Shown: one piece after another, positions 1 to 35,614 of the stretch
Position numbering within the stretch: the stretch's first letter is position 1
Layout of the letters: each line of letters starts with the position of its first letter
Origin: a virus
DNA length: 35,614 bases
Virus record (IMG/VR): IMGVR_UViG_3300048064_000264
Reading direction: 5' to 3' (one strand)
Position numbers and translations under genes: made by a program
Notes under the pieces: generated by a model
What the model was told of the DNA's origin: nothing
Database searches by the model: none
The model's input: only the letters and a program-made list of their open reading frames with translations

Positions 1-125
1 AAACTCTCCTTCCATAAGTCATAAGCAGTGTCATCACACTGAGCAGTTTCCATAGATAAAGCTTCTTCTATTGCCATAAAGTATTCGTTTTCCACAAAAG
101 CTCTTACATATTTTGGAAGTTCTTT
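1..125. repeat. Terminal direct repeat, copy 1 (identical to 35490..35614)
   Basis: Bases 1-125 recur exactly as the last 125 bases of the window. The repeat lies inside a coding frame. Confidence 0.95.
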
Positions 126-278
126 TTGCTGTTTAGTAACGTAGTTGCTCCAAAACATCTCTATGTTGTCAGGGTGGCCATCTCTGTCCACGTCAGCGTA
201 AATTTCAATTTTAAACTCGTCACCGAAGCCACCTTTGCTTCTAATGTCAACGGTTAATTCAGTTGATATATTACTCAT
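1..278 (-). CDS. Small early protein, 93 aa when read across the circular junction. The 3' end is cut by the window edge.
   Basis: ATG at 278 sits inside AAAAATGAGTAA, overlapping the upstream stop. The frame is open to base 1 and closes at TAA 35486..35488 in the right-hand copy. Confidence 0.55.
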   Translation of the reverse strand, partial: MSNISTELTVDIRSKGGFGDEFKIEIYADVDRDGHPDNIEMFWSNYVTKQQKELPKYVRAFVENEYFMAIEEALSMETAQCDDTAYDLWKES

Positions 279-429
279 TTTTAAAATCCTTTCTTGGTAC
301 ATAACCGAGTTCTTTGAGGTAATACTCACGCCTTACAAGGCTTTCCCTAACCCATCGCTCTATAACTTCTGGAGCCTCGTTTGGGTGGTCTATTCTAAGT
401 TCTTTTCTTATTTGTTCTTCTATGTTCAT
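271..429 (-). CDS. Small early protein, 52 aa (MNIEEQIRKEL...)
   Basis: Hand-translated ORF below the track cutoff. It is preceded by the conserved leader AAGCAAAAAAGAGGATTTATAAAATG and a promoter cassette. Confidence 0.55.
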   Translation of the reverse strand: MNIEEQIRKELRIDHPNEAPEVIERWVRESLVRREYYLKELGYVPRKDFKNE

Positions 430-460
430 TTTATAAATCCTCTTTTTTGCTTATATGTAA

Positions 461-489
461 GGTATAATATATAAAAATGTAAATGTAAA
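461..489 (-). promoter_or_regulatory. Early promoter cassette (TTTACA-17-TATACC)
   Basis: Minus strand reads TTTACA, 17 nt, TATACC, then the conserved leader TTACATATAAGCAAAAAAGAGGA. Confidence 0.5.
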
Positions 490-504
490 TAGTTTTTTTT
501 GTAA

Positions 505-1518
505 TTATGCTATTTTTTTTGTAGGTGTCCAATACTGCTTTTTAAAGCCAAATGCGGGGTGGCCTGCCCAATACCCTTCTATCCATGTGCGCCACTGGCC
601 ATCCCTTAAAACAGATTTAGGGTGATGTTGTTCGGCTCTTTTCCAATGGCCTTTATTAAAGTGTAGCGGCATTTTGTGAAAAGTTTCATCAAAAGGTTCT
701 CTAGCATTAACAGGTTTATCAACGTTCCAAGAAACTCTATGCCAAGCATCTACAGCGAACCCCATGCCCCTATTCAACCCCCTGCGCCGTTGTCGGTTGC
801 CTGAGGGCGTGGTTTTAACAAACCGTGGCTTGTTAATCACTTTAAGAAAAGAAGCAACATGTCTAAGCCATGTAGAGTCTGCATCCCGCGCCTCTTGTGT
901 TTGGTTTTTAAAAGTTTCTAAATCGTGGCTAAATGTAAAAACATCTATTTTGCAATCGCAATCCTCTTGGGGGCAAGCAGTCTGAAAACACTCTATTCCC
1001 CCCATTGGGTGCGGCATGGTGTTGGGGCTGAGCCAACAAGATAAAGCCACAAAATTTTTATAAAAAAGTTCTGGGTATTCTACTTCTTCGTCATCATTAT
1101 GTTCAACATAACCCACAACAGGTTTATTATTTTTTACTGCCGCCGTTTCCATAATAATTTCGCCATTTACTTTTTTAGTCATGGGCATCAGTAATATCAA
1201 ATTATCTTGTTTATTTTCTAAAACAGAATTTACTTCGTGTTGACCCCTATGGCTTACTTTAGTTTCAACATCTACAAAAAGCCCTATAGCGGGTGCAGGC
1301 AAAATAGTGTCTATAGAAGGTGGTATGCTAAAGTCTGCGCCGTATTCTGCAAGGCTTGCTTCGTAGGTATATTCTGATATTCCCCTGCAATCATAAAAGT
1401 GAACGTTTCTAAGAAGTTTTCCTATTTGTGGCACTGTTACTGAAGAAGTACCAATTTGCACATCAGGCCAAGCATCGTAATATTTAGCTAATTGTTCAAC
1501 GTATTTCATCATTTCCAT
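505..1518 (-). CDS. Hypothetical early protein, 337 aa, no recognisable domain
   Basis: Long ORF with a GGGAGA RBS upstream. It has a Cys cluster (CFQTACPQEDCDC) and a His/Trp/Arg-rich basic C-terminus. Confidence 0.8.
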   Translation of the reverse strand: MEMMKYVEQLAKYYDAWPDVQIGTSSVTVPQIGKLLRNVHFYDCRGISEYTYEASLAEYGADFSIPPSIDTILPAPAIGLFVDVETKVSHRGQHEVNSVLENKQDNLILLMPMTKKVNGEIIMETAAVKNNKPVVGYVEHNDDEEVEYPELFYKNFVALSCWLSPNTMPHPMGGIECFQTACPQEDCDCKIDVFTFSHDLETFKNQTQEARDADSTWLRHVASFLKVINKPRFVKTTPSGNRQRRRGLNRGMGFAVDAWHRVSWNVDKPVNAREPFDETFHKMPLHFNKGHWKRAEQHHPKSVLRDGQWRTWIEGYWAGHPAFGFKKQYWTPTKKIA

Positions 1519-1534
1519 AATATTTCTCCCTAAA

Positions 1535-1563
1535 TTTATACAGTAAAAACAGGCACTTAGCCA
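1535..1563 (-). promoter_or_regulatory. Candidate promoter (TGGCTA-17-TATAAA)
   Basis: Sigma70-like spacing on the minus strand, just downstream of hairpin 1572..1587 and upstream of the RBS of the 505..1518 gene. Confidence 0.35.
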
Positions 1564-1571
1564 GGAAGTTT

Positions 1572-1587
1572 GGGGGGTTTCCCCCCC
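1572..1587 (-). other. Intercistronic G7-N3-C6 hairpin (read on the minus strand)
   Basis: Plus strand is GGGGGGTTTCCCCCCC. It starts 7 nt after the stop of the 1595..2422 gene. No U-tract follows in the minus orientation. Confidence 0.6.
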
Positions 1588-1594
1588 TTTCTTC

Positions 1595-2422
1595 TTATAA
1601 AGTCTCCCATACTTTTGTATTTAGTAACTGGCCAACTGCTCTTTCTCTTTCGCGAGTTACATTGTGCGGCCTTTTAGTGTCTGTTGTGTGGGTTGCCCAA
1701 TGCGTCATGCAGTTGTAAACCGCCCATTTGTTTTGGCCTAAGTGTTTAAACTCTTGGTGTAGTTGCCCCATAAGGTTTTCTAGTTGTTTTTTATTATGGG
1801 TTTCTTCAGTAGTTTTAGAGTTAATTTTAACTAAGCGTTTGCGAAACAGGTTTTCTACTTCTTCCTTTTCCACTTTGGTTTTCATCCAAGCTTGCCATTG
1901 TTCTTTTTGGTTCCAAAATGTTTCCACACCTAGTTTAATTTTTTGCTCTATGCCTTCTACTGAAATGCTGTTGGTGTGTCGTTGCCATATAGCGGTAACG
2001 CTGTCAGGTGTAACGCAACCATTTTTGCACCATAGTCTAAAAGCATCGGCAACTGTTTGATATGCCCAATGTCCGTCATAAGAGTTAAAGCCTTTTACTC
2101 TAAACATTACATGGTCACCAACTTCTGGCTCAGTAACAAGGTTATTAAACTTAATATCTATCTCAAGCTTTTTACCCTGCTCGTGGCAATAAACATTAAA
2201 GTCATAATCACTTGATATATTAACAGCCCTTAGAGCGTCTTCAGTGGCCTGCACTACGTCAGCGTGTGGCAGTACCTTATAGCTTGCCTTGTGAACGTGT
2301 AGGTGTTCGCCAGTGTCTTCGCGTACTAACAGCTTCCAACCATCCACAGGTGTTGTCATACCTTGTGGTATTAGTGGCAGTTCCAAAATGTTAAAATCAT
2401 AATCGTTTGTAAAATCTAGCAT
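1595..2422 (-). CDS. DUF932 (DUF945) family phage/plasmid-like protein
   Basis: Size of 275 aa and the GFNSYDGHWAYQ motif resemble the NSHDGS signature of DUF932. AGGAGA RBS upstream. Confidence 0.55.
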   Translation of the reverse strand: MLDFTNDYDFNILELPLIPQGMTTPVDGWKLLVREDTGEHLHVHKASYKVLPHADVVQATEDALRAVNISSDYDFNVYCHEQGKKLEIDIKFNNLVTEPEVGDHVMFRVKGFNSYDGHWAYQTVADAFRLWCKNGCVTPDSVTAIWQRHTNSISVEGIEQKIKLGVETFWNQKEQWQAWMKTKVEKEEVENLFRKRLVKINSKTTEETHNKKQLENLMGQLHQEFKHLGQNKWAVYNCMTHWATHTTDTKRPHNVTRERERAVGQLLNTKVWETL

Positions 2423-2447
2423 ATATATCTCCTTTATTGCTACGTCA

Positions 2448-2476
2448 GTTATAAATTAAAAATTTGTAAGTGTAAA
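2448..2476 (-). promoter_or_regulatory. Early promoter cassette (TTTACA-17-TATAAC)
   Basis: Minus strand reads TTTACA CTTACAAATTTTTAATT TATAAC, then the leader GTAGCAATAAAGGAGA. Confidence 0.5.
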
Positions 2477-2520
2477 CTCCTTTTTTTGTAAATTATTAAT
2501 TTATTTTGTAAGGGGGGCTG

Positions 2521-2880
2521 TTAAGCCCCTGCCTTTTTTATATGAGAGTACAACTGTGCTTGTTTTGTAGCAAAGTATTTACCGCCTGCCACTATGTCGG
2601 GGTCATCATCCCAATGGCCTTCGCGGTAGTCTATGTCTGCGCGATTATCTAAATCGCCTGCAAACAGTTTTAGCACTTCGATGTCAACCAATGTGCTTTT
2701 CTTAATTTTGCCATGCAACCAAGCTTGCAGAAAATCACGGTAGTCGTGCATTAACTGGAGTGGCTCAATATTATCAGCGGCCTCCCAAAATTGTTCTACC
2801 TCTGTGCCAGTGTAATATTTCTGGCCAGTTAGAGATATGCCAAAAGTAATTGGGTTTTTAGTGCGCGGTGAATAAGCCAT
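2521..2880 (-). CDS. Hypothetical early protein, 119 aa
   Basis: ORF with an AAGGAG RBS 7 nt upstream of the ATG. Confidence 0.7.
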   Translation of the reverse strand: MAYSPRTKNPITFGISLTGQKYYTGTEVEQFWEAADNIEPLQLMHDYRDFLQAWLHGKIKKSTLVDIEVLKLFAGDLDNRADIDYREGHWDDDPDIVAGGKYFATKQAQLYSHIKKAGA

Positions 2881-2895
2881 GTGAGGCTCCTTTCT

Positions 2896-2911
2896 GGGGG
2901 GTTGCCCCCCC
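2896..2911 (-). other. Intercistronic G7-N3-C6 hairpin (read on the minus strand)
   Basis: Plus strand is GGGGGGTTGCCCCCCC. It starts 7 nt after the stop of the 2919..3068 gene and lies directly before the RBS of the 2521..2880 gene. Confidence 0.6.
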
Positions 2912-2918
2912 GCTAGGG

Positions 2919-3068
2919 TTAAAATTGTTGAATTGCGAAACCTTGGTCTCTGATAAATTGTTGCGCTTCCTCAAGTGTGTCAAAATTATAAAGCCAACCT
3001 CTGTAAGAAACTCTAAAACCGCATCCTACTTCTCTCTCATCGTAAATTTCGTATCCGTTGTATGTCAT
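2919..3068 (-). CDS. Small early protein, 49 aa (MTYNGYEIYDE...)
   Basis: Hand-translated ORF preceded by the conserved leader ATAAGCAAAAAAGGATAAATTAAAATG. Confidence 0.5.
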   Translation of the reverse strand: MTYNGYEIYDEREVGCGFRVSYRGWLYNFDTLEEAQQFIRDQGFAIQQF

Positions 3069-3098
3069 TTTAATTTATCCTTTTTTGCTTATACGTTA

Positions 3099-3127
3099 AT
3101 GATAGCATAACTTTTTGTAAGAGTCCA
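3099..3127 (-). promoter_or_regulatory. Early promoter cassette, degenerate copy (TGGACT-17-TATCAT)
   Basis: Aligned to the other cassettes through the shared CTTACAAA after the -35 and TAACGTATAAGC after the -10. Confidence 0.4.
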
Positions 3128-3173
3128 GACCTATTTTTGTAAAGTTACGTTACGTTATTTACAATTTTTGGAG

Positions 3174-3202
3174 TGGACATTTACAAATAAGTGTGCTATT
3201 GT
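3174..3202 (+). promoter_or_regulatory. Early promoter cassette on the plus strand (TGGACA-17-TATTGT)
   Basis: Followed by TTACATATAAGTTAAAAAAAGGAAAAATAAAATG, the same leader type as the minus-strand copies. Confidence 0.45.
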
Positions 3203-3233
3203 TTACATATAAGTTAAAAAAAGGAAAAATAAA

Positions 3234-3482
3234 ATGGCGAAAATTAATGCAAAAATAAATATGGAATGTTTGGACGTAACATTTTTAAAAAAGCAAATTA
3301 AAGTTTTAAAGGAAGTTACAAGACAGCAAAGCAAAATTGAAGGATATGAAGAAGTTTCAACAGCAAGATGCCATAACGATAAAATTGACGCTTTAGTTGG
3401 ACTTGAAATTATGTGCGAAAACATACTTGAACAATGCGGTGAAACGCCAACGAATGTTTCAGTAGAATTTTTTGCAAGTTAA
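3234..3482 (+). CDS. Hypothetical protein, 82 aa, plus-strand island within the leftward early arm
   Basis: ORF with its own promoter cassette upstream and a hairpin downstream. Confidence 0.6.
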   Translation: MAKINAKINMECLDVTFLKKQIKVLKEVTRQQSKIEGYEEVSTARCHNDKIDALVGLEIMCENILEQCGETPTNVSVEFFAS

Positions 3483-3489
3483 AAATAGT

Positions 3490-3507
3490 TAGCCCCTTCG
3501 GGGGCTA
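3490..3507 (+). terminator. Stem-loop TAGCCCC-TTCG-GGGGCTA
   Basis: Perfect 7-bp stem with a TTCG loop, 8 nt after the stop at 3482. The downstream T-tract is weak (TCTGCTATTCTT). Confidence 0.5.
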
Positions 3508-3525
3508 TCTGCTATTCTTATCTTT

Positions 3526-3960
3526 ATGGAGTTAATAAAGGTTGAAATAGAAGTGTCAGGGCAACCTCAGGGCAAGGGGCGGCCTCGTTTTACTCGAAAC
3601 GGTCATGCCTACACGCCAGAAAAGACACGCGATTATGAAACAAGAATACACGCCGCTTCATGGAAAAAAATGCGTGAATTAAAATTAGACCCTACAGCAA
3701 AATTTTGCCATGTTGAAATTATAGCATTTATGGATATTCCTAAATCATGGCCTAAAGTAAAAAGAATGGAAGCAGAATACGGTGCTATTCTTCCAACAGC
3801 TAAACCAGACATAGATAACATTATTAAATCTGCTTTAGACGGTATAGAGGGCGTTGTCTACTACAGCGATAACCAAGTCACTAGTGTCAATGCCAAGAAA
3901 GTTTACTGCCACCCAGAGCGTGGTCCAGTGCTTTATATGGCTATATCTTGGACAATATAA
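3526..3960 (+). CDS. rusA: RusA-family Holliday junction resolvase
   Basis: N-terminal GQPQGKGRPRF and the KPDIDNIIKSALDGIEGVVYYSDNQV motif are typical of the RusA family. Confidence 0.8.
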   Translation: MELIKVEIEVSGQPQGKGRPRFTRNGHAYTPEKTRDYETRIHAASWKKMRELKLDPTAKFCHVEIIAFMDIPKSWPKVKRMEAEYGAILPTAKPDIDNIIKSALDGIEGVVYYSDNQVTSVNAKKVYCHPERGPVLYMAISWTI

Positions 3961-4265
3961 GACCAATCAGCACCATATTTTTTGCGCCATGCCTTTTTAT
4001 TATCATGAATTGCTAATTTAGATTTATCCCACAACCCTTGATGGTGGCCTTCACAAAGCGGTATTGCATCGTAATCGCTTGCTTTTTTAGTGCTGAATCT
4101 ATCGTGAAAAGGGTGGTGCGCCGTTGTTGGGCTGTATTGCACCTCCCCAAATTTTTTGCAAACGCAACAAGGCATTTGTCTAATCTTATTTAAGTATTTG
4201 TTATTATTGCGTTTTTTCGCCTGGGATTTTAACCCTAAAGGCGGTCTATTTGCTAGGTTGGTCAA
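3933..4265 (-). CDS. DUF968/Ref-like HNH-type nuclease
   Basis: Pattern CCVC...AHHPF...PLCEGHHQG. Its 3' end overlaps the convergent rusA by 28 nt. Confidence 0.6.
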   Translation of the reverse strand: MTNLANRPPLGLKSQAKKRNNNKYLNKIRQMPCCVCKKFGEVQYSPTTAHHPFHDRFSTKKASDYDAIPLCEGHHQGLWDKSKLAIHDNKKAWRKKYGADWSYIVQDIAI

Positions 4266-4653
4266 GTGGGTCGTATCCTATTGCTTCAGATAGTTTTTCC
4301 ATAGCCAGTTCAAAGTAATCATTAAACTCTTTTTGGCTCATGTCATCAAAAGAAATACTATCCATAATACGCATATGTGCGCTTGCTAAACTGTTCCAAC
4401 GCATTTTAACGTAACCGCAAGCCCACTTTAGTTCGCTATGTAAGTGTTGTTCTGTCGGCCATCTGTTTGTAGCCTCGCAAACATTTTTAAGTGTAGCCCA
4501 ATATAAATTATGATGTGGGTTGGAGCGTTTACCTGTTGGTTGTAAATTAAAAACTTGACCTTCTTTGTATTCTTCAATTTTTTTAGCATCGTATTCAGTA
4601 GAGGGCATAAACTGCCCCCCACTTTTAATTACTTGTAAATTTAATTTGGCCAT
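4246..4653 (-). CDS. NinB/Orf-like (DUF1367-like) recombination mediator
   Basis: RSNPHHNLYWATLKNVCE resembles the RSxxQNxxxWAxLxxV motif of lambda NinB. It sits within a recombination gene cluster. Confidence 0.5.
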   Translation of the reverse strand: MAKLNLQVIKSGGQFMPSTEYDAKKIEEYKEGQVFNLQPTGKRSNPHHNLYWATLKNVCEATNRWPTEQHLHSELKWACGYVKMRWNSLASAHMRIMDSISFDDMSQKEFNDYFELAMEKLSEAIGYDPLDQPSK

Positions 4654-4871
4654 AATTCTTTATTCTGGTCTAATGAATATTGCGCCCAATGTTTTTTATT
4701 GTGCTTTATAATGTCAGTATGGATTGGCCACCCTTGCTCTTTTCTAAGCCTATGCACAACAGCCGCTAATCTAAAGCAACCAAATTGATTTAAAGCTTCT
4801 ATAGGCGTTATCGTTTGGCCTGATTTAAGCAACTGTAAAACATTGCCGTCTTGTGTTGTAATATCTTCCAT
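4641..4871 (-). CDS. Winged helix-turn-helix protein (HTH_39-like)
   Basis: The pattern ITPIEALNQFGCFRLAAVVHRLRKEQGWPI is typical of this small phage wHTH family. Confidence 0.55.
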   Translation of the reverse strand: MEDITTQDGNVLQLLKSGQTITPIEALNQFGCFRLAAVVHRLRKEQGWPIHTDIIKHNKKHWAQYSLDQNKELWPN

Positions 4872-4885
4872 AAGTTTACTCCTTC

Positions 4886-5251
4886 TTAAAATGGTATTTC
4901 ATCGTCAAAATCTTTGACTTCATTATTGCTTTCTATTTTTTGCCCTTCTGCTAGTCTTTTGGGTTCGTTGTTTTTACCTCCTAATAATTTAACTTCGGTT
5001 GCGTTTATAGATAAATACGTTTTGCCTTCGTATTCGTTTTTCTTTAAATCGCCTGTTATTGCCACAAGTTTACCTTTTAGCAAGTAAGGCGAAATGTTTG
5101 TTCTAAAGTAACGTGCGCCGAAAAATATTGTGCCTTTGTTTTCCCCATAGCCATCGTCAACGGCTATAGAGAATTTTACAAAAGAACTTTTTTCGTTTTC
5201 AACAACTTCGCAATCTTTAGTTAGATAGCCAACGGCAGTTATATTTTTCAT
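4886..5251 (-). CDS. ssb: Single-stranded DNA-binding protein
   Basis: OB-fold-like N-terminus and a C-terminal acidic tip DFDDEIPF, the canonical SSB tail. Confidence 0.85.
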   Translation of the reverse strand: MKNITAVGYLTKDCEVVENEKSSFVKFSIAVDDGYGENKGTIFFGARYFRTNISPYLLKGKLVAITGDLKKNEYEGKTYLSINATEVKLLGGKNNEPKRLAEGQKIESNNEVKDFDDEIPF

Positions 5252-5838
5252 GAGTACAACTCCGCTTTTCTTTTATCGTGCGCTTCCACAATTTTGGCGT
5301 ATTCATTTTCGCCTATACCAACAGAGTTAAGCATTTTTTCGTATCTTTTTTCTGCCGCTAGAAAGCGCTCTAAGTTGCATTCTTCGTAAAATAAAAGCAT
5401 TGCTTCAACACGCTCATCTAAACTTATACTTAAATTAGGTTCGCTGTTTTTTGGCTTTTCGTTTTTAAACTCGTCAGCTTCTTCTTCGCTGTAAACATCA
5501 CCACTTAACTCAAGCAACTTTAATATTACCCTGTCCTTGGCTCTTTTTTCTGCCATAGCATAGGGATATTTATTTGTTGTGTTGTAAGGTGCGGCCTCGC
5601 CTATCGACCAAGCTGTCGCATCACCTTTATGGCCTGTCACACAGATAGCAACGTGTTTGTCCTTTATATTGCTTTCTATAATAGTTGGTGCATCAAAAAC
5701 TATATTTTCTTTTATAGCTATTTTTTCTAATGCTTTGTGTAAAACCACTGGTGTACCGTGGCAATTCCAAGTGGCCTTACTTTCTGTTAAGCCAACTTTT
5801 TTAATTAATTCAATTAATCGTTCTGGTATTTTAGTCAT
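5248..5838 (-). CDS. Putative single-strand annealing protein (Erf/Rad52-like)
   Basis: YPYAMAEKRAKDRVILKLLELSG resembles the conserved C-terminal helix of Rad52-fold annealases. It lies directly upstream of ssb. I prefer the ATG at 5838, which overlaps the upstream stop in ATGACTAA, over the track start at 5883. Confidence 0.45.
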   Translation of the reverse strand: MTKIPERLIELIKKVGLTESKATWNCHGTPVVLHKALEKIAIKENIVFDAPTIIESNIKDKHVAICVTGHKGDATAWSIGEAAPYNTTNKYPYAMAEKRAKDRVILKLLELSGDVYSEEEADEFKNEKPKNSEPNLSISLDERVEAMLLFYEECNLERFLAAEKRYEKMLNSVGIGENEYAKIVEAHDKRKAELYS

Positions 5839-6025
5839 TTTGTCTTTCTTTCTCACAATTATTTCTAATAAATTTAAATTCATGATATAAAGCCCAAAAA
5901 GCGGTTTCTATATCCCTTACATCTGAAAGCCACAAATCGTGGCAATCAGCAATTTGGTTTGAAGTACTTCTTAAAGTTGTAAATGTTTTCCAAATAGTCT
6001 CCTTTTCTTTATTATTTAAAGGCAT
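5831..6025 (-). CDS. Hypothetical early protein, 64 aa
   Basis: ORF in operon context, overlapping both neighbours. Confidence 0.5.
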   Translation of the reverse strand: MPLNNKEKETIWKTFTTLRSTSNQIADCHDLWLSDVRDIETAFWALYHEFKFIRNNCEKERQND

Positions 6026-6242
6026 TGGCTAACCTTTCTAATTCGTTTTCTATTTTACCCATTTCGCTATTTGTATAATTGTCGTAGGCTTTATCTATAG
6101 CCGCCTCTACAACCTTATGCCAACCAGTTGGAAAATGCTCGTGCTTTGGAGCCTCGGATTCAGATAGCCTTTGTGTATATTCCCAAACAGCTTCTGTTAT
6201 AGCGTGTTTAACTGTAACAGGTGGGGGTCTTAGTTTTGTCAT
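6012..6242 (-). CDS. Hypothetical early protein, 76 aa, first gene of the leftward arm
   Basis: ATG at 6242 with an AAGGAG RBS upstream. The track start at 6269 would lie inside the promoter. Confidence 0.6.
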   Translation of the reverse strand: MTKLRPPPVTVKHAITEAVWEYTQRLSESEAPKHEHFPTGWHKVVEAAIDKAYDNYTNSEMGKIENELERLANAFK

Positions 6243-6267
6243 AATATTTCTCCTTTTTGCTAAAAAC

Positions 6268-6298
6268 ACTTTACAAACTATTTTTAACGTTGTAAAGG
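6268..6298. promoter_or_regulatory. Fully overlapping divergent promoter pair built on the inverted repeat CTTTACAA-N13-TTGTAAAG
   Basis: Plus strand: TTTACA (6270..6275), 17 nt, TAAAGG (6293..6298). Minus strand: TTTACA (6291..6296), 17 nt, TAAAGT (6268..6273). Confidence 0.5.
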
Positions 6299-6332
6299 AT
6301 AAAAATAATAAATGTAAACAAAAGAGGTTAAA

Positions 6333-6536
6333 ATGGATAACAAAGTAATTTTAAGTTTAGATGAAATAAGACATAAACTACGAGATAGGAACTTAACAAA
6401 GGTTGCAAAAAATGCTAACGTGTCAAGACCTGTTTTATATCAGATAATAAATAATGAAACTGACCCTAAATTTTCAACGGTAGAAAGGCTTTCTGATTAC
6501 TTACAAGAAGATTCCGTTACATGGGTTTCAACATAA
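6333..6536 (+). CDS. XRE/Cro-like helix-turn-helix transcriptional regulator
   Basis: LTKVAKNANVSRPVLYQIINNE is a classic HTH. It is the first gene of the rightward arm, with an AAGAGG RBS. Confidence 0.75.
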   Translation: MDNKVILSLDEIRHKLRDRNLTKVAKNANVSRPVLYQIINNETDPKFSTVERLSDYLQEDSVTWVST

Positions 6537-6541
6537 TTAAA

Positions 6542-6569
6542 CCCCCAGAGGATTTCACAACTCTGAGGG
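6542..6569 (+). other. Imperfect hairpin between the regulator and replication genes
   Basis: CCCCCAGAG-N10-CTCTGAGGG, 8 of 9 bases paired. No clear U-tract. Confidence 0.3.
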
Positions 6570-6633
6570 TTATAAGCAATAAAGAAGAAGTATTTTCACA
6601 ATACTCATAGATTACAAGGAGTAACCATAAGTA

Positions 6634-7335
6634 ATGAGTAACCTAGTTTCAAACGTAATTCAAACAAAATTAATAGGTTCACCCACAAAAAAAGCAATTT
6701 TAATGTATATGGCAGATAAGGCCAGTGACGATGGAAGCGGTATTTGGGTGAGTAAAGGCAACATGGCGGCAGATTTAGAAATGTCTAGCCGCGCTGTTCG
6801 TCAGCATATAAAAGAAATGTTGGCAATGGGTGTTTTAAAGGTAACAGGGCAAAAAGAGTGCCGCCACGGTTACACTATAGATTATCAAATTAATTTACAA
6901 ATAGTTAGCCAATTACCTTCAACCAGACCACCCCTGAATGACGTTCACCCCTACCACGGCATGACATTCAGCCCTACCCCTGCACACGGTTCACCCAAAC
7001 CACCCAAAGAACCACCCAATGAACCTATTATATTAGTACGGTCTATTGATGTGGTTGTAGAACAGTTTAATAAGTTTTGGGAAAAGTATCCTAGAAAAAC
7101 AGCAAAACAGCCTGCACAAAAGGCATTTCCAAGAGCAATAATGAAAATTAGTTTTGAAGAACTTATGGAAAAATTAGATGTTTTTATAAAATTTCATAAA
7201 GATACAAAGAAACAATTTTTACCTCACGCCAGTACATGGTTAAATCAAGAGCGTTGGTATGATGAATATGAACAGCCAAATAATAATTTAGATTTACAAA
7301 AAACAGTTTTAAGCGAGATGTTAAATGCGAAATAA
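6634..7335 (+). CDS. Replication organiser/initiator-like protein (N-terminal wHTH, Pro-rich linker, C-terminal FWEKYPRK domain)
   Basis: SPTKKAILMYMADKASDDGSGIWVSKGNMAADLEMSSRAVRQHIKEM is typical of phage HTH replication proteins. AAGGAG RBS upstream. Confidence 0.55.
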   Translation: MSNLVSNVIQTKLIGSPTKKAILMYMADKASDDGSGIWVSKGNMAADLEMSSRAVRQHIKEMLAMGVLKVTGQKECRHGYTIDYQINLQIVSQLPSTRPPLNDVHPYHGMTFSPTPAHGSPKPPKEPPNEPIILVRSIDVVVEQFNKFWEKYPRKTAKQPAQKAFPRAIMKISFEELMEKLDVFIKFHKDTKKQFLPHASTWLNQERWYDEYEQPNNNLDLQKTVLSEMLNAK

Positions 7336-7786
7336 TGAACTTAAAGAAAAAACGTTAAAAATGTTGGGGCGGTTAAATGCTCCTAGAGCGGTGCAAAATA
7401 ACGATGAAAACATGAAAAGCGAAGCTGAGTTTCTATGCAACCAAATTATAAAATTAGCACCAAGCAAAAATTATATTGAATGGTTTCAAGACTTTGAGCA
7501 AAACATACTTTCTAATTTAGAAACTAGGACTTGGCCAACTGCAAAAGAAATTAGCAAATCAGCAAAAGCAATAGCACCAAAGCGGCCTGAATTTAGGGAA
7601 CTATCACCTGAAAAATACGAACCTAACGAACTTAAAATTAACGCCGATAGAATAAATAATGGTGAGCCAGTAGGCGAAAATTACATAATGGGCGCAATGG
7701 CTGAACAAATGGTAAGAGCGGGGCTTGTTGCAGAAAAACAACTAGCGCCATATAAAGAATACTTGAAACGTATGAAAAATGATTAG
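7325..7786 (+). CDS. Hypothetical protein, 153 aa
   Basis: ORF overlapping the upstream gene by 11 nt. Confidence 0.65.
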   Translation: MRNNELKEKTLKMLGRLNAPRAVQNNDENMKSEAEFLCNQIIKLAPSKNYIEWFQDFEQNILSNLETRTWPTAKEISKSAKAIAPKRPEFRELSPEKYEPNELKINADRINNGEPVGENYIMGAMAEQMVRAGLVAEKQLAPYKEYLKRMKND

Positions 7787-7883
7787 ATTATGTTACACAG
7801 GTAGCGAGGTCACGAACTCCTCCCTGTTCGAATTAGTTCCGCTTTATACTGCTTTTTTACGGACTGAATTACCTCGCCAACTT

Positions 7884-7910
7884 CCCTCGCCTTGCGCGGG
7901 GGATTTTTTT
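7884..7910 (+). terminator. Rho-independent terminator
   Basis: CCCTCGC-CTT-GCGCGGG stem with one mismatch, followed by GGATTTTTTT. Confidence 0.6.
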
Positions 7911-7919
7911 AGGTATAAT
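7911..7919 (+). promoter_or_regulatory. Candidate -10 element, AGGTATAAT
   Basis: TATAAT at 7914..7919 directly after the terminator, 26 nt upstream of the methyltransferase ATG. The -35 is weak (TTGCGC). Confidence 0.35.
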
Positions 7920-7944
7920 ATAAAACAACAGAAAGGGCGCACCC

Positions 7945-9261
7945 ATGCACGATGGACGGTCTTGGCCTGCTGATAAGGTTGAGCGAAGAAACATAGAAAC
8001 GCTTATACCGTATGCTAGAAATAGTCGAACTCATAGCGATGAGCAAATCACACAGATAGCGGCAAGCATTAAAGAATGGGGATTTACTAACCCTATTTTA
8101 GTCGATGCCCAAAACGAAATTATAGCGGGTCATGGCAGATTACTTGCGGCCAAAAAATTAAATTTAAAAGAAGTTCCTTGCATACAAGCTGATGATTGGA
8201 GTGACGCACAAAAACAAGCGTATGTAATAGCCGACAATAAATTAGCATTAAATGCGGGTTGGGACGAAGAACTTTTAAAAATAGAATTTAAAGAACTTAC
8301 TGATTTAAATTTTGATGTAGAATTAACAGGGTTTAGTTTAGATGAACTTGGCAACCTGTTTCACGAGCCAAAAACATATGACGATTACGAGCAAGGCAAA
8401 TTAACAAAAGTTTATGGTCAACCACCCTTTAGCGTTTTAGATACAAAAAAAGGCGATTGGGTAGAACGTAAAAAATACTGGCGTGACTTAATTGGTGACT
8501 TTGGTGAAAGTCGCGAGGGCAAATTAGCCAGTAACAATCTTATGGCTGAGTTAAATAGTGGTGTCAGTATTTTAGACCCTGTCTTAGCAGAAATAATAGT
8601 ACATTGGTTTGGTTTCGAAGGTGGGCAAGTCTTTGACCCTTTTGCGGGTGATACCGTTTTTGGCTTTGTTTCTGGTTTTAAAGGTATGAATTTTCAGGGA
8701 ATAGAACTTAGGCAAGAACAGGCAGATTTAAACCAACAGCGATGCGATGAATCTAAATTACCGTGTGTCTACTACACGGACACAAGCGAAAACATGGATG
8801 ACTACATAGAAAACGAAAGTATAGATTTAGTGTTTAGTTGCCCCCCATATGCAGATTTAGAAGTTTATAGTGATGACCCAAATGATTTAAGCAATATGAG
8901 CCATGATGACTTTTTTATGGTTTATAAAAGAATATTACAAAAAACTTATTCTAAATTAAAAAATAACCGTTTTGCAGTTATTGTGATGGGCGAAGTAAGA
9001 AACAAAAAAGGTCAGTACATCGGCACTATTCCTAAAACAATAGAAATAATGGAAAGCGCAGGCTATAAATATTACAACGAAATTATTTTAGTAAACAGCG
9101 TTGGCACACTTGCATTGCGCTCTGGCAAACAAATGCAGGCCAGTAGAAAAGTCGGCAAAATTCATCAAAACGTGCTTGTGTTTGTTAAGGGTGACGCCAG
9201 TGTTGCCGCCGATGAACTAGGCGAAATAGAAATAAATTTAGAGGAAGCAGATGGAGACTAA
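7945..9261 (+). CDS. ParB-like nuclease domain fused to a class-I (N6A/N4C-type) DNA methyltransferase-like domain
   Basis: N-terminus IETLIPYARNSRTHSDEQI...ILVDAQNEIIAGHGRLLAA matches the ParB/Srx fold. C-terminus has motif I VFDPFAGDTVFG, GIELRQE, and motif IV FSCPPYADLE. Confidence 0.8.
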   Translation: MHDGRSWPADKVERRNIETLIPYARNSRTHSDEQITQIAASIKEWGFTNPILVDAQNEIIAGHGRLLAAKKLNLKEVPCIQADDWSDAQKQAYVIADNKLALNAGWDEELLKIEFKELTDLNFDVELTGFSLDELGNLFHEPKTYDDYEQGKLTKVYGQPPFSVLDTKKGDWVERKKYWRDLIGDFGESREGKLASNNLMAELNSGVSILDPVLAEIIVHWFGFEGGQVFDPFAGDTVFGFVSGFKGMNFQGIELRQEQADLNQQRCDESKLPCVYYTDTSENMDDYIENESIDLVFSCPPYADLEVYSDDPNDLSNMSHDDFFMVYKRILQKTYSKLKNNRFAVIVMGEVRNKKGQYIGTIPKTIEIMESAGYKYYNEIILVNSVGTLALRSGKQMQASRKVGKIHQNVLVFVKGDASVAADELGEIEINLEEADGD

Positions 9262-9589
9262 AGGCTATCATGTCATAGCAGACGTTTGGTTAAACGAGTA
9301 CCCAGAAGATAACATTGCTGAAGTGCAATTAGGTATTGGCGAAGCTATAGAAGAATATTTAACTATTGTAGGCTTTAAAGACCACCAGTTTAACGAACAA
9401 GCATTTACAGCCGTTTGGTTATTATCCGAAAGTCATTTTAGCATTCACACCTACCCAGAGCGCAATTTTGTTAGTTTAGATTTATATACTTGTGGAGAAC
9501 GCGCCGCATCAACTTTGCAAATAATGGGTGACATAATGGGAAACTTCAACGTAAAAGAAGCAAACGTAAAGGTAATTAATCGTGGTTAA
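9251..9589 (+). CDS. speH: S-adenosylmethionine decarboxylase proenzyme, SpeH type (pyruvoyl enzyme)
   Basis: LLSESHFSIHTYPERNFVSLDLYTCG is the hallmark self-cleavage and active-site motif. The Glu60-Ser61 site is at 9428..9433. GAGGAAG RBS upstream. The start overlaps the upstream stop (ATGGAGACTAA). Confidence 0.85.
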   Translation: METKGYHVIADVWLNEYPEDNIAEVQLGIGEAIEEYLTIVGFKDHQFNEQAFTAVWLLSESHFSIHTYPERNFVSLDLYTCGERAASTLQIMGDIMGNFNVKEANVKVINRG

Positions 9590-9590
9590 A

Positions 9591-9797
9591 TTATGCGTTA
9601 TGCAAATGTGCGCTGTTACCAAGGTCGTTTACTGCATAAATCATAGTGCGAGTATCTTGGTAAGTGTCGGCATACCTAATAGCATCGGCATACTTAGTAA
9701 AGTCGCTTCTAGTACGGTTGCGGCCAAAGCCTCGTACTGCCGTAAAATATATAGCAGTGTCAAAACAAAATTGGCTATGTGTGTCTTCAAAGTGCAT
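9591..9797 (-). CDS. Hypothetical protein, 68 aa, antisense-oriented gene between speH and the small terminase gene
   Basis: Perfect AAGGAG RBS 7 nt before the ATG, with its own early-type promoter cassette. Confidence 0.55.
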   Translation of the reverse strand: MHFEDTHSQFCFDTAIYFTAVRGFGRNRTRSDFTKYADAIRYADTYQDTRTMIYAVNDLGNSAHLHNA

Positions 9798-9823
9798 TGT
9801 AATACTCCTTATTGCTGTAAACT

Positions 9824-9852
9824 ATACTATAACAAAACGTAAAGTATGTAAA
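9824..9852 (-). promoter_or_regulatory. Early promoter cassette (TTTACA-17-TAGTAT)
   Basis: Minus strand reads TTTACA TACTTTACGTTTTGTTA TAGTAT, then the leader AGTTTACAGCAATAAGGAG. The -35 abuts the small terminase ATG. Confidence 0.45.
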
Positions 9853-9853
9853 G

Positions 9854-10234
9854 ATGGAAAATAAAAAAAATGTAGGCGGTAGACCAAAAATAGTTTTAAC
9901 GGATGAGCAAAAACGTGAAGTTGAAACATTAGCGGCAGTTTTAACAACAGAACAAATAGCTGATTATTTTAGTATAAGCAGGCGGGTTTTCTTTGATATA
10001 TTAGAAAGAGATGAAGAGGTTTCTGCACTATATAAAAAGGGAAAAGCAAGGGCTGTTGGATTTGTAGCGCAAAATTTAATACAAAAAGCAAGAACAGGTG
10101 ATTTAGGCGCACAAATATTTTATTTAAAAACTAGGGCAGGGTGGAAAGAAACACAACGCATCGAGGGCGCAGGCGACACAGGCGAACACGTTATAGCTTA
10201 TAAGTGGTTGGACGATGACAACGAGGACGATTAA
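9854..10234 (+). CDS. terS: Terminase small subunit
   Basis: GGRPKIVLTDEQKREVETLAAVLTTEQIADYFSISRRVF is an HTH. It lies immediately upstream of the large terminase and overlaps it. Confidence 0.75.
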   Translation: MENKKNVGGRPKIVLTDEQKREVETLAAVLTTEQIADYFSISRRVFFDILERDEEVSALYKKGKARAVGFVAQNLIQKARTGDLGAQIFYLKTRAGWKETQRIEGAGDTGEHVIAYKWLDDDNEDD

Positions 10235-11474
10235 CTACCGCCCCCGAAAGCTAGTTAAAAGTTTTCATAAACGCCAAGAAAGATTTGCTGTAATTGTTGC
10301 CCATCGTAGGTTTGGCAAAACAGTGGCGGCTATAAACGATTTAATAAAAACGGCATTAACCACAGACCGCAAAAATGTCAGGGTTGCTTATATTGCGCCA
10401 TACTACAGACAGGCCAAAGCAATAGCGTGGGACTACCTATTAGAATATACACAAGACGTTGAAGGTGTTGTTTACAATACTTCGGAGCTTCGTGCCGACT
10501 TTCCTAATGGGGCTAGATTTAGGCTATTTGGGGCTGACAACTACGATGCTATGCGTGGTTTGTATTTTGATAGCGTTGTACTAGACGAGCCTGCCGACTT
10601 CCCTGCAAACGCTTGGCCAATGGTTATCAGGCCATCATTAGCAGACAGGCAAGGTAAAGCGACTTTTATAGGAACGCCGAAAGGAAAAAATGATTTTTGG
10701 GAAATTTATAACAATGCACAAAAAAACGAAAATTGGTTTTGTGCCATGTATAAAGCAGATGAAACCGAAATATTAGATAAATTTGAATTAGAAGAAGCAA
10801 AGGAAACTATGGGCGAAGATAGGTTTGCTCAAGAGTTTCTTTGCAGTTTTGAAGCGGCAATACAAGGTTCTTATTATGCTGTTGAAATGAAGAAAGCAAA
10901 AACCGAAAAAAGAATTACATCTGTTCCATATGACCCTTCAACAAGTGTAATTGTAAGTTACGACTTAGGAATTGGTGATAGTACCGCTTTGTGGTTTGCA
11001 CAGTTTGTTGGTCAAGAAATACATTTAATAGATTATTACGAAAATAGTGGTGTAGGTTTAGACCATTATGCAAAAGTTTTAGATGAAAAAGGCTATCATT
11101 ACGAAGCGCATATTATGCCACACGATGTAAGAGTAAAAGAATTAGGCACTGGCAAAAGTCGTTTAGAAACTTTAGATAATTTAGGAATAAGAAATATTGA
11201 AATAGCACCCAGATTAAGTATTGATGACGGAATACAAGCTTCAAGGTCTATGCTTAACAAATGTTGGTTTGACGAAAAAAAATGTGAGCGTGGTATTGAA
11301 GCATTGTTGCAATACCGTAGGGAGTTTGATGAAAAGCTAAAATCTTGGCGTGGTCGCCCTTTGCACGATTGGACTTCACACGGCGCAGATAGCTTTAGAT
11401 ATTTGGCTGTTGGCTATAGGCCAAGCATAGATTGGGGCGAACCTATAAAACGTAATCTAAAGGGTATAGCGTAA
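10215..11474 (+). CDS. terL: Terminase large subunit
   Basis: Walker A AHRRFGKT, Walker B VVLDEPADF, and a C-terminal RNaseH-like nuclease region (YDLGIGDSTALWF...HDW). Confidence 0.9.
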   Translation: MTTRTINYRPRKLVKSFHKRQERFAVIVAHRRFGKTVAAINDLIKTALTTDRKNVRVAYIAPYYRQAKAIAWDYLLEYTQDVEGVVYNTSELRADFPNGARFRLFGADNYDAMRGLYFDSVVLDEPADFPANAWPMVIRPSLADRQGKATFIGTPKGKNDFWEIYNNAQKNENWFCAMYKADETEILDKFELEEAKETMGEDRFAQEFLCSFEAAIQGSYYAVEMKKAKTEKRITSVPYDPSTSVIVSYDLGIGDSTALWFAQFVGQEIHLIDYYENSGVGLDHYAKVLDEKGYHYEAHIMPHDVRVKELGTGKSRLETLDNLGIRNIEIAPRLSIDDGIQASRSMLNKCWFDEKKCERGIEALLQYRREFDEKLKSWRGRPLHDWTSHGADSFRYLAVGYRPSIDWGEPIKRNLKGIA

Positions 11475-11516
11475 TTTAATTTTATATGTTATAGAGATTT
11501 TTATAGGAGGGTGGCT

Positions 11517-11687
11517 ATGGCAAAACCAGTTTGGAAAAGTAAAAATCCAAAACCTAAAAGTAAGCGGCGCAAAATGACCGCCAAGGAAGAAGCCAAAGCG
11601 AAGCGCACCGCAAAAGCGGCAGGCCGACCCTACCCTAATATGGTTGACAATTTACGAGCTATGAAAAAGAAGAAAAGGAAAAAGTAA
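11517..11687 (+). CDS. Polybasic small protein, 56 aa (Lys/Arg-rich)
   Basis: Hand-translated as MAKPVWKSKNPKPKSKRRKM...RAMKKKKRKK. AGGAGG RBS upstream. Confidence 0.55.
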   Translation: MAKPVWKSKNPKPKSKRRKMTAKEEAKAKRTAKAAGRPYPNMVDNLRAMKKKKRKK

Positions 11688-11731
11688 TGCCCTACGGTAA
11701 AGGTAAGAAAAAAGGCGGCAAGAAAAAATAA
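11687..11731 (+). CDS. Possible 14-aa polybasic micro-ORF (MPYGKGKKKGGKKK)
   Basis: Its start overlaps the upstream stop (TAATG), and its stop abuts the next ATG (TAAATG). Confidence 0.3.
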   Translation: MPYGKGKKKGGKKK

Positions 11732-12130
11732 ATGGCTTACACTAGCTTGATGGATATGTTTGACGGCGGCGGCGCAGGCCGTTCTGGTGCAACATTTCAA
11801 GGTGGTGGGCTATTAAGTGCATTAGCAAACAGGTTTGCCAAGCCTATAGGTTCTCAGCGTAGAAGCTCAGAAAACCTATCTAATATGATTAACCAGTTAC
11901 AAAGCGGTGGAATGTCAAACAAATCCATTCCCAATATTATTGATATGACTGGCGAAGTAACAGACTTGTCAGGGGTTGGCATACCAGAAAAAATAAATGT
12001 AAGTGAATTAGATGACATATCTTTTAAAGAATTTTCAGAATTAGCTTTGCCAGTTTTTGAAGAAAAAGGTGTAACTCCATCTTATGATGATTTATTAAGG
12101 GCATATGTTAATTATTTAAATAGGCCATAG
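11732..12130 (+). CDS. Hypothetical protein, 132 aa
   Basis: ORF in tight operon spacing. Confidence 0.65.
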   Translation: MAYTSLMDMFDGGGAGRSGATFQGGGLLSALANRFAKPIGSQRRSSENLSNMINQLQSGGMSNKSIPNIIDMTGEVTDLSGVGIPEKINVSELDDISFKEFSELALPVFEEKGVTPSYDDLLRAYVNYLNRP

Positions 12131-12131
12131 A

Positions 12132-12392
12132 ATGGCAAAAGACCCTAGACTAAAACGTGCAGGAGTTAGCGGATACAACAAGCCAAAACGTACCCCTAGC
12201 CACCCTAAAAAATCCCACATAGTTGTCGCAAAAGAAGGTAGTAAAATAAAAACTATTCGCTTTGGGCAACAAGGTAAAACTGGTGATAAAACCATGACTA
12301 AACGAGCTAAGTCATTTAAGGCAAGACACGCTAAAAATATTGCTAAAGGCAAAATGTCAGCGGCGTATTGGGCAAACAAAGTAAAGTGGTGA
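12132..12392 (+). CDS. Conserved-looking basic phage protein, 86 aa
   Basis: Lys/Arg-rich, with KSHIVVAKEG..IRFGQQG and a C-terminal SAAYWANKVKW. Confidence 0.65.
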   Translation: MAKDPRLKRAGVSGYNKPKRTPSHPKKSHIVVAKEGSKIKTIRFGQQGKTGDKTMTKRAKSFKARHAKNIAKGKMSAAYWANKVKW

Positions 12393-12397
12393 TATAG

Positions 12398-13015
12398 ATG
12401 CCATTATCAAATTATACAGAACTAACGGCAAGTATAGCTGACACATTAAACAGAACTGATTTAACGGCAGTTATACCAGATTTTATAAGATTAGCTGAAG
12501 CGCAGTTAAGTAGGGATTTAAGGCATTGGCGCATGGAAGATAGGGCGACAGCCACGGTTGACACGCAATATACTGCTTTACCCTTAGATTTTATTGCCCC
12601 TATTAGAATAACAATACCCGCTAGTCCTAGCCATACTTTAGAATTAATTAGTCCTTTTGACATTTCAAAAATGCGAATGGAAAACTCAGATAATGTTGGT
12701 CGACCTGAGTTTTATGCGGTTGTAGACGGTTCGTTTGAAGTTTACCCAACGCCAGATGCCGATTACACCGTAGAACTGGTATATTATGAAAGCATACCTG
12801 ACCTGTCAGTAAATAATACAAATTGGCTTTTAACGCATTACCCAGACGCTTATTTGTATAGTTCTTTGCTTCACAGTTCACCATATCTACAAGAAGACCA
12901 AAGAGTGGCAGTCTGGAACACGTTGTATCTAAACTCAGTTTCTGCTATAAATTTAGAAGGAGAGCGAGCTAGAACATCTGGTTCGGGTCGTCGAATACAA
13001 ATTAGGAGCTATTAA
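12398..13015 (+). CDS. Putative head-tail adaptor or virion structural protein
   Basis: N-terminal YTELTASIADTLNRTDLTAVIPDFIRLAEAQLSRDL resembles adaptor-like proteins of many phages. It sits at the head of the tail gene block. The call is weak. Confidence 0.35.
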   Translation: MPLSNYTELTASIADTLNRTDLTAVIPDFIRLAEAQLSRDLRHWRMEDRATATVDTQYTALPLDFIAPIRITIPASPSHTLELISPFDISKMRMENSDNVGRPEFYAVVDGSFEVYPTPDADYTVELVYYESIPDLSVNNTNWLLTHYPDAYLYSSLLHSSPYLQEDQRVAVWNTLYLNSVSAINLEGERARTSGSGRRIQIRSY

Positions 13016-13447
13016 ATGGCAAGTTTTACAAAAGTAAATGACTTTGTGGTCAACCTAGCTAATGCAATGGATATGAATGCTGACACGTTCAAAGTTGCGC
13101 TATCTAATACAGACCCAACATCAGGCACAAATGCGGCGGCTGATGGAAATGGTGTTTTAGCAAATATTACAGAAGTAAGTTACACTAATCTTTCAAGCAG
13201 AACATTAGCAAACGTGACAAGTACCCAAACAGGCGGTACTTATAAACTGTCAGCTGATGATAAAGTTTTAACTGCATCAGGCGGTTCAGTGGCGGCTTTT
13301 AGGTATGTCATTATTTACAACGATACACCAACATCACCCGCTGACCCTATTGTTGGCTATTACGATTACGGTTCTTCGCTTACATTGAATGACGGTGATA
13401 CTTTTACAATAGACATCGGCACAAACGGTATATTAACGCTTACATAA
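13016..13447 (+). CDS. Hypothetical virion-associated protein, 143 aa
   Basis: ORF abutting its neighbours in the tail module. Confidence 0.55.
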   Translation: MASFTKVNDFVVNLANAMDMNADTFKVALSNTDPTSGTNAAADGNGVLANITEVSYTNLSSRTLANVTSTQTGGTYKLSADDKVLTASGGSVAAFRYVIIYNDTPTSPADPIVGYYDYGSSLTLNDGDTFTIDIGTNGILTLT

Positions 13448-13459
13448 TAGGAGAACATC

Positions 13460-14671
13460 ATGGCAAAACTATTTAATAGAGCCAAGATGAACACCTCAAC
13501 GACTGGGGCGGGAACCATTACGTTGGGCAGTGCAGAAACAGGCTTCCAAAGTTTTGCTGATGCAGGCGTAGCAAATAGCGATGTTGTTCAATATGTCATT
13601 GAGGATGGCTCAAGTTGGGAAATAGGAACTGGTACTTATAGTTCTAGTGGAACAACATTGACACGTTCCCCTACTGAAAGCAGTGGTGGCGGTAGTGCGC
13701 TATCCCTCAGTGGTAGTGCAAAAGTTTCTATTACTGTTATTGCTGATGATTTTAAAAGGCTACAATTAGCAGGGGCTACAAAGGCAGAGGCTACTTCTGG
13801 CGGTTTAGATGTTACTGGAAATATTGTTGTTAGTGGCAATGTAGATGGTAGAAATGTTGCATCTGACGGAGCAAAACTAGATGGCATAGAGGCAAGTGCA
13901 ACGGCTGACCAAACTAACGCAGAAATAAGGGCGGCAGTGGAAGCGGCTTCAGATAGTAATGTGTTTACTGATGCTGACCACACTAAGTTGAATGGCATTG
14001 CGGCTAGTGCAACTAATGTAACTAATACAAATCAGCTAACAAATGGCGCAGGGTTTCTTACTGGATTTTCTGGTATGACTTCAAGTCATGTAGTTAATTC
14101 TTTAGGATTTACGCCTCTTGCCCCTGATGATGACGCTCAATTAAATTCTCTTGAAATAGGTGATACATCAGGTCCAATATTACAGGAAGAGCGTAACCAA
14201 AATTTAAGGATTAAAGGTAGCAGTAGTACAGATTGCGGTATTGTCGGTATTGGTTCAAATAATGCGTTTTGTTTTCAATTATATGGCGCAGGCAGTCAAC
14301 ATGGATTTTTAAGGTCTACTTGGGGTTCTTGGGGTGCTTATGCTGACACTAGTGGAAACTGGACTGCCACAGGAAATGTCACAGCGTATTCAGATGAAAA
14401 ACTAAAAGACAATATTGAGCCAATAGAAAACCCTATCGAAAAGATAAAAGCTATCCAAGGTGTAACTTATAACCGTAACGACATTGAAGGTAATCCACGA
14501 CAAACTGGTGTTGTTGCCCAACAAGTCGAAAGAGTTTTGCCAGAGGTGGTTATGACTAATGACGAAGGAATAAAAACCGTAGCTTACGGAAATATGGTTG
14601 GCTTGCTAATCGAAGCAATAAAAGAACAGCAAGATGAAATAGAGCGACTAAGAGCGATACTTGAGGGTTAA
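13460..14671 (+). CDS. Tail fibre/spike protein with a C-terminal S74 intramolecular chaperone domain
   Basis: Fibre repeats [13 protein letters not shown] and [14 protein letters not shown]-terminus [12 protein letters not shown]...[15 protein letters not shown]...[17 protein letters not shown]. Confidence 0.8.
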
Positions 14672-14673
14672 AT

Positions 14674-15657
14674 ATGACGTTACAAAGCAGTGGAGCAATA
14701 TCACTAGCAAATATTGCGTCTGAATTTGGAGGCTCTACACCACACTCTTTAAGCGAATATTATTTAGGTCATAGCGGAATACCTTCGAGCGGCACAATAA
14801 GTATGAGCCAATTTTATGGTACAAGCTCACCTTCATATGTTTACGCAAGTGGCGGCAGTGTTTCGCAAAGTGGCAATTACAGAACACATTATTTTTATGG
14901 TGCTGGATATTTAAATGTTACAAACTCTGGCAATGCGGCAGGGTCACAGTCTGTGACTGCCTTAATCATTGCAGGGGGCGGTGGCGGCGCAGGAATAGGC
15001 GGCGGTGGTGCAGGGGGTTATAGATACCTTTCATTTAATATTGGAACAGGCAACCATTACGTTGGAGTAGGCGGCGGTGGCGGCGGTTCGTATGGAAATT
15101 ACAATACAGCAAAAGGTGGCAATGGTGGCAATAGTTCGTTTTACGGCTATACATCAACTGGCGGTGGTGGCGGTGCGGCAACCGAAAACTGGTACGGGAC
15201 AGTGCCTTACGCCCCTGCGGGAAGCGGTGGTTCTGGCGGCGGCGCAGGGTTTGCGACTTCTGTAACAACAACCTACTCAGGCGGTAGCGGTATTAGTGGC
15301 CAAGGTCATAACGGCGGTTCTGGTTCTAGACTAGCAGGCGGCGGTGGCGGTGGTGCGGCGGCGGCAGGGCAAAACGGTCACGCAAGGGCAACCCATCATG
15401 GCGGAAACGGTGGTTCTGGCTCTTATCATTTCAGTGGAGCCAGAGGCGGTGGCGGCGGTGGTGTTACTTGGTCTTACAATGCTCCAAGCCCTGCAAGTGG
15501 CGGTTATGGTGGTGGCGGCAACGGTGGTGCGATTAATACTCACCAAGTAAGCGCAGGGTCAACGAACACTGGTGGCGGCGGTGGTGCGGCTTGGACAACT
15601 GGCGGCTCTAAAAATGGCGGTTCTGGTATTGTTATTATTCAGTATAGGTTTCAGTAG
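14674..15657 (+). CDS. Glycine-rich protein (Gly_rich/ALK-LTK-like poly-GGGG beta-structure candidate)
   Basis: N-terminal SSGAISLANIASEFGG motif, then many GGGGxG runs (IIAGGGGGAGIGGGGAGGY...). Confidence 0.6.
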   Translation: MTLQSSGAISLANIASEFGGSTPHSLSEYYLGHSGIPSSGTISMSQFYGTSSPSYVYASGGSVSQSGNYRTHYFYGAGYLNVTNSGNAAGSQSVTALIIAGGGGGAGIGGGGAGGYRYLSFNIGTGNHYVGVGGGGGGSYGNYNTAKGGNGGNSSFYGYTSTGGGGGAATENWYGTVPYAPAGSGGSGGGAGFATSVTTTYSGGSGISGQGHNGGSGSRLAGGGGGGAAAAGQNGHARATHHGGNGGSGSYHFSGARGGGGGGVTWSYNAPSPASGGYGGGGNGGAINTHQVSAGSTNTGGGGGAAWTTGGSKNGGSGIVIIQYRFQ

Positions 15658-16065
15658 ATGGCGCATTTTGCAAGATTAGATGGAAACAAAGTTATTGATA
15701 TTGTTGTAGTAGATAATAACGATATTATAGGCGCAGACGGAAATGAAAGCGAAGCTGTTGGTGTTGTTTTTTTAAAAGATATGTTTGGTCAAGATACGGT
15801 CTGGAAACAAACAAGTTGGAATTATAATTTTAGAAAAAACTATGCGATGATTGGCGGCACTTACGATGCTGACAAAGATGCGTTTATTGATGTAAAGCCT
15901 GATTTTGCGTCTTGGCAGTTAAATGAAGAAACTTGCATATGGGAAGCACCAGTACCAATGCCAGATGACCACGAAACAAATCCTGTCCGTTGGGATGAAG
16001 AAAACCAAGAATGGGTTGATTTTACCCCATTAGGTGACGAACCAGATTTAGGAGAAAAACCGTAA
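15658..16065 (+). CDS. Hypothetical protein, 135 aa (MAHFARLDGNKVIDIVVV type)
   Basis: ORF abutting its neighbours. This N-terminal pattern recurs in tail regions of many phages. Confidence 0.6.
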   Translation: MAHFARLDGNKVIDIVVVDNNDIIGADGNESEAVGVVFLKDMFGQDTVWKQTSWNYNFRKNYAMIGGTYDADKDAFIDVKPDFASWQLNEETCIWEAPVPMPDDHETNPVRWDEENQEWVDFTPLGDEPDLGEKP

Positions 16066-16698
16066 ATGTTAGGCTTTTCCCCATTAGCAACAACTGCGCT
16101 AGGCTCACCAACAGCTAACGAAGCGCACACAATGCAAGTCACAAGCGGTACGTTTACGCTTTCTATGCAAGGTGCAGGACAATTAATAACTGACATTTAT
16201 CCAAGCGGAACATTCACGCTAAGTGGTCAATCTGTCGGATTAAGTGCAGGGCGTCCGTCTACATTTACAACAGGTTCTTTTACTTTAAGTGGTCAAAATA
16301 TAGACTTCGACCAAAACTTTGGCTTAATTATAGATAGCGTTTATAACAGCGCGACATTTACCTATGCAGGGCAAAATATAGTTTTTGATACTGGTTTCGG
16401 TATGGTGCTTGCTAGCGGTTCTTTTACTTCTAGTGGTCAAAGTGTAGATTTTACAAAACAAATGAACATAGGGGCTGACACAGGTGCTTTTACCCTAACA
16501 GGGCAAGACGCACTAAAAGGAATAAGTGATGTAGTTAGCCAAGGGGTGTTCACTTACACAGGCCAAGCCGTAGACATGACTGTTCAACGCTATTTTGGTG
16601 CAGAAACAGCAAGTTTTACATATAGTTTTAATGAATTTAAAATTAGAGGTTGGCTAACGCCTAATGTTCCCGCTGAAATATGGACGGATGTAGCCTAA
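16066..16698 (+). CDS. Tail-associated repeat protein with 8 tandem (S/T)G(T/S)FT(L/Y)(S/T)GQ units
   Basis: Repeats are visible in the translation with a period of about 21-26 aa. Confidence 0.65.
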   Translation: MLGFSPLATTALGSPTANEAHTMQVTSGTFTLSMQGAGQLITDIYPSGTFTLSGQSVGLSAGRPSTFTTGSFTLSGQNIDFDQNFGLIIDSVYNSATFTYAGQNIVFDTGFGMVLASGSFTSSGQSVDFTKQMNIGADTGAFTLTGQDALKGISDVVSQGVFTYTGQAVDMTVQRYFGAETASFTYSFNEFKIRGWLTPNVPAEIWTDVA

Positions 16699-16729
16699 CA
16701 TGATATGCTCTAAGAAATAGGAGAAAAAA

Positions 16730-17581
16730 ATGGCAATTAGTATTTCAAAACCGACTATTGGAGGTAGTGAGGGAACATGGGGGCAAACAATCAATGATGC
16801 GCTTGATGTAATTGTCAATGCCGCTAATGGTACGACAGGCACGATTGCGCCAAATTTAACAACAATAACAATAAACGGTGTTTCTAGTAGCGTAACAGCC
16901 CCTAAATTAGATTTATTAAACAGTTTAAGCACTTCTGGAACTGTTATGCAAAGTTTTGTTTTAGAAGATGGTGATGGAACAGAAGTAACTATTACCGAAG
17001 GTAAAGAAGTTAAGTTTGTAGAAGGTCACGGTATAGACATTAACTGGACTGACACTTCAACAGGTTCAGACGCAGACCCTTACGATTTAGAGTTTTCGCT
17101 TAAAACCGATATGCGAATAAACAGTAATACAGATGTTTATACTGGCAATTCTAACGACTACATTCATTATGATACTGATGTAGGTATGCGTTTTTATACC
17201 AACCAAGCTGAAGATATGCGGCTGACAGACGGTGGAGACTTGCACGTTGATGGAAATATTATTGGTTATTCTTCAACAATTTCTGACCAAAGGTTAAAGG
17301 GCAACATTAATAAAATAGACAACGCATTAGATAAACTCATGCAAATTAATGGTTACACATTTACTTATAATCACGATGGAAAGCAAAGCGCAGGGGTGAT
17401 AGCGCAAGAAGTTGAAAACATTATGCCAAGCGCAGTTCAAAGCACTAATTTAGTTTTTAACGAAGATAATAATGTTGAGTTTAAAACAGTGCAATATGAC
17501 CAACTTCATGGCTTGTTAATCGAAGCAATAAAAGAGTTAAAAGCTGAATTAGAGGAACTTAAAAATGCCTCTGCCAAGTAG
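16730..17581 (+). CDS. Second tail fibre/spike protein with a C-terminal S74 intramolecular chaperone domain
   Basis: C-terminus SDQRLKGNINKI...GVIAQEVENIMPSAV...[17 protein letters not shown]. Confidence 0.8.
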   Translation: MAISISKPTIGGSEGTWGQTINDALDVIVNAANGTTGTIAPNLTTITINGVSSSVTAPKLDLLNSLSTSGTVMQSFVLEDGDGTEVTITEGKEVKFVEGHGIDINWTDTSTGSDADPYDLEFSLKTDMRINSNTDVYTGNSNDYIHYDTDVGMRFYTNQAEDMRLTDGGDLHVDGNIIGYSSTISDQRLKGNINKIDNALDKLMQINGYTFTYNHDGKQSAGVIAQEVENIMPSAVQSTNLVFNEDNNVEFKTVQYDQLHGLLIEAIKELKAELEELKNASAK

Positions 17582-18380
17582 TGGCCAGATAACAATAAAC
17601 CAAATTCACGTTGAAGCGGGTGGTGGAAGCGGCTCACAAGCCGCAATAAACGATGCTGATATTCGTGACATGATTGGCAAAGGGTCAAACGCAGAAAACA
17701 GATTTAATGACTACTATGGTGTTTCTGCCGCTTCCCCTGTCGCGACTTACAAAGGCCGCACACTCACAACTGGCAATGGCTTCCCAACTGGTAACGTTAC
17801 TTTAAGTTCTGGCTCAAAGTTAGTTGTTGTTACCTGTCAGCTTGCAGGGGGTGGGAATACCTATGTAAATGTAGGTGGTGTTAGCGCAACGCTTGCCGCA
17901 AAAATGGATACAGCGCCTACTGGTGGCGTTTGGGGCGCAGGGCTTACATCAGCAGTTTATTATTTAGTAACTTCTGCCTCTGGTTCTACGCAAATTACTG
18001 GTAACGGTGGCAGTGGTAGGTCAATGACCCATGTTTGGGAAATAACAGGTTATAATAGTTCTACACCTACAGCTACCGCAACGGCTCAAAATACTGATAA
18101 TACAAGTTTTTCAAAAACCATTTCGCTTTCAACACAATACAACGGAGTGACTATTGGTTCTGGAATAACTGAGGATACTAATCCTGCGGGGTCGGTAACT
18201 GTTAGCAATTCAGACCAAATAGTACAACAAGATTTAGAAAGTGCCACTAATCATTTTTGTTGGAAAGATGAAGGTACATCGACAGGAACGACGAGTTATT
18301 TATGTGACCAAAATAGCCCTGCAAGCAATGTTGTTTCGGGGTCAGCAATCATGCAATTATCTGCCGCACATTGGAAATAA
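17565..18380 (+). CDS. Tail-fibre-associated protein with an SSGQITINQI N-terminal motif
   Basis: Shares its N-terminal motif and its position after an S74 fibre gene with 14674..15657. Confidence 0.6.
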   Translation: MPLPSSGQITINQIHVEAGGGSGSQAAINDADIRDMIGKGSNAENRFNDYYGVSAASPVATYKGRTLTTGNGFPTGNVTLSSGSKLVVVTCQLAGGGNTYVNVGGVSATLAAKMDTAPTGGVWGAGLTSAVYYLVTSASGSTQITGNGGSGRSMTHVWEITGYNSSTPTATATAQNTDNTSFSKTISLSTQYNGVTIGSGITEDTNPAGSVTVSNSDQIVQQDLESATNHFCWKDEGTSTGTTSYLCDQNSPASNVVSGSAIMQLSAAHWK

Positions 18381-18381
18381 T

Positions 18382-20208
18382 ATGCCTTTAGTACCACTAG
18401 ATTTAAAAGCAGGGTTTTATAAAAACGGAACGGAGCTTGATGCTATTAACAGGTGGCATGACGGAAGTTTAGTCAGGTGGCGAGATGGCTCGTTACGGCC
18501 TATAGGCGGGTGGCAAAATTTTAAAAAAGGCTTTTGTGCAAATCCAATTAGAGGCGCACACGCTTGGGAAAGCAATAACGGTACTGCATATTTTGCGGCG
18601 GGTAGTTATAACGAACTGACAGCAATGACAGGCTCAGGCATAACATACGATATAACGCCAACATCAATGTCTACTGGAAGGGAAGATGCAGGGTTAAATT
18701 TAGGTTTTGGCGGTGGATTTTATGGAACTGGGTACTTTGGAACGCAACGCCCTGCGACTGGTACATATTCTGAGGCAACAAGTTGGTCACTTGATAATTT
18801 TGGTCAATATTTAGTTGGTGTGCATTACGACACTGGAACGCTTGTAGAATGGCAATTAGGGTCTAGTGCCGTTGCCGCTCCTGTTGCAAATGCGCCAACT
18901 AATAATTTAGGTTTAGTTGTAACAGAAGAACGATTTATATTCTTGCTCGGTGCAGGCAGTAACCCAAGAAAAGTCCAATGGTGTGACAAGGAAGCAAATA
19001 CTGTTTGGACGGCGGCGGCAACAAACGAAGCGGGTGACTTTACCTTGCAGACAACTGGTCAAATTATGCAGGGATTAAAAACCAGAGGGCAAACATTAAT
19101 TATAACAGATAGCGATGCGTTTTCTGCAAAATATCTTGGACCTCCTTATGTCTATGGCTTCGATAGGGTTGGAACTTCTTGCGGGGCTGTTTCGCGTATG
19201 TCGGCAGTAGATACTGACCAAGGTGCTTTCTGGATGGGGCAAAAAGGTTTTTTTGGCTTCGATGGCAACTCTGTTAAAGAAATATCATGTGAAGTTCACG
19301 ACTATGTTTTTGATGATATAAACGTCAACCAACAATCAAAAATTTGGGCTTGGAGCAACACAGAATTTAGTGAGGTGTGGTGGTTTTACCCATCAGCAAA
19401 TAGTTTAGAAATAAATCGTTATGTTGCAGTAGATTTAGCTGAAAACCATTGGTTAATAGGTAATTTGTCAAGAACTGGTGGAGTTTCTAGGGGTGTTTTT
19501 AGAACGCCAATTATGAGTGGAGAAAATGCTGAAAGTTTTACTTATAATGTAACGGTGGCTAACTCTGGCGGTAATAAATATTTTATATCGGAACATTCTG
19601 GAGCCGCCCCAACACTTACATTTATAAAAGGAAACACTTATAGGCTAGACCAATCAGACGCTACTAATATCGGTCATTTATTGCAGTTTTCTACAACTTC
19701 TAATGGGACACATGGCGGCGGGTCAGCGTATAGCACAAATGTAGTCACCACAGGTTCGGCGGGTAATGCAGGGGCATACACAGAAATAACAGTTACAGAT
19801 AGCACACCTACAACGCTTTATTATTATTGTACCGCTCATAGTGGAATGGGAGGAACAATAAACGTTATAGAGCCTGTTGCAGTTTTTAACCACGAACAAG
19901 GTCTAAATTATGATAATGGTGCTATTTTTTGCGAAACTGGACCAATTTCTATAGGCAACGGCGATGCTATTGCAAAAGTAACTGATGTTATACCTGACGA
20001 AAAAACACAAGGTGACGTTAATTTAAAATTTAAAACTAAGTTTTATCCTAACGATACCGAAACAACACATGGAACTTTTAACCCAAGTAACCCGACTTCT
20101 GTGCGTTTTACTGGCAGACAAATGAAAATGCGAGTTGAGGGAGACCAACCTACAGCGTGGCGAGTAGGAACAATGAAGCTAGAAACTAAATCGGGGGGCA
20201 GACGCTAA
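18382..20208 (+). CDS. Large tail structural protein (nozzle/tubular candidate) with an embedded cupredoxin-like domain
   Basis: ATG at 18382 lies 1 nt after the upstream stop, so the track start at 18241 is rejected. The translation shows repeated beta-strand-rich segments. The motif set GH...YYYCTAHSGMGG spans about 19534..19875. Confidence 0.7.
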   Translation: MPLVPLDLKAGFYKNGTELDAINRWHDGSLVRWRDGSLRPIGGWQNFKKGFCANPIRGAHAWESNNGTAYFAAGSYNELTAMTGSGITYDITPTSMSTGREDAGLNLGFGGGFYGTGYFGTQRPATGTYSEATSWSLDNFGQYLVGVHYDTGTLVEWQLGSSAVAAPVANAPTNNLGLVVTEERFIFLLGAGSNPRKVQWCDKEANTVWTAAATNEAGDFTLQTTGQIMQGLKTRGQTLIITDSDAFSAKYLGPPYVYGFDRVGTSCGAVSRMSAVDTDQGAFWMGQKGFFGFDGNSVKEISCEVHDYVFDDINVNQQSKIWAWSNTEFSEVWWFYPSANSLEINRYVAVDLAENHWLIGNLSRTGGVSRGVFRTPIMSGENAESFTYNVTVANSGGNKYFISEHSGAAPTLTFIKGNTYRLDQSDATNIGHLLQFSTTSNGTHGGGSAYSTNVVTTGSAGNAGAYTEITVTDSTPTTLYYYCTAHSGMGGTINVIEPVAVFNHEQGLNYDNGAIFCETGPISIGNGDAIAKVTDVIPDEKTQGDVNLKFKTKFYPNDTETTHGTFNPSNPTSVRFTGRQMKMRVEGDQPTAWRVGTMKLETKSGGRR

Positions 20209-20555
20209 TGCCAGTTACACCGCCAGTTATCGGGACAGATATTCGCCAGTGGGGTAGAGAATTAAATTTATTTCTTAGCAGAAATTTAGGTAAACTTTTT
20301 TTTAAATCTTCGGGAGATGTGCCTGCCGATAATGGTATTTTTTTATGGGACGATGAAAAAAATTACCCTGTTGTTTCTTCAGATGGTGCATTTAGGCAAG
20401 TTGCAATGAAACAAGCAACGCCTAGTTCTAGTGTTGGGGCGGCAGGCGATGTATCAGGCATGATAGCTTGGGATGGTAATTATATTTATGTTTGTACGGC
20501 CTCACATGATGGCAGTACAGCTATTTGGAAACGTGTTTCTCTCAGTTCTTACTAG
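20208..20555 (+). CDS. Hypothetical virion protein, 115 aa
   Basis: TAATG overlap with the upstream gene. C-terminus GDVSGMIAWDGNYIYVCTASHDGSTAIWKRV is a pattern seen in many phage tail regions. Confidence 0.6.
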   Translation: MPVTPPVIGTDIRQWGRELNLFLSRNLGKLFFKSSGDVPADNGIFLWDDEKNYPVVSSDGAFRQVAMKQATPSSSVGAAGDVSGMIAWDGNYIYVCTASHDGSTAIWKRVSLSSY

Positions 20556-20577
20556 GGGTGTAATTAAATTTAAAATG

Positions 20578-20586
20578 TGGTATAGA
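20578..20586 (+). promoter_or_regulatory. Candidate extended -10 element, TGGTATAGA
   Basis: Part of the motif at 20560..20589 that is shared with 11471..11497. Confidence 0.3.
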
Positions 20587-20608
20587 ATAGATAGATTGGA
20601 GTAGAGTG

Positions 20609-21376
20609 ATGGGTGTTATGGACTTTTTATTGGGAAAACCCGCAAGCACTGAAAGTGACCCGCGAACAAAAGCGGCTAGGGATTTTATCCTTGACGAACT
20701 TATGAGAATATACGGCCAAGGTCCAATAAACGTTCCAAAGTATATTGCAGAAGTACCAGAGCAAAGATACAGCGGAACTAACAGTTTGTTATCTGCACTA
20801 GGTCTAGATACTGTTGCCCCCCCCCAAATGGATACAGTAAACATCGGCGGTATTAACGCTTATTCTAGTGAGCCATATCAGGAACAAATAGAAGCTGACT
20901 TTGCTGAAAAATACCCATCACTTTACGACCAATTAACAAATAGACCAGACCCATCAATGACTTCTTCTTTTCAACCAGTATCAGGTGGTGGTGGTGGCGG
21001 TGGTGGTTCTGACCCTTATCACGGTGGCGACAGCGTTACTGATTTCTTAGACCCAAATGGAAGATTTGGTTTGGCCGAACATATGGCTAGGCAAAAAAGA
21101 AATTATGCTGATGGCGTAACTCCAAACCCTAGTTTTGGTTATGGTCAAGATGATAAAGGCGGTGTTGTTGCTATTGGTTATAAAGGTGGACAAGTTGACC
21201 CTGCATTAGCTTCTGCCGCAGGGTATACAACTATAAAAGATAAAAATCCTTTTGATATGTCTTTTGGTGACCATATGAGCCAAATAGGAAGTGACGTTGG
21301 CACAATGGCAAGTAAAGTAGCAAACGATATTAAGAAAACTTCGCTAATTGGGAAAATATTTGGAGGCGGAAAATGA
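20609..21376 (+). CDS. Internal virion/ejection protein candidate
   Basis: ORF with a GGAG RBS upstream. It contains a Gly8 run and an in-frame C9 homopolymer. Confidence 0.55.
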   Translation: MGVMDFLLGKPASTESDPRTKAARDFILDELMRIYGQGPINVPKYIAEVPEQRYSGTNSLLSALGLDTVAPPQMDTVNIGGINAYSSEPYQEQIEADFAEKYPSLYDQLTNRPDPSMTSSFQPVSGGGGGGGGSDPYHGGDSVTDFLDPNGRFGLAEHMARQKRNYADGVTPNPSFGYGQDDKGGVVAIGYKGGQVDPALASAAGYTTIKDKNPFDMSFGDHMSQIGSDVGTMASKVANDIKKTSLIGKIFGGGK

Positions 21377-22128
21377 TAGGCGATAATATAAACGGTGTTT
21401 TCGTACAGCCAAGACCTTATGACGTACAGCCAACTCAAACAAATAATTCAAGCCAAAACAATGCAATGTCTGCACCAATTAATCCTAATGTTTTTCAGCA
21501 AACTACAAATGCACAACAAGTGGCGGGAAATGTTTATGACCAAATGGCAACGCAGGGAATAAACCCCAACGCTTACCAACAGTATATGAACCCTTATGTT
21601 GATGATGTAATAAATAGAACTCAACAAGACATTGAACGTCAAAGGCAAATGGCCGTTAATCAAAACTCTGCAAATGCAATGGGGCAAAATGCGTATGGTG
21701 GTTCTAGGTCAGCATTAGTTGATAGTTTAACCAACGCAGAATACGATAGAAACAGCCAAAATATGGCGGCGCAACAACGATTAGCGGGTTTTAATGCGGC
21801 GCAAAATATGGCGCAAAGAGATATGAACACAAGGCAATCAGGCGCGTCAGGGCTTACTGGTCTAAGCAATCAGATGTTTGGTCAAGGACAGTATGGCTTG
21901 CAACAACAACAACGGGCGGCAGAATTAGCGCAACGCCAACAACAAATGATGCTTGATGCGGCGCGACAACAAACACTAGCTAATTTAGGATACCCACGCG
22001 AAAATTTAAGTTATTACAATAGTATTTTTGGCGGGTTGCCACAATTTGACATAAATGTACCTGAGAGACCAGGATTATTTGACTTTCTAACTGCGGCAGG
22101 CAGTTTGCCGCCGATTCCTGGTTTTTAA
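21373..22128 (+). CDS. Gln/Asn-rich internal virion protein candidate
   Basis: ATGA overlap with the upstream gene. Strong Q/N bias in the translation. Confidence 0.55.
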   Translation: MIGDNINGVFVQPRPYDVQPTQTNNSSQNNAMSAPINPNVFQQTTNAQQVAGNVYDQMATQGINPNAYQQYMNPYVDDVINRTQQDIERQRQMAVNQNSANAMGQNAYGGSRSALVDSLTNAEYDRNSQNMAAQQRLAGFNAAQNMAQRDMNTRQSGASGLTGLSNQMFGQGQYGLQQQQRAAELAQRQQQMMLDAARQQTLANLGYPRENLSYYNSIFGGLPQFDINVPERPGLFDFLTAAGSLPPIPGF

Positions 22129-23589
22129 ATGATAACATGGCCAGAAGTACAGCAAGGCATATTTGATGGTGAAAGCAAAGGTGACTATAACGCTTTATTT
22201 AATTACCAAAACAAGCCAGAGGGGATTTTTAGCAATACCCAACTGACAGATATGACTGTCGATGAAGCACTTTTATTTGCTGACCCAAAAGGAGATTACG
22301 CTAGGTATGTTGCAAGTTTAAATAACGGCCAAATCGCAACCCCAATGGGTGCATATCAAATAGTAGGCACAACTCTAAGGGATGCAAAAAATAATTTAAA
22401 TTTAAAAGGTGATGAAAAACTAACGCCAAGTTTGCAAGATAAAATTGGAAAGTGGATTTATGAAACGCAAGGAACAAAGGCATGGGCAGGCTATAAGGGT
22501 CCAAAAGGAGGCAAACAAATGAACCAACCACTAAACGCATTACAAATGCAACAACAACAGCGACAGGGTGGTGGTTTGATGGGGTTTCTTCGTGACCCTA
22601 GAACACGCCAAGCTTTTTCTAGTTTAAGCCGAACGGACACAGGCGCAAGGCTTAACAAATTAGCACAAGCCGATGAAGCGCGACAAATTAAAACAGACGA
22701 TGCAAATGCAACGGCTCGTTGGTTAGATACACAGCCTGATGGCAAAAAATATGCTGAAGCTATTAGAATGGGCATGAATGCAAAAGAGGTGCTAGAACAG
22801 TACAAACGCGACAAAGGCATGGGTACTTCAAGCAATGTGCAATCTTCAACGCCATTATTTGGTGGTGGCGCAATTATAATTGATAGGGCGGGAAATGTTA
22901 TTGTAAGGGACACCAATAACAAAATTTTAAAAGGGCAAGAAGCTCAAGACTACATAAATGCGGCAGATGAAAAGAAACTAAAATTTGACCAAGATACTGC
23001 GGCGGGTAAAAAATTGGGTGCTATTACGGCTGAAAAAGCGGGTAAAATTTTCGATGAAATTAAAGTTGTAAACGACTCTATTACGAATATTGATACTGCT
23101 CTTGGAGCATTACAAGATGGGGCTCTCTCAGGATTTTTTGAAAATTATCTTCCAAACATCACTAAAGCTTCAGCCGACTTAAAAACAGCAATGAATGCAA
23201 TGGGTTTAACAACTATTTCCGCCGCAACATTTGGCGCACTATCTGAAGCTGAAATGAAATTTGCTATAGCAACATCTGCGCCGCCAGATTTATCCCCCGA
23301 ACCACTTAAAGAATGGTTGCTTAAAAAACGAAGAACACAATTAGCCTCAAGAGATGCACTAGAACAAGCGGCAATCTATCTTTCATCATCTGGAAATACT
23401 ATAGAAGGCTATCTAAAACAGCAAATTACAAATCGTGAACAAGCTAATGCGGATAACCCTTACATGACAAAAAGTTTAGAAGATTTGTTAAAAATAGCGC
23501 AAGATTTTAGAGACGAAACAGTTACTTTGACACAAACACAACAAGCGCAATTACTACAAGCCATAAAAGCAAAACGGTCGCCAGACTAA
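22129..23589 (+). CDS. Internal virion protein with an N-terminal lytic transglycosylase (SLT-like) domain
   Basis: GESKGDYNAL gives a catalytic Glu-Ser context, and MGAYQIVGTTL is a GxxQ-type motif. It sits among the ejection genes. Confidence 0.65.
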   Translation: MITWPEVQQGIFDGESKGDYNALFNYQNKPEGIFSNTQLTDMTVDEALLFADPKGDYARYVASLNNGQIATPMGAYQIVGTTLRDAKNNLNLKGDEKLTPSLQDKIGKWIYETQGTKAWAGYKGPKGGKQMNQPLNALQMQQQQRQGGGLMGFLRDPRTRQAFSSLSRTDTGARLNKLAQADEARQIKTDDANATARWLDTQPDGKKYAEAIRMGMNAKEVLEQYKRDKGMGTSSNVQSSTPLFGGGAIIIDRAGNVIVRDTNNKILKGQEAQDYINAADEKKLKFDQDTAAGKKLGAITAEKAGKIFDEIKVVNDSITNIDTALGALQDGALSGFFENYLPNITKASADLKTAMNAMGLTTISAATFGALSEAEMKFAIATSAPPDLSPEPLKEWLLKKRRTQLASRDALEQAAIYLSSSGNTIEGYLKQQITNREQANADNPYMTKSLEDLLKIAQDFRDETVTLTQTQQAQLLQAIKAKRSPD

Positions 23590-23600
23590 GGAAAAATAAA

Positions 23601-25868
23601 ATGGAAACTGATGAAGCCATAAATTTTTTAGAAAACAATATCCAACAAACGGAGAGCGAAGAAGCGTCTTCAGTTACAAAAGAACTAAAGGCTATAGTAC
23701 AAGAGCAAAATTTTCTACCCCCTGACGTCGAAGTAAAAGAAGATAAAAGGGGTTTGCTAAAAAGAACGGCTGATTGGTTTAAAGGTGGCCAAAGAGATAG
23801 CACTATACCAACTATTGCAGAAATGGCTTTAGGAAACACTGCACAAAAACTAGCATTAGATGGAAAACAAGCCACAAGGCTCGCGGCACTTATTACCACC
23901 ACAGTCAGCGATGAAAGACTTCGCAGAGGCATAAAAAATATTTTGCCTGACGCTAATTTTACCAACGATGAATTTGGAAATTTAGTTGTTATTTCGCCAG
24001 TAACAGGCAAGGGAACACCACAAAATTCACAATATGTAAGGTTTTACCCAAACCCTAAAGGACTAGATAAAACTGATTTAATGCCATTAACTGGCGCACT
24101 TGGGGGCGGGGCTGTTTTAGCAGGCGGTGCGGCACTAATGGGTATCCCTGCGGGTGGTTATTTTGGGTCTGCGTTGTTAGGTATGGCTGAAGGAACTTTA
24201 GCTGAATTAATTAGTAGTAGATTAACCAGTAGCGTTTTTCAAATTTTTGATGTTCCACTTAGCGCATTTGGCGGGATTTTGGGTAAAGCGGGAATGGACA
24301 AGGCGGCTAAAATTCTAGGTGGCATTGTTTCTAAGCTAAAATCAAAACCGTTTGAAGTAATAGACCAAACAACAGGCCAACTAAAAACATCAGTACAAGA
24401 TAATTTAAGGGCAAATGGCATAGACCCTGATGGTGTAAGTGAAGCTTTAGCAAAAGAAATAAATGAAAAAGTTGGCCAATCAATAGACGCGCAGGCGGCG
24501 GCCTCAGTTACCGAAGCGGAAAGTCTGCCGATACCAGTTCCGTTGACTAAAGGGCAAGCATCAGGCAACCCAAGCGACCAATTATTTGAAGATGCCATCA
24601 CGAAAGGCACATATGGCACAACTAATAAAGATAAAATAGATGACATTATTACTAAACAAACTGACCGTATAAATGAAAATGTTGGTGCTATAGAAACTTC
24701 TTTGGGTGGCGGTGCGCCCAAACCTACTACAATAGAAGTTGGCGAAAATATTCAAGGAACCTTAAATAATATAAGGCGAACTGAAAAACAAAGGGCAACG
24801 CAACTTTTTACAGAAGCGGGTGAAAAAGGTTACGCATTTATACCAACAGAACACGCAGGGGAAGTAAGTGACATTTTAAGAAGAAGTGTTGATGGCTTTC
24901 CAAAAACAGAAATAGAGAATGTTTCTAAGTTAATTGATGAAATGGAAGAAATATTAAGTTCTGGTGGCGATGTTACAAGTTTGTTTAATATTAGAAGGCA
25001 GTTAAACGGCTTTCAAAAAGGCTCACCCTCACAAGCGGCGGCAATAAAACTAAAAAATACACTAGACAACGTTTTGGACGGCTTAGTAGAGCAAAAATTA
25101 CTTGACGGTAATCCTGAAGCTGTTACCGCGCAAATGAAAGCTATAGCTAATTATAAAGATTATGCCTCACGTTGGAAAGATAAGGGCATTTTGCGAACTT
25201 TAACAGAAGTTGAGCCAAATAGTGGAACTTTCCAACTTAAAAAAGACCCCGCCGAAATAGCTAACTTTTTATTTAATTCATCAGGAACAAGATTAATTAA
25301 ACAGCCTAAACTAAGAAACGATTTAAGAATATTAAAACAAAATTTGCCAGAAGATGTATGGAACCAAATACGCCAAGAAGCTTTTATGACTATTGTAAAA
25401 CAGGCTAATTTACCACAAACAGGCACAGACCAAATAAAATTATCTGGCGTAAAAATGAGCAATTTTTTGTTTAAAATGACGCAAGATAATCCAGAAGTTA
25501 TGCGCGGGTTGTTTTCAGCAGATGAAATAAAACTTTTAAAACGTTTTGCCTCAGTAGCAAGGCGAGTTACAGACACAACGAAAAACGTTTCTAATACAGC
25601 ATACGCCGCGCAAGGTATTTTAGCCCAACTTTATAGAAGTTTAGATATGAGTAGAGTGGGTCGAGCAGTTAACCAGATACCGTTAATAAATACTCTACAA
25701 AGGTTCGTAGCAGGGGAAGCAACTGAAGAAGCTAGCCCCATAATGTTTAGAAGGCCAAGCGCAGGCGCGGGGGCAGGCGGTTCTGTTGGAGGTTCTGAGC
25801 AACTTAACCCAATGCAAGAAGAATTAAATAGACTTACTGGCAACCGTACACCAAACGCATATTATTAA
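23601..25868 (+). CDS. Large internal virion/ejection protein
   Basis: 755 aa with a Gly/Ala-rich hydrophobic segment, LTGALGGGAVLAGGAALMGIPAGGYFGSALLGMA. Confidence 0.6.
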   Translation: METDEAINFLENNIQQTESEEASSVTKELKAIVQEQNFLPPDVEVKEDKRGLLKRTADWFKGGQRDSTIPTIAEMALGNTAQKLALDGKQATRLAALITTTVSDERLRRGIKNILPDANFTNDEFGNLVVISPVTGKGTPQNSQYVRFYPNPKGLDKTDLMPLTGALGGGAVLAGGAALMGIPAGGYFGSALLGMAEGTLAELISSRLTSSVFQIFDVPLSAFGGILGKAGMDKAAKILGGIVSKLKSKPFEVIDQTTGQLKTSVQDNLRANGIDPDGVSEALAKEINEKVGQSIDAQAAASVTEAESLPIPVPLTKGQASGNPSDQLFEDAITKGTYGTTNKDKIDDIITKQTDRINENVGAIETSLGGGAPKPTTIEVGENIQGTLNNIRRTEKQRATQLFTEAGEKGYAFIPTEHAGEVSDILRRSVDGFPKTEIENVSKLIDEMEEILSSGGDVTSLFNIRRQLNGFQKGSPSQAAAIKLKNTLDNVLDGLVEQKLLDGNPEAVTAQMKAIANYKDYASRWKDKGILRTLTEVEPNSGTFQLKKDPAEIANFLFNSSGTRLIKQPKLRNDLRILKQNLPEDVWNQIRQEAFMTIVKQANLPQTGTDQIKLSGVKMSNFLFKMTQDNPEVMRGLFSADEIKLLKRFASVARRVTDTTKNVSNTAYAAQGILAQLYRSLDMSRVGRAVNQIPLINTLQRFVAGEATEEASPIMFRRPSAGAGAGGSVGGSEQLNPMQEELNRLTGNRTPNAYY

Positions 25869-25879
25869 AAGGATAAGCC

Positions 25880-28024
25880 ATGAAAATCGAGGCAATGGAT
25901 GACGAAACAGTTCAAGGCATTATACAAAAGGCCGTGGAAGATGCCGTTGATTTTATAGAAGCTGAAATAACTGAACCTAGACTAAAATCACAACGTTATT
26001 ACGATGGCGAAGTTGACATAGGATACGAAGACGGTCGCTCAAGAGTCGTAGCTACAAAATGCCGTGAAGTGGTAAAAAGTTTAAAACCATCTATCCAACG
26101 TGTTTTTCTAAGCACTGAAAACGTTGTAGAGTTTGTTCCCAGAATGCCAGAAGACGTTCAGGTTTGTGAGCAAATGACCAAGTTTGCTAATTATAAATTT
26201 ATGCAAAATAACGGTTATAGATTGCTCAACGATGTTTTTCAGGACGCGATGGTAAAGAAAACTGGCATAGCCAAAGTAATGTTTGAAGATATTGCAAAAA
26301 CTGAAGTACACGAAGCGCACAACCTGACAGATGACGAGTTTGCTTATTTAACAGAACCCGACAATGTAACGGTTTTAGAGCATACAAAAAATTCTATAGG
26401 AACTTTAGATGAAGAAGGCATAGGCACTGAAACAATTATGCACGATGTAAAAATGAGCATCGAAATAACAAACGGTGATATTACTATAACTTCTATACCT
26501 CCAGAAGAATTTTTTGTAGATAGAAACGCTCGCAGTATTGATGACTTTTTTGTGATTGGCCACAGAACAGATATGACTATTGGCGATTTGCTTGCAATGG
26601 ATTTTGACCATGAAGAAGTTCATAACTTGCAAGGCAATATGTCAACGTTTGAAGCTGAAAGCGAGTTTGAACGTAGAAATTACGCTGTTGACGAGGACGA
26701 TGATGAAAGTGCCGACCCAACAAGTAGAAAAGTCGTTGTAACAGAAGCTTACATGAAAATAGATAAAGAAGGCACTGGAAAGCCTTTAATGTATCGTTTT
26801 ATTCTAGGCGGTTCTAGTTACAAAGTTCTTTCGTGTGAATTAGCAGATGAAGTGCCGTTTGCAATATTTGAAGTTGACCCCGAACCTCACGCCTTTTTCG
26901 GTAGCAGTTTGGTTGACTTAGTTATGGACGACCAAGATGCGGCAACTTCCATGCTTCGTGGCGTTTTAGATAACGTTGCGTTGACTAACAATCCTGGTCT
27001 CGAAATAGTAGATGGCCAAGTTTCAGTTGATGATTTGCTTAACAACGAAATAGGAAGAATAGTGCGAGTAAAGCAAGCGGGTTCTATTCGTGAGCAAGTT
27101 GTTCCTTTTACGGCGGGTTCAACCCTTCCCGCCCTACAATATTTTGACCAATTAGTTGACAATAAAACAGGTATAAGCAAAGCCTCACAAGGCTTAAACG
27201 CTGATGTGTTGCAGTCAGCAAGTGCAACAGCAATAGCGGCAACAATGCAAGGGGCGGCAGGCCAAGCAGAAGTAATAGCGCGAAATTTAGCAGAAGGCGG
27301 TATGCGAAGATTATTTAAACTTATAGCGCACTGCATAATAAATAACGCAGATAAAGAAGAAATAATAAGATTAAATAATGAATTTGTTGAAGTAGACCCA
27401 CGCAGTTGGAACGCTGACGCTGATATGATTGTAAACGTTGGCATAGGAACAGGTCAGCAAGCCGAAAAATCAGCAGTGTTGCGCGAAACTTTGCAAATGC
27501 AAATGTCAGTTTGGCAACAGTACGGAGCGCAAAATGGCTTAGTAACCATGACAAACGTTCGAAATACTTTGGCTGATTTATTAGGTTCAGTAGGTTTAAG
27601 AAACACAGACCGTTACTATTTACCAGTAACTTTTGAAAAAGAACAAGAATTAATAATGGCAAAACAAGAAGAAGCTCAAATGCAACAGCAAATGATGCAA
27701 CAAGGGCAACAGCAAACAGACCCGAACCAAGCATTTATGGCAACTGAGCAAATGAAAGCACAGACAAGGGCGCAAGTAGATATGGCCAAATTGCAACTTG
27801 ACGCGCAGAAAGCGGCTAGTGATGATAAATTTAGAATGCACGAATTAGCTATGAAAGACGATTTACAGCGTGATGAAATGGTGCAAGAATTAGCGGTTAA
27901 GGTTGCGGAAATATTAGGTAAATATGAAACTGCGGTTGACACAACGGCAATAAAAGCCGAACAAGATAAAGTAAGACCGCATAATAAAGAAATGATGAAT
28001 GGATTACAAGAAAAGAGCTATTAG
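25880..28024 (+). CDS. Portal protein
   Basis: 714 aa, located directly upstream of scaffold and capsid. It has a long Gln-rich C-terminal coiled coil, like the barrel region of some podovirus portals. Confidence 0.75.
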   Translation: MKIEAMDDETVQGIIQKAVEDAVDFIEAEITEPRLKSQRYYDGEVDIGYEDGRSRVVATKCREVVKSLKPSIQRVFLSTENVVEFVPRMPEDVQVCEQMTKFANYKFMQNNGYRLLNDVFQDAMVKKTGIAKVMFEDIAKTEVHEAHNLTDDEFAYLTEPDNVTVLEHTKNSIGTLDEEGIGTETIMHDVKMSIEITNGDITITSIPPEEFFVDRNARSIDDFFVIGHRTDMTIGDLLAMDFDHEEVHNLQGNMSTFEAESEFERRNYAVDEDDDESADPTSRKVVVTEAYMKIDKEGTGKPLMYRFILGGSSYKVLSCELADEVPFAIFEVDPEPHAFFGSSLVDLVMDDQDAATSMLRGVLDNVALTNNPGLEIVDGQVSVDDLLNNEIGRIVRVKQAGSIREQVVPFTAGSTLPALQYFDQLVDNKTGISKASQGLNADVLQSASATAIAATMQGAAGQAEVIARNLAEGGMRRLFKLIAHCIINNADKEEIIRLNNEFVEVDPRSWNADADMIVNVGIGTGQQAEKSAVLRETLQMQMSVWQQYGAQNGLVTMTNVRNTLADLLGSVGLRNTDRYYLPVTFEKEQELIMAKQEEAQMQQQMMQQGQQQTDPNQAFMATEQMKAQTRAQVDMAKLQLDAQKAASDDKFRMHELAMKDDLQRDEMVQELAVKVAEILGKYETAVDTTAIKAEQDKVRPHNKEMMNGLQEKSY

Positions 28025-28247
28025 AGCCAGAAATTTATTAAATAACGAAGAATTTCAAGGCATTATAAAAGATTTGCGAGAAGACCAATTACGGTTAATC
28101 GCGAATACGAGCGCGTCAGAGGTGGAAAAACGTGAGGATGCTCATGCCATTTATCGGGCGTTAAATGAAATTGAGTTTTTATTAAGGGCTGATGTAGATG
28201 CTGAAAAACTCATAGAACGAAAGGCAAGGGACGCTCATGAGCACTGA
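27999..28247 (+). CDS. Hypothetical head-assembly-region protein, 82 aa
   Basis: ORF overlapping the portal 3' end and the scaffold 5' end. Confidence 0.5.
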   Translation: MDYKKRAIRARNLLNNEEFQGIIKDLREDQLRLIANTSASEVEKREDAHAIYRALNEIEFLLRADVDAEKLIERKARDAHEH

Positions 28248-29238
28248 ACCTAACAGTGGCAGTATAAATGATATTGCAAATTTAATATCAGAGCCACCGC
28301 AAAAATTAGAAGATAATCTAAACGAAGTTGCTGAAGCTGTTATTGAGGAACCTCAGGACACTGAGACTGAAGAAACGGTTGAAGTAGCCGAAAGTGAAGA
28401 TGTCGCTGACCACGATAGCGATGATGAAGAACAAATCGTGGATGAGGATATGCTAAATGACGACGAAGCCGTTCCCTTTGAACTTTCTGATGATATGGAG
28501 CTAGAGTATAAAAGCGATGGCGAAATTAAGAAGGCAACCATTGGGGAGCTAAAGCGAAGTGCCGCAGGACAAGATTATATCCAAAAGGGTATGGAAGATA
28601 ATGCAAAAGTTAAAAAACAACTTGAGCAAACTACCCAATCATTGCAGGAAGACCGTCAAAAACTTAATGCAATATTACAAGCGTACGAAAATGGTGACGC
28701 TCCAAGACCACCAATAAAACCAACCAAGGAGCTACAAGATAGTGACCCTATAGGTTATTTGGAGGCTATGGAGCAATATCGGCAAGACGTTGAGCAATTT
28801 GGTAAGTTTAAGGCAGAAGCCGAAGAACAAGCTAAAGCTAATGAACGTGTAATGTATGAACAAGACCAACGATATGCGGCAGAACAAGCTGAAATATTGA
28901 AAAAGGAAATGCCAGAGTTAAATGACCCTGAAAAAAGTAAAAAGCTTTTGGAAGACATTCAAACTGTTGCTGTTGATTATTATCAAGTTCCTATCGAGAT
29001 ATTAGGCAATCTAAAACATACTTGGGAATTTAAAATTGTTCGTGATGCTGTTGCCTACCGCAAACTACAAACTTCTAAAACTAAGGTTGTAGAAAAAACC
29101 AAAGGCGCAAGGCCAATGGTAAAAGCGGGAGCAAAAAGAACTGCAAGTGGTACGAAAGTGATAAAGCAGAAAGAAGCGCGGTCAAGAATGCAAAAATCTG
29201 GGTCACTAGACGATGTGACTAATTATCTCTTGTCTTAA
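28237..29238 (+). CDS. Scaffolding protein
   Basis: Acidic N-terminus, a coiled-coil-rich middle and a basic C-terminus. It lies between portal and capsid. Confidence 0.7.
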   Translation: MSTEPNSGSINDIANLISEPPQKLEDNLNEVAEAVIEEPQDTETEETVEVAESEDVADHDSDDEEQIVDEDMLNDDEAVPFELSDDMELEYKSDGEIKKATIGELKRSAAGQDYIQKGMEDNAKVKKQLEQTTQSLQEDRQKLNAILQAYENGDAPRPPIKPTKELQDSDPIGYLEAMEQYRQDVEQFGKFKAEAEEQAKANERVMYEQDQRYAAEQAEILKKEMPELNDPEKSKKLLEDIQTVAVDYYQVPIEILGNLKHTWEFKIVRDAVAYRKLQTSKTKVVEKTKGARPMVKAGAKRTASGTKVIKQKEARSRMQKSGSLDDVTNYLLS

Positions 29239-29253
29239 AGAAAGGACTATATC

Positions 29254-30246
29254 ATGGCCGTTACAGCCAATACAAACGAAACATACGATGTTTCGACAAT
29301 TAGGGAAGACCTATCCGAAGCGATGGCTTCTATTACCCCAACAGAGACTTTACTTATGTCCTCTATTGGAACACGCAACGTTGACAACACTTACTTTGAG
29401 TGGAGTGAAGTCGACCTAGCCGCAACTGGAGCGAACCGCCAAATTGAGGGTGACGTTGGACTATCCAATACTGCCCCGACTAACGCTGTTCGAAAGGGAG
29501 CGTATACTCAAATCAGTGCTAAAGTCGTGGAGGTCTCCTCAACGAACCAAGCAGTGAACGGAGTGGCGAATGCTCAGACAGTTGCAAAGCAAGTGGCTTA
29601 TAAATTATCCGAATTAAAGAGGGATATGGAGGCCATGCTCTTGGCGAATGTAAATTCGGCGGGAGGAGCGTCTGGTACTGCTAGACAGACTGCGGGTTTG
29701 CCTGCTTACCTAACTTCTAACGTTTCTCGTGGTGGTTCTGGTGCTAATGGTACAACCTCAGGTTCAGGCGAAAGCGGTTTTGTAAATGCGGCGGCAACGG
29801 ACGGAACATTGCGTCCGATTACTGAAGCACTTCTGAAAACTGTTATTGCTAGTTGTTGGAACTCTGGTGCTACACCAAAAATTGTTATGTGTGGTTCAGC
29901 GCAAAAGCAAAAAATCTCAACCTTTACTGGCAACGCTACACGCTACAAAGAAGCGGAAGACAGCAAGCTAAATGCGGCTATTGACGTCTATATTTCCGAC
30001 TTTGGAGAGGTGCAAATCGTGCCAAATCGCCATATGCGAGTTCGAACAGTCTCAAGTGTAGATTATACACCTGACGTTCTTGTTATAGACCCATCATATG
30101 CTGAGGTTGCTTACTTGCAAACTGCGAAGCAAGAACCACTAGCGAAAACTGGTTTGTCTGAGCGTAGACTAATTTCTTGTGAGTATGGCTTACAAGTTAC
30201 TTCGCAAAAGGCACACGGTATTGTAGCGGACATTAACGCATCATAA
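29254..30246 (+). CDS. Major capsid protein (HK97 fold, SU10/DUF5309-like)
   Basis: N-terminus ETYDVSTIREDLSEAMASITPTETLLMSSIG...YFEWSEVDLA matches the DUF5309 signature pattern. 330 aa. Confidence 0.85.
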   Translation: MAVTANTNETYDVSTIREDLSEAMASITPTETLLMSSIGTRNVDNTYFEWSEVDLAATGANRQIEGDVGLSNTAPTNAVRKGAYTQISAKVVEVSSTNQAVNGVANAQTVAKQVAYKLSELKRDMEAMLLANVNSAGGASGTARQTAGLPAYLTSNVSRGGSGANGTTSGSGESGFVNAAATDGTLRPITEALLKTVIASCWNSGATPKIVMCGSAQKQKISTFTGNATRYKEAEDSKLNAAIDVYISDFGEVQIVPNRHMRVRTVSSVDYTPDVLVIDPSYAEVAYLQTAKQEPLAKTGLSERRLISCEYGLQVTSQKAHGIVADINAS

Positions 30247-30253
30247 AAATAGG

Positions 30254-30271
30254 TGGGGCAGAAATGCCCCA
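30254..30271 (+). terminator. Stem-loop after the capsid gene (TGGGGCA-GAAA-TGCCCCA)
   Basis: Perfect 7-bp stem with a GAAA loop, 8 nt after the capsid stop. With no U-tract, it is probably a partial terminator or stabiliser. Confidence 0.5.
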
Positions 30272-30288
30272 TCACTACGGAGGACATT

Positions 30289-30546
30289 ATGAAAGTTAAA
30301 ATTACAACTGACAGGCGACCTTTTGTGAACGGTGTTGCTACTAATAAAGGCGAAGAAATAGAAGTTGATTCTGAAGAAGGTGCTATTTTATTGCAAGCAG
30401 GATTTGCATTAGAGTTAGGAGCTACTAAGCCAAAACGAGCAAGAACGGCAACTGGCAAATTAAAAGCAGATGACCCTTCAACTCCAGATGTGAATGAGGC
30501 TTGGGAAGGCGGCAAAGCTCCCAAAAAAAAGAAAGGTAAAAAATAA
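30289..30546 (+). CDS. Hypothetical head-associated protein, 85 aa, Lys-rich C-terminus
   Basis: ATG at 30289 with a GGAGGA RBS upstream. The track start at 30253 lies inside the hairpin. Confidence 0.6.
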   Translation: MKVKITTDRRPFVNGVATNKGEEIEVDSEEGAILLQAGFALELGATKPKRARTATGKLKADDPSTPDVNEAWEGGKAPKKKKGKK

Positions 30547-30698
30547 TGACTATTGGAAACATACCTAAAGAAGAATATCTAGAAATGCTGAAAAAAATGT
30601 TAAAGATGCAAACTGGCGGTGCGGCGGCATTAGCTATAAAAAAAGAAATGGAATCACTGGGATATAAAGGAAAATTTAACTGGGATAAAGAAAAATGA
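30546..30698 (+). CDS. Small protein, 50 aa (MTIGNIPKEEYLEMLKK...)
   Basis: Hand-translated ORF. TAATG overlap upstream and ATGA overlap downstream. Confidence 0.45.
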   Translation: MTIGNIPKEEYLEMLKKMLKMQTGGAAALAIKKEMESLGYKGKFNWDKEK

Positions 30699-30970
30699 GC
30701 GTACAAACAAAATATTTTGACGAAGACGGTAAAATTGTAATTAACCGCAGTCAGGATATTCAGCGCATTTTAGATTTTAATAAAGAGCGCAACATAGATG
30801 GCCACAACCGTAAATCTGATATGCGGCTTGCAGGGTCTATTCCATTTGTAGTTATAGAAATGTGGATGAAAGAATGTGGCGCAAAATTAGGTAGTCCAGA
30901 GCTAAATCAGTACATTAAGAAAAAATTAATGTCGGGTGAATTTAGCAAGTTGGTAGCTAATGGGTATTAA
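30695..30970 (+). CDS. Hypothetical protein, 91 aa
   Basis: ORF with coupled start and stop codons. Confidence 0.6.
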   Translation: MSVQTKYFDEDGKIVINRSQDIQRILDFNKERNIDGHNRKSDMRLAGSIPFVVIEMWMKECGAKLGSPELNQYIKKKLMSGEFSKLVANGY

Positions 30971-31365
30971 TGAGTGATAAACTACCAAAAGTCAGCATTG
31001 CTGTTGTGGGGGTTGTTATCGCCCAGATTGGTGGATTTATTTGGTGGACGGCACAGCAAGCAAGCACAATATCTAACTTAGAAGAAACAGTGAATATTTT
31101 AACTGTTGAAAATAACGCTACTGATAAAACTAATCTCATTAGAGATGTGCAACGTAATACTGATAACTTGCAAGAAATTATTGATATTTTGTCGGAAGTT
31201 TACGAAGAAATTGAAGACGGTGATAATGAAATTTGGACTGATATAGATATGATTAATGAAGACATGGGCGGCATGGCTAGTCACATGATGGAAATAATTA
31301 AGCTCCAATCTCGTATTGCTATATTAGAAAAGACAGTTGAGTTTAGCCGCAACGATGGGATGTAA
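30970..31365 (+). CDS. Type-II membrane-anchored coiled-coil protein (i-spanin-like topology)
   Basis: N-terminal TM segment VSIAVVGVVIAQIGGFIWW followed by an acidic coiled-coil region. Confidence 0.45.
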   Translation: MSDKLPKVSIAVVGVVIAQIGGFIWWTAQQASTISNLEETVNILTVENNATDKTNLIRDVQRNTDNLQEIIDILSEVYEEIEDGDNEIWTDIDMINEDMGGMASHMMEIIKLQSRIAILEKTVEFSRNDGM

Positions 31366-31367
31366 TT

Positions 31368-31823
31368 ATGGACCCGATTACGATTCTCGCAGGCATAAAA
31401 ACTGGTCTCGCGGCAGGAAAAACCGTTGCAGGACTTAGTAAGCAAATCGGGCAATTCTTTGACGCAACTGACCAAGCTAAGAAAACGTTACAGAAAAAAG
31501 GTGTATCAAGCAAAAGTGCAAATGCTACGGCGTTGGATAGATGGGCGAAACTCCGACAGGCGGCTGAGGCAGAAGAAGAGCTTAAAGAGTGGATTACCCA
31601 AACCTACGGACGGTCAAAATACTTAGAACTTTTGAAAATTCGCAGAGAGGTATTAGCCGAAAAACGCGAGGCAGAAGCTAGGGCGAGGCGTGAGGCACAA
31701 GAAAGGGCAGACTTAGCACTTACTGCGGTTTCTATCATTTTGCTACTCACGGCGGCTCTGGTCGGCTCTACGGCCTATTTGCATCATATGGGTTGGCTCG
31801 ATATTCGGGATTATTTGCCGTGA
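31368..31823 (+). CDS. Tail-anchored membrane protein with a charged coiled coil
   Basis: C-terminal TM segment LALTAVSIILLLTAALVGSTAYL preceded by REAEARARREAQER. Confidence 0.5.
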   Translation: MDPITILAGIKTGLAAGKTVAGLSKQIGQFFDATDQAKKTLQKKGVSSKSANATALDRWAKLRQAAEAEEELKEWITQTYGRSKYLELLKIRREVLAEKREAEARARREAQERADLALTAVSIILLLTAALVGSTAYLHHMGWLDIRDYLP

Positions 31824-31990
31824 TTTATGTTTTAGTATTCTTGCATTTTATAAATACTGATAATTTAAAATTTTATCAGATAGCTACATTTTCGGATAAA
31901 GAAGAATGCCTAAAACAAGCGGAGAAAGCAAAAATATTAGTAACTCACAATTCCATGAAAGTTTCGTGCTTGGAGATTACGACCCAATAG
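31793..31990 (+). CDS. Possible small protein with a hydrophobic N-terminus. An alternative GTG start at 31820 overlaps the upstream stop.
   Basis: Track ORF. No clear RBS, and it overlaps the next candidate frame. Confidence 0.3.
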   Translation: MARYSGLFAVIYVLVFLHFINTDNLKFYQIATFSDKEECLKQAEKAKILVTHNSMKVSCLEITTQ

Positions 31991-32109
31991 TAATAGAACA
32001 TGGCAAAAAATGGGCGGCATACGATAAAAATGGACGTTTAATAATTTTAGGATATAATAGGCGCATATGTCAGGAGTACGCAAATGACAGAGTTCGACAA
32101 GCTAGATAA
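31966..32109 (+). CDS. Possible small protein (..LGDYDPIVIEHGKKWAAYDKNGRLIILGY..). The start is uncertain: GTG at 31966 or ATG at 31906.
   Basis: The track ORF 31906..32109 overlaps the previous frame. The C-terminal part looks protein-like. Confidence 0.3.
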   Translation: MLGDYDPIVIEHGKKWAAYDKNGRLIILGYNRRICQEYANDRVRQAR

Positions 32110-32398
32110 GGATAAGAACGGCAACCTTAGTAAGAAAGAGTTTCAACAACTTGAAATAGAAGACCGCCGACTTAAAATAGCTGATGCAGACGAAAAAAGA
32201 AACACTGAACGATTGCTTGTTAAAGCGTGTTGCGCGGGAATGTTATTATACCCTTTTATTATTTTATTAGCATCTGTTCTTGGCTTTGAGGTGGCGGCAA
32301 GTCTTATAACAGATATTGCAAGCGTTTATGTTGTGGCGGCTAGTGGAGTCGTTGTCGGTTATTTTGGGTTTAACAGCATAAGGGATAAAAACGCATGA
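32084..32398 (+). CDS. EF-hand two-TM membrane protein (holin/antiholin-like)
   Basis: DKDKNGNLSKKEF (loop at 32105..32140) satisfies the canonical 12-residue EF-hand loop pattern. Two hydrophobic helices follow. AGGAG RBS upstream. ATGA overlap with the holin gene. Confidence 0.7.
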   Translation: MTEFDKLDKDKNGNLSKKEFQQLEIEDRRLKIADADEKRNTERLLVKACCAGMLLYPFIILLASVLGFEVAASLITDIASVYVVAASGVVVGYFGFNSIRDKNA

Positions 32399-32778
32399 TA
32401 GCACAACTATTAGGTCCAGTTGCAAGTTTAGCAGGCTCTTGGCTTGATGCAAAAACAACCAAACAAGCGGCTGAAGCCAAATTAAAGCTAACGGAGGCAG
32501 AAGCAAAAAGTAAAATATTGCTCTCAAAAGAAACATCGGTTGCCGATTGGGAGCGGATAATGGCGCAAGGAACTCAAAACTCATGGAAAGACGAATATTT
32601 GGTTGGCTTGTTCAGTATTCCATTAATTTTAGTGTTCACAGGTGAAAAAGGCCGTCAGATCGTTGCAGAGGGCTTTATAGCGTTGGAAAGTATGCCAGAG
32701 TGGTATCAATATACGTTAGGAGTTATCGTAGCCAGTAGCTTTGCCGTCAGGTCTGCCACAAAGTTTTTTAGAAAATAG
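32395..32778 (+). CDS. Putative holin (resembles GTA-type 3-TM holins)
   Basis: An amphipathic AEAKLKLTEAEAK N-terminus plus hydrophobic segments LVGLFSIPLILVF and YTLGVIVASSFAV. It lies directly upstream of the endolysin. Confidence 0.5.
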   Translation: MIAQLLGPVASLAGSWLDAKTTKQAAEAKLKLTEAEAKSKILLSKETSVADWERIMAQGTQNSWKDEYLVGLFSIPLILVFTGEKGRQIVAEGFIALESMPEWYQYTLGVIVASSFAVRSATKFFRK

Positions 32779-32794
32779 TAATAGGAAAATTAAA

Positions 32795-33262
32795 ATGTCT
32801 TTTAAATTATCAAGTAGGTCTTTGGGCAAGCTAGAGGGTGTTCACCCTGATATGGTTGCTACAGTACAAAAGGCCATAGAACTTACAAAAGTTGACTTTG
32901 GCGTGACGTATGGCGTCAGAACTGTTGAGGAACAGCAACGGCTTTTTGATATGGGCAGAAGCCAAACAATGAAATCAAAACACTTAATGCAAGAAAGCGG
33001 TTTTTCACACGCTGTTGATTTGGTGGCATACGATGGTTCTGAAGTTGTTTGGGAAATAAATGTATATGATGACATAGCTGATGCAATGGCTAGTGCGGCC
33101 AAGGAAGTAGGTTGTCGGCTTAGATGGGGCGCGGCATGGCATATAGACGATATAGGCGACTTTGAAGGCACTATGGAAGATGCTATGAATGAGTATGTAG
33201 ACCTTAGAAGGTCACAAGGGCGCAGGCCGTTTATAGATGGTCCACATTTCGAATTAAGGTAA
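32795..33262 (+). CDS. Endolysin, peptidase M15 (VanY/L-Ala-D-Glu peptidase-like)
   Basis: Zn-ligand pattern SKHLMQESGFSHAVDL ... DGPHFEL. I prefer the ATG at 32795 (MSFKLSS) over the track start. Confidence 0.8.
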   Translation: MSFKLSSRSLGKLEGVHPDMVATVQKAIELTKVDFGVTYGVRTVEEQQRLFDMGRSQTMKSKHLMQESGFSHAVDLVAYDGSEVVWEINVYDDIADAMASAAKEVGCRLRWGAAWHIDDIGDFEGTMEDAMNEYVDLRRSQGRRPFIDGPHFELR

Positions 33263-33287
33263 GGGGGCTAACTGCCCCCCCCTTTTT
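33263..33287 (+). terminator. Rho-independent terminator at the end of the rightward arm
   Basis: GGGGGC-TAACT-GCCCCC followed by CCCTTTTT. It lies between convergent genes. Confidence 0.75.
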
Positions 33288-33612
33288 ATGCCGCCTTTTT
33301 GTAAGTGTTGGGGTTTACCTCTATGGCTTGTTCTTCGTAAAATTCTTTGCTTTGCTCGTCCATATCGTCAAGAACGGTTTGCCATTCTGCATAAGTTCTA
33401 ACGCTTCTTACAAACTCTTTATGGCCTAAATTGTTAGTGGTAACTATTGCCGCCACAAAAGCCATAGCGTCTTGCTCACGCTCTAAACCTTGCACAACGT
33501 AATCGTCGCCGCCTTTATACTTCCAACGGTGTAGTCCCTCTGCAAACGCCCCAGAACCTACTTCTGCGCCATCATTTTCTAAAATTTGTGTGCTAACAAC
33601 ATATACATTCAT
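33286..33612 (-). CDS. Hypothetical early protein, 108 aa, last gene of the leftward arm
   Basis: ORF with the conserved leader and a promoter cassette upstream. Confidence 0.7.
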   Translation of the reverse strand: MNVYVVSTQILENDGAEVGSGAFAEGLHRWKYKGGDDYVVQGLEREQDAMAFVAAIVTTNNLGHKEFVRSVRTYAEWQTVLDDMDEQSKEFYEEQAIEVNPNTYKKAA

Positions 33613-33643
33613 TTTTAAAATCCTCTTTTTTGCTTATACGTTA

Positions 33644-33672
33644 ATTATAAATTAATAAATTGTAAATGTAAA
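33644..33672 (-). promoter_or_regulatory. Early promoter cassette (TTTACA-17-TATAAT)
   Basis: Near-consensus sigma70 geometry on the minus strand, followed by the leader TAACGTATAAGCAAAAAAGAGGATTTTAAAATG. Confidence 0.6.
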
Positions 33673-33699
33673 CTACTTTTTTTGTAAAAAGTAAAATAA

Positions 33700-33726
33700 A
33701 TTAAAAAGGGGGCTATTAACCCCCTC
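33700..33726 (-). terminator. Rho-independent terminator (minus strand)
   Basis: Minus strand reads GGGGG-TTAATAG-CCCCC followed by TTTTTAATTT, 8 nt after the stop of the 33733..34035 gene. Confidence 0.7.
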
Positions 33727-33732
33727 TAGCTT

Positions 33733-34035
33733 TTAAACATTTAATGTCATACACACTTTAGTTTCTGCTACTTTAACCGCCATTCTAATAGTGTCAAAAG
33801 GTCCACACTCTTCCAATACTTTTGTATTGTTATCGTGTTCGTAAATTGTAGTAAGGTATCCTCCTTCAGCAAAATCTTCTATGGTAACATACTGTGCGGC
33901 ATTGCCGCCTTCAGAAACTGGCTTTGCCTTCCAAAACGTGTTTATGTGATGTCCGTCAATATACTCGTCAACTTGGTCAAAACGCATAATACCATAATCA
34001 AATTTTGCGGGTTGTTCTTTAAAATAGTTACTCAT
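33733..34035 (-). CDS. Hypothetical early protein, 100 aa
   Basis: ORF flanked by a promoter cassette and a terminator. Confidence 0.7.
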   Translation of the reverse strand: MSNYFKEQPAKFDYGIMRFDQVDEYIDGHHINTFWKAKPVSEGGNAAQYVTIEDFAEGGYLTTIYEHDNNTKVLEECGPFDTIRMAVKVAETKVCMTLNV

Positions 34036-34066
34036 TTTTAAAATCCTCTTTTTTGCTTATATGTAA

Positions 34067-34095
34067 ACATTACACTATAAATTTGTAAGTGTAAA
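34067..34095 (-). promoter_or_regulatory. Early promoter cassette (TTTACA-17-TAATGT)
   Basis: Minus strand reads TTTACA CTTACAAATTTATAGTG TAATGT, then TTACATATAAGCAAAAAAGAGGA. Confidence 0.5.
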
Positions 34096-34125
34096 GCACT
34101 TTTTTTATAATTTTTTAATTTATTT

Positions 34126-34332
34126 TTACCAAGGTCTTATTTTAGGTTTAGTTAATTTAGATAAAGCATCGCTTACATCGCAGTGTCCAGAAGTTGCATT
34201 TAATTTATCGTAAATAGTATTTGTATTTGTTAAAATATTCCAACAATCGTTTTCCGATAAAAACCAAACGCTAAACTGTAATTCATGTTCTGCTATTGGG
34301 TAAAATATTGTCAAAAGCGTATAATATTCCAT
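34126..34332 (-). CDS. Hypothetical early protein, 68 aa
   Basis: Track ORF. No clear RBS. Confidence 0.45.
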   Translation of the reverse strand: MEYYTLLTIFYPIAEHELQFSVWFLSENDCWNILTNTNTIYDKLNATSGHCDVSDALSKLTKPKIRPW

Positions 34333-34401
34333 TGTGTTTACTGCTCGTTTTTTTTATAAATAATAAGGGGAGGCAAATGCCATTAATTTAGTTGGTGTCT
34401 A

Positions 34402-34677
34402 TTAGTGTCGTTTAATATCCTCCCCACGAATATCCCAAGGAACTTTTGGTAAAGTTATTCTTTGGTTTGCTATTTTTTTAGCATCTGTTTCTATAGAAGT
34501 TTTGCCGCCATAATGCTTGGCAAATTCAACGCCAAATCTAAATGCGTGTGTTCTAAGTGAGTTTGTATCTATCCCCATTGCCCTAGATGCTTCAACTATT
34601 GTCAGGTGGCTAAATAACTCAAAAAGTTCTTTTACTTCTATAGCCTGCTTTTTTCTTAATTTCTCCCAAGGTTTCAT
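34402..34677 (-). CDS. Small HTH DNA-binding protein, 91 aa
   Basis: LTIVEASRAMGIDTNSLRTHAFRFGV is a helix-turn-helix-like segment. ATGA overlap with the upstream ORF. Confidence 0.5.
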   Translation of the reverse strand: MKPWEKLRKKQAIEVKELFELFSHLTIVEASRAMGIDTNSLRTHAFRFGVEFAKHYGGKTSIETDAKKIANQRITLPKVPWDIRGEDIKRH

Positions 34678-34853
34678 ATTCTAACTCCTTCCTCCCTTAG
34701 TTTTTTAACTAATACCGCCATAGCTTCTTTTGCTTGCCTATAGTCTTGTTTAACTGATGGCGGTGCTTCTGGTAGTAAGGCTAGAGGTTCTAACCTATCT
34801 ATATCGCGTTTTATACTGTCTCGAGTGTCCCTATCTTCTGGTTTAATTTCCAT
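34674..34853 (-). CDS. Small early protein, 59 aa (MEIKPEDRDTRDSIKR...)
   Basis: Hand-translated ORF just under the track cutoff. AAGAGG RBS upstream. Confidence 0.5.
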   Translation of the reverse strand: MEIKPEDRDTRDSIKRDIDRLEPLALLPEAPPSVKQDYRQAKEAMAVLVKKLREEGVRI

Positions 34854-34864
34854 TTTTGCCTCTT

Positions 34865-35086
34865 TTACTTTTGTTTTAAATTATGTTCCTTTTCAAATAC
34901 AAACCATTTATTTCTAAAAGAGTTTGTAAACTCGTCCATTCTAGTTCTAAAAAGTTCTGGGTGGTGGTCAAAACTATTTTTTTCTTCGTTTCGTACTTCT
35001 TGGTCATTTTCCACCCATGTCGCTATATGCTGTAAAACAAAGTTTTCTAACTCTGGCCATGTTAGCGGGGTTGTTACTTTATCCAT
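34865..35086 (-). CDS. Hypothetical early protein, 73 aa
   Basis: Track ORF overlapping the upstream gene by 13 nt. Confidence 0.55.
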   Translation of the reverse strand: MDKVTTPLTWPELENFVLQHIATWVENDQEVRNEEKNSFDHHPELFRTRMDEFTNSFRNKWFVFEKEHNLKQK

Positions 35087-35259
35087 TCTTTGTGTCCTTT
35101 ATCCATTGCATCTATTGCGTTATTTATAACGTAGTTTTCAGTAGCCATATCTGAGTCTACAAACTCAACACCCATAATATCCAAGCAATGTCCTTGCAAT
35201 GCTTGAACAACTGCAAAATATTGTGGTTCAGTTAATTCTATTTTTATCTTTTTACTCAT
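35074..35259 (-). CDS. Hypothetical early protein, 61 aa
   Basis: Track ORF. ATGA overlap with the upstream micro-ORF. Confidence 0.55.
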   Translation of the reverse strand: MSKKIKIELTEPQYFAVVQALQGHCLDIMGVEFVDSDMATENYVINNAIDAMDKGHKEWIK

Positions 35260-35351
35260 TGCATCACCATAAAGCTGTCTATGTTTAGGGCGGCTATAAT
35301 CATCATTATAATCATAGCCACAAAAATTATTTTATCTTGCCAATCAATCAT
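35256..35351 (-). CDS. Possible 31-aa single-TM micro-protein (MIDWQDKIIFVAMIIMMIIAALNIDSFMVMQ)
   Basis: Hand-translated ORF with coupled start and stop codons in the operon. Confidence 0.35.
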   Translation of the reverse strand: MIDWQDKIIFVAMIIMMIIAALNIDSFMVMQ

Positions 35352-35354
35352 TTT

Positions 35355-35486
35355 TTATAACTCCAATACTTTTATAGTACCGTTACATTCATTAGCGGTT
35401 TCACTTGCGCTTATGTGATTATCATGGTCTGCATAAACGTAGGGTTTGCCCTCTGTGTCGTAGGCAATTACAATATATAAAGTCAT
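35355..35486 (-). CDS. Small early protein, 43 aa (MTLYIVIAYDTEGKPYVYADHD...)
   Basis: Hand-translated ORF. TAATG overlap with the junction-spanning gene. Confidence 0.4.
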   Translation of the reverse strand: MTLYIVIAYDTEGKPYVYADHDNHISASETANECNGTIKVLEL

Positions 35487-35614
35487 TAAAAACTCTCCTT
35501 CCATAAGTCATAAGCAGTGTCATCACACTGAGCAGTTTCCATAGATAAAGCTTCTTCTATTGCCATAAAGTATTCGTTTTCCACAAAAGCTCTTACATAT
35601 TTTGGAAGTTCTTT
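35486..35614 (-). CDS. 3' part of the junction-spanning 93-aa gene (same gene as 1..278)
   Basis: The frame continues from the repeat copy to TAA at 35486..35488. Confidence 0.5.
   Translation of the reverse strand, partial: KELPKYVRAFVENEYFMAIEEALSMETAQCDDTAYDLWKESF
35490..35614. repeat. Terminal direct repeat, copy 2 (identical to 1..125)
   Basis: Exact match to 1..125. This implies a circular or permuted 35,489-bp unit. Confidence 0.95.

Follow-up and report, generated by a model that had tools for sequence, protein, structure and literature searches.

In a 35,614-nt stretch of viral DNA (the window), a gene for a 438-aa protein that joins a ParB-like domain to a methyltransferase (MTase) fold overlaps a gene for a 112-aa AdoMet decarboxylase (AdoMetDC). 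The functional coupling of this gene pair through decarboxylated SAM (dcSAM) is well supported, because the linkage between the two genes is exclusive, the two proteins diverge together, the pair behaves as a cassette and the residues that set the MTase-fold protein apart lie at positions +5 and +8 of its cofactor loop. As the best overall explanation we propose, at roughly even confidence, a mobile cassette in which the ParB-MTase-fold enzyme uses dcSAM to aminopropylate phage DNA. The likeliest chemistry, as yet unproven, is transfer of an aminopropyl group to DNA. The first-pass annotation of this DNA had suggested that the pair acts together by aminopropylating DNA with dcSAM; the coupling through dcSAM holds up, whereas the aminopropyl group and DNA as its substrate are still what we infer.

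The cassette and its surroundings are laid out as follows:

7883..7903, + strand: GC-rich terminator-like hairpin followed by a T-run, a candidate from a consensus scan and the sequence
7914..7919, + strand: TATAAT box, candidate -10 element of the cassette, read from the sequence
7945..9261, + strand: MTase-like gene, 438 aa, ParB_N plus amino-methyltransferase fold, G-D..F clade
7975..8385, + strand: ParB/Srx-like N-terminal domain, aa 11-147, by Pfam PF02195 and PHROG ParB families
8392..9240, + strand: class-I methyltransferase-fold catalytic domain, aa 150-432, by phrog_498 and phrog_12517, motif order I then IV
8635..8667, + strand: motif I loop DPFAGDTVFGF, with D236 at 8650-8652 and F239 at 8659-8661
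8833..8850, + strand: motif IV FSCPPY, an exocyclic-amine alkylation motif
9241..9245, + strand: Shine-Dalgarno GAGGA of the decarboxylase gene, within the 3' end of the MTase gene
9251..9261, + strand: 11-nt gene overlap ATGGAGACTAA, comprising the decarboxylase start and the MTase stop
9251..9589, + strand: decarboxylase gene, 112 aa, class-1b pyruvoyl AdoMetDC (SpeH/SpeD type), predicted dcSAM supplier
9854..10234, + strand: small terminase subunit, phrog_309 (2.6e-15)
10215..11474, + strand: large terminase subunit, Pfam Terminase_6N and phrog_2

The hairpin may mark a putative boundary between the replication module and the MTase-decarboxylase-terminase unit. The TATAAT box lies 26 nt 5' of the MTase ATG and is a weak candidate promoter, the consensus scan having scored no -35 partner for it. 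The overlap at 9251..9261 predicts translational coupling of the MTase-like gene with the decarboxylase gene, which lies directly 5' of the terminase genes. The cassette would be expressed just ahead of the terminase genes and probably together with them. A ParB-like domain, a modifying-type enzyme and terminase genes are adjacent on one strand, which is the arrangement of a ParB-terminase (ParB-Tls) locus. Modification loci of this kind were reportedly first defined by Iyer et al. in NAR in 2013. Phage ParB-terminase loci are known as sites of DNA-modification genes (PMC4738411), and one DNA-modifying enzyme is activated by a phage ParB (PMC13229309). Megablast of positions 7000-12000 against 50,697 phage records returned no near-identical phage genome, and by this comparison the source phage of the window is no described isolate. 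A tRNA scan and an Rfam scan of the whole window were both empty.

The second gene product, the 112-aa protein, matches Pfam AdoMet_dc (PF02675) with 67.6 bits (cutoff 25) and scores 74.3 bits against the NCBIfam AdoMetDC equivalog TIGR03330, which is 1.4 below the cutoff of 75.65, over profile positions 2-112 of 112. The overlapping start and the Glu-Ser hallmark of SpeH described in the first-pass annotation are both present: the processing site E60-S61 is encoded at nt 9428-9433, H66 at 9446-9448 and C81 at 9491-9493. The roles of the residues S63, H68 and C83 are described for the T. maritima enzyme (PMC10407285), and across 69 linked decarboxylase homologues the catalytic ES, H and C show conservation of 90% or more. 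The decarboxylase of Croceibacter phage P2559S, which is 32% identical to the 112-aa protein and adjoins a G-D..F MTase, complements an E. coli strain without speD, restoring its spermidine (PMC9992855). AdoMetDC activity is thus shown for the P2559S orthologue and predicted for the 112-aa protein, which would act on SAM and not, as neofunctionalised SpeDC/SpeDA forms do, on ornithine or arginine.

The 438-aa protein belongs to a family annotated as DNA methylases. Its N-terminus matches Pfam ParB_N at aa 23-90 (32.4 bits, cutoff 26.3) and the PHROG ParB family phrog_620 (3.9e-55), and the AF2 model is confident across this ParB-like domain. The C-terminal part matches N6_N4_Mtase (PF01555) at aa 293-419 (39.3 bits, cutoff 26.7), and PHROGs assign the protein to phrog_498 "DNA methyltransferase" (4.6e-133). 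The PF01555 match covers profile positions 1-110 of 221 only, because motif I lies upstream in a circular permutation. Consistent with this, alignments with PDB sequences show the protein to be circularly permuted relative to the beta-class MTases 2zie and 8urk, and the top Foldseek matches of the predicted structure are the canonical-order enzymes Trm11, TrmN and Trm14. The ParB-like N-terminus, the class-I MTase core and the motif order I then IV that had been read from the ORF are in agreement with these searches. Some databases label homologues RsmD-like. In the Trm11 structure, sinefungin is bound unconventionally and no contacts of motif I with the amino-acid moiety of the cofactor are described (PMC7641767).

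The first-pass annotation had asked whether homologues with the AGD loop co-occur with speH, and had regarded missing linkage between this MTase clade and speH as contrary evidence. Linkage is what we find. In a set of approximately 190 unique homologues from cultured phages, IMG/VR contigs and bacterial and archaeal genomes, an AdoMetDC gene on the same strand accompanies all 77 proteins with a G-D-x-x-F loop, compared with none of the 115 proteins with G-G-x-x-R or G-E-x-x-K. The pattern is the same for same-strand AdoMetDC ORFs in cultured phages and IMG/VR (49/49 versus 0/65) and for bacterial and archaeal genome contigs (28/28 versus 0/50). The decarboxylase overlaps the MTase stop in most of the 77 linked homologues, and overlaps or abuts it in 48 of the 49 from cultured phages and IMG/VR. 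A naive Fisher test gives p = 1e-55 for the association of loop and decarboxylase; the G-D..F clade is monophyletic and the association hence represents one origin followed by retention, not 77 independent events. The GG-type cultured phages B054, phiFL3A, Funu2, HCTV-2, Mae-JY30 and AlanGrant carry no AdoMetDC anywhere, as they are absent from the 148 tblastn matches. In the reverse direction, among the approximately 55 closest IMG/VR decarboxylases, each one with a 5' flank available is preceded by an MTase gene. A word-indexed search with the decarboxylase found only 11 close relatives and added nothing.

No true fusion of MTase and decarboxylase was found by a profile search of 1.8 billion representatives, in which the long matches were SpeE-AdoMetDC fusions or tandem decarboxylases. 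The sole ParB-containing match (P0276) was rejected as an internal-deletion or chimeric ORF, in which MTase residues 1-256 run directly into the middle part of the decarboxylase. Elsewhere, the decarboxylase family is fused in both orders to the dcSAM consumer SpeE; none of the cassettes has a SpeE gene within 3 kb.

The residues that separate the two groups of proteins fall within the cofactor loop. In the AF2 model, the predicted beta-1 strand spans residues 228-231 and the following helix residues 237-245, which places D236 at +5 and F239 at +8, counted from where beta-1 ends. Within the loop, these two residues separate decarboxylase-linked from unlinked proteins. The motifs DPFAGDTVFG and (S)CPPY are present as first read, and the loop does not match the F-x-G-x-G(T) pattern (F-A-G-D-T-V-F here versus F-A-G-T-G-T-T in 2zie). 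Both the Asp and the loss of the last Gly had been regarded as anomalous; the Asp is indeed clade-specific, whereas the last Gly of FxGxG is lost family-wide, since unlinked homologues read FAGGS. Only the Asp and an Arg-to-Phe change at +8, a second loop change absent from the first-pass annotation, are specific to the linked proteins within the loop. Across approximately 290 residues, only seven positions discriminate the classes, two of them within motif I. The first residue of motif IV is Cys instead of the usual D/N/S throughout the family, with PPY retained, and motif IV is the same in linked and unlinked clades. The signature is defined as (D/N/S)PP(Y/F/W) and serves protein and RNA amino-methylases too (PMC7641767). 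The G-E-x-x-K class is small and has Glu at +5, a basic residue at +8 and no decarboxylase. An acidic residue at +5 is thus not sufficient alone, and we rejected the idea that the Asp by itself marks dcSAM use.

Work on spermidine synthases suggests what the two changes might do. In SpeE, an Asp at the centre of the motif I glycine loop (GGGDGG) keeps the carboxylate of SAM out (PMC1282579), and the statement in the first-pass annotation that this residue disfavours the SAM carboxylate is confirmed by the literature (PMC1282579; PMC3725402). In a plant spermidine synthase (SPDS), the single substitution D103I is enough to abolish aminopropyl transfer and to introduce methyl transfer; V106T, which lies at +8, provides an extra hydrogen bond to the carboxylate (PMC3725402). 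SAM-using beta-class DNA MTases have Thr at +8 (DPFAGTGTT in 2zie). Judged by the register of motif I, +5 and +8 would be the positions that in experiments switch between spermidine synthase (dcSAM) and putrescine N-methyltransferase (PMT; SAM). D236 is in the same +5 register as the SpeE Asp, directly ahead of helix A, and the canonical motif I register together with predicted secondary structure suggests that the two residues are equivalent. A global hhalign of the MTase domain with the single E. coli SpeE sequence gave no meaningful alignment. A local hhalign with a five-sequence SpeE profile aligned only beta3/beta4 and not motif I (probability 2.5%), pairing "DLVFS|CPPY" with "DVIIS|DCTDP" and thereby the position of the SpeE catalytic Asp with Cys299. 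The 438-aa protein has no Pfam match to the SpeE family (PF01564), its N-terminal domain being ParB. The comparative evidence argues against SAM as the cosubstrate of the 438-aa protein.

On this basis, we propose the following mechanism. The small pyruvoyl enzyme would convert host SAM to dcSAM. In the MTase-fold enzyme, the Arg-to-Phe change at +8 would remove the partner of the SAM carboxylate, and an Asp would be gained at +5, where the spermidine synthase Asp excludes SAM and holds the aminopropyl ammonium; the enzyme would then bind dcSAM and not SAM. The (C)PPY motif would support transfer of the 3-aminopropyl group to an exocyclic base amine in phage DNA (N6-A, N4-C or N2-G), with release of methylthioadenosine. 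At about the time of packaging, the ParB domain might direct the enzyme to DNA or activate it there, and the cationic aminopropyl-base could shield the genome from host nucleases and partly neutralise DNA charge. As the product we tentatively expect, a little short of even confidence, an N-(3-aminopropyl) purine or cytosine in the DNA of phages from many bacterial and some archaeal lineages, formed by an enzyme convergent with spermidine synthase and supplied with dcSAM by the coupled AdoMetDC. We infer dcSAM as cosubstrate, aminopropyl over methyl, DNA as acceptor and a protective role. The fold and the PPY motif, as in enzymes that alkylate exocyclic amines, count for this reading. Against the main reading count the Cys in place of the motif IV Asp, the second dcSAM ligand of SpeE, and the closest structural neighbours in Foldseek, which are tRNA enzymes.

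The pair has features of a unit that moves and evolves as one. The G-D..F clade is deep, with identities down to 0.40 within the clade and of 0.33-0.51 between classes, and D236 and F239 are nevertheless invariant, as are D231, G235, E254 (ribose), D279 (adenine) and CPPY. The distance matrices of MTase and decarboxylase co-vary (Mantel r = 0.60, reached by 0/999 permutations). Among 83 unique pairs, the upstream neighbours belong to 41 families and the downstream neighbours to 32; the gene pair is a co-inherited cassette within mosaic surroundings. Hosts include Proteobacteria, Bacteroidota, Firmicutes, Verrucomicrobia, CPR and archaea, and two cultured phages carry the cassette, P2559S and Pseudomonas/Stutzerimonas phage ZRG1.

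These data bear on the possibility that the two genes function independently and travel together only as late genes at the packaging locus. The decarboxylase would then be a polyamine gene acting via host SpeE in packaging or translation, its neighbour an ordinary SAM methylase and the loop changes clade drift. AdoMetDC is the commonest phage polyamine gene and is interpreted as such (PMC9992855), most phage AdoMetDCs (cyanophages, Thermus phages, giant viruses) do not adjoin such an MTase, and the single origin of the G-D..F clade permits hitch-hiking. However, the decarboxylase is retained in all 77 cases, mostly in overlapping frames, across 40% identity, many phyla and flanks from 32-41 families; the two proteins co-diverge; and the discriminating residues are invariant and located at the positions of carboxylate recognition. 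Furthermore, SpeE-independent spermidine routes predominate in Bacteroidetes, gut Firmicutes and Epsilonproteobacteria (PMC10599626). Many hosts belong to such groups, in which dcSAM from a lone decarboxylase would probably have no consumer. We thus consider independent functions, which had been listed in the first-pass annotation as an ordinary methylase beside a polyamine gene, unlikely: retention, co-divergence and invariant residues disfavour them.

A different question is which group is transferred. A cofactor-switched MTase might use dcSAM as a methyl donor to form m6A, m4C or m2G, with the decarboxylase starving or inhibiting SAM-dependent host restriction, BREX or methylation. This would account equally well for the exclusive linkage and the remodelled loop. 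dcSAM retains the sulfonium methyl, which is intrinsically easier to transfer, and motif IV is unchanged between the clades, as expected for unchanged acceptor chemistry. Moreover, phages are known to counter restriction by attacking the SAM pool, as T3 does with its SAM lyase. On the other hand, a special cofactor for an ordinary methyl group appears roundabout; use of dcSAM by a natural methyltransferase is not known to us, and our literature search found no example, which counts against methyl donation. In the only studied dcSAM/SAM pair of this fold, the motif I Asp accompanies aminopropyl transfer and its removal leads to methyl transfer (PMC3725402). Methyl donation from dcSAM is, in our view, distinctly unlikely.

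Even with the cofactor correctly identified, the aminopropyl or methyl group might be transferred to something other than DNA: a base in tRNA or rRNA, a small amine, or a protein, for example of the capsid or the packaging machinery. In favour of this, the top structural matches are methyltransferases that form m2G in tRNA, homologues bear RsmD-like labels and (N/D/S)PPY also occurs in protein and RNA amino-methylases (PMC7641767). For a small amine, the protein would be a non-homologous spermidine or polyamine synthase tethered to DNA by ParB, and phage AdoMetDC plus an aminopropyltransferase would yield spermidine without host SpeE. DNA is instead favoured by the N-terminal ParB domain and by the location in a ParB-terminase locus, and the Pfam and PDB sequence matches are DNA N6/N4 methylases. 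The protein also lacks a SpeE-like N-terminal domain and putrescine-binding acidic residues, and has Cys in motif IV where SpeE has Asp. An acceptor other than DNA thus appears improbable.

SAM drain had been listed as an option in the first-pass annotation. Very improbable is a pure SAM drain, in which the decarboxylase only depletes SAM as anti-defence beside a degenerate methylase that no longer binds its cofactor and has a ParB-linked structural or regulatory role: the canonical FxGxG Gly and the carboxylate-binding Arg are both lost, but the GG clade is also without the last Gly, D231, G235, E254, D279 and CPPY are invariant across the deep clade, and the invariance of D236 and F239 indicates selection on a working pocket. 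SAM drain may be an additional effect beside the dcSAM coupling.

The proposed dcSAM-dependent aminopropylation of DNA has partial parallels in known systems. SpeE (PF01564) and AdoMetDC, including speED operons and SpeE-SpeD fusions, provide the closest genetic analogy: both SpeE and the phage enzyme have the Rossmann MTase fold, an Asp at +5 of motif I, a non-polar residue at +8, genetic coupling to a class-1b AdoMetDC and a predicted nucleophile at the motif IV position. The phage enzyme differs in its lack of sequence membership (no Pfam match, hhalign 2.5%) and of the SpeE N-terminal beta domain, in CPPY versus the catalytic Asp of SpeE, in the ParB fusion and in a predicted DNA-base acceptor versus a diamine. 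The closest relatives by sequence are the ParB-fused N6/N4-type MTases of phrog_498 (Listeria phage B054 gp77, Enterococcus phage phiFL3A gp36; 37-43% identity), which share the architecture, catalytic core, motif IV and terminase-adjacent position. These relatives read FAG-G-SV-R-G and never have the decarboxylase, whereas the G-D..F clade reads FAG-D-TV-F-G and always has it. To our knowledge, neither the GG nor the GD clade has been characterised biochemically. Between PMT and SPDS, too, presence or absence of the +5 Asp and a polar/non-polar change at +8 accompany the switch of cosubstrate and transferred group; in the phage family the direction is reversed, apparently from SAM user to dcSAM user, and the family and the acceptor are others.

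The expected outcome, a phage base bearing a cationic alkylamine as a block to host nucleases, resembles the polyamine-bearing phage DNA known from alpha-putrescinylthymine (PhiW-14) and alpha-1,3-diaminopropanylthymine (PMC13458397). Such PhiW-14-type hypermodification differs in that it proceeds through 5-hydroxymethyl-pyrimidines, kinase/pyrophosphate intermediates and amine transferases, with neither sulfonium alkyl transfer nor AdoMetDC. The acp transferases Tsr3, TYW2 and TapT transfer the aminoalkyl arm of SAM (3-amino-3-carboxypropyl), and not the methyl group, onto RNA bases. They differ in using SAM itself, keeping the carboxylate, acting on RNA and having other folds, except TYW2. 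In the literature searched, of which Iyer et al. 2013 was not part, we found no published precedent for dcSAM/aminopropyl modification of DNA or for a ParB-MTase with AdoMetDC, and no reported phenotype of P2559S or ZRG1 DNA.

If the proposal is true, the 438-aa protein would be the first nucleic-acid aminopropyltransferase, and dcSAM would for the first time have a use other than polyamine synthesis. Direct base aminoalkylation from a sulfonium cofactor would be a new class of natural DNA modification, and the two loop residues would be a natural cofactor switch in the methyltransferase fold, of use in engineering enzymes that place functional amine handles on DNA. Even with transfer of a methyl group, the pair would be new, as a natural methyltransferase that depends on dcSAM and is coupled to SAM depletion. 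For the phages, aminopropylation would affect how their DNA behaves in restriction, CRISPR and sequencing, and a widespread subset of phage "AdoMetDC auxiliary metabolic genes" would be cofactor-supply genes for DNA modification.

The window is a segment of a phage genome that encodes a replication initiator, recombination genes, terminase, tail fibres, portal, scaffold, major head protein and endolysin. The relatives nearest to it are short contigs from marine or aquatic metagenomes; near-identical DNA was not found in a 50,697-record phage collection, nor were tRNA genes or Rfam family matches found across positions 1-35614. Between a terminator-like hairpin plus TATAAT box on the 5' side and the small, then large terminase genes on the 3' side lie two genes encoding a methyltransferase-fold protein (MTase) and a SpeH-type SAM decarboxylase (AdoMetDC):

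7945-9261, + strand: MTase gene, 438 aa, with a ParB_N domain and an N6_N4_Mtase match
8635-8667, + strand: MTase motif I, sequence DPFAGDTVFGF
8833-8850, + strand: MTase motif IV, sequence FSCPPY
9251-9589, + strand: decarboxylase gene, 112 aa, with Pfam AdoMet_dc and full-length NCBIfam AdoMetDC equivalog matches

The MTase matches phrog_498 'DNA methyltransferase' (4.6e-133), and with motif I ahead of motif IV it is circularly permuted relative to β-class DNA methylases. In PDB alignments to 2zie and 8urk, its motif I segment falls on the chain C-terminus and its motif IV segment on the N-terminus. The AlphaFold model of the MTase is confident (mean pLDDT 86.5), and the structures nearest to the predicted fold are Trm11, TrmN and Trm14, which are canonical-order exocyclic-amine methyltransferases. 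The decarboxylase start overlaps the MTase stop by 11 nt (ATGGAGACTAA), a GAGGA ribosome-binding site is located 5 nt 5' of the decarboxylase ATG, and the Glu-Ser processing site is present in the product, as are the catalytic His and Cys. Checked in the window, the ORFs, motifs I and IV, overlap and SpeH motif are all as the first-pass annotation had described them. A 64-aa ORF at 7779-7973, which runs across both the hairpin and the promoter-like TATAAT into the start of the MTase gene, is probably not a real gene.

Full-length MTase homologues occur in about a dozen phages of the cultured-phage collection. An adjacent AdoMetDC gene is present in Pseudomonas phage ZRG1 and Croceibacter phage P2559S, both with the motif I loop FAGDTVFG. 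Funu2, Listeria B054, HCTV-2 and Mae-JY30 are without a decarboxylase and have FAGGSVRG or a close variant, and AdoMetDC is absent from the entire genomes of the cultured phages of this GG type. We fetched 267 loci (IMG/VR via the MTase, IMG/VR via the decarboxylase, and one genome per prokaryotic species), aligned each MTase ORF to the family profile and read off the loop columns. Three classes, defined by residues +4/+5/+8, are G-D-x-x-F, G-G-x-x-R and a small G-E-x-x-K class. Among unique viral and cultured sequences with enough 3' flank, AdoMetDC accompanies G-D-x-x-F in 49/49 cases, 48 of which overlap or abut the MTase stop, and G-G-x-x-R or G-E-x-x-K in 0/65. Contigs of prokaryotic genomes give 28/28 and 0/50, respectively; their hosts include Alphaproteobacteria, Flavobacteriales, Porphyromonadaceae, Oscillospiraceae, Gemella, Akkermansia, Gracilibacteria, Methanolobus and a nanoarchaeon. 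Hence, the co-occurrence of AGD-loop homologues with speH, on which the earlier proposal of a joint DNA-modifying pair could be checked, is borne out. In the reverse direction, the approximately 55 decarboxylases nearest to that of the window each lie directly 3' of such an MTase where 5' flank is present; remoter ones, which come from cyanophage-like and giant-virus contigs, lack this arrangement. At five G-D-x-x-F loci (L096, L188, L214, L240, L250) the decarboxylase is non-overlapping and 212-816 nt 3' of the MTase, a gap wide enough for a small inserted ORF.

The G-D-x-x-F proteins form one clade in a neighbour-joining tree. The association thus reflects one origin followed by retention, and a naive Fisher p of 1e-55 overstates the evidence because of this single origin. 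The retention is nevertheless informative, since the clade matches the whole family in depth (within-clade identity down to 0.40, between-class 0.33-0.51), D236 (+5) and F239 (+8) are invariant within it, and the distance matrix of the MTases co-varies with that of the decarboxylases (Mantel r = 0.60, a value reached by 0/999 permutations). Moreover, the neighbours of 83 unique pairs belong to 41 unrelated families upstream and 32 downstream; the pair is thus a cassette kept intact amid exchanged surroundings. No cassette was found to have a SpeE-like gene within 3 kb.

Of about 290 residues, just seven discriminate the linked from the unlinked classes, and two of these are in motif I.

Table. 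Motif I loop, numbered from the acidic residue that ends strand β1 (D231 = 0 in the window MTase). Protein; cofactor or decarboxylase; residues +2 to +8.
Spermidine synthase (plant); dcSAM; G-G-G-D-G-G-V
Spermidine synthase (E. coli); dcSAM; G-G-G-D-G-A-M
Putrescine N-methyltransferase; SAM; Ile at +5, Thr at +8
β-class DNA methylase 2zie; SAM; F-A-G-T-G-T-T
GG clade; no decarboxylase; F-A-G-G-S-V-R
Small third class; no decarboxylase; F-A-G-E-S-T-K
Decarboxylase-linked clade; AdoMetDC adjacent; F-A-G-D-T-V-F

In spermidine synthase (SpeE), the Asp at +5 narrows the pocket so far that the SAM carboxylate does not fit, and forms a salt bridge to the aminopropyl ammonium of decarboxylated SAM (dcSAM) (PMC1282579, PMC3725402). 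Exchanging this Asp for Ile is by itself enough to replace aminopropyl transfer with methyl transfer; an efficient methyltransferase results once Thr, a hydrogen-bonding partner of the SAM carboxylate, is introduced at +8 along with one more change (PMC3725402). It is exactly at +5 and +8 that the linked clade has gained an acidic and lost a basic residue. The local charge changes from +1 to -1, which is the direction expected for a cofactor without a carboxylate. D236 is the putative equivalent of the SpeE loop Asp by the standard motif I register; a profile alignment of the MTase to SpeE anchored strand 4 alone, with CPPY opposite the SpeE catalytic Asp, and did not align motif I. In the model (strand 228-231, helix 237-245), the loop ends with D236, directly ahead of helix A, as in SpeE. 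An acidic residue at +5 is not by itself a sign of a decarboxylase, because the G-E-x-x-K class has such a residue as well and no decarboxylase was found near its loci (L025-L027, L102). Proteins of this class (e.g., L025 2692-3678) read FAG-E-ST-K-G and have motif IV FTSPPY with the classical Ser; they may have a distinct specificity, e.g., N4-cytosine.

Some phage relatives of the decarboxylase family have turned into ornithine or arginine decarboxylases (PMC9992855, PMC10407285). The P2559S decarboxylase, which belongs to the same cassette type as that of the window, allows speD-deficient E. coli to make spermidine again (PMC9992855). Given this complementation and catalytic residues that are at least 90% conserved in 69 linked homologues, the linked-family decarboxylase is probably a real AdoMetDC. 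A profile search of 1.8 billion representative proteins turned up recurrent fusions, with either domain first, between members of the decarboxylase family and spermidine synthase, the consumer of the AdoMetDC product. In the phage cassette, the position of SpeE is taken by the MTase-fold protein. Metagenomic proteins P0256, P0228, P0231 and P0260 are single-chain fusions of spermidine synthase and class-1b AdoMetDC that cover both domain orders. A 333-aa metagenomic protein (P0276) joins ParB and MTase residues 1-256 (to 'GIEL', strand β2) to mid-decarboxylase; it was rejected as a functional fusion and represents an internal deletion or assembly chimera of the cassette.

Taken together, the MTase and the decarboxylase are probably coupled functionally through dcSAM. 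Independent functions are unlikely in view of the cassette behaviour, the positions of the discriminating residues and the many hosts in groups where, at group level, SpeE-independent spermidine routes predominate (PMC10599626). In the proposed chain, the decarboxylase would convert SAM to dcSAM, as demonstrated for an orthologue, and linkage and loop suggest that the MTase-fold enzyme binds it. By analogy with SpeE, whose nucleophile is likewise at the motif IV position (PMC1282579), the aminopropyl group might then be transferred via the conserved PPY motif to an exocyclic amine of a DNA base, releasing methylthioadenosine. ParB-terminase loci are recognised phage DNA-modification loci (PMC4738411) and a phage ParB activates a DNA dioxygenase (PMC13229309), and so the ParB domain might target or activate the enzyme on DNA near packaging. 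We give this chain, from dcSAM supply to ParB targeting, an even chance of being correct. The dcSAM-dependent aminopropylation of DNA, which the first-pass annotation had put forward, is a tentative reading that falls just short of even; its comparative side is supported and the DNA-modifying chemistry is predicted. A dcSAM-dependent methyltransferase combined with SAM depletion would account for the genetics equally well, yet we consider it rather improbable. An acceptor other than DNA is more doubtful still, and a degenerate methylase is hardly credible, as all other cofactor and catalytic motifs are invariant.

The window MTase belongs to the ParB-fused phage methyltransferases, and the cassette falls within phage ParB-linked DNA-modification modules. 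The MTase lies outside the SpeE family, being without its profile match, N-terminal domain and motif IV Asp; at the cofactor site, its mode of action seems to resemble that of SpeE. Cationic phage DNA modifications already described, e.g., putrescinyl-thymine and diaminopropanyl-thymine, involve entirely different chemistry from the route proposed here. In the literature beyond Iyer et al. (2013), we found no published report of MTase-AdoMetDC linkage or of any dcSAM-dependent nucleic-acid modification, and a paper on polyamines and viruses (PMC9992855) never mentions a methyltransferase or ParB.

Further features were observed in the relatives and in the window. In Pseudanabaena phage Pam4 (ON014756.1, 46092-46514, phage-collection hit H104), a stretch covered by a gene annotated 'pyridoxal-phosphate dependent enzyme' is 54.6% identical to MTase aa 294-434, the C-terminal half; the gene is either misannotated or joins the catalytic half to another partner. 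The late-gene order at 10215-33262 in the window is unusual, with terminase, then tail-fibre and virion structural genes, and the portal afterwards:

25880-28024: portal
28237-29238: scaffold
29254-30246: major head protein
32741-33262: endolysin

Two tail-fibre-like genes (13460-14671 and 16730-17581) share a C-terminal domain, since both C-termini match the same set of tail-fibre PHROGs. Between them, an ORF of unknown function (14674-15657, phrog_2295) falls where G+C is raised (0.50 at 15001-16000 vs approximately 0.40 elsewhere). In P2559S, an ASCH-domain protein gene (L002 1711-2490) is immediately upstream of the G-D-x-x-F MTase. ZRG1 encodes a 'Nmad5 family putative nucleotide modification protein' (L001 9041-9640) about 4 kb downstream of the cassette, past terminase, and may thus carry a second nucleic-acid modification function.

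The presence of the cassette in two cultured phages, P2559S and ZRG1, makes the idea directly testable. If confirmed, aminopropyl-DNA would be a categorically new chemistry.

What the first reader, a model, noticed from the sequence alone, without database searches (positions are those of the whole stretch)
32084..32398. Canonical EF-hand Ca2+-binding loop on a two-TM protein translationally coupled to the holin
Seen in sequence:
- Residues 8-20, DKDKNGNLSKKEF, satisfy every position of the classical EF-hand loop pattern: D-x-D-x-N-G-x-L-x-x-x-E plus a hydrophobic residue.
- The loop is flanked by helix-prone segments.
- Two hydrophobic helices follow: ACCAGMLLYPFIILLASVLGF and IASVYVVAASGVVVGYFGF.
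- The gene has a good AGGAG RBS.
- Its stop overlaps the ATG of the putative holin (ATGA), which is followed by the M15 endolysin.

Established knowledge: two-TM proteins next to holins are typically class II holins or antiholins that set lysis timing.

Inference: this could be a Ca2+-responsive holin or antiholin, which would tie lysis timing to divalent-cation status. I am not aware of this being described for phage lysis cassettes. A single EF-hand would imply dimerisation, which fits holin oligomerisation.
Basis: partly seen in the sequence, partly recalled or inferred. Interest (0 to 1): 0.62.

Follow-up and report, generated by a model that had tools for sequence, protein, structure and literature searches.

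The report
EF-hand two-TM phage lysis protein
A small membrane protein encoded at the head of a marine phage's cell-bursting gene cassette carries a conserved calcium-binding (EF-hand) loop, which suggests that many ocean phages couple the timing of host lysis to calcium; no experiment has tested this.

Summary
ORF 32084..32398 encodes 104 aa. Residues 8-20 (DKDKNGNLSKKEF) are the only PROSITE EF-hand match in the window (0.05 expected by chance). Two TM helices follow, and the stop overlaps the next start (ATGA).

The loop is conserved: 119 of 120 close homologues keep it, with ligand positions fixed and the others free.

The protein belongs to an unannotated, phage-only family. It is found in over 500 IMG/VR contigs, in Roseobacter phages CRP-701, -345, -207 and -810, and in Pelagibacter phage HTVC008M.

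In most sampled loci it overlaps a PF11351-type or phrog_2524-type holin-like gene, followed by interchangeable endolysins. In CRP-345 it sits directly before a u-spanin and a soluble M15 endolysin, and no other holin candidate was found. Elsewhere it abuts Rz/Rz1 spanins or an amidase.

The positive-inside rule (0 of 87 members reversed) places the EF-hand in the cytoplasm, not outside.

Two cautions apply. About half of the divergent family clusters lack the loop. A large T4-like clade keeps the gene in the baseplate module.

Best reading: a class-II-like holin or co-holin whose cytoplasmic EF-hand responds to Ca2+ influx or dimerises. Ca2+ binding and lysis function are untested. I found no published EF-hand holin.

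The parts
32072..32076 (+). Shine-Dalgarno AGGAG, 7 nt upstream of the ATG
   Evidence: read directly from the sequence
32084..32398 (+). CDS of the 104-aa EF-hand two-TM protein ('EF2TM')
   Evidence: ORF list. 402 homologous 90%-identity clusters at E<=0.01 and 670 50%-identity representatives at E<=1e-3.
32105..32143 (+). EF-hand loop, residues 8-20 (DKDKNGNLSKKEF). Ligand positions are D8, D10, N12 and E19, with G13 and L15.
   Evidence: PS00018 match. Pfam EF-hand_5/6/1 at E 2e-4. PDB profile hits are all EF-hand proteins. D8, G13 and E19 are invariant in alignment A3.
32144..32224 (+). Charged juxtamembrane helix, residues 21-47. Its membrane-proximal half, from about residue 33, is the conserved 'D.D.KR(D/N)..R' segment. 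AF2 models it as continuous with the EF-hand exiting helix and with TM1.
   Evidence: AF2 helix 17-66. D34, D36, K38, R39 and R43 are invariant in A3. The segment is also conserved in members without the loop.
32225..32287 (+). TM1, residues 48-68 (ACCAGMLLYPFIILLASVLGF), containing the (Y/F)P motif whose Pro57 is invariant in alignment A4
   Evidence: Kyte-Doolittle peak 2.27. P57 is invariant across 30 divergent members.
32288..32314 (+). Short acidic loop, residues 69-77 (EVAASLITD), predicted periplasmic
   Evidence: 0 K/R here in the window protein. Family means of K+R are 0.52 in this loop, 3.43 in the N-flank and 2.71 in the C-tail.
32315..32371 (+). TM2, residues 78-96 (IASVYVVAASGVVVGYFGF), rich in small residues, with G88, G92, G95 and S87
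   Evidence: Kyte-Doolittle 1.86-1.87. Y82 and G95 are nearly invariant.
32395..32778 (+). Translationally coupled 127-aa holin-like gene (phrog_2524 type). It is probably a distant relative of PF11351 GTA_holin_3TM.
   Evidence: phrog_2524 at E 1.1e-24 with no Pfam hit. The same slot holds true PF11351 genes in CRP-701 and CRP-810 (E 1e-18 and 2.5e-20) and in loci whose EF2TM is 100% identical. hhalign of the two partner types gives Prob 85.6%, E 5.5e-6.
32795..33262 (+). Endolysin, peptidase M15_4 type, with no signal or SAR segment
   Evidence: phrog_465 at E 4.8e-51 and PF13539 at E 7e-4. No hydrophobic segment.
33263..33289 (+). Intrinsic terminator-like hairpin (GGGGGC-TAACT-GCCCCC) with a T-run, closing the cassette
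32031..32058 (+). Sigma-70-like promoter match (TGGACG-16-TATAAT, 10 of 12) just upstream of the RBS. It is a weak lead only and lies inside the small conserved ORF.
31966..32109 (+). Small conserved ORF of 47 aa from GTG 31966, or 67 aa from ATG 31906. It overlaps the EF2TM start by 26 nt and its function is unknown.
   Evidence: The frame stays open in 17 related loci down to 56% aa identity, including CRP-701, where it is not annotated. No PHROG hit.
30970..31990 (+). Three conserved upstream membrane-protein genes. 30970..31365 has an N-terminal TM and a coiled coil, with weak Rz-like hits. 31368..31823 has a C-terminal TM. 31820..31990 is a 56-aa protein with a hydrophobic N-terminus.
   Evidence: TM scan. 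phrog_214 and phrog_739 Rz-like spanin at E 0.003-0.007. They are syntenic with EF2TM in most loci.

Best explanation
EF2TM is a phage inner-membrane lysis protein with class-II-holin topology: two TM helices, with both the N- and C-termini in the cytoplasm. It is the first gene of a three-gene lysis unit (EF2TM, PF11351-like holin-type protein, M15 endolysin), and I propose that it acts as a holin or co-holin.

Its 47-residue cytoplasmic head is a single EF-hand. The exiting helix of that EF-hand is predicted to run as one continuous helix into TM1.

Proposed mechanism (inferred, not shown):
1. In an energised marine host, cytoplasmic free Ca2+ is sub-micromolar while seawater holds about 10 mM. 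These two figures are from my own knowledge and were not checked here. The loop would therefore be empty while the protein accumulates in the membrane.
2. When the membrane first leaks or depolarises, Ca2+ enters and fills the loop. Single EF-hands function as pairs, so the heads of two neighbouring molecules dimerise.
3. The rigid helix transmits this change to the TM hairpins. That promotes the oligomerisation that opens holes and releases the soluble endolysin. The result is a feed-forward, all-or-none trigger.

Shown here: the gene, the conserved loop, the topology prediction and the synteny with lysis genes. Inferred: holin activity, Ca2+ binding and the direction of the Ca2+ effect.
For: **The loop is real and under selection**
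- It is the only PS00018 match in the window, against 0.047 expected.
- 119 of 120 close homologues keep it. Positions 1, 3, 5, 6, 8 and 12 are fixed while positions 2, 4, 7 and 9-11 vary.
- Among 41 divergent loop-bearing representatives, position 12 is E in 40 and position 6 is G in 38.
- One member has two tandem loops (P0151), which fits a need for EF-hand pairing.
- PDB and Pfam profile hits are all EF-hand proteins.

**Lysis role by recurrent, independent synteny**
- Of 78 loci with enough downstream sequence, 64 have a PF11351-like or phrog_2524-like gene next, and one has a u-spanin. 54 of these 65 partner starts overlap the EF2TM stop.
- The endolysin behind is swapped among M15, GH108, a CRP-701-type glycoside hydrolase, an amidase and a PG_binding_1 type.
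- The two partner types alternate behind 100%-identical EF2TM genes.
- CRP-345 has EF2TM, then a u-spanin-like lipoprotein, then a soluble M15 endolysin. That genome has no PF11351 or phrog_2524 gene and no annotated holin.
- Rz/Rz1 spanins lie directly upstream in L188 and L189, and an amidase lies directly upstream in L190.
- Two independent assemblies carry a 232-nt frameshifting deletion of the partner gene while EF2TM and the endolysin stay intact.

**Topology and structure**
- Family means of K+R are 3.43 in the N-flank, 0.52 in the loop and 2.71 in the C-tail, and 0 of 87 members are reversed.
- Members with N-terminal extensions of 45-90 aa that appear hydrophilic and have no obvious signal peptide (read by eye) also argue for N-in.
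- AF2 models helix 17-66 as one continuous helix.

**Phage-only family**
- Only 4 hits, all on MAG contigs, were found in 185,579 species genomes.

**Cassette boundary**
- The cassette is closed by a strong terminator-like hairpin.
Against: - There is no experimental evidence for Ca2+ binding, membrane insertion or lethality.
- The window protein scores below Pfam's EF-hand gathering cut-offs (21 against 25-26 bits).
- The entering helix is only about 5 residues long. In the large 'HPADTNGDG' clade a proline at position -2 removes it, so the site there is a loop-helix, as I recall the dockerin F-hand to be.
- 46 of 87 complete 50%-identity representatives lack the loop, so the core function does not need it.
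- 70 of 163 loci of the second set place the gene between gp51-like and tape-measure/gp29-like genes of T4-like phages, with no recognised lysis gene within 1.6 kb.
- 13 loci of the first set had no recognised partner gene downstream. In those I inspected, the gene ends a structural operon and no plus-strand lysis gene follows.
- No match to any described holin family. The best are single-member hits: Phage_holin_3_6 at E 3.4e-4 and phrog_126 at E 0.23.
- Unlike typical holins, the charged domain is N-terminal and the C-tail is only 8 residues.
- A second holin-like gene is present in the window, so EF2TM need not be the hole-former here.
Confidence: 0.45

Rival explanations
1. EF2TM is an antiholin or timing regulator of the downstream PF11351-like holin. 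It forms inactive heteromers in the membrane, and the cytoplasmic EF-hand relieves or imposes the inhibition when Ca2+ changes.
For: - It is translationally coupled (ATGA) to a holin-type gene in the window and in 54 of 65 loci with a recognised partner.
- According to PMC5026251, the RcGTA endolysin-holin locus rcc00555-rcc00556, from which PF11351 takes its name, was shown to be required for lysis and particle release. No EF2TM relative is described there, so the partner type may form holes on its own. I did not check that rcc00556 itself matches PF11351.
- The EF-hand is optional in the family, as expected of a regulatory add-on.
Against: - EF2TM occurs without any PF11351 or phrog_2524 gene in CRP-345 and CRP-207.
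- It occurs next to spanins or an amidase with no recognised holin-type gene in the 1.6-kb blastp tally and no other small membrane protein among the neighbouring + strand ORFs, apart from the spanins themselves and a TM-scoring ORF that lies inside the EF2TM gene in another frame.
- In L014 and L015 the partner gene is destroyed while EF2TM is kept.
- An inhibitor with nothing to inhibit would not be maintained.
Confidence: 0.2
2. EF2TM is not a lysis protein. It is a phage membrane protein with another role, such as superinfection exclusion or an injection block like T4 Imm, host-membrane remodelling, or a protein associated with the baseplate or with DNA injection. Its place next to lysis genes then only reflects late-operon packing.
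For: - In HTVC008M and in 70 of 163 loci of the second set it sits between baseplate-hub/gp51-like and tape-measure/gp29-like genes.
- In the window's phage type it follows three other small membrane-protein genes that come after the tail genes.
- In 13 loci no recognised holin-like gene follows it, and in those I inspected no plus-strand lysis gene follows at all.
Against: - The family occurs in several unrelated phage genome types (HMO-2011-type, CRP-822-type, CRP-810-type and T4-like phages), so a shared tail-structural role is unlikely.
- Overlapping starts with holin-type genes, and repeated adjacency to five endolysin types and three spanin types, are hard to explain by packing alone.
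- In T4 itself the holin gene t lies at the end of the tail-fibre cluster (my own knowledge), so a late structural context does not exclude a holin.
Confidence: 0.15
3. EF2TM is a lysis-cassette membrane protein, but the EF-hand-like loop does no sensing. It is a constitutive dimerisation or folding module, possibly occupied by Mg2+, and lysis timing does not depend on Ca2+.
For: - Roughly half of the divergent family clusters replace the loop with other helical heads.
- The entering helix is minimal or absent.
- From my own knowledge, dockerin F-hands use the same kind of loop structurally. One member hits Dockerin_1 at E 1.2e-4.
Against: - The loop strictly retains the bidentate Glu at position 12 (E in 40 of 41) and Gly at position 6, which from my own knowledge is typical of Ca2+-competent sites.
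- In the cytoplasm, a canonical loop would be mostly empty at resting Ca2+, which makes a purely structural Ca2+ site awkward.
Confidence: 0.15
4. The EF-hand match is a chance motif in a charged N-terminus and has no function.
For: PS00018 is a short pattern with known false positives (my own knowledge), and the Pfam score is below the cut-off.
Against: - Only 0.047 matches are expected in the whole window.
- The motif is kept in 119 of 120 and 157 of 163 homologues, with ligand-specific conservation.
Confidence: 0.03

Closest known systems
Class II holins (two TMDs, N-in/C-in), for example the phage 21 S21 68 pinholin
   Same: It is a small phage protein with two TM helices, both termini predicted cytoplasmic and a short basic C-tail. 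TM2 is rich in small residues (Gly, Ala, Ser). The gene heads a cassette with an endolysin and is translationally coupled to its neighbours.
   Different: - No sequence similarity to any described holin family.
- The large charged domain is N-terminal and is an EF-hand.
- No dual-start motif.
- The associated endolysins have no SAR or signal sequence, so a pinholin-type small hole would not suffice.
- Hole formation is untested.
PF11351 GTA_holin_3TM (named for the RcGTA holin rcc00556)
   Same: It is the usual immediate neighbour of EF2TM. It occurs in alphaproteobacterial phages and gene transfer agents and belongs to the same lysis cassettes.
   Different: It is a different protein. hhalign of EF2TM against the PF11351-like partners gives Prob 0.7%, and against the phrog_2524-like partners 31.6%, over the TM hairpin only. 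EF2TM also occurs without it.
T4 lysis-inhibition regulators RI (periplasmic antiholin) and RIII (cytoplasmic co-antiholin)
   Same: The concept is shared: a separate small protein that couples holin triggering to a signal through a soluble sensor domain. In RIII that domain is on the cytoplasmic side. This comparison rests on my own knowledge.
   Different: There is no homology. EF2TM is an integral 2-TM protein, the proposed signal is Ca2+, and EF2TM persists where no partner holin is recognisable.
Canonical EF-hands (calmodulin loop I, DKDGDGTITTKE), and isolated EF-hand peptides that dimerise on Ca2+ binding (troponin C site III)
   Same: The loop pattern is identical at positions 1, 3, 5, 6, 8 and 12, with hydrophobic residues at -4 and -1 (F4, L7) and at +13 (F20). 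A single site implies pairing between chains. The calmodulin and troponin C details are from my own knowledge.
   Different: The entering helix has only about 5 residues, because the protein starts 7 residues before the loop. The exiting helix continues into a TM helix. The Pfam score is below the gathering cut-off.
EF-hand-like Ca2+ sites in phage endolysin CHAP domains (staphylococcal lysins)
   Same: This is the only link between EF-hand motifs and phage lysis proteins that the paper search returned.
   Different: Judging by their titles and abstracts, the phage papers returned concern endolysins. From my own knowledge, those Ca2+ sites sit in the soluble CHAP catalytic domain, not in a membrane protein that would control timing.

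Membership tests
EF-hand (PROSITE PS00018; Pfam clan EF_hand) | A 12-residue loop with oxygen ligands at positions 1, 3, 5 and 12 (Glu), Gly at 6 and a hydrophobic residue at 8 | tested here: met
   D8, D10, N12, G13, L15 and E19 give an exact PS00018 match, conserved in 119 of 120 homologues.
EF-hand (PROSITE PS00018; Pfam clan EF_hand) | Profile-HMM score above the curated gathering threshold | tested here: not met
   The window protein scores 21.1, 21.0 and 19.8 bits against cut-offs of 25.9, 25 and 25.4. Relatives do better, with a best E of 1.6e-6 and precomputed PF13202/PF00036 hits on many.
EF-hand (PROSITE PS00018; Pfam clan EF_hand) | Helix-loop-helix: an entering (E) and an exiting (F) helix flank the loop | tested here: inconclusive
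   The AF2 model has a clear F helix (17-66), but the E helix covers only residues 3-7. The 'HPAD' clade has a Pro at -2, so it has no E helix.
EF-hand (PROSITE PS00018; Pfam clan EF_hand) | Pairing with a second EF-hand, and actual Ca2+ binding | not testable with these tools
   There is one loop per chain, and no multimer or ion modelling was available. One relative has two tandem loops (P0151).
Holin (functional class; class II topology) | A small phage protein with at least one TMD. For class II, two TMDs with N and C in the cytoplasm. | tested here: met
   104 aa with two hydrophobic helices. The positive-inside count favours N-in/C-in in 87 of 87 members. This is a prediction only.
Holin (functional class; class II topology) | Encoded next to the endolysin or spanin genes of the phage | tested here: met
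   Window order: EF2TM, holin-like gene, M15 endolysin. This recurs with five endolysin types and with u-spanin or Rz/Rz1 neighbours. It does not hold in the T4-like clade.
Holin (functional class; class II topology) | A highly charged hydrophilic C-terminal cytoplasmic domain | tested here: not met
   The C-tail is 8 residues (NSIRDKNA). The charged domain is at the N-terminus.
Holin (functional class; class II topology) | Membership of a described holin sequence family (Pfam, PHROG, NCBIfam) | tested here: not met
   No significant hit. phrog_126 reaches E 0.23, and one relative hits Phage_holin_3_6 at E 3.4e-4.
Holin (functional class; class II topology) | Lethal, timed membrane-hole formation that releases endolysin and can be triggered by energy poisons | not testable with these tools
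   This needs expression experiments.
Antiholin | Always co-occurs with the cognate holin that it inhibits | tested here: not met
   CRP-345 and CRP-207 have no PF11351 or phrog_2524 gene. The partner gene is deleted in L014 and L015.
PF11351 GTA_holin_3TM (for the neighbouring gene 32395..32778) | Match to the Pfam model above the cut-off | tested here: inconclusive
   The window gene has no Pfam hit at E<=1 and matches phrog_2524 at 1.1e-24. Genes in the same slot in CRP-701 and CRP-810 score 68-74 bits. Profile-profile comparison of the two types gives Prob 85.6%, E 5.5e-6 over 105 columns.

The most novel reading that the evidence does not exclude
This would be a Ca2+-gated holin. Phages of marine Alphaproteobacteria, including relatives of pelagiphage HTVC008M and several roseophage groups, would exploit the roughly 10^5-fold Ca2+ gradient across the host membrane. 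The first lesion admits Ca2+, cytoplasmic EF-hand heads pair, and the holin population fires together. This would be a chemically defined trigger for the 'holin clock', and the EF-hand head would be a swappable sensor module on a new holin family.
Probability: 0.25. Interest if true: 0.8.

Novelty: new variant of a known kind. Interest (0 to 1): 0.6.

Why it matters
**The open question.** To my knowledge, what makes holins fire suddenly is still a classic open question in phage biology; membrane depolarisation is the only trigger I know of. A holin-class protein with a recognisable, mutable ligand-binding domain would give a direct experimental handle through loop mutants, Ca2+ titration and peptide dimerisation.

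**Abundance.** The family is abundant. It occurs in cultured phages of Roseobacter lineages and of SAR11, groups I understand to be among the most abundant marine bacteria. In none of the annotated isolate records examined here is the gene labelled as a lysis gene.

**Practical gains.** The family would supply the holin candidate for CRP-345, where none is annotated, and possibly for the T4-like marine myophage HTVC008M, whose holin I did not look for. It would also improve lysis-cassette annotation in marine viromes.

Even if Ca2+ sensing fails, the 2-TM core is a new, large, phage-only family linked to lysis cassettes and deserves a family model.

Tried and rejected
1. **Fold search.** The AF2 model searched against PDB gave 0 hits, so a helical hairpin is uninformative.
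2. **AF2 of the neighbouring 127-aa protein.** pLDDT was 58.8, too poor to judge topology.
3. **Are EF2TM and its neighbour paralogues?** hhalign gave Prob 31.6% against the phrog_2524 type, over the TM hairpin only, and 0.7% against the PF11351 type. I treat this as compositional similarity. The weak phrog_2524 hit on the HTVC008M homologue (E 0.004) has the same explanation.
4. **Family libraries.** NCBIfam, PHROG and Pfam scans of the protein, plus PHROG and Pfam scans of 30 divergent members, found no functional family for the 2-TM core. The source label 'pilus assembly protein TadC' on some clusters is not supported by any scan.
5. **Bacterial genomes.** The scan found only four MAG contigs, so the family is not a prophage or cellular one. 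Host taxonomy cannot be read from these hits.
6. **The window's own genome is not held**, so there was no whole-genome check for other holins in this phage.
7. **The promoter-like site at 32031-32058** is kept only as a weak lead. It lies inside a conserved small ORF, and the region yields promoter-like matches at close to the shuffled rate (13 against 7.7 +/- 3.8).
8. **Literature.** I found nothing on EF-hand holins. The CRP-701 and CRP-810 papers do not mention EF-hand, calcium or this gene.

**Caveats on the tallies.** Loci are the best-scoring 80 of each scan and include near-duplicates. ORFs were called with a simple longest-ORF rule on the + strand only. Neighbours were classified by blastp against a handful of reference proteins, so 'none recognised' does not mean absent.
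Full report
**1. The observation**

ORF 32084..32398 (+) encodes the 104-aa protein MTEFDKLDKDKNGNLSKKEFQQLEIEDRRLKIADADEKRNTERLLVKACCAGMLLYPFIILLASVLGFEVAASLITDIASVYVVAASGVVVGYFGFNSIRDKNA.
- AGGAG lies at 32072-32076, 7 nt before the ATG.
- The stop (TGA, 32396-32398) overlaps the ATG (32395-32397) of a 127-aa ORF.
- That ORF is followed at 32795..33262 by an M15_4/phrog_465 endolysin (E 4.8e-51) with no hydrophobic N-terminus.
- A strong terminator-like hairpin at 33263-33279 follows the endolysin stop.
- Residues 8-20 match PROSITE PS00018 at every position. This is the only match in all six-frame ORFs of 60 aa or more in the window, against 0.047 expected from shuffles. A shuffled copy of the protein matches with P = 5.7e-4.
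- Pfam EF-hand_5, _6 and _1 align to residues 4-23 at E 2e-4 to 5e-4, at 21 bits, below the 25-26 bit cut-offs.
- A family profile searched against all PDB sequences returns EF-hand proteins at the top (Entamoeba CaBP, calmodulins, calcineurin B), aligned on profile positions 3-25.
- AlphaFold2 with a 20-sequence alignment (pLDDT 77) gives helix 3-7, loop 8-16, one continuous helix 17-66 that joins the EF-hand exiting helix to TM1, and helix 68-103.

**2. Conservation**
- The large protein collection holds 402 clusters at E<=0.01.
- 119 of the 120 listed clusters keep a PS00018 loop. D1, D/N3, N/D5, G6, I/L/V8 and E12 are held while positions 2, 4, 7 and 9-11 vary freely. This is the pattern expected of selection on a metal site.
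- An exhaustive profile search of 1.84 billion 50%-identity representatives finds 670 proteins at E<=1e-3.
- Among the 87 listed representatives with a complete 2-TM core, 41 carry a loop. Of these, position 12 is E in 40 and position 6 is G in 38.
- The other 46 do not carry a loop. Some of them have miscalled starts, but many have a different helical head.
- One representative has two tandem loops (P0151).
- The conserved core is the juxtamembrane segment 'D.D.KRDAQR.M.W', TM1 with a (Y/F)P motif whose Pro is invariant in alignment A4, a short acidic loop, and a TM2 rich in Gly, Ala and Ser.
- The EF-hand is therefore a frequent but optional N-terminal module on a wider family.

**3. Who has it**
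- tblastn against isolate phage genomes finds homologues in Roseobacter phages CRP-701, CRP-345, CRP-207 and CRP-810 and in the T4-like Pelagibacter phage HTVC008M. All are annotated 'hypothetical protein'.
- Three scans of IMG/VR each returned more than 500 confirmed loci.
- A scan of one genome for each of 185,579 prokaryotic species found four hits, all on MAG contigs. The family is essentially phage-only.
- The window resembles the CRP-822-type roseophages that include CRP-701.

**4. Genomic context**

*First set: 96 loci around the window's clade.* 78 of them have at least 1.2 kb of downstream sequence.
- The next gene is PF11351-like in 39, phrog_2524-like in 25, a u-spanin in 1 and unrecognised in 13.
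- In 54 of the 65 loci with a recognised partner, the partner's start overlaps the EF2TM stop.
- The two partner types alternate behind 100%-identical EF2TM genes: L017, L019, L020 and L023 against L018, L021 and L022.
- The two types are probably distant homologues (hhalign Prob 85.6%, E 5.5e-6, 105 columns).
- CRP-701 and CRP-810 carry bona fide PF11351 genes in this slot (E 1e-18 and 2.5e-20).
- According to PMC5026251, the RcGTA endolysin-holin locus rcc00555-rcc00556, for which PF11351 is named, was shown to be needed for lysis.
- The endolysin behind the pair is M15, GH108, a CRP-701-type glycoside hydrolase, an amidase (L040) or a PG_binding_1 protein. Such mosaicism is typical of lysis cassettes.

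*Cases where EF2TM occurs without that partner.*
- In CRP-345 the order is EF2TM (gp69), then a lipoprotein with a C-terminal TM annotated as a spanin (gp68), then a soluble M15 endolysin (gp67).
- That genome has no PF11351 or phrog_2524 gene and no annotated holin.
- In L014 and L015, two independent assemblies carry the same 232-nt frameshifting deletion inside the partner gene, relative to L016. EF2TM and the endolysin remain intact.

*Second set: 163 loci, retrieved with two family members that lack the loop (157 of the 163 loci themselves carry one).*
- 45 have a lysis gene within 1.6 kb.
- Examples are Rz-like and Rz1-like spanins directly upstream in L188 and L189 (phrog_739 E 8e-13, phrog_812 E 1.5e-14) and an amidase directly upstream in L190 (phrog_1794 E 4e-17).
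- 70 of the 163 are T4-like. There the gene lies after a baseplate-hub gene and a gp51-like gene and before a 560-770-aa protein like the HTVC008M gene annotated 'putative tail tape measure', as in HTVC008M itself.
- From my own knowledge, T4's holin gene t lies at the end of the tail-fibre cluster. This context therefore weakens the lysis reading but does not exclude it.

**5. Topology**
- Across 87 members, mean K+R is 3.43 in the 15 residues before TM1, 0.52 in the inter-helix loop and 2.71 in the C-tail. No member is reversed.
- The window protein's N-domain has 12 K/R and 12 D/E, with no signal peptide.
- Relatives carry N-terminal extensions of 45-90 aa that look hydrophilic.
- The predicted topology is N-in/C-in, so the EF-hand is cytoplasmic.
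The loop cannot report the external cation status directly.

**6. Mechanism proposed**

*Steps shown or predicted here:*
- a small 2-TM protein, predicted N-in/C-in;
- a conserved canonical Ca2+-type loop;
- a predicted rigid helical connection from the loop to TM1;
- recurrent coupling to holin-type, endolysin and spanin genes;
- persistence where no other holin candidate is found, beside endolysins that lack a secretion signal and so need a large-hole holin.

*Steps inferred:*
- The protein is a holin or co-holin.
- From my own knowledge, resting cytoplasmic Ca2+ is sub-micromolar and seawater holds about 10 mM. The loop would therefore be empty until the membrane first leaks.
- Ca2+ entry would then fill the loop and pair the heads of neighbouring molecules, since single EF-hands act as pairs and isolated EF-hand peptides dimerise on Ca2+ binding (also from my own knowledge).
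- The continuous helix would transmit this to the TM hairpins and favour oligomerisation and hole opening, giving a feed-forward trigger.
- The direction of the effect could equally be inhibitory.

I put 0.45 on this overall reading. The rivals are:
- an antiholin of the PF11351-like protein, 0.2;
- a membrane protein with no lysis role, 0.15;
- a structural loop that is insensitive to metal, 0.15;
- a chance motif, about 0.03.

**7. Comparison with what is known**
- EF2TM works like, and has the topology and gene position of, a class II holin.
- It fails two membership features. It has no similarity to any described holin family, and its charged domain is N-terminal rather than C-terminal.
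- As an EF-hand, it meets the loop definition exactly. Its entering helix is truncated and its Pfam score is below the cut-off.
- In the 'HPADTNGDG' clade the site is a loop-helix resembling what I recall of the dockerin F-hand.
- Full-text searches found no EF-hand or Ca2+-binding holin or antiholin. The EF-hand and phage-lysis co-occurrences returned are papers on phage endolysins.
- The papers describing CRP-701 and CRP-810 do not mention this gene, EF-hands or calcium.

**8. Verdict**
- The feature is real, conserved and widespread.
- The lysis-cassette assignment is well supported for the window's phage type.
- Ca2+ sensing is a reasoned hypothesis without direct evidence.
- Novelty: a new variant of a known kind, meaning a new putative holin family with an optional Ca2+-binding sensor head.
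- Interest: 0.6.

Noticed in passing
window 31906/31966..32109 (+): A small ORF (67 aa from ATG 31906, 47 aa from GTG 31966) overlaps the EF2TM start by 26 nt. It stays open in 17 related loci down to 56% aa identity, including CRP-701, where the stretch is annotated as intergenic. It is probably an unannotated small gene of the cassette. It has no TM segment and no family hit.
   Followed up: partly
window 31820..31990 (+): A 56-aa ORF starts at a GTG that overlaps the stop of the upstream gene (GTGA). It has a hydrophobic N-terminus and two Cys, and it is the homologue of CRP701_23. It is found beside EF2TM in 59 of the loci searched, sometimes downstream of the holin-like gene instead of upstream. 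Its last 25-85 nt overlap the small ORF above in another frame, so this stretch is dual-coding.
   Followed up: partly
window 30970..31365 and 31368..31823 (+): Two conserved membrane-protein genes lie upstream. One is 131 aa, with an N-terminal TM and a coiled coil, and gives weak Rz-like spanin hits (E 0.003-0.007). The other is 151 aa, with a Gly-rich amphipathic N-terminus, a coiled coil and a C-terminal TM; its CRP-701 homologue is annotated 'peptidase'. They may be spanin-like or other envelope-disruption components. No lipoprotein o-spanin was identified in the window.
   Followed up: partly
L014:3781-3990 and L015:3781-3990 compared with L016:560-1000: Two independent metagenome assemblies share an identical 232-nt internal, frameshifting deletion in the phrog_2524-type holin-like gene, with identical flanks. 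This is a natural knock-out of the partner gene.
   Followed up: yes
L002:2787-3152 (CRP-345 gp68): This protein has a lipobox (LLLSSC) and a C-terminal TM helix. That is a unimolecular-spanin architecture, sitting between the EF2TM homologue and the endolysin.
   Followed up: partly
L003:1869-2450 (CRP-207 gp73, annotated 'putative lysozyme'): The sequence shows an N-terminal TM helix and a long region that looks like a coiled coil by eye. It looks more like an Rz-type i-spanin or another membrane-anchored coiled-coil protein than a lysozyme. It lies directly upstream of the EF2TM homologue.
   Followed up: no
representative P0134, and L177:38-610: In T4-like marine myophage contigs, the gp51-like baseplate assembly gene and the EF2TM gene are adjacent. 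In at least one representative they appear to have been called as one fused ORF, judged by eye from the N-terminal sequence.
   Followed up: no
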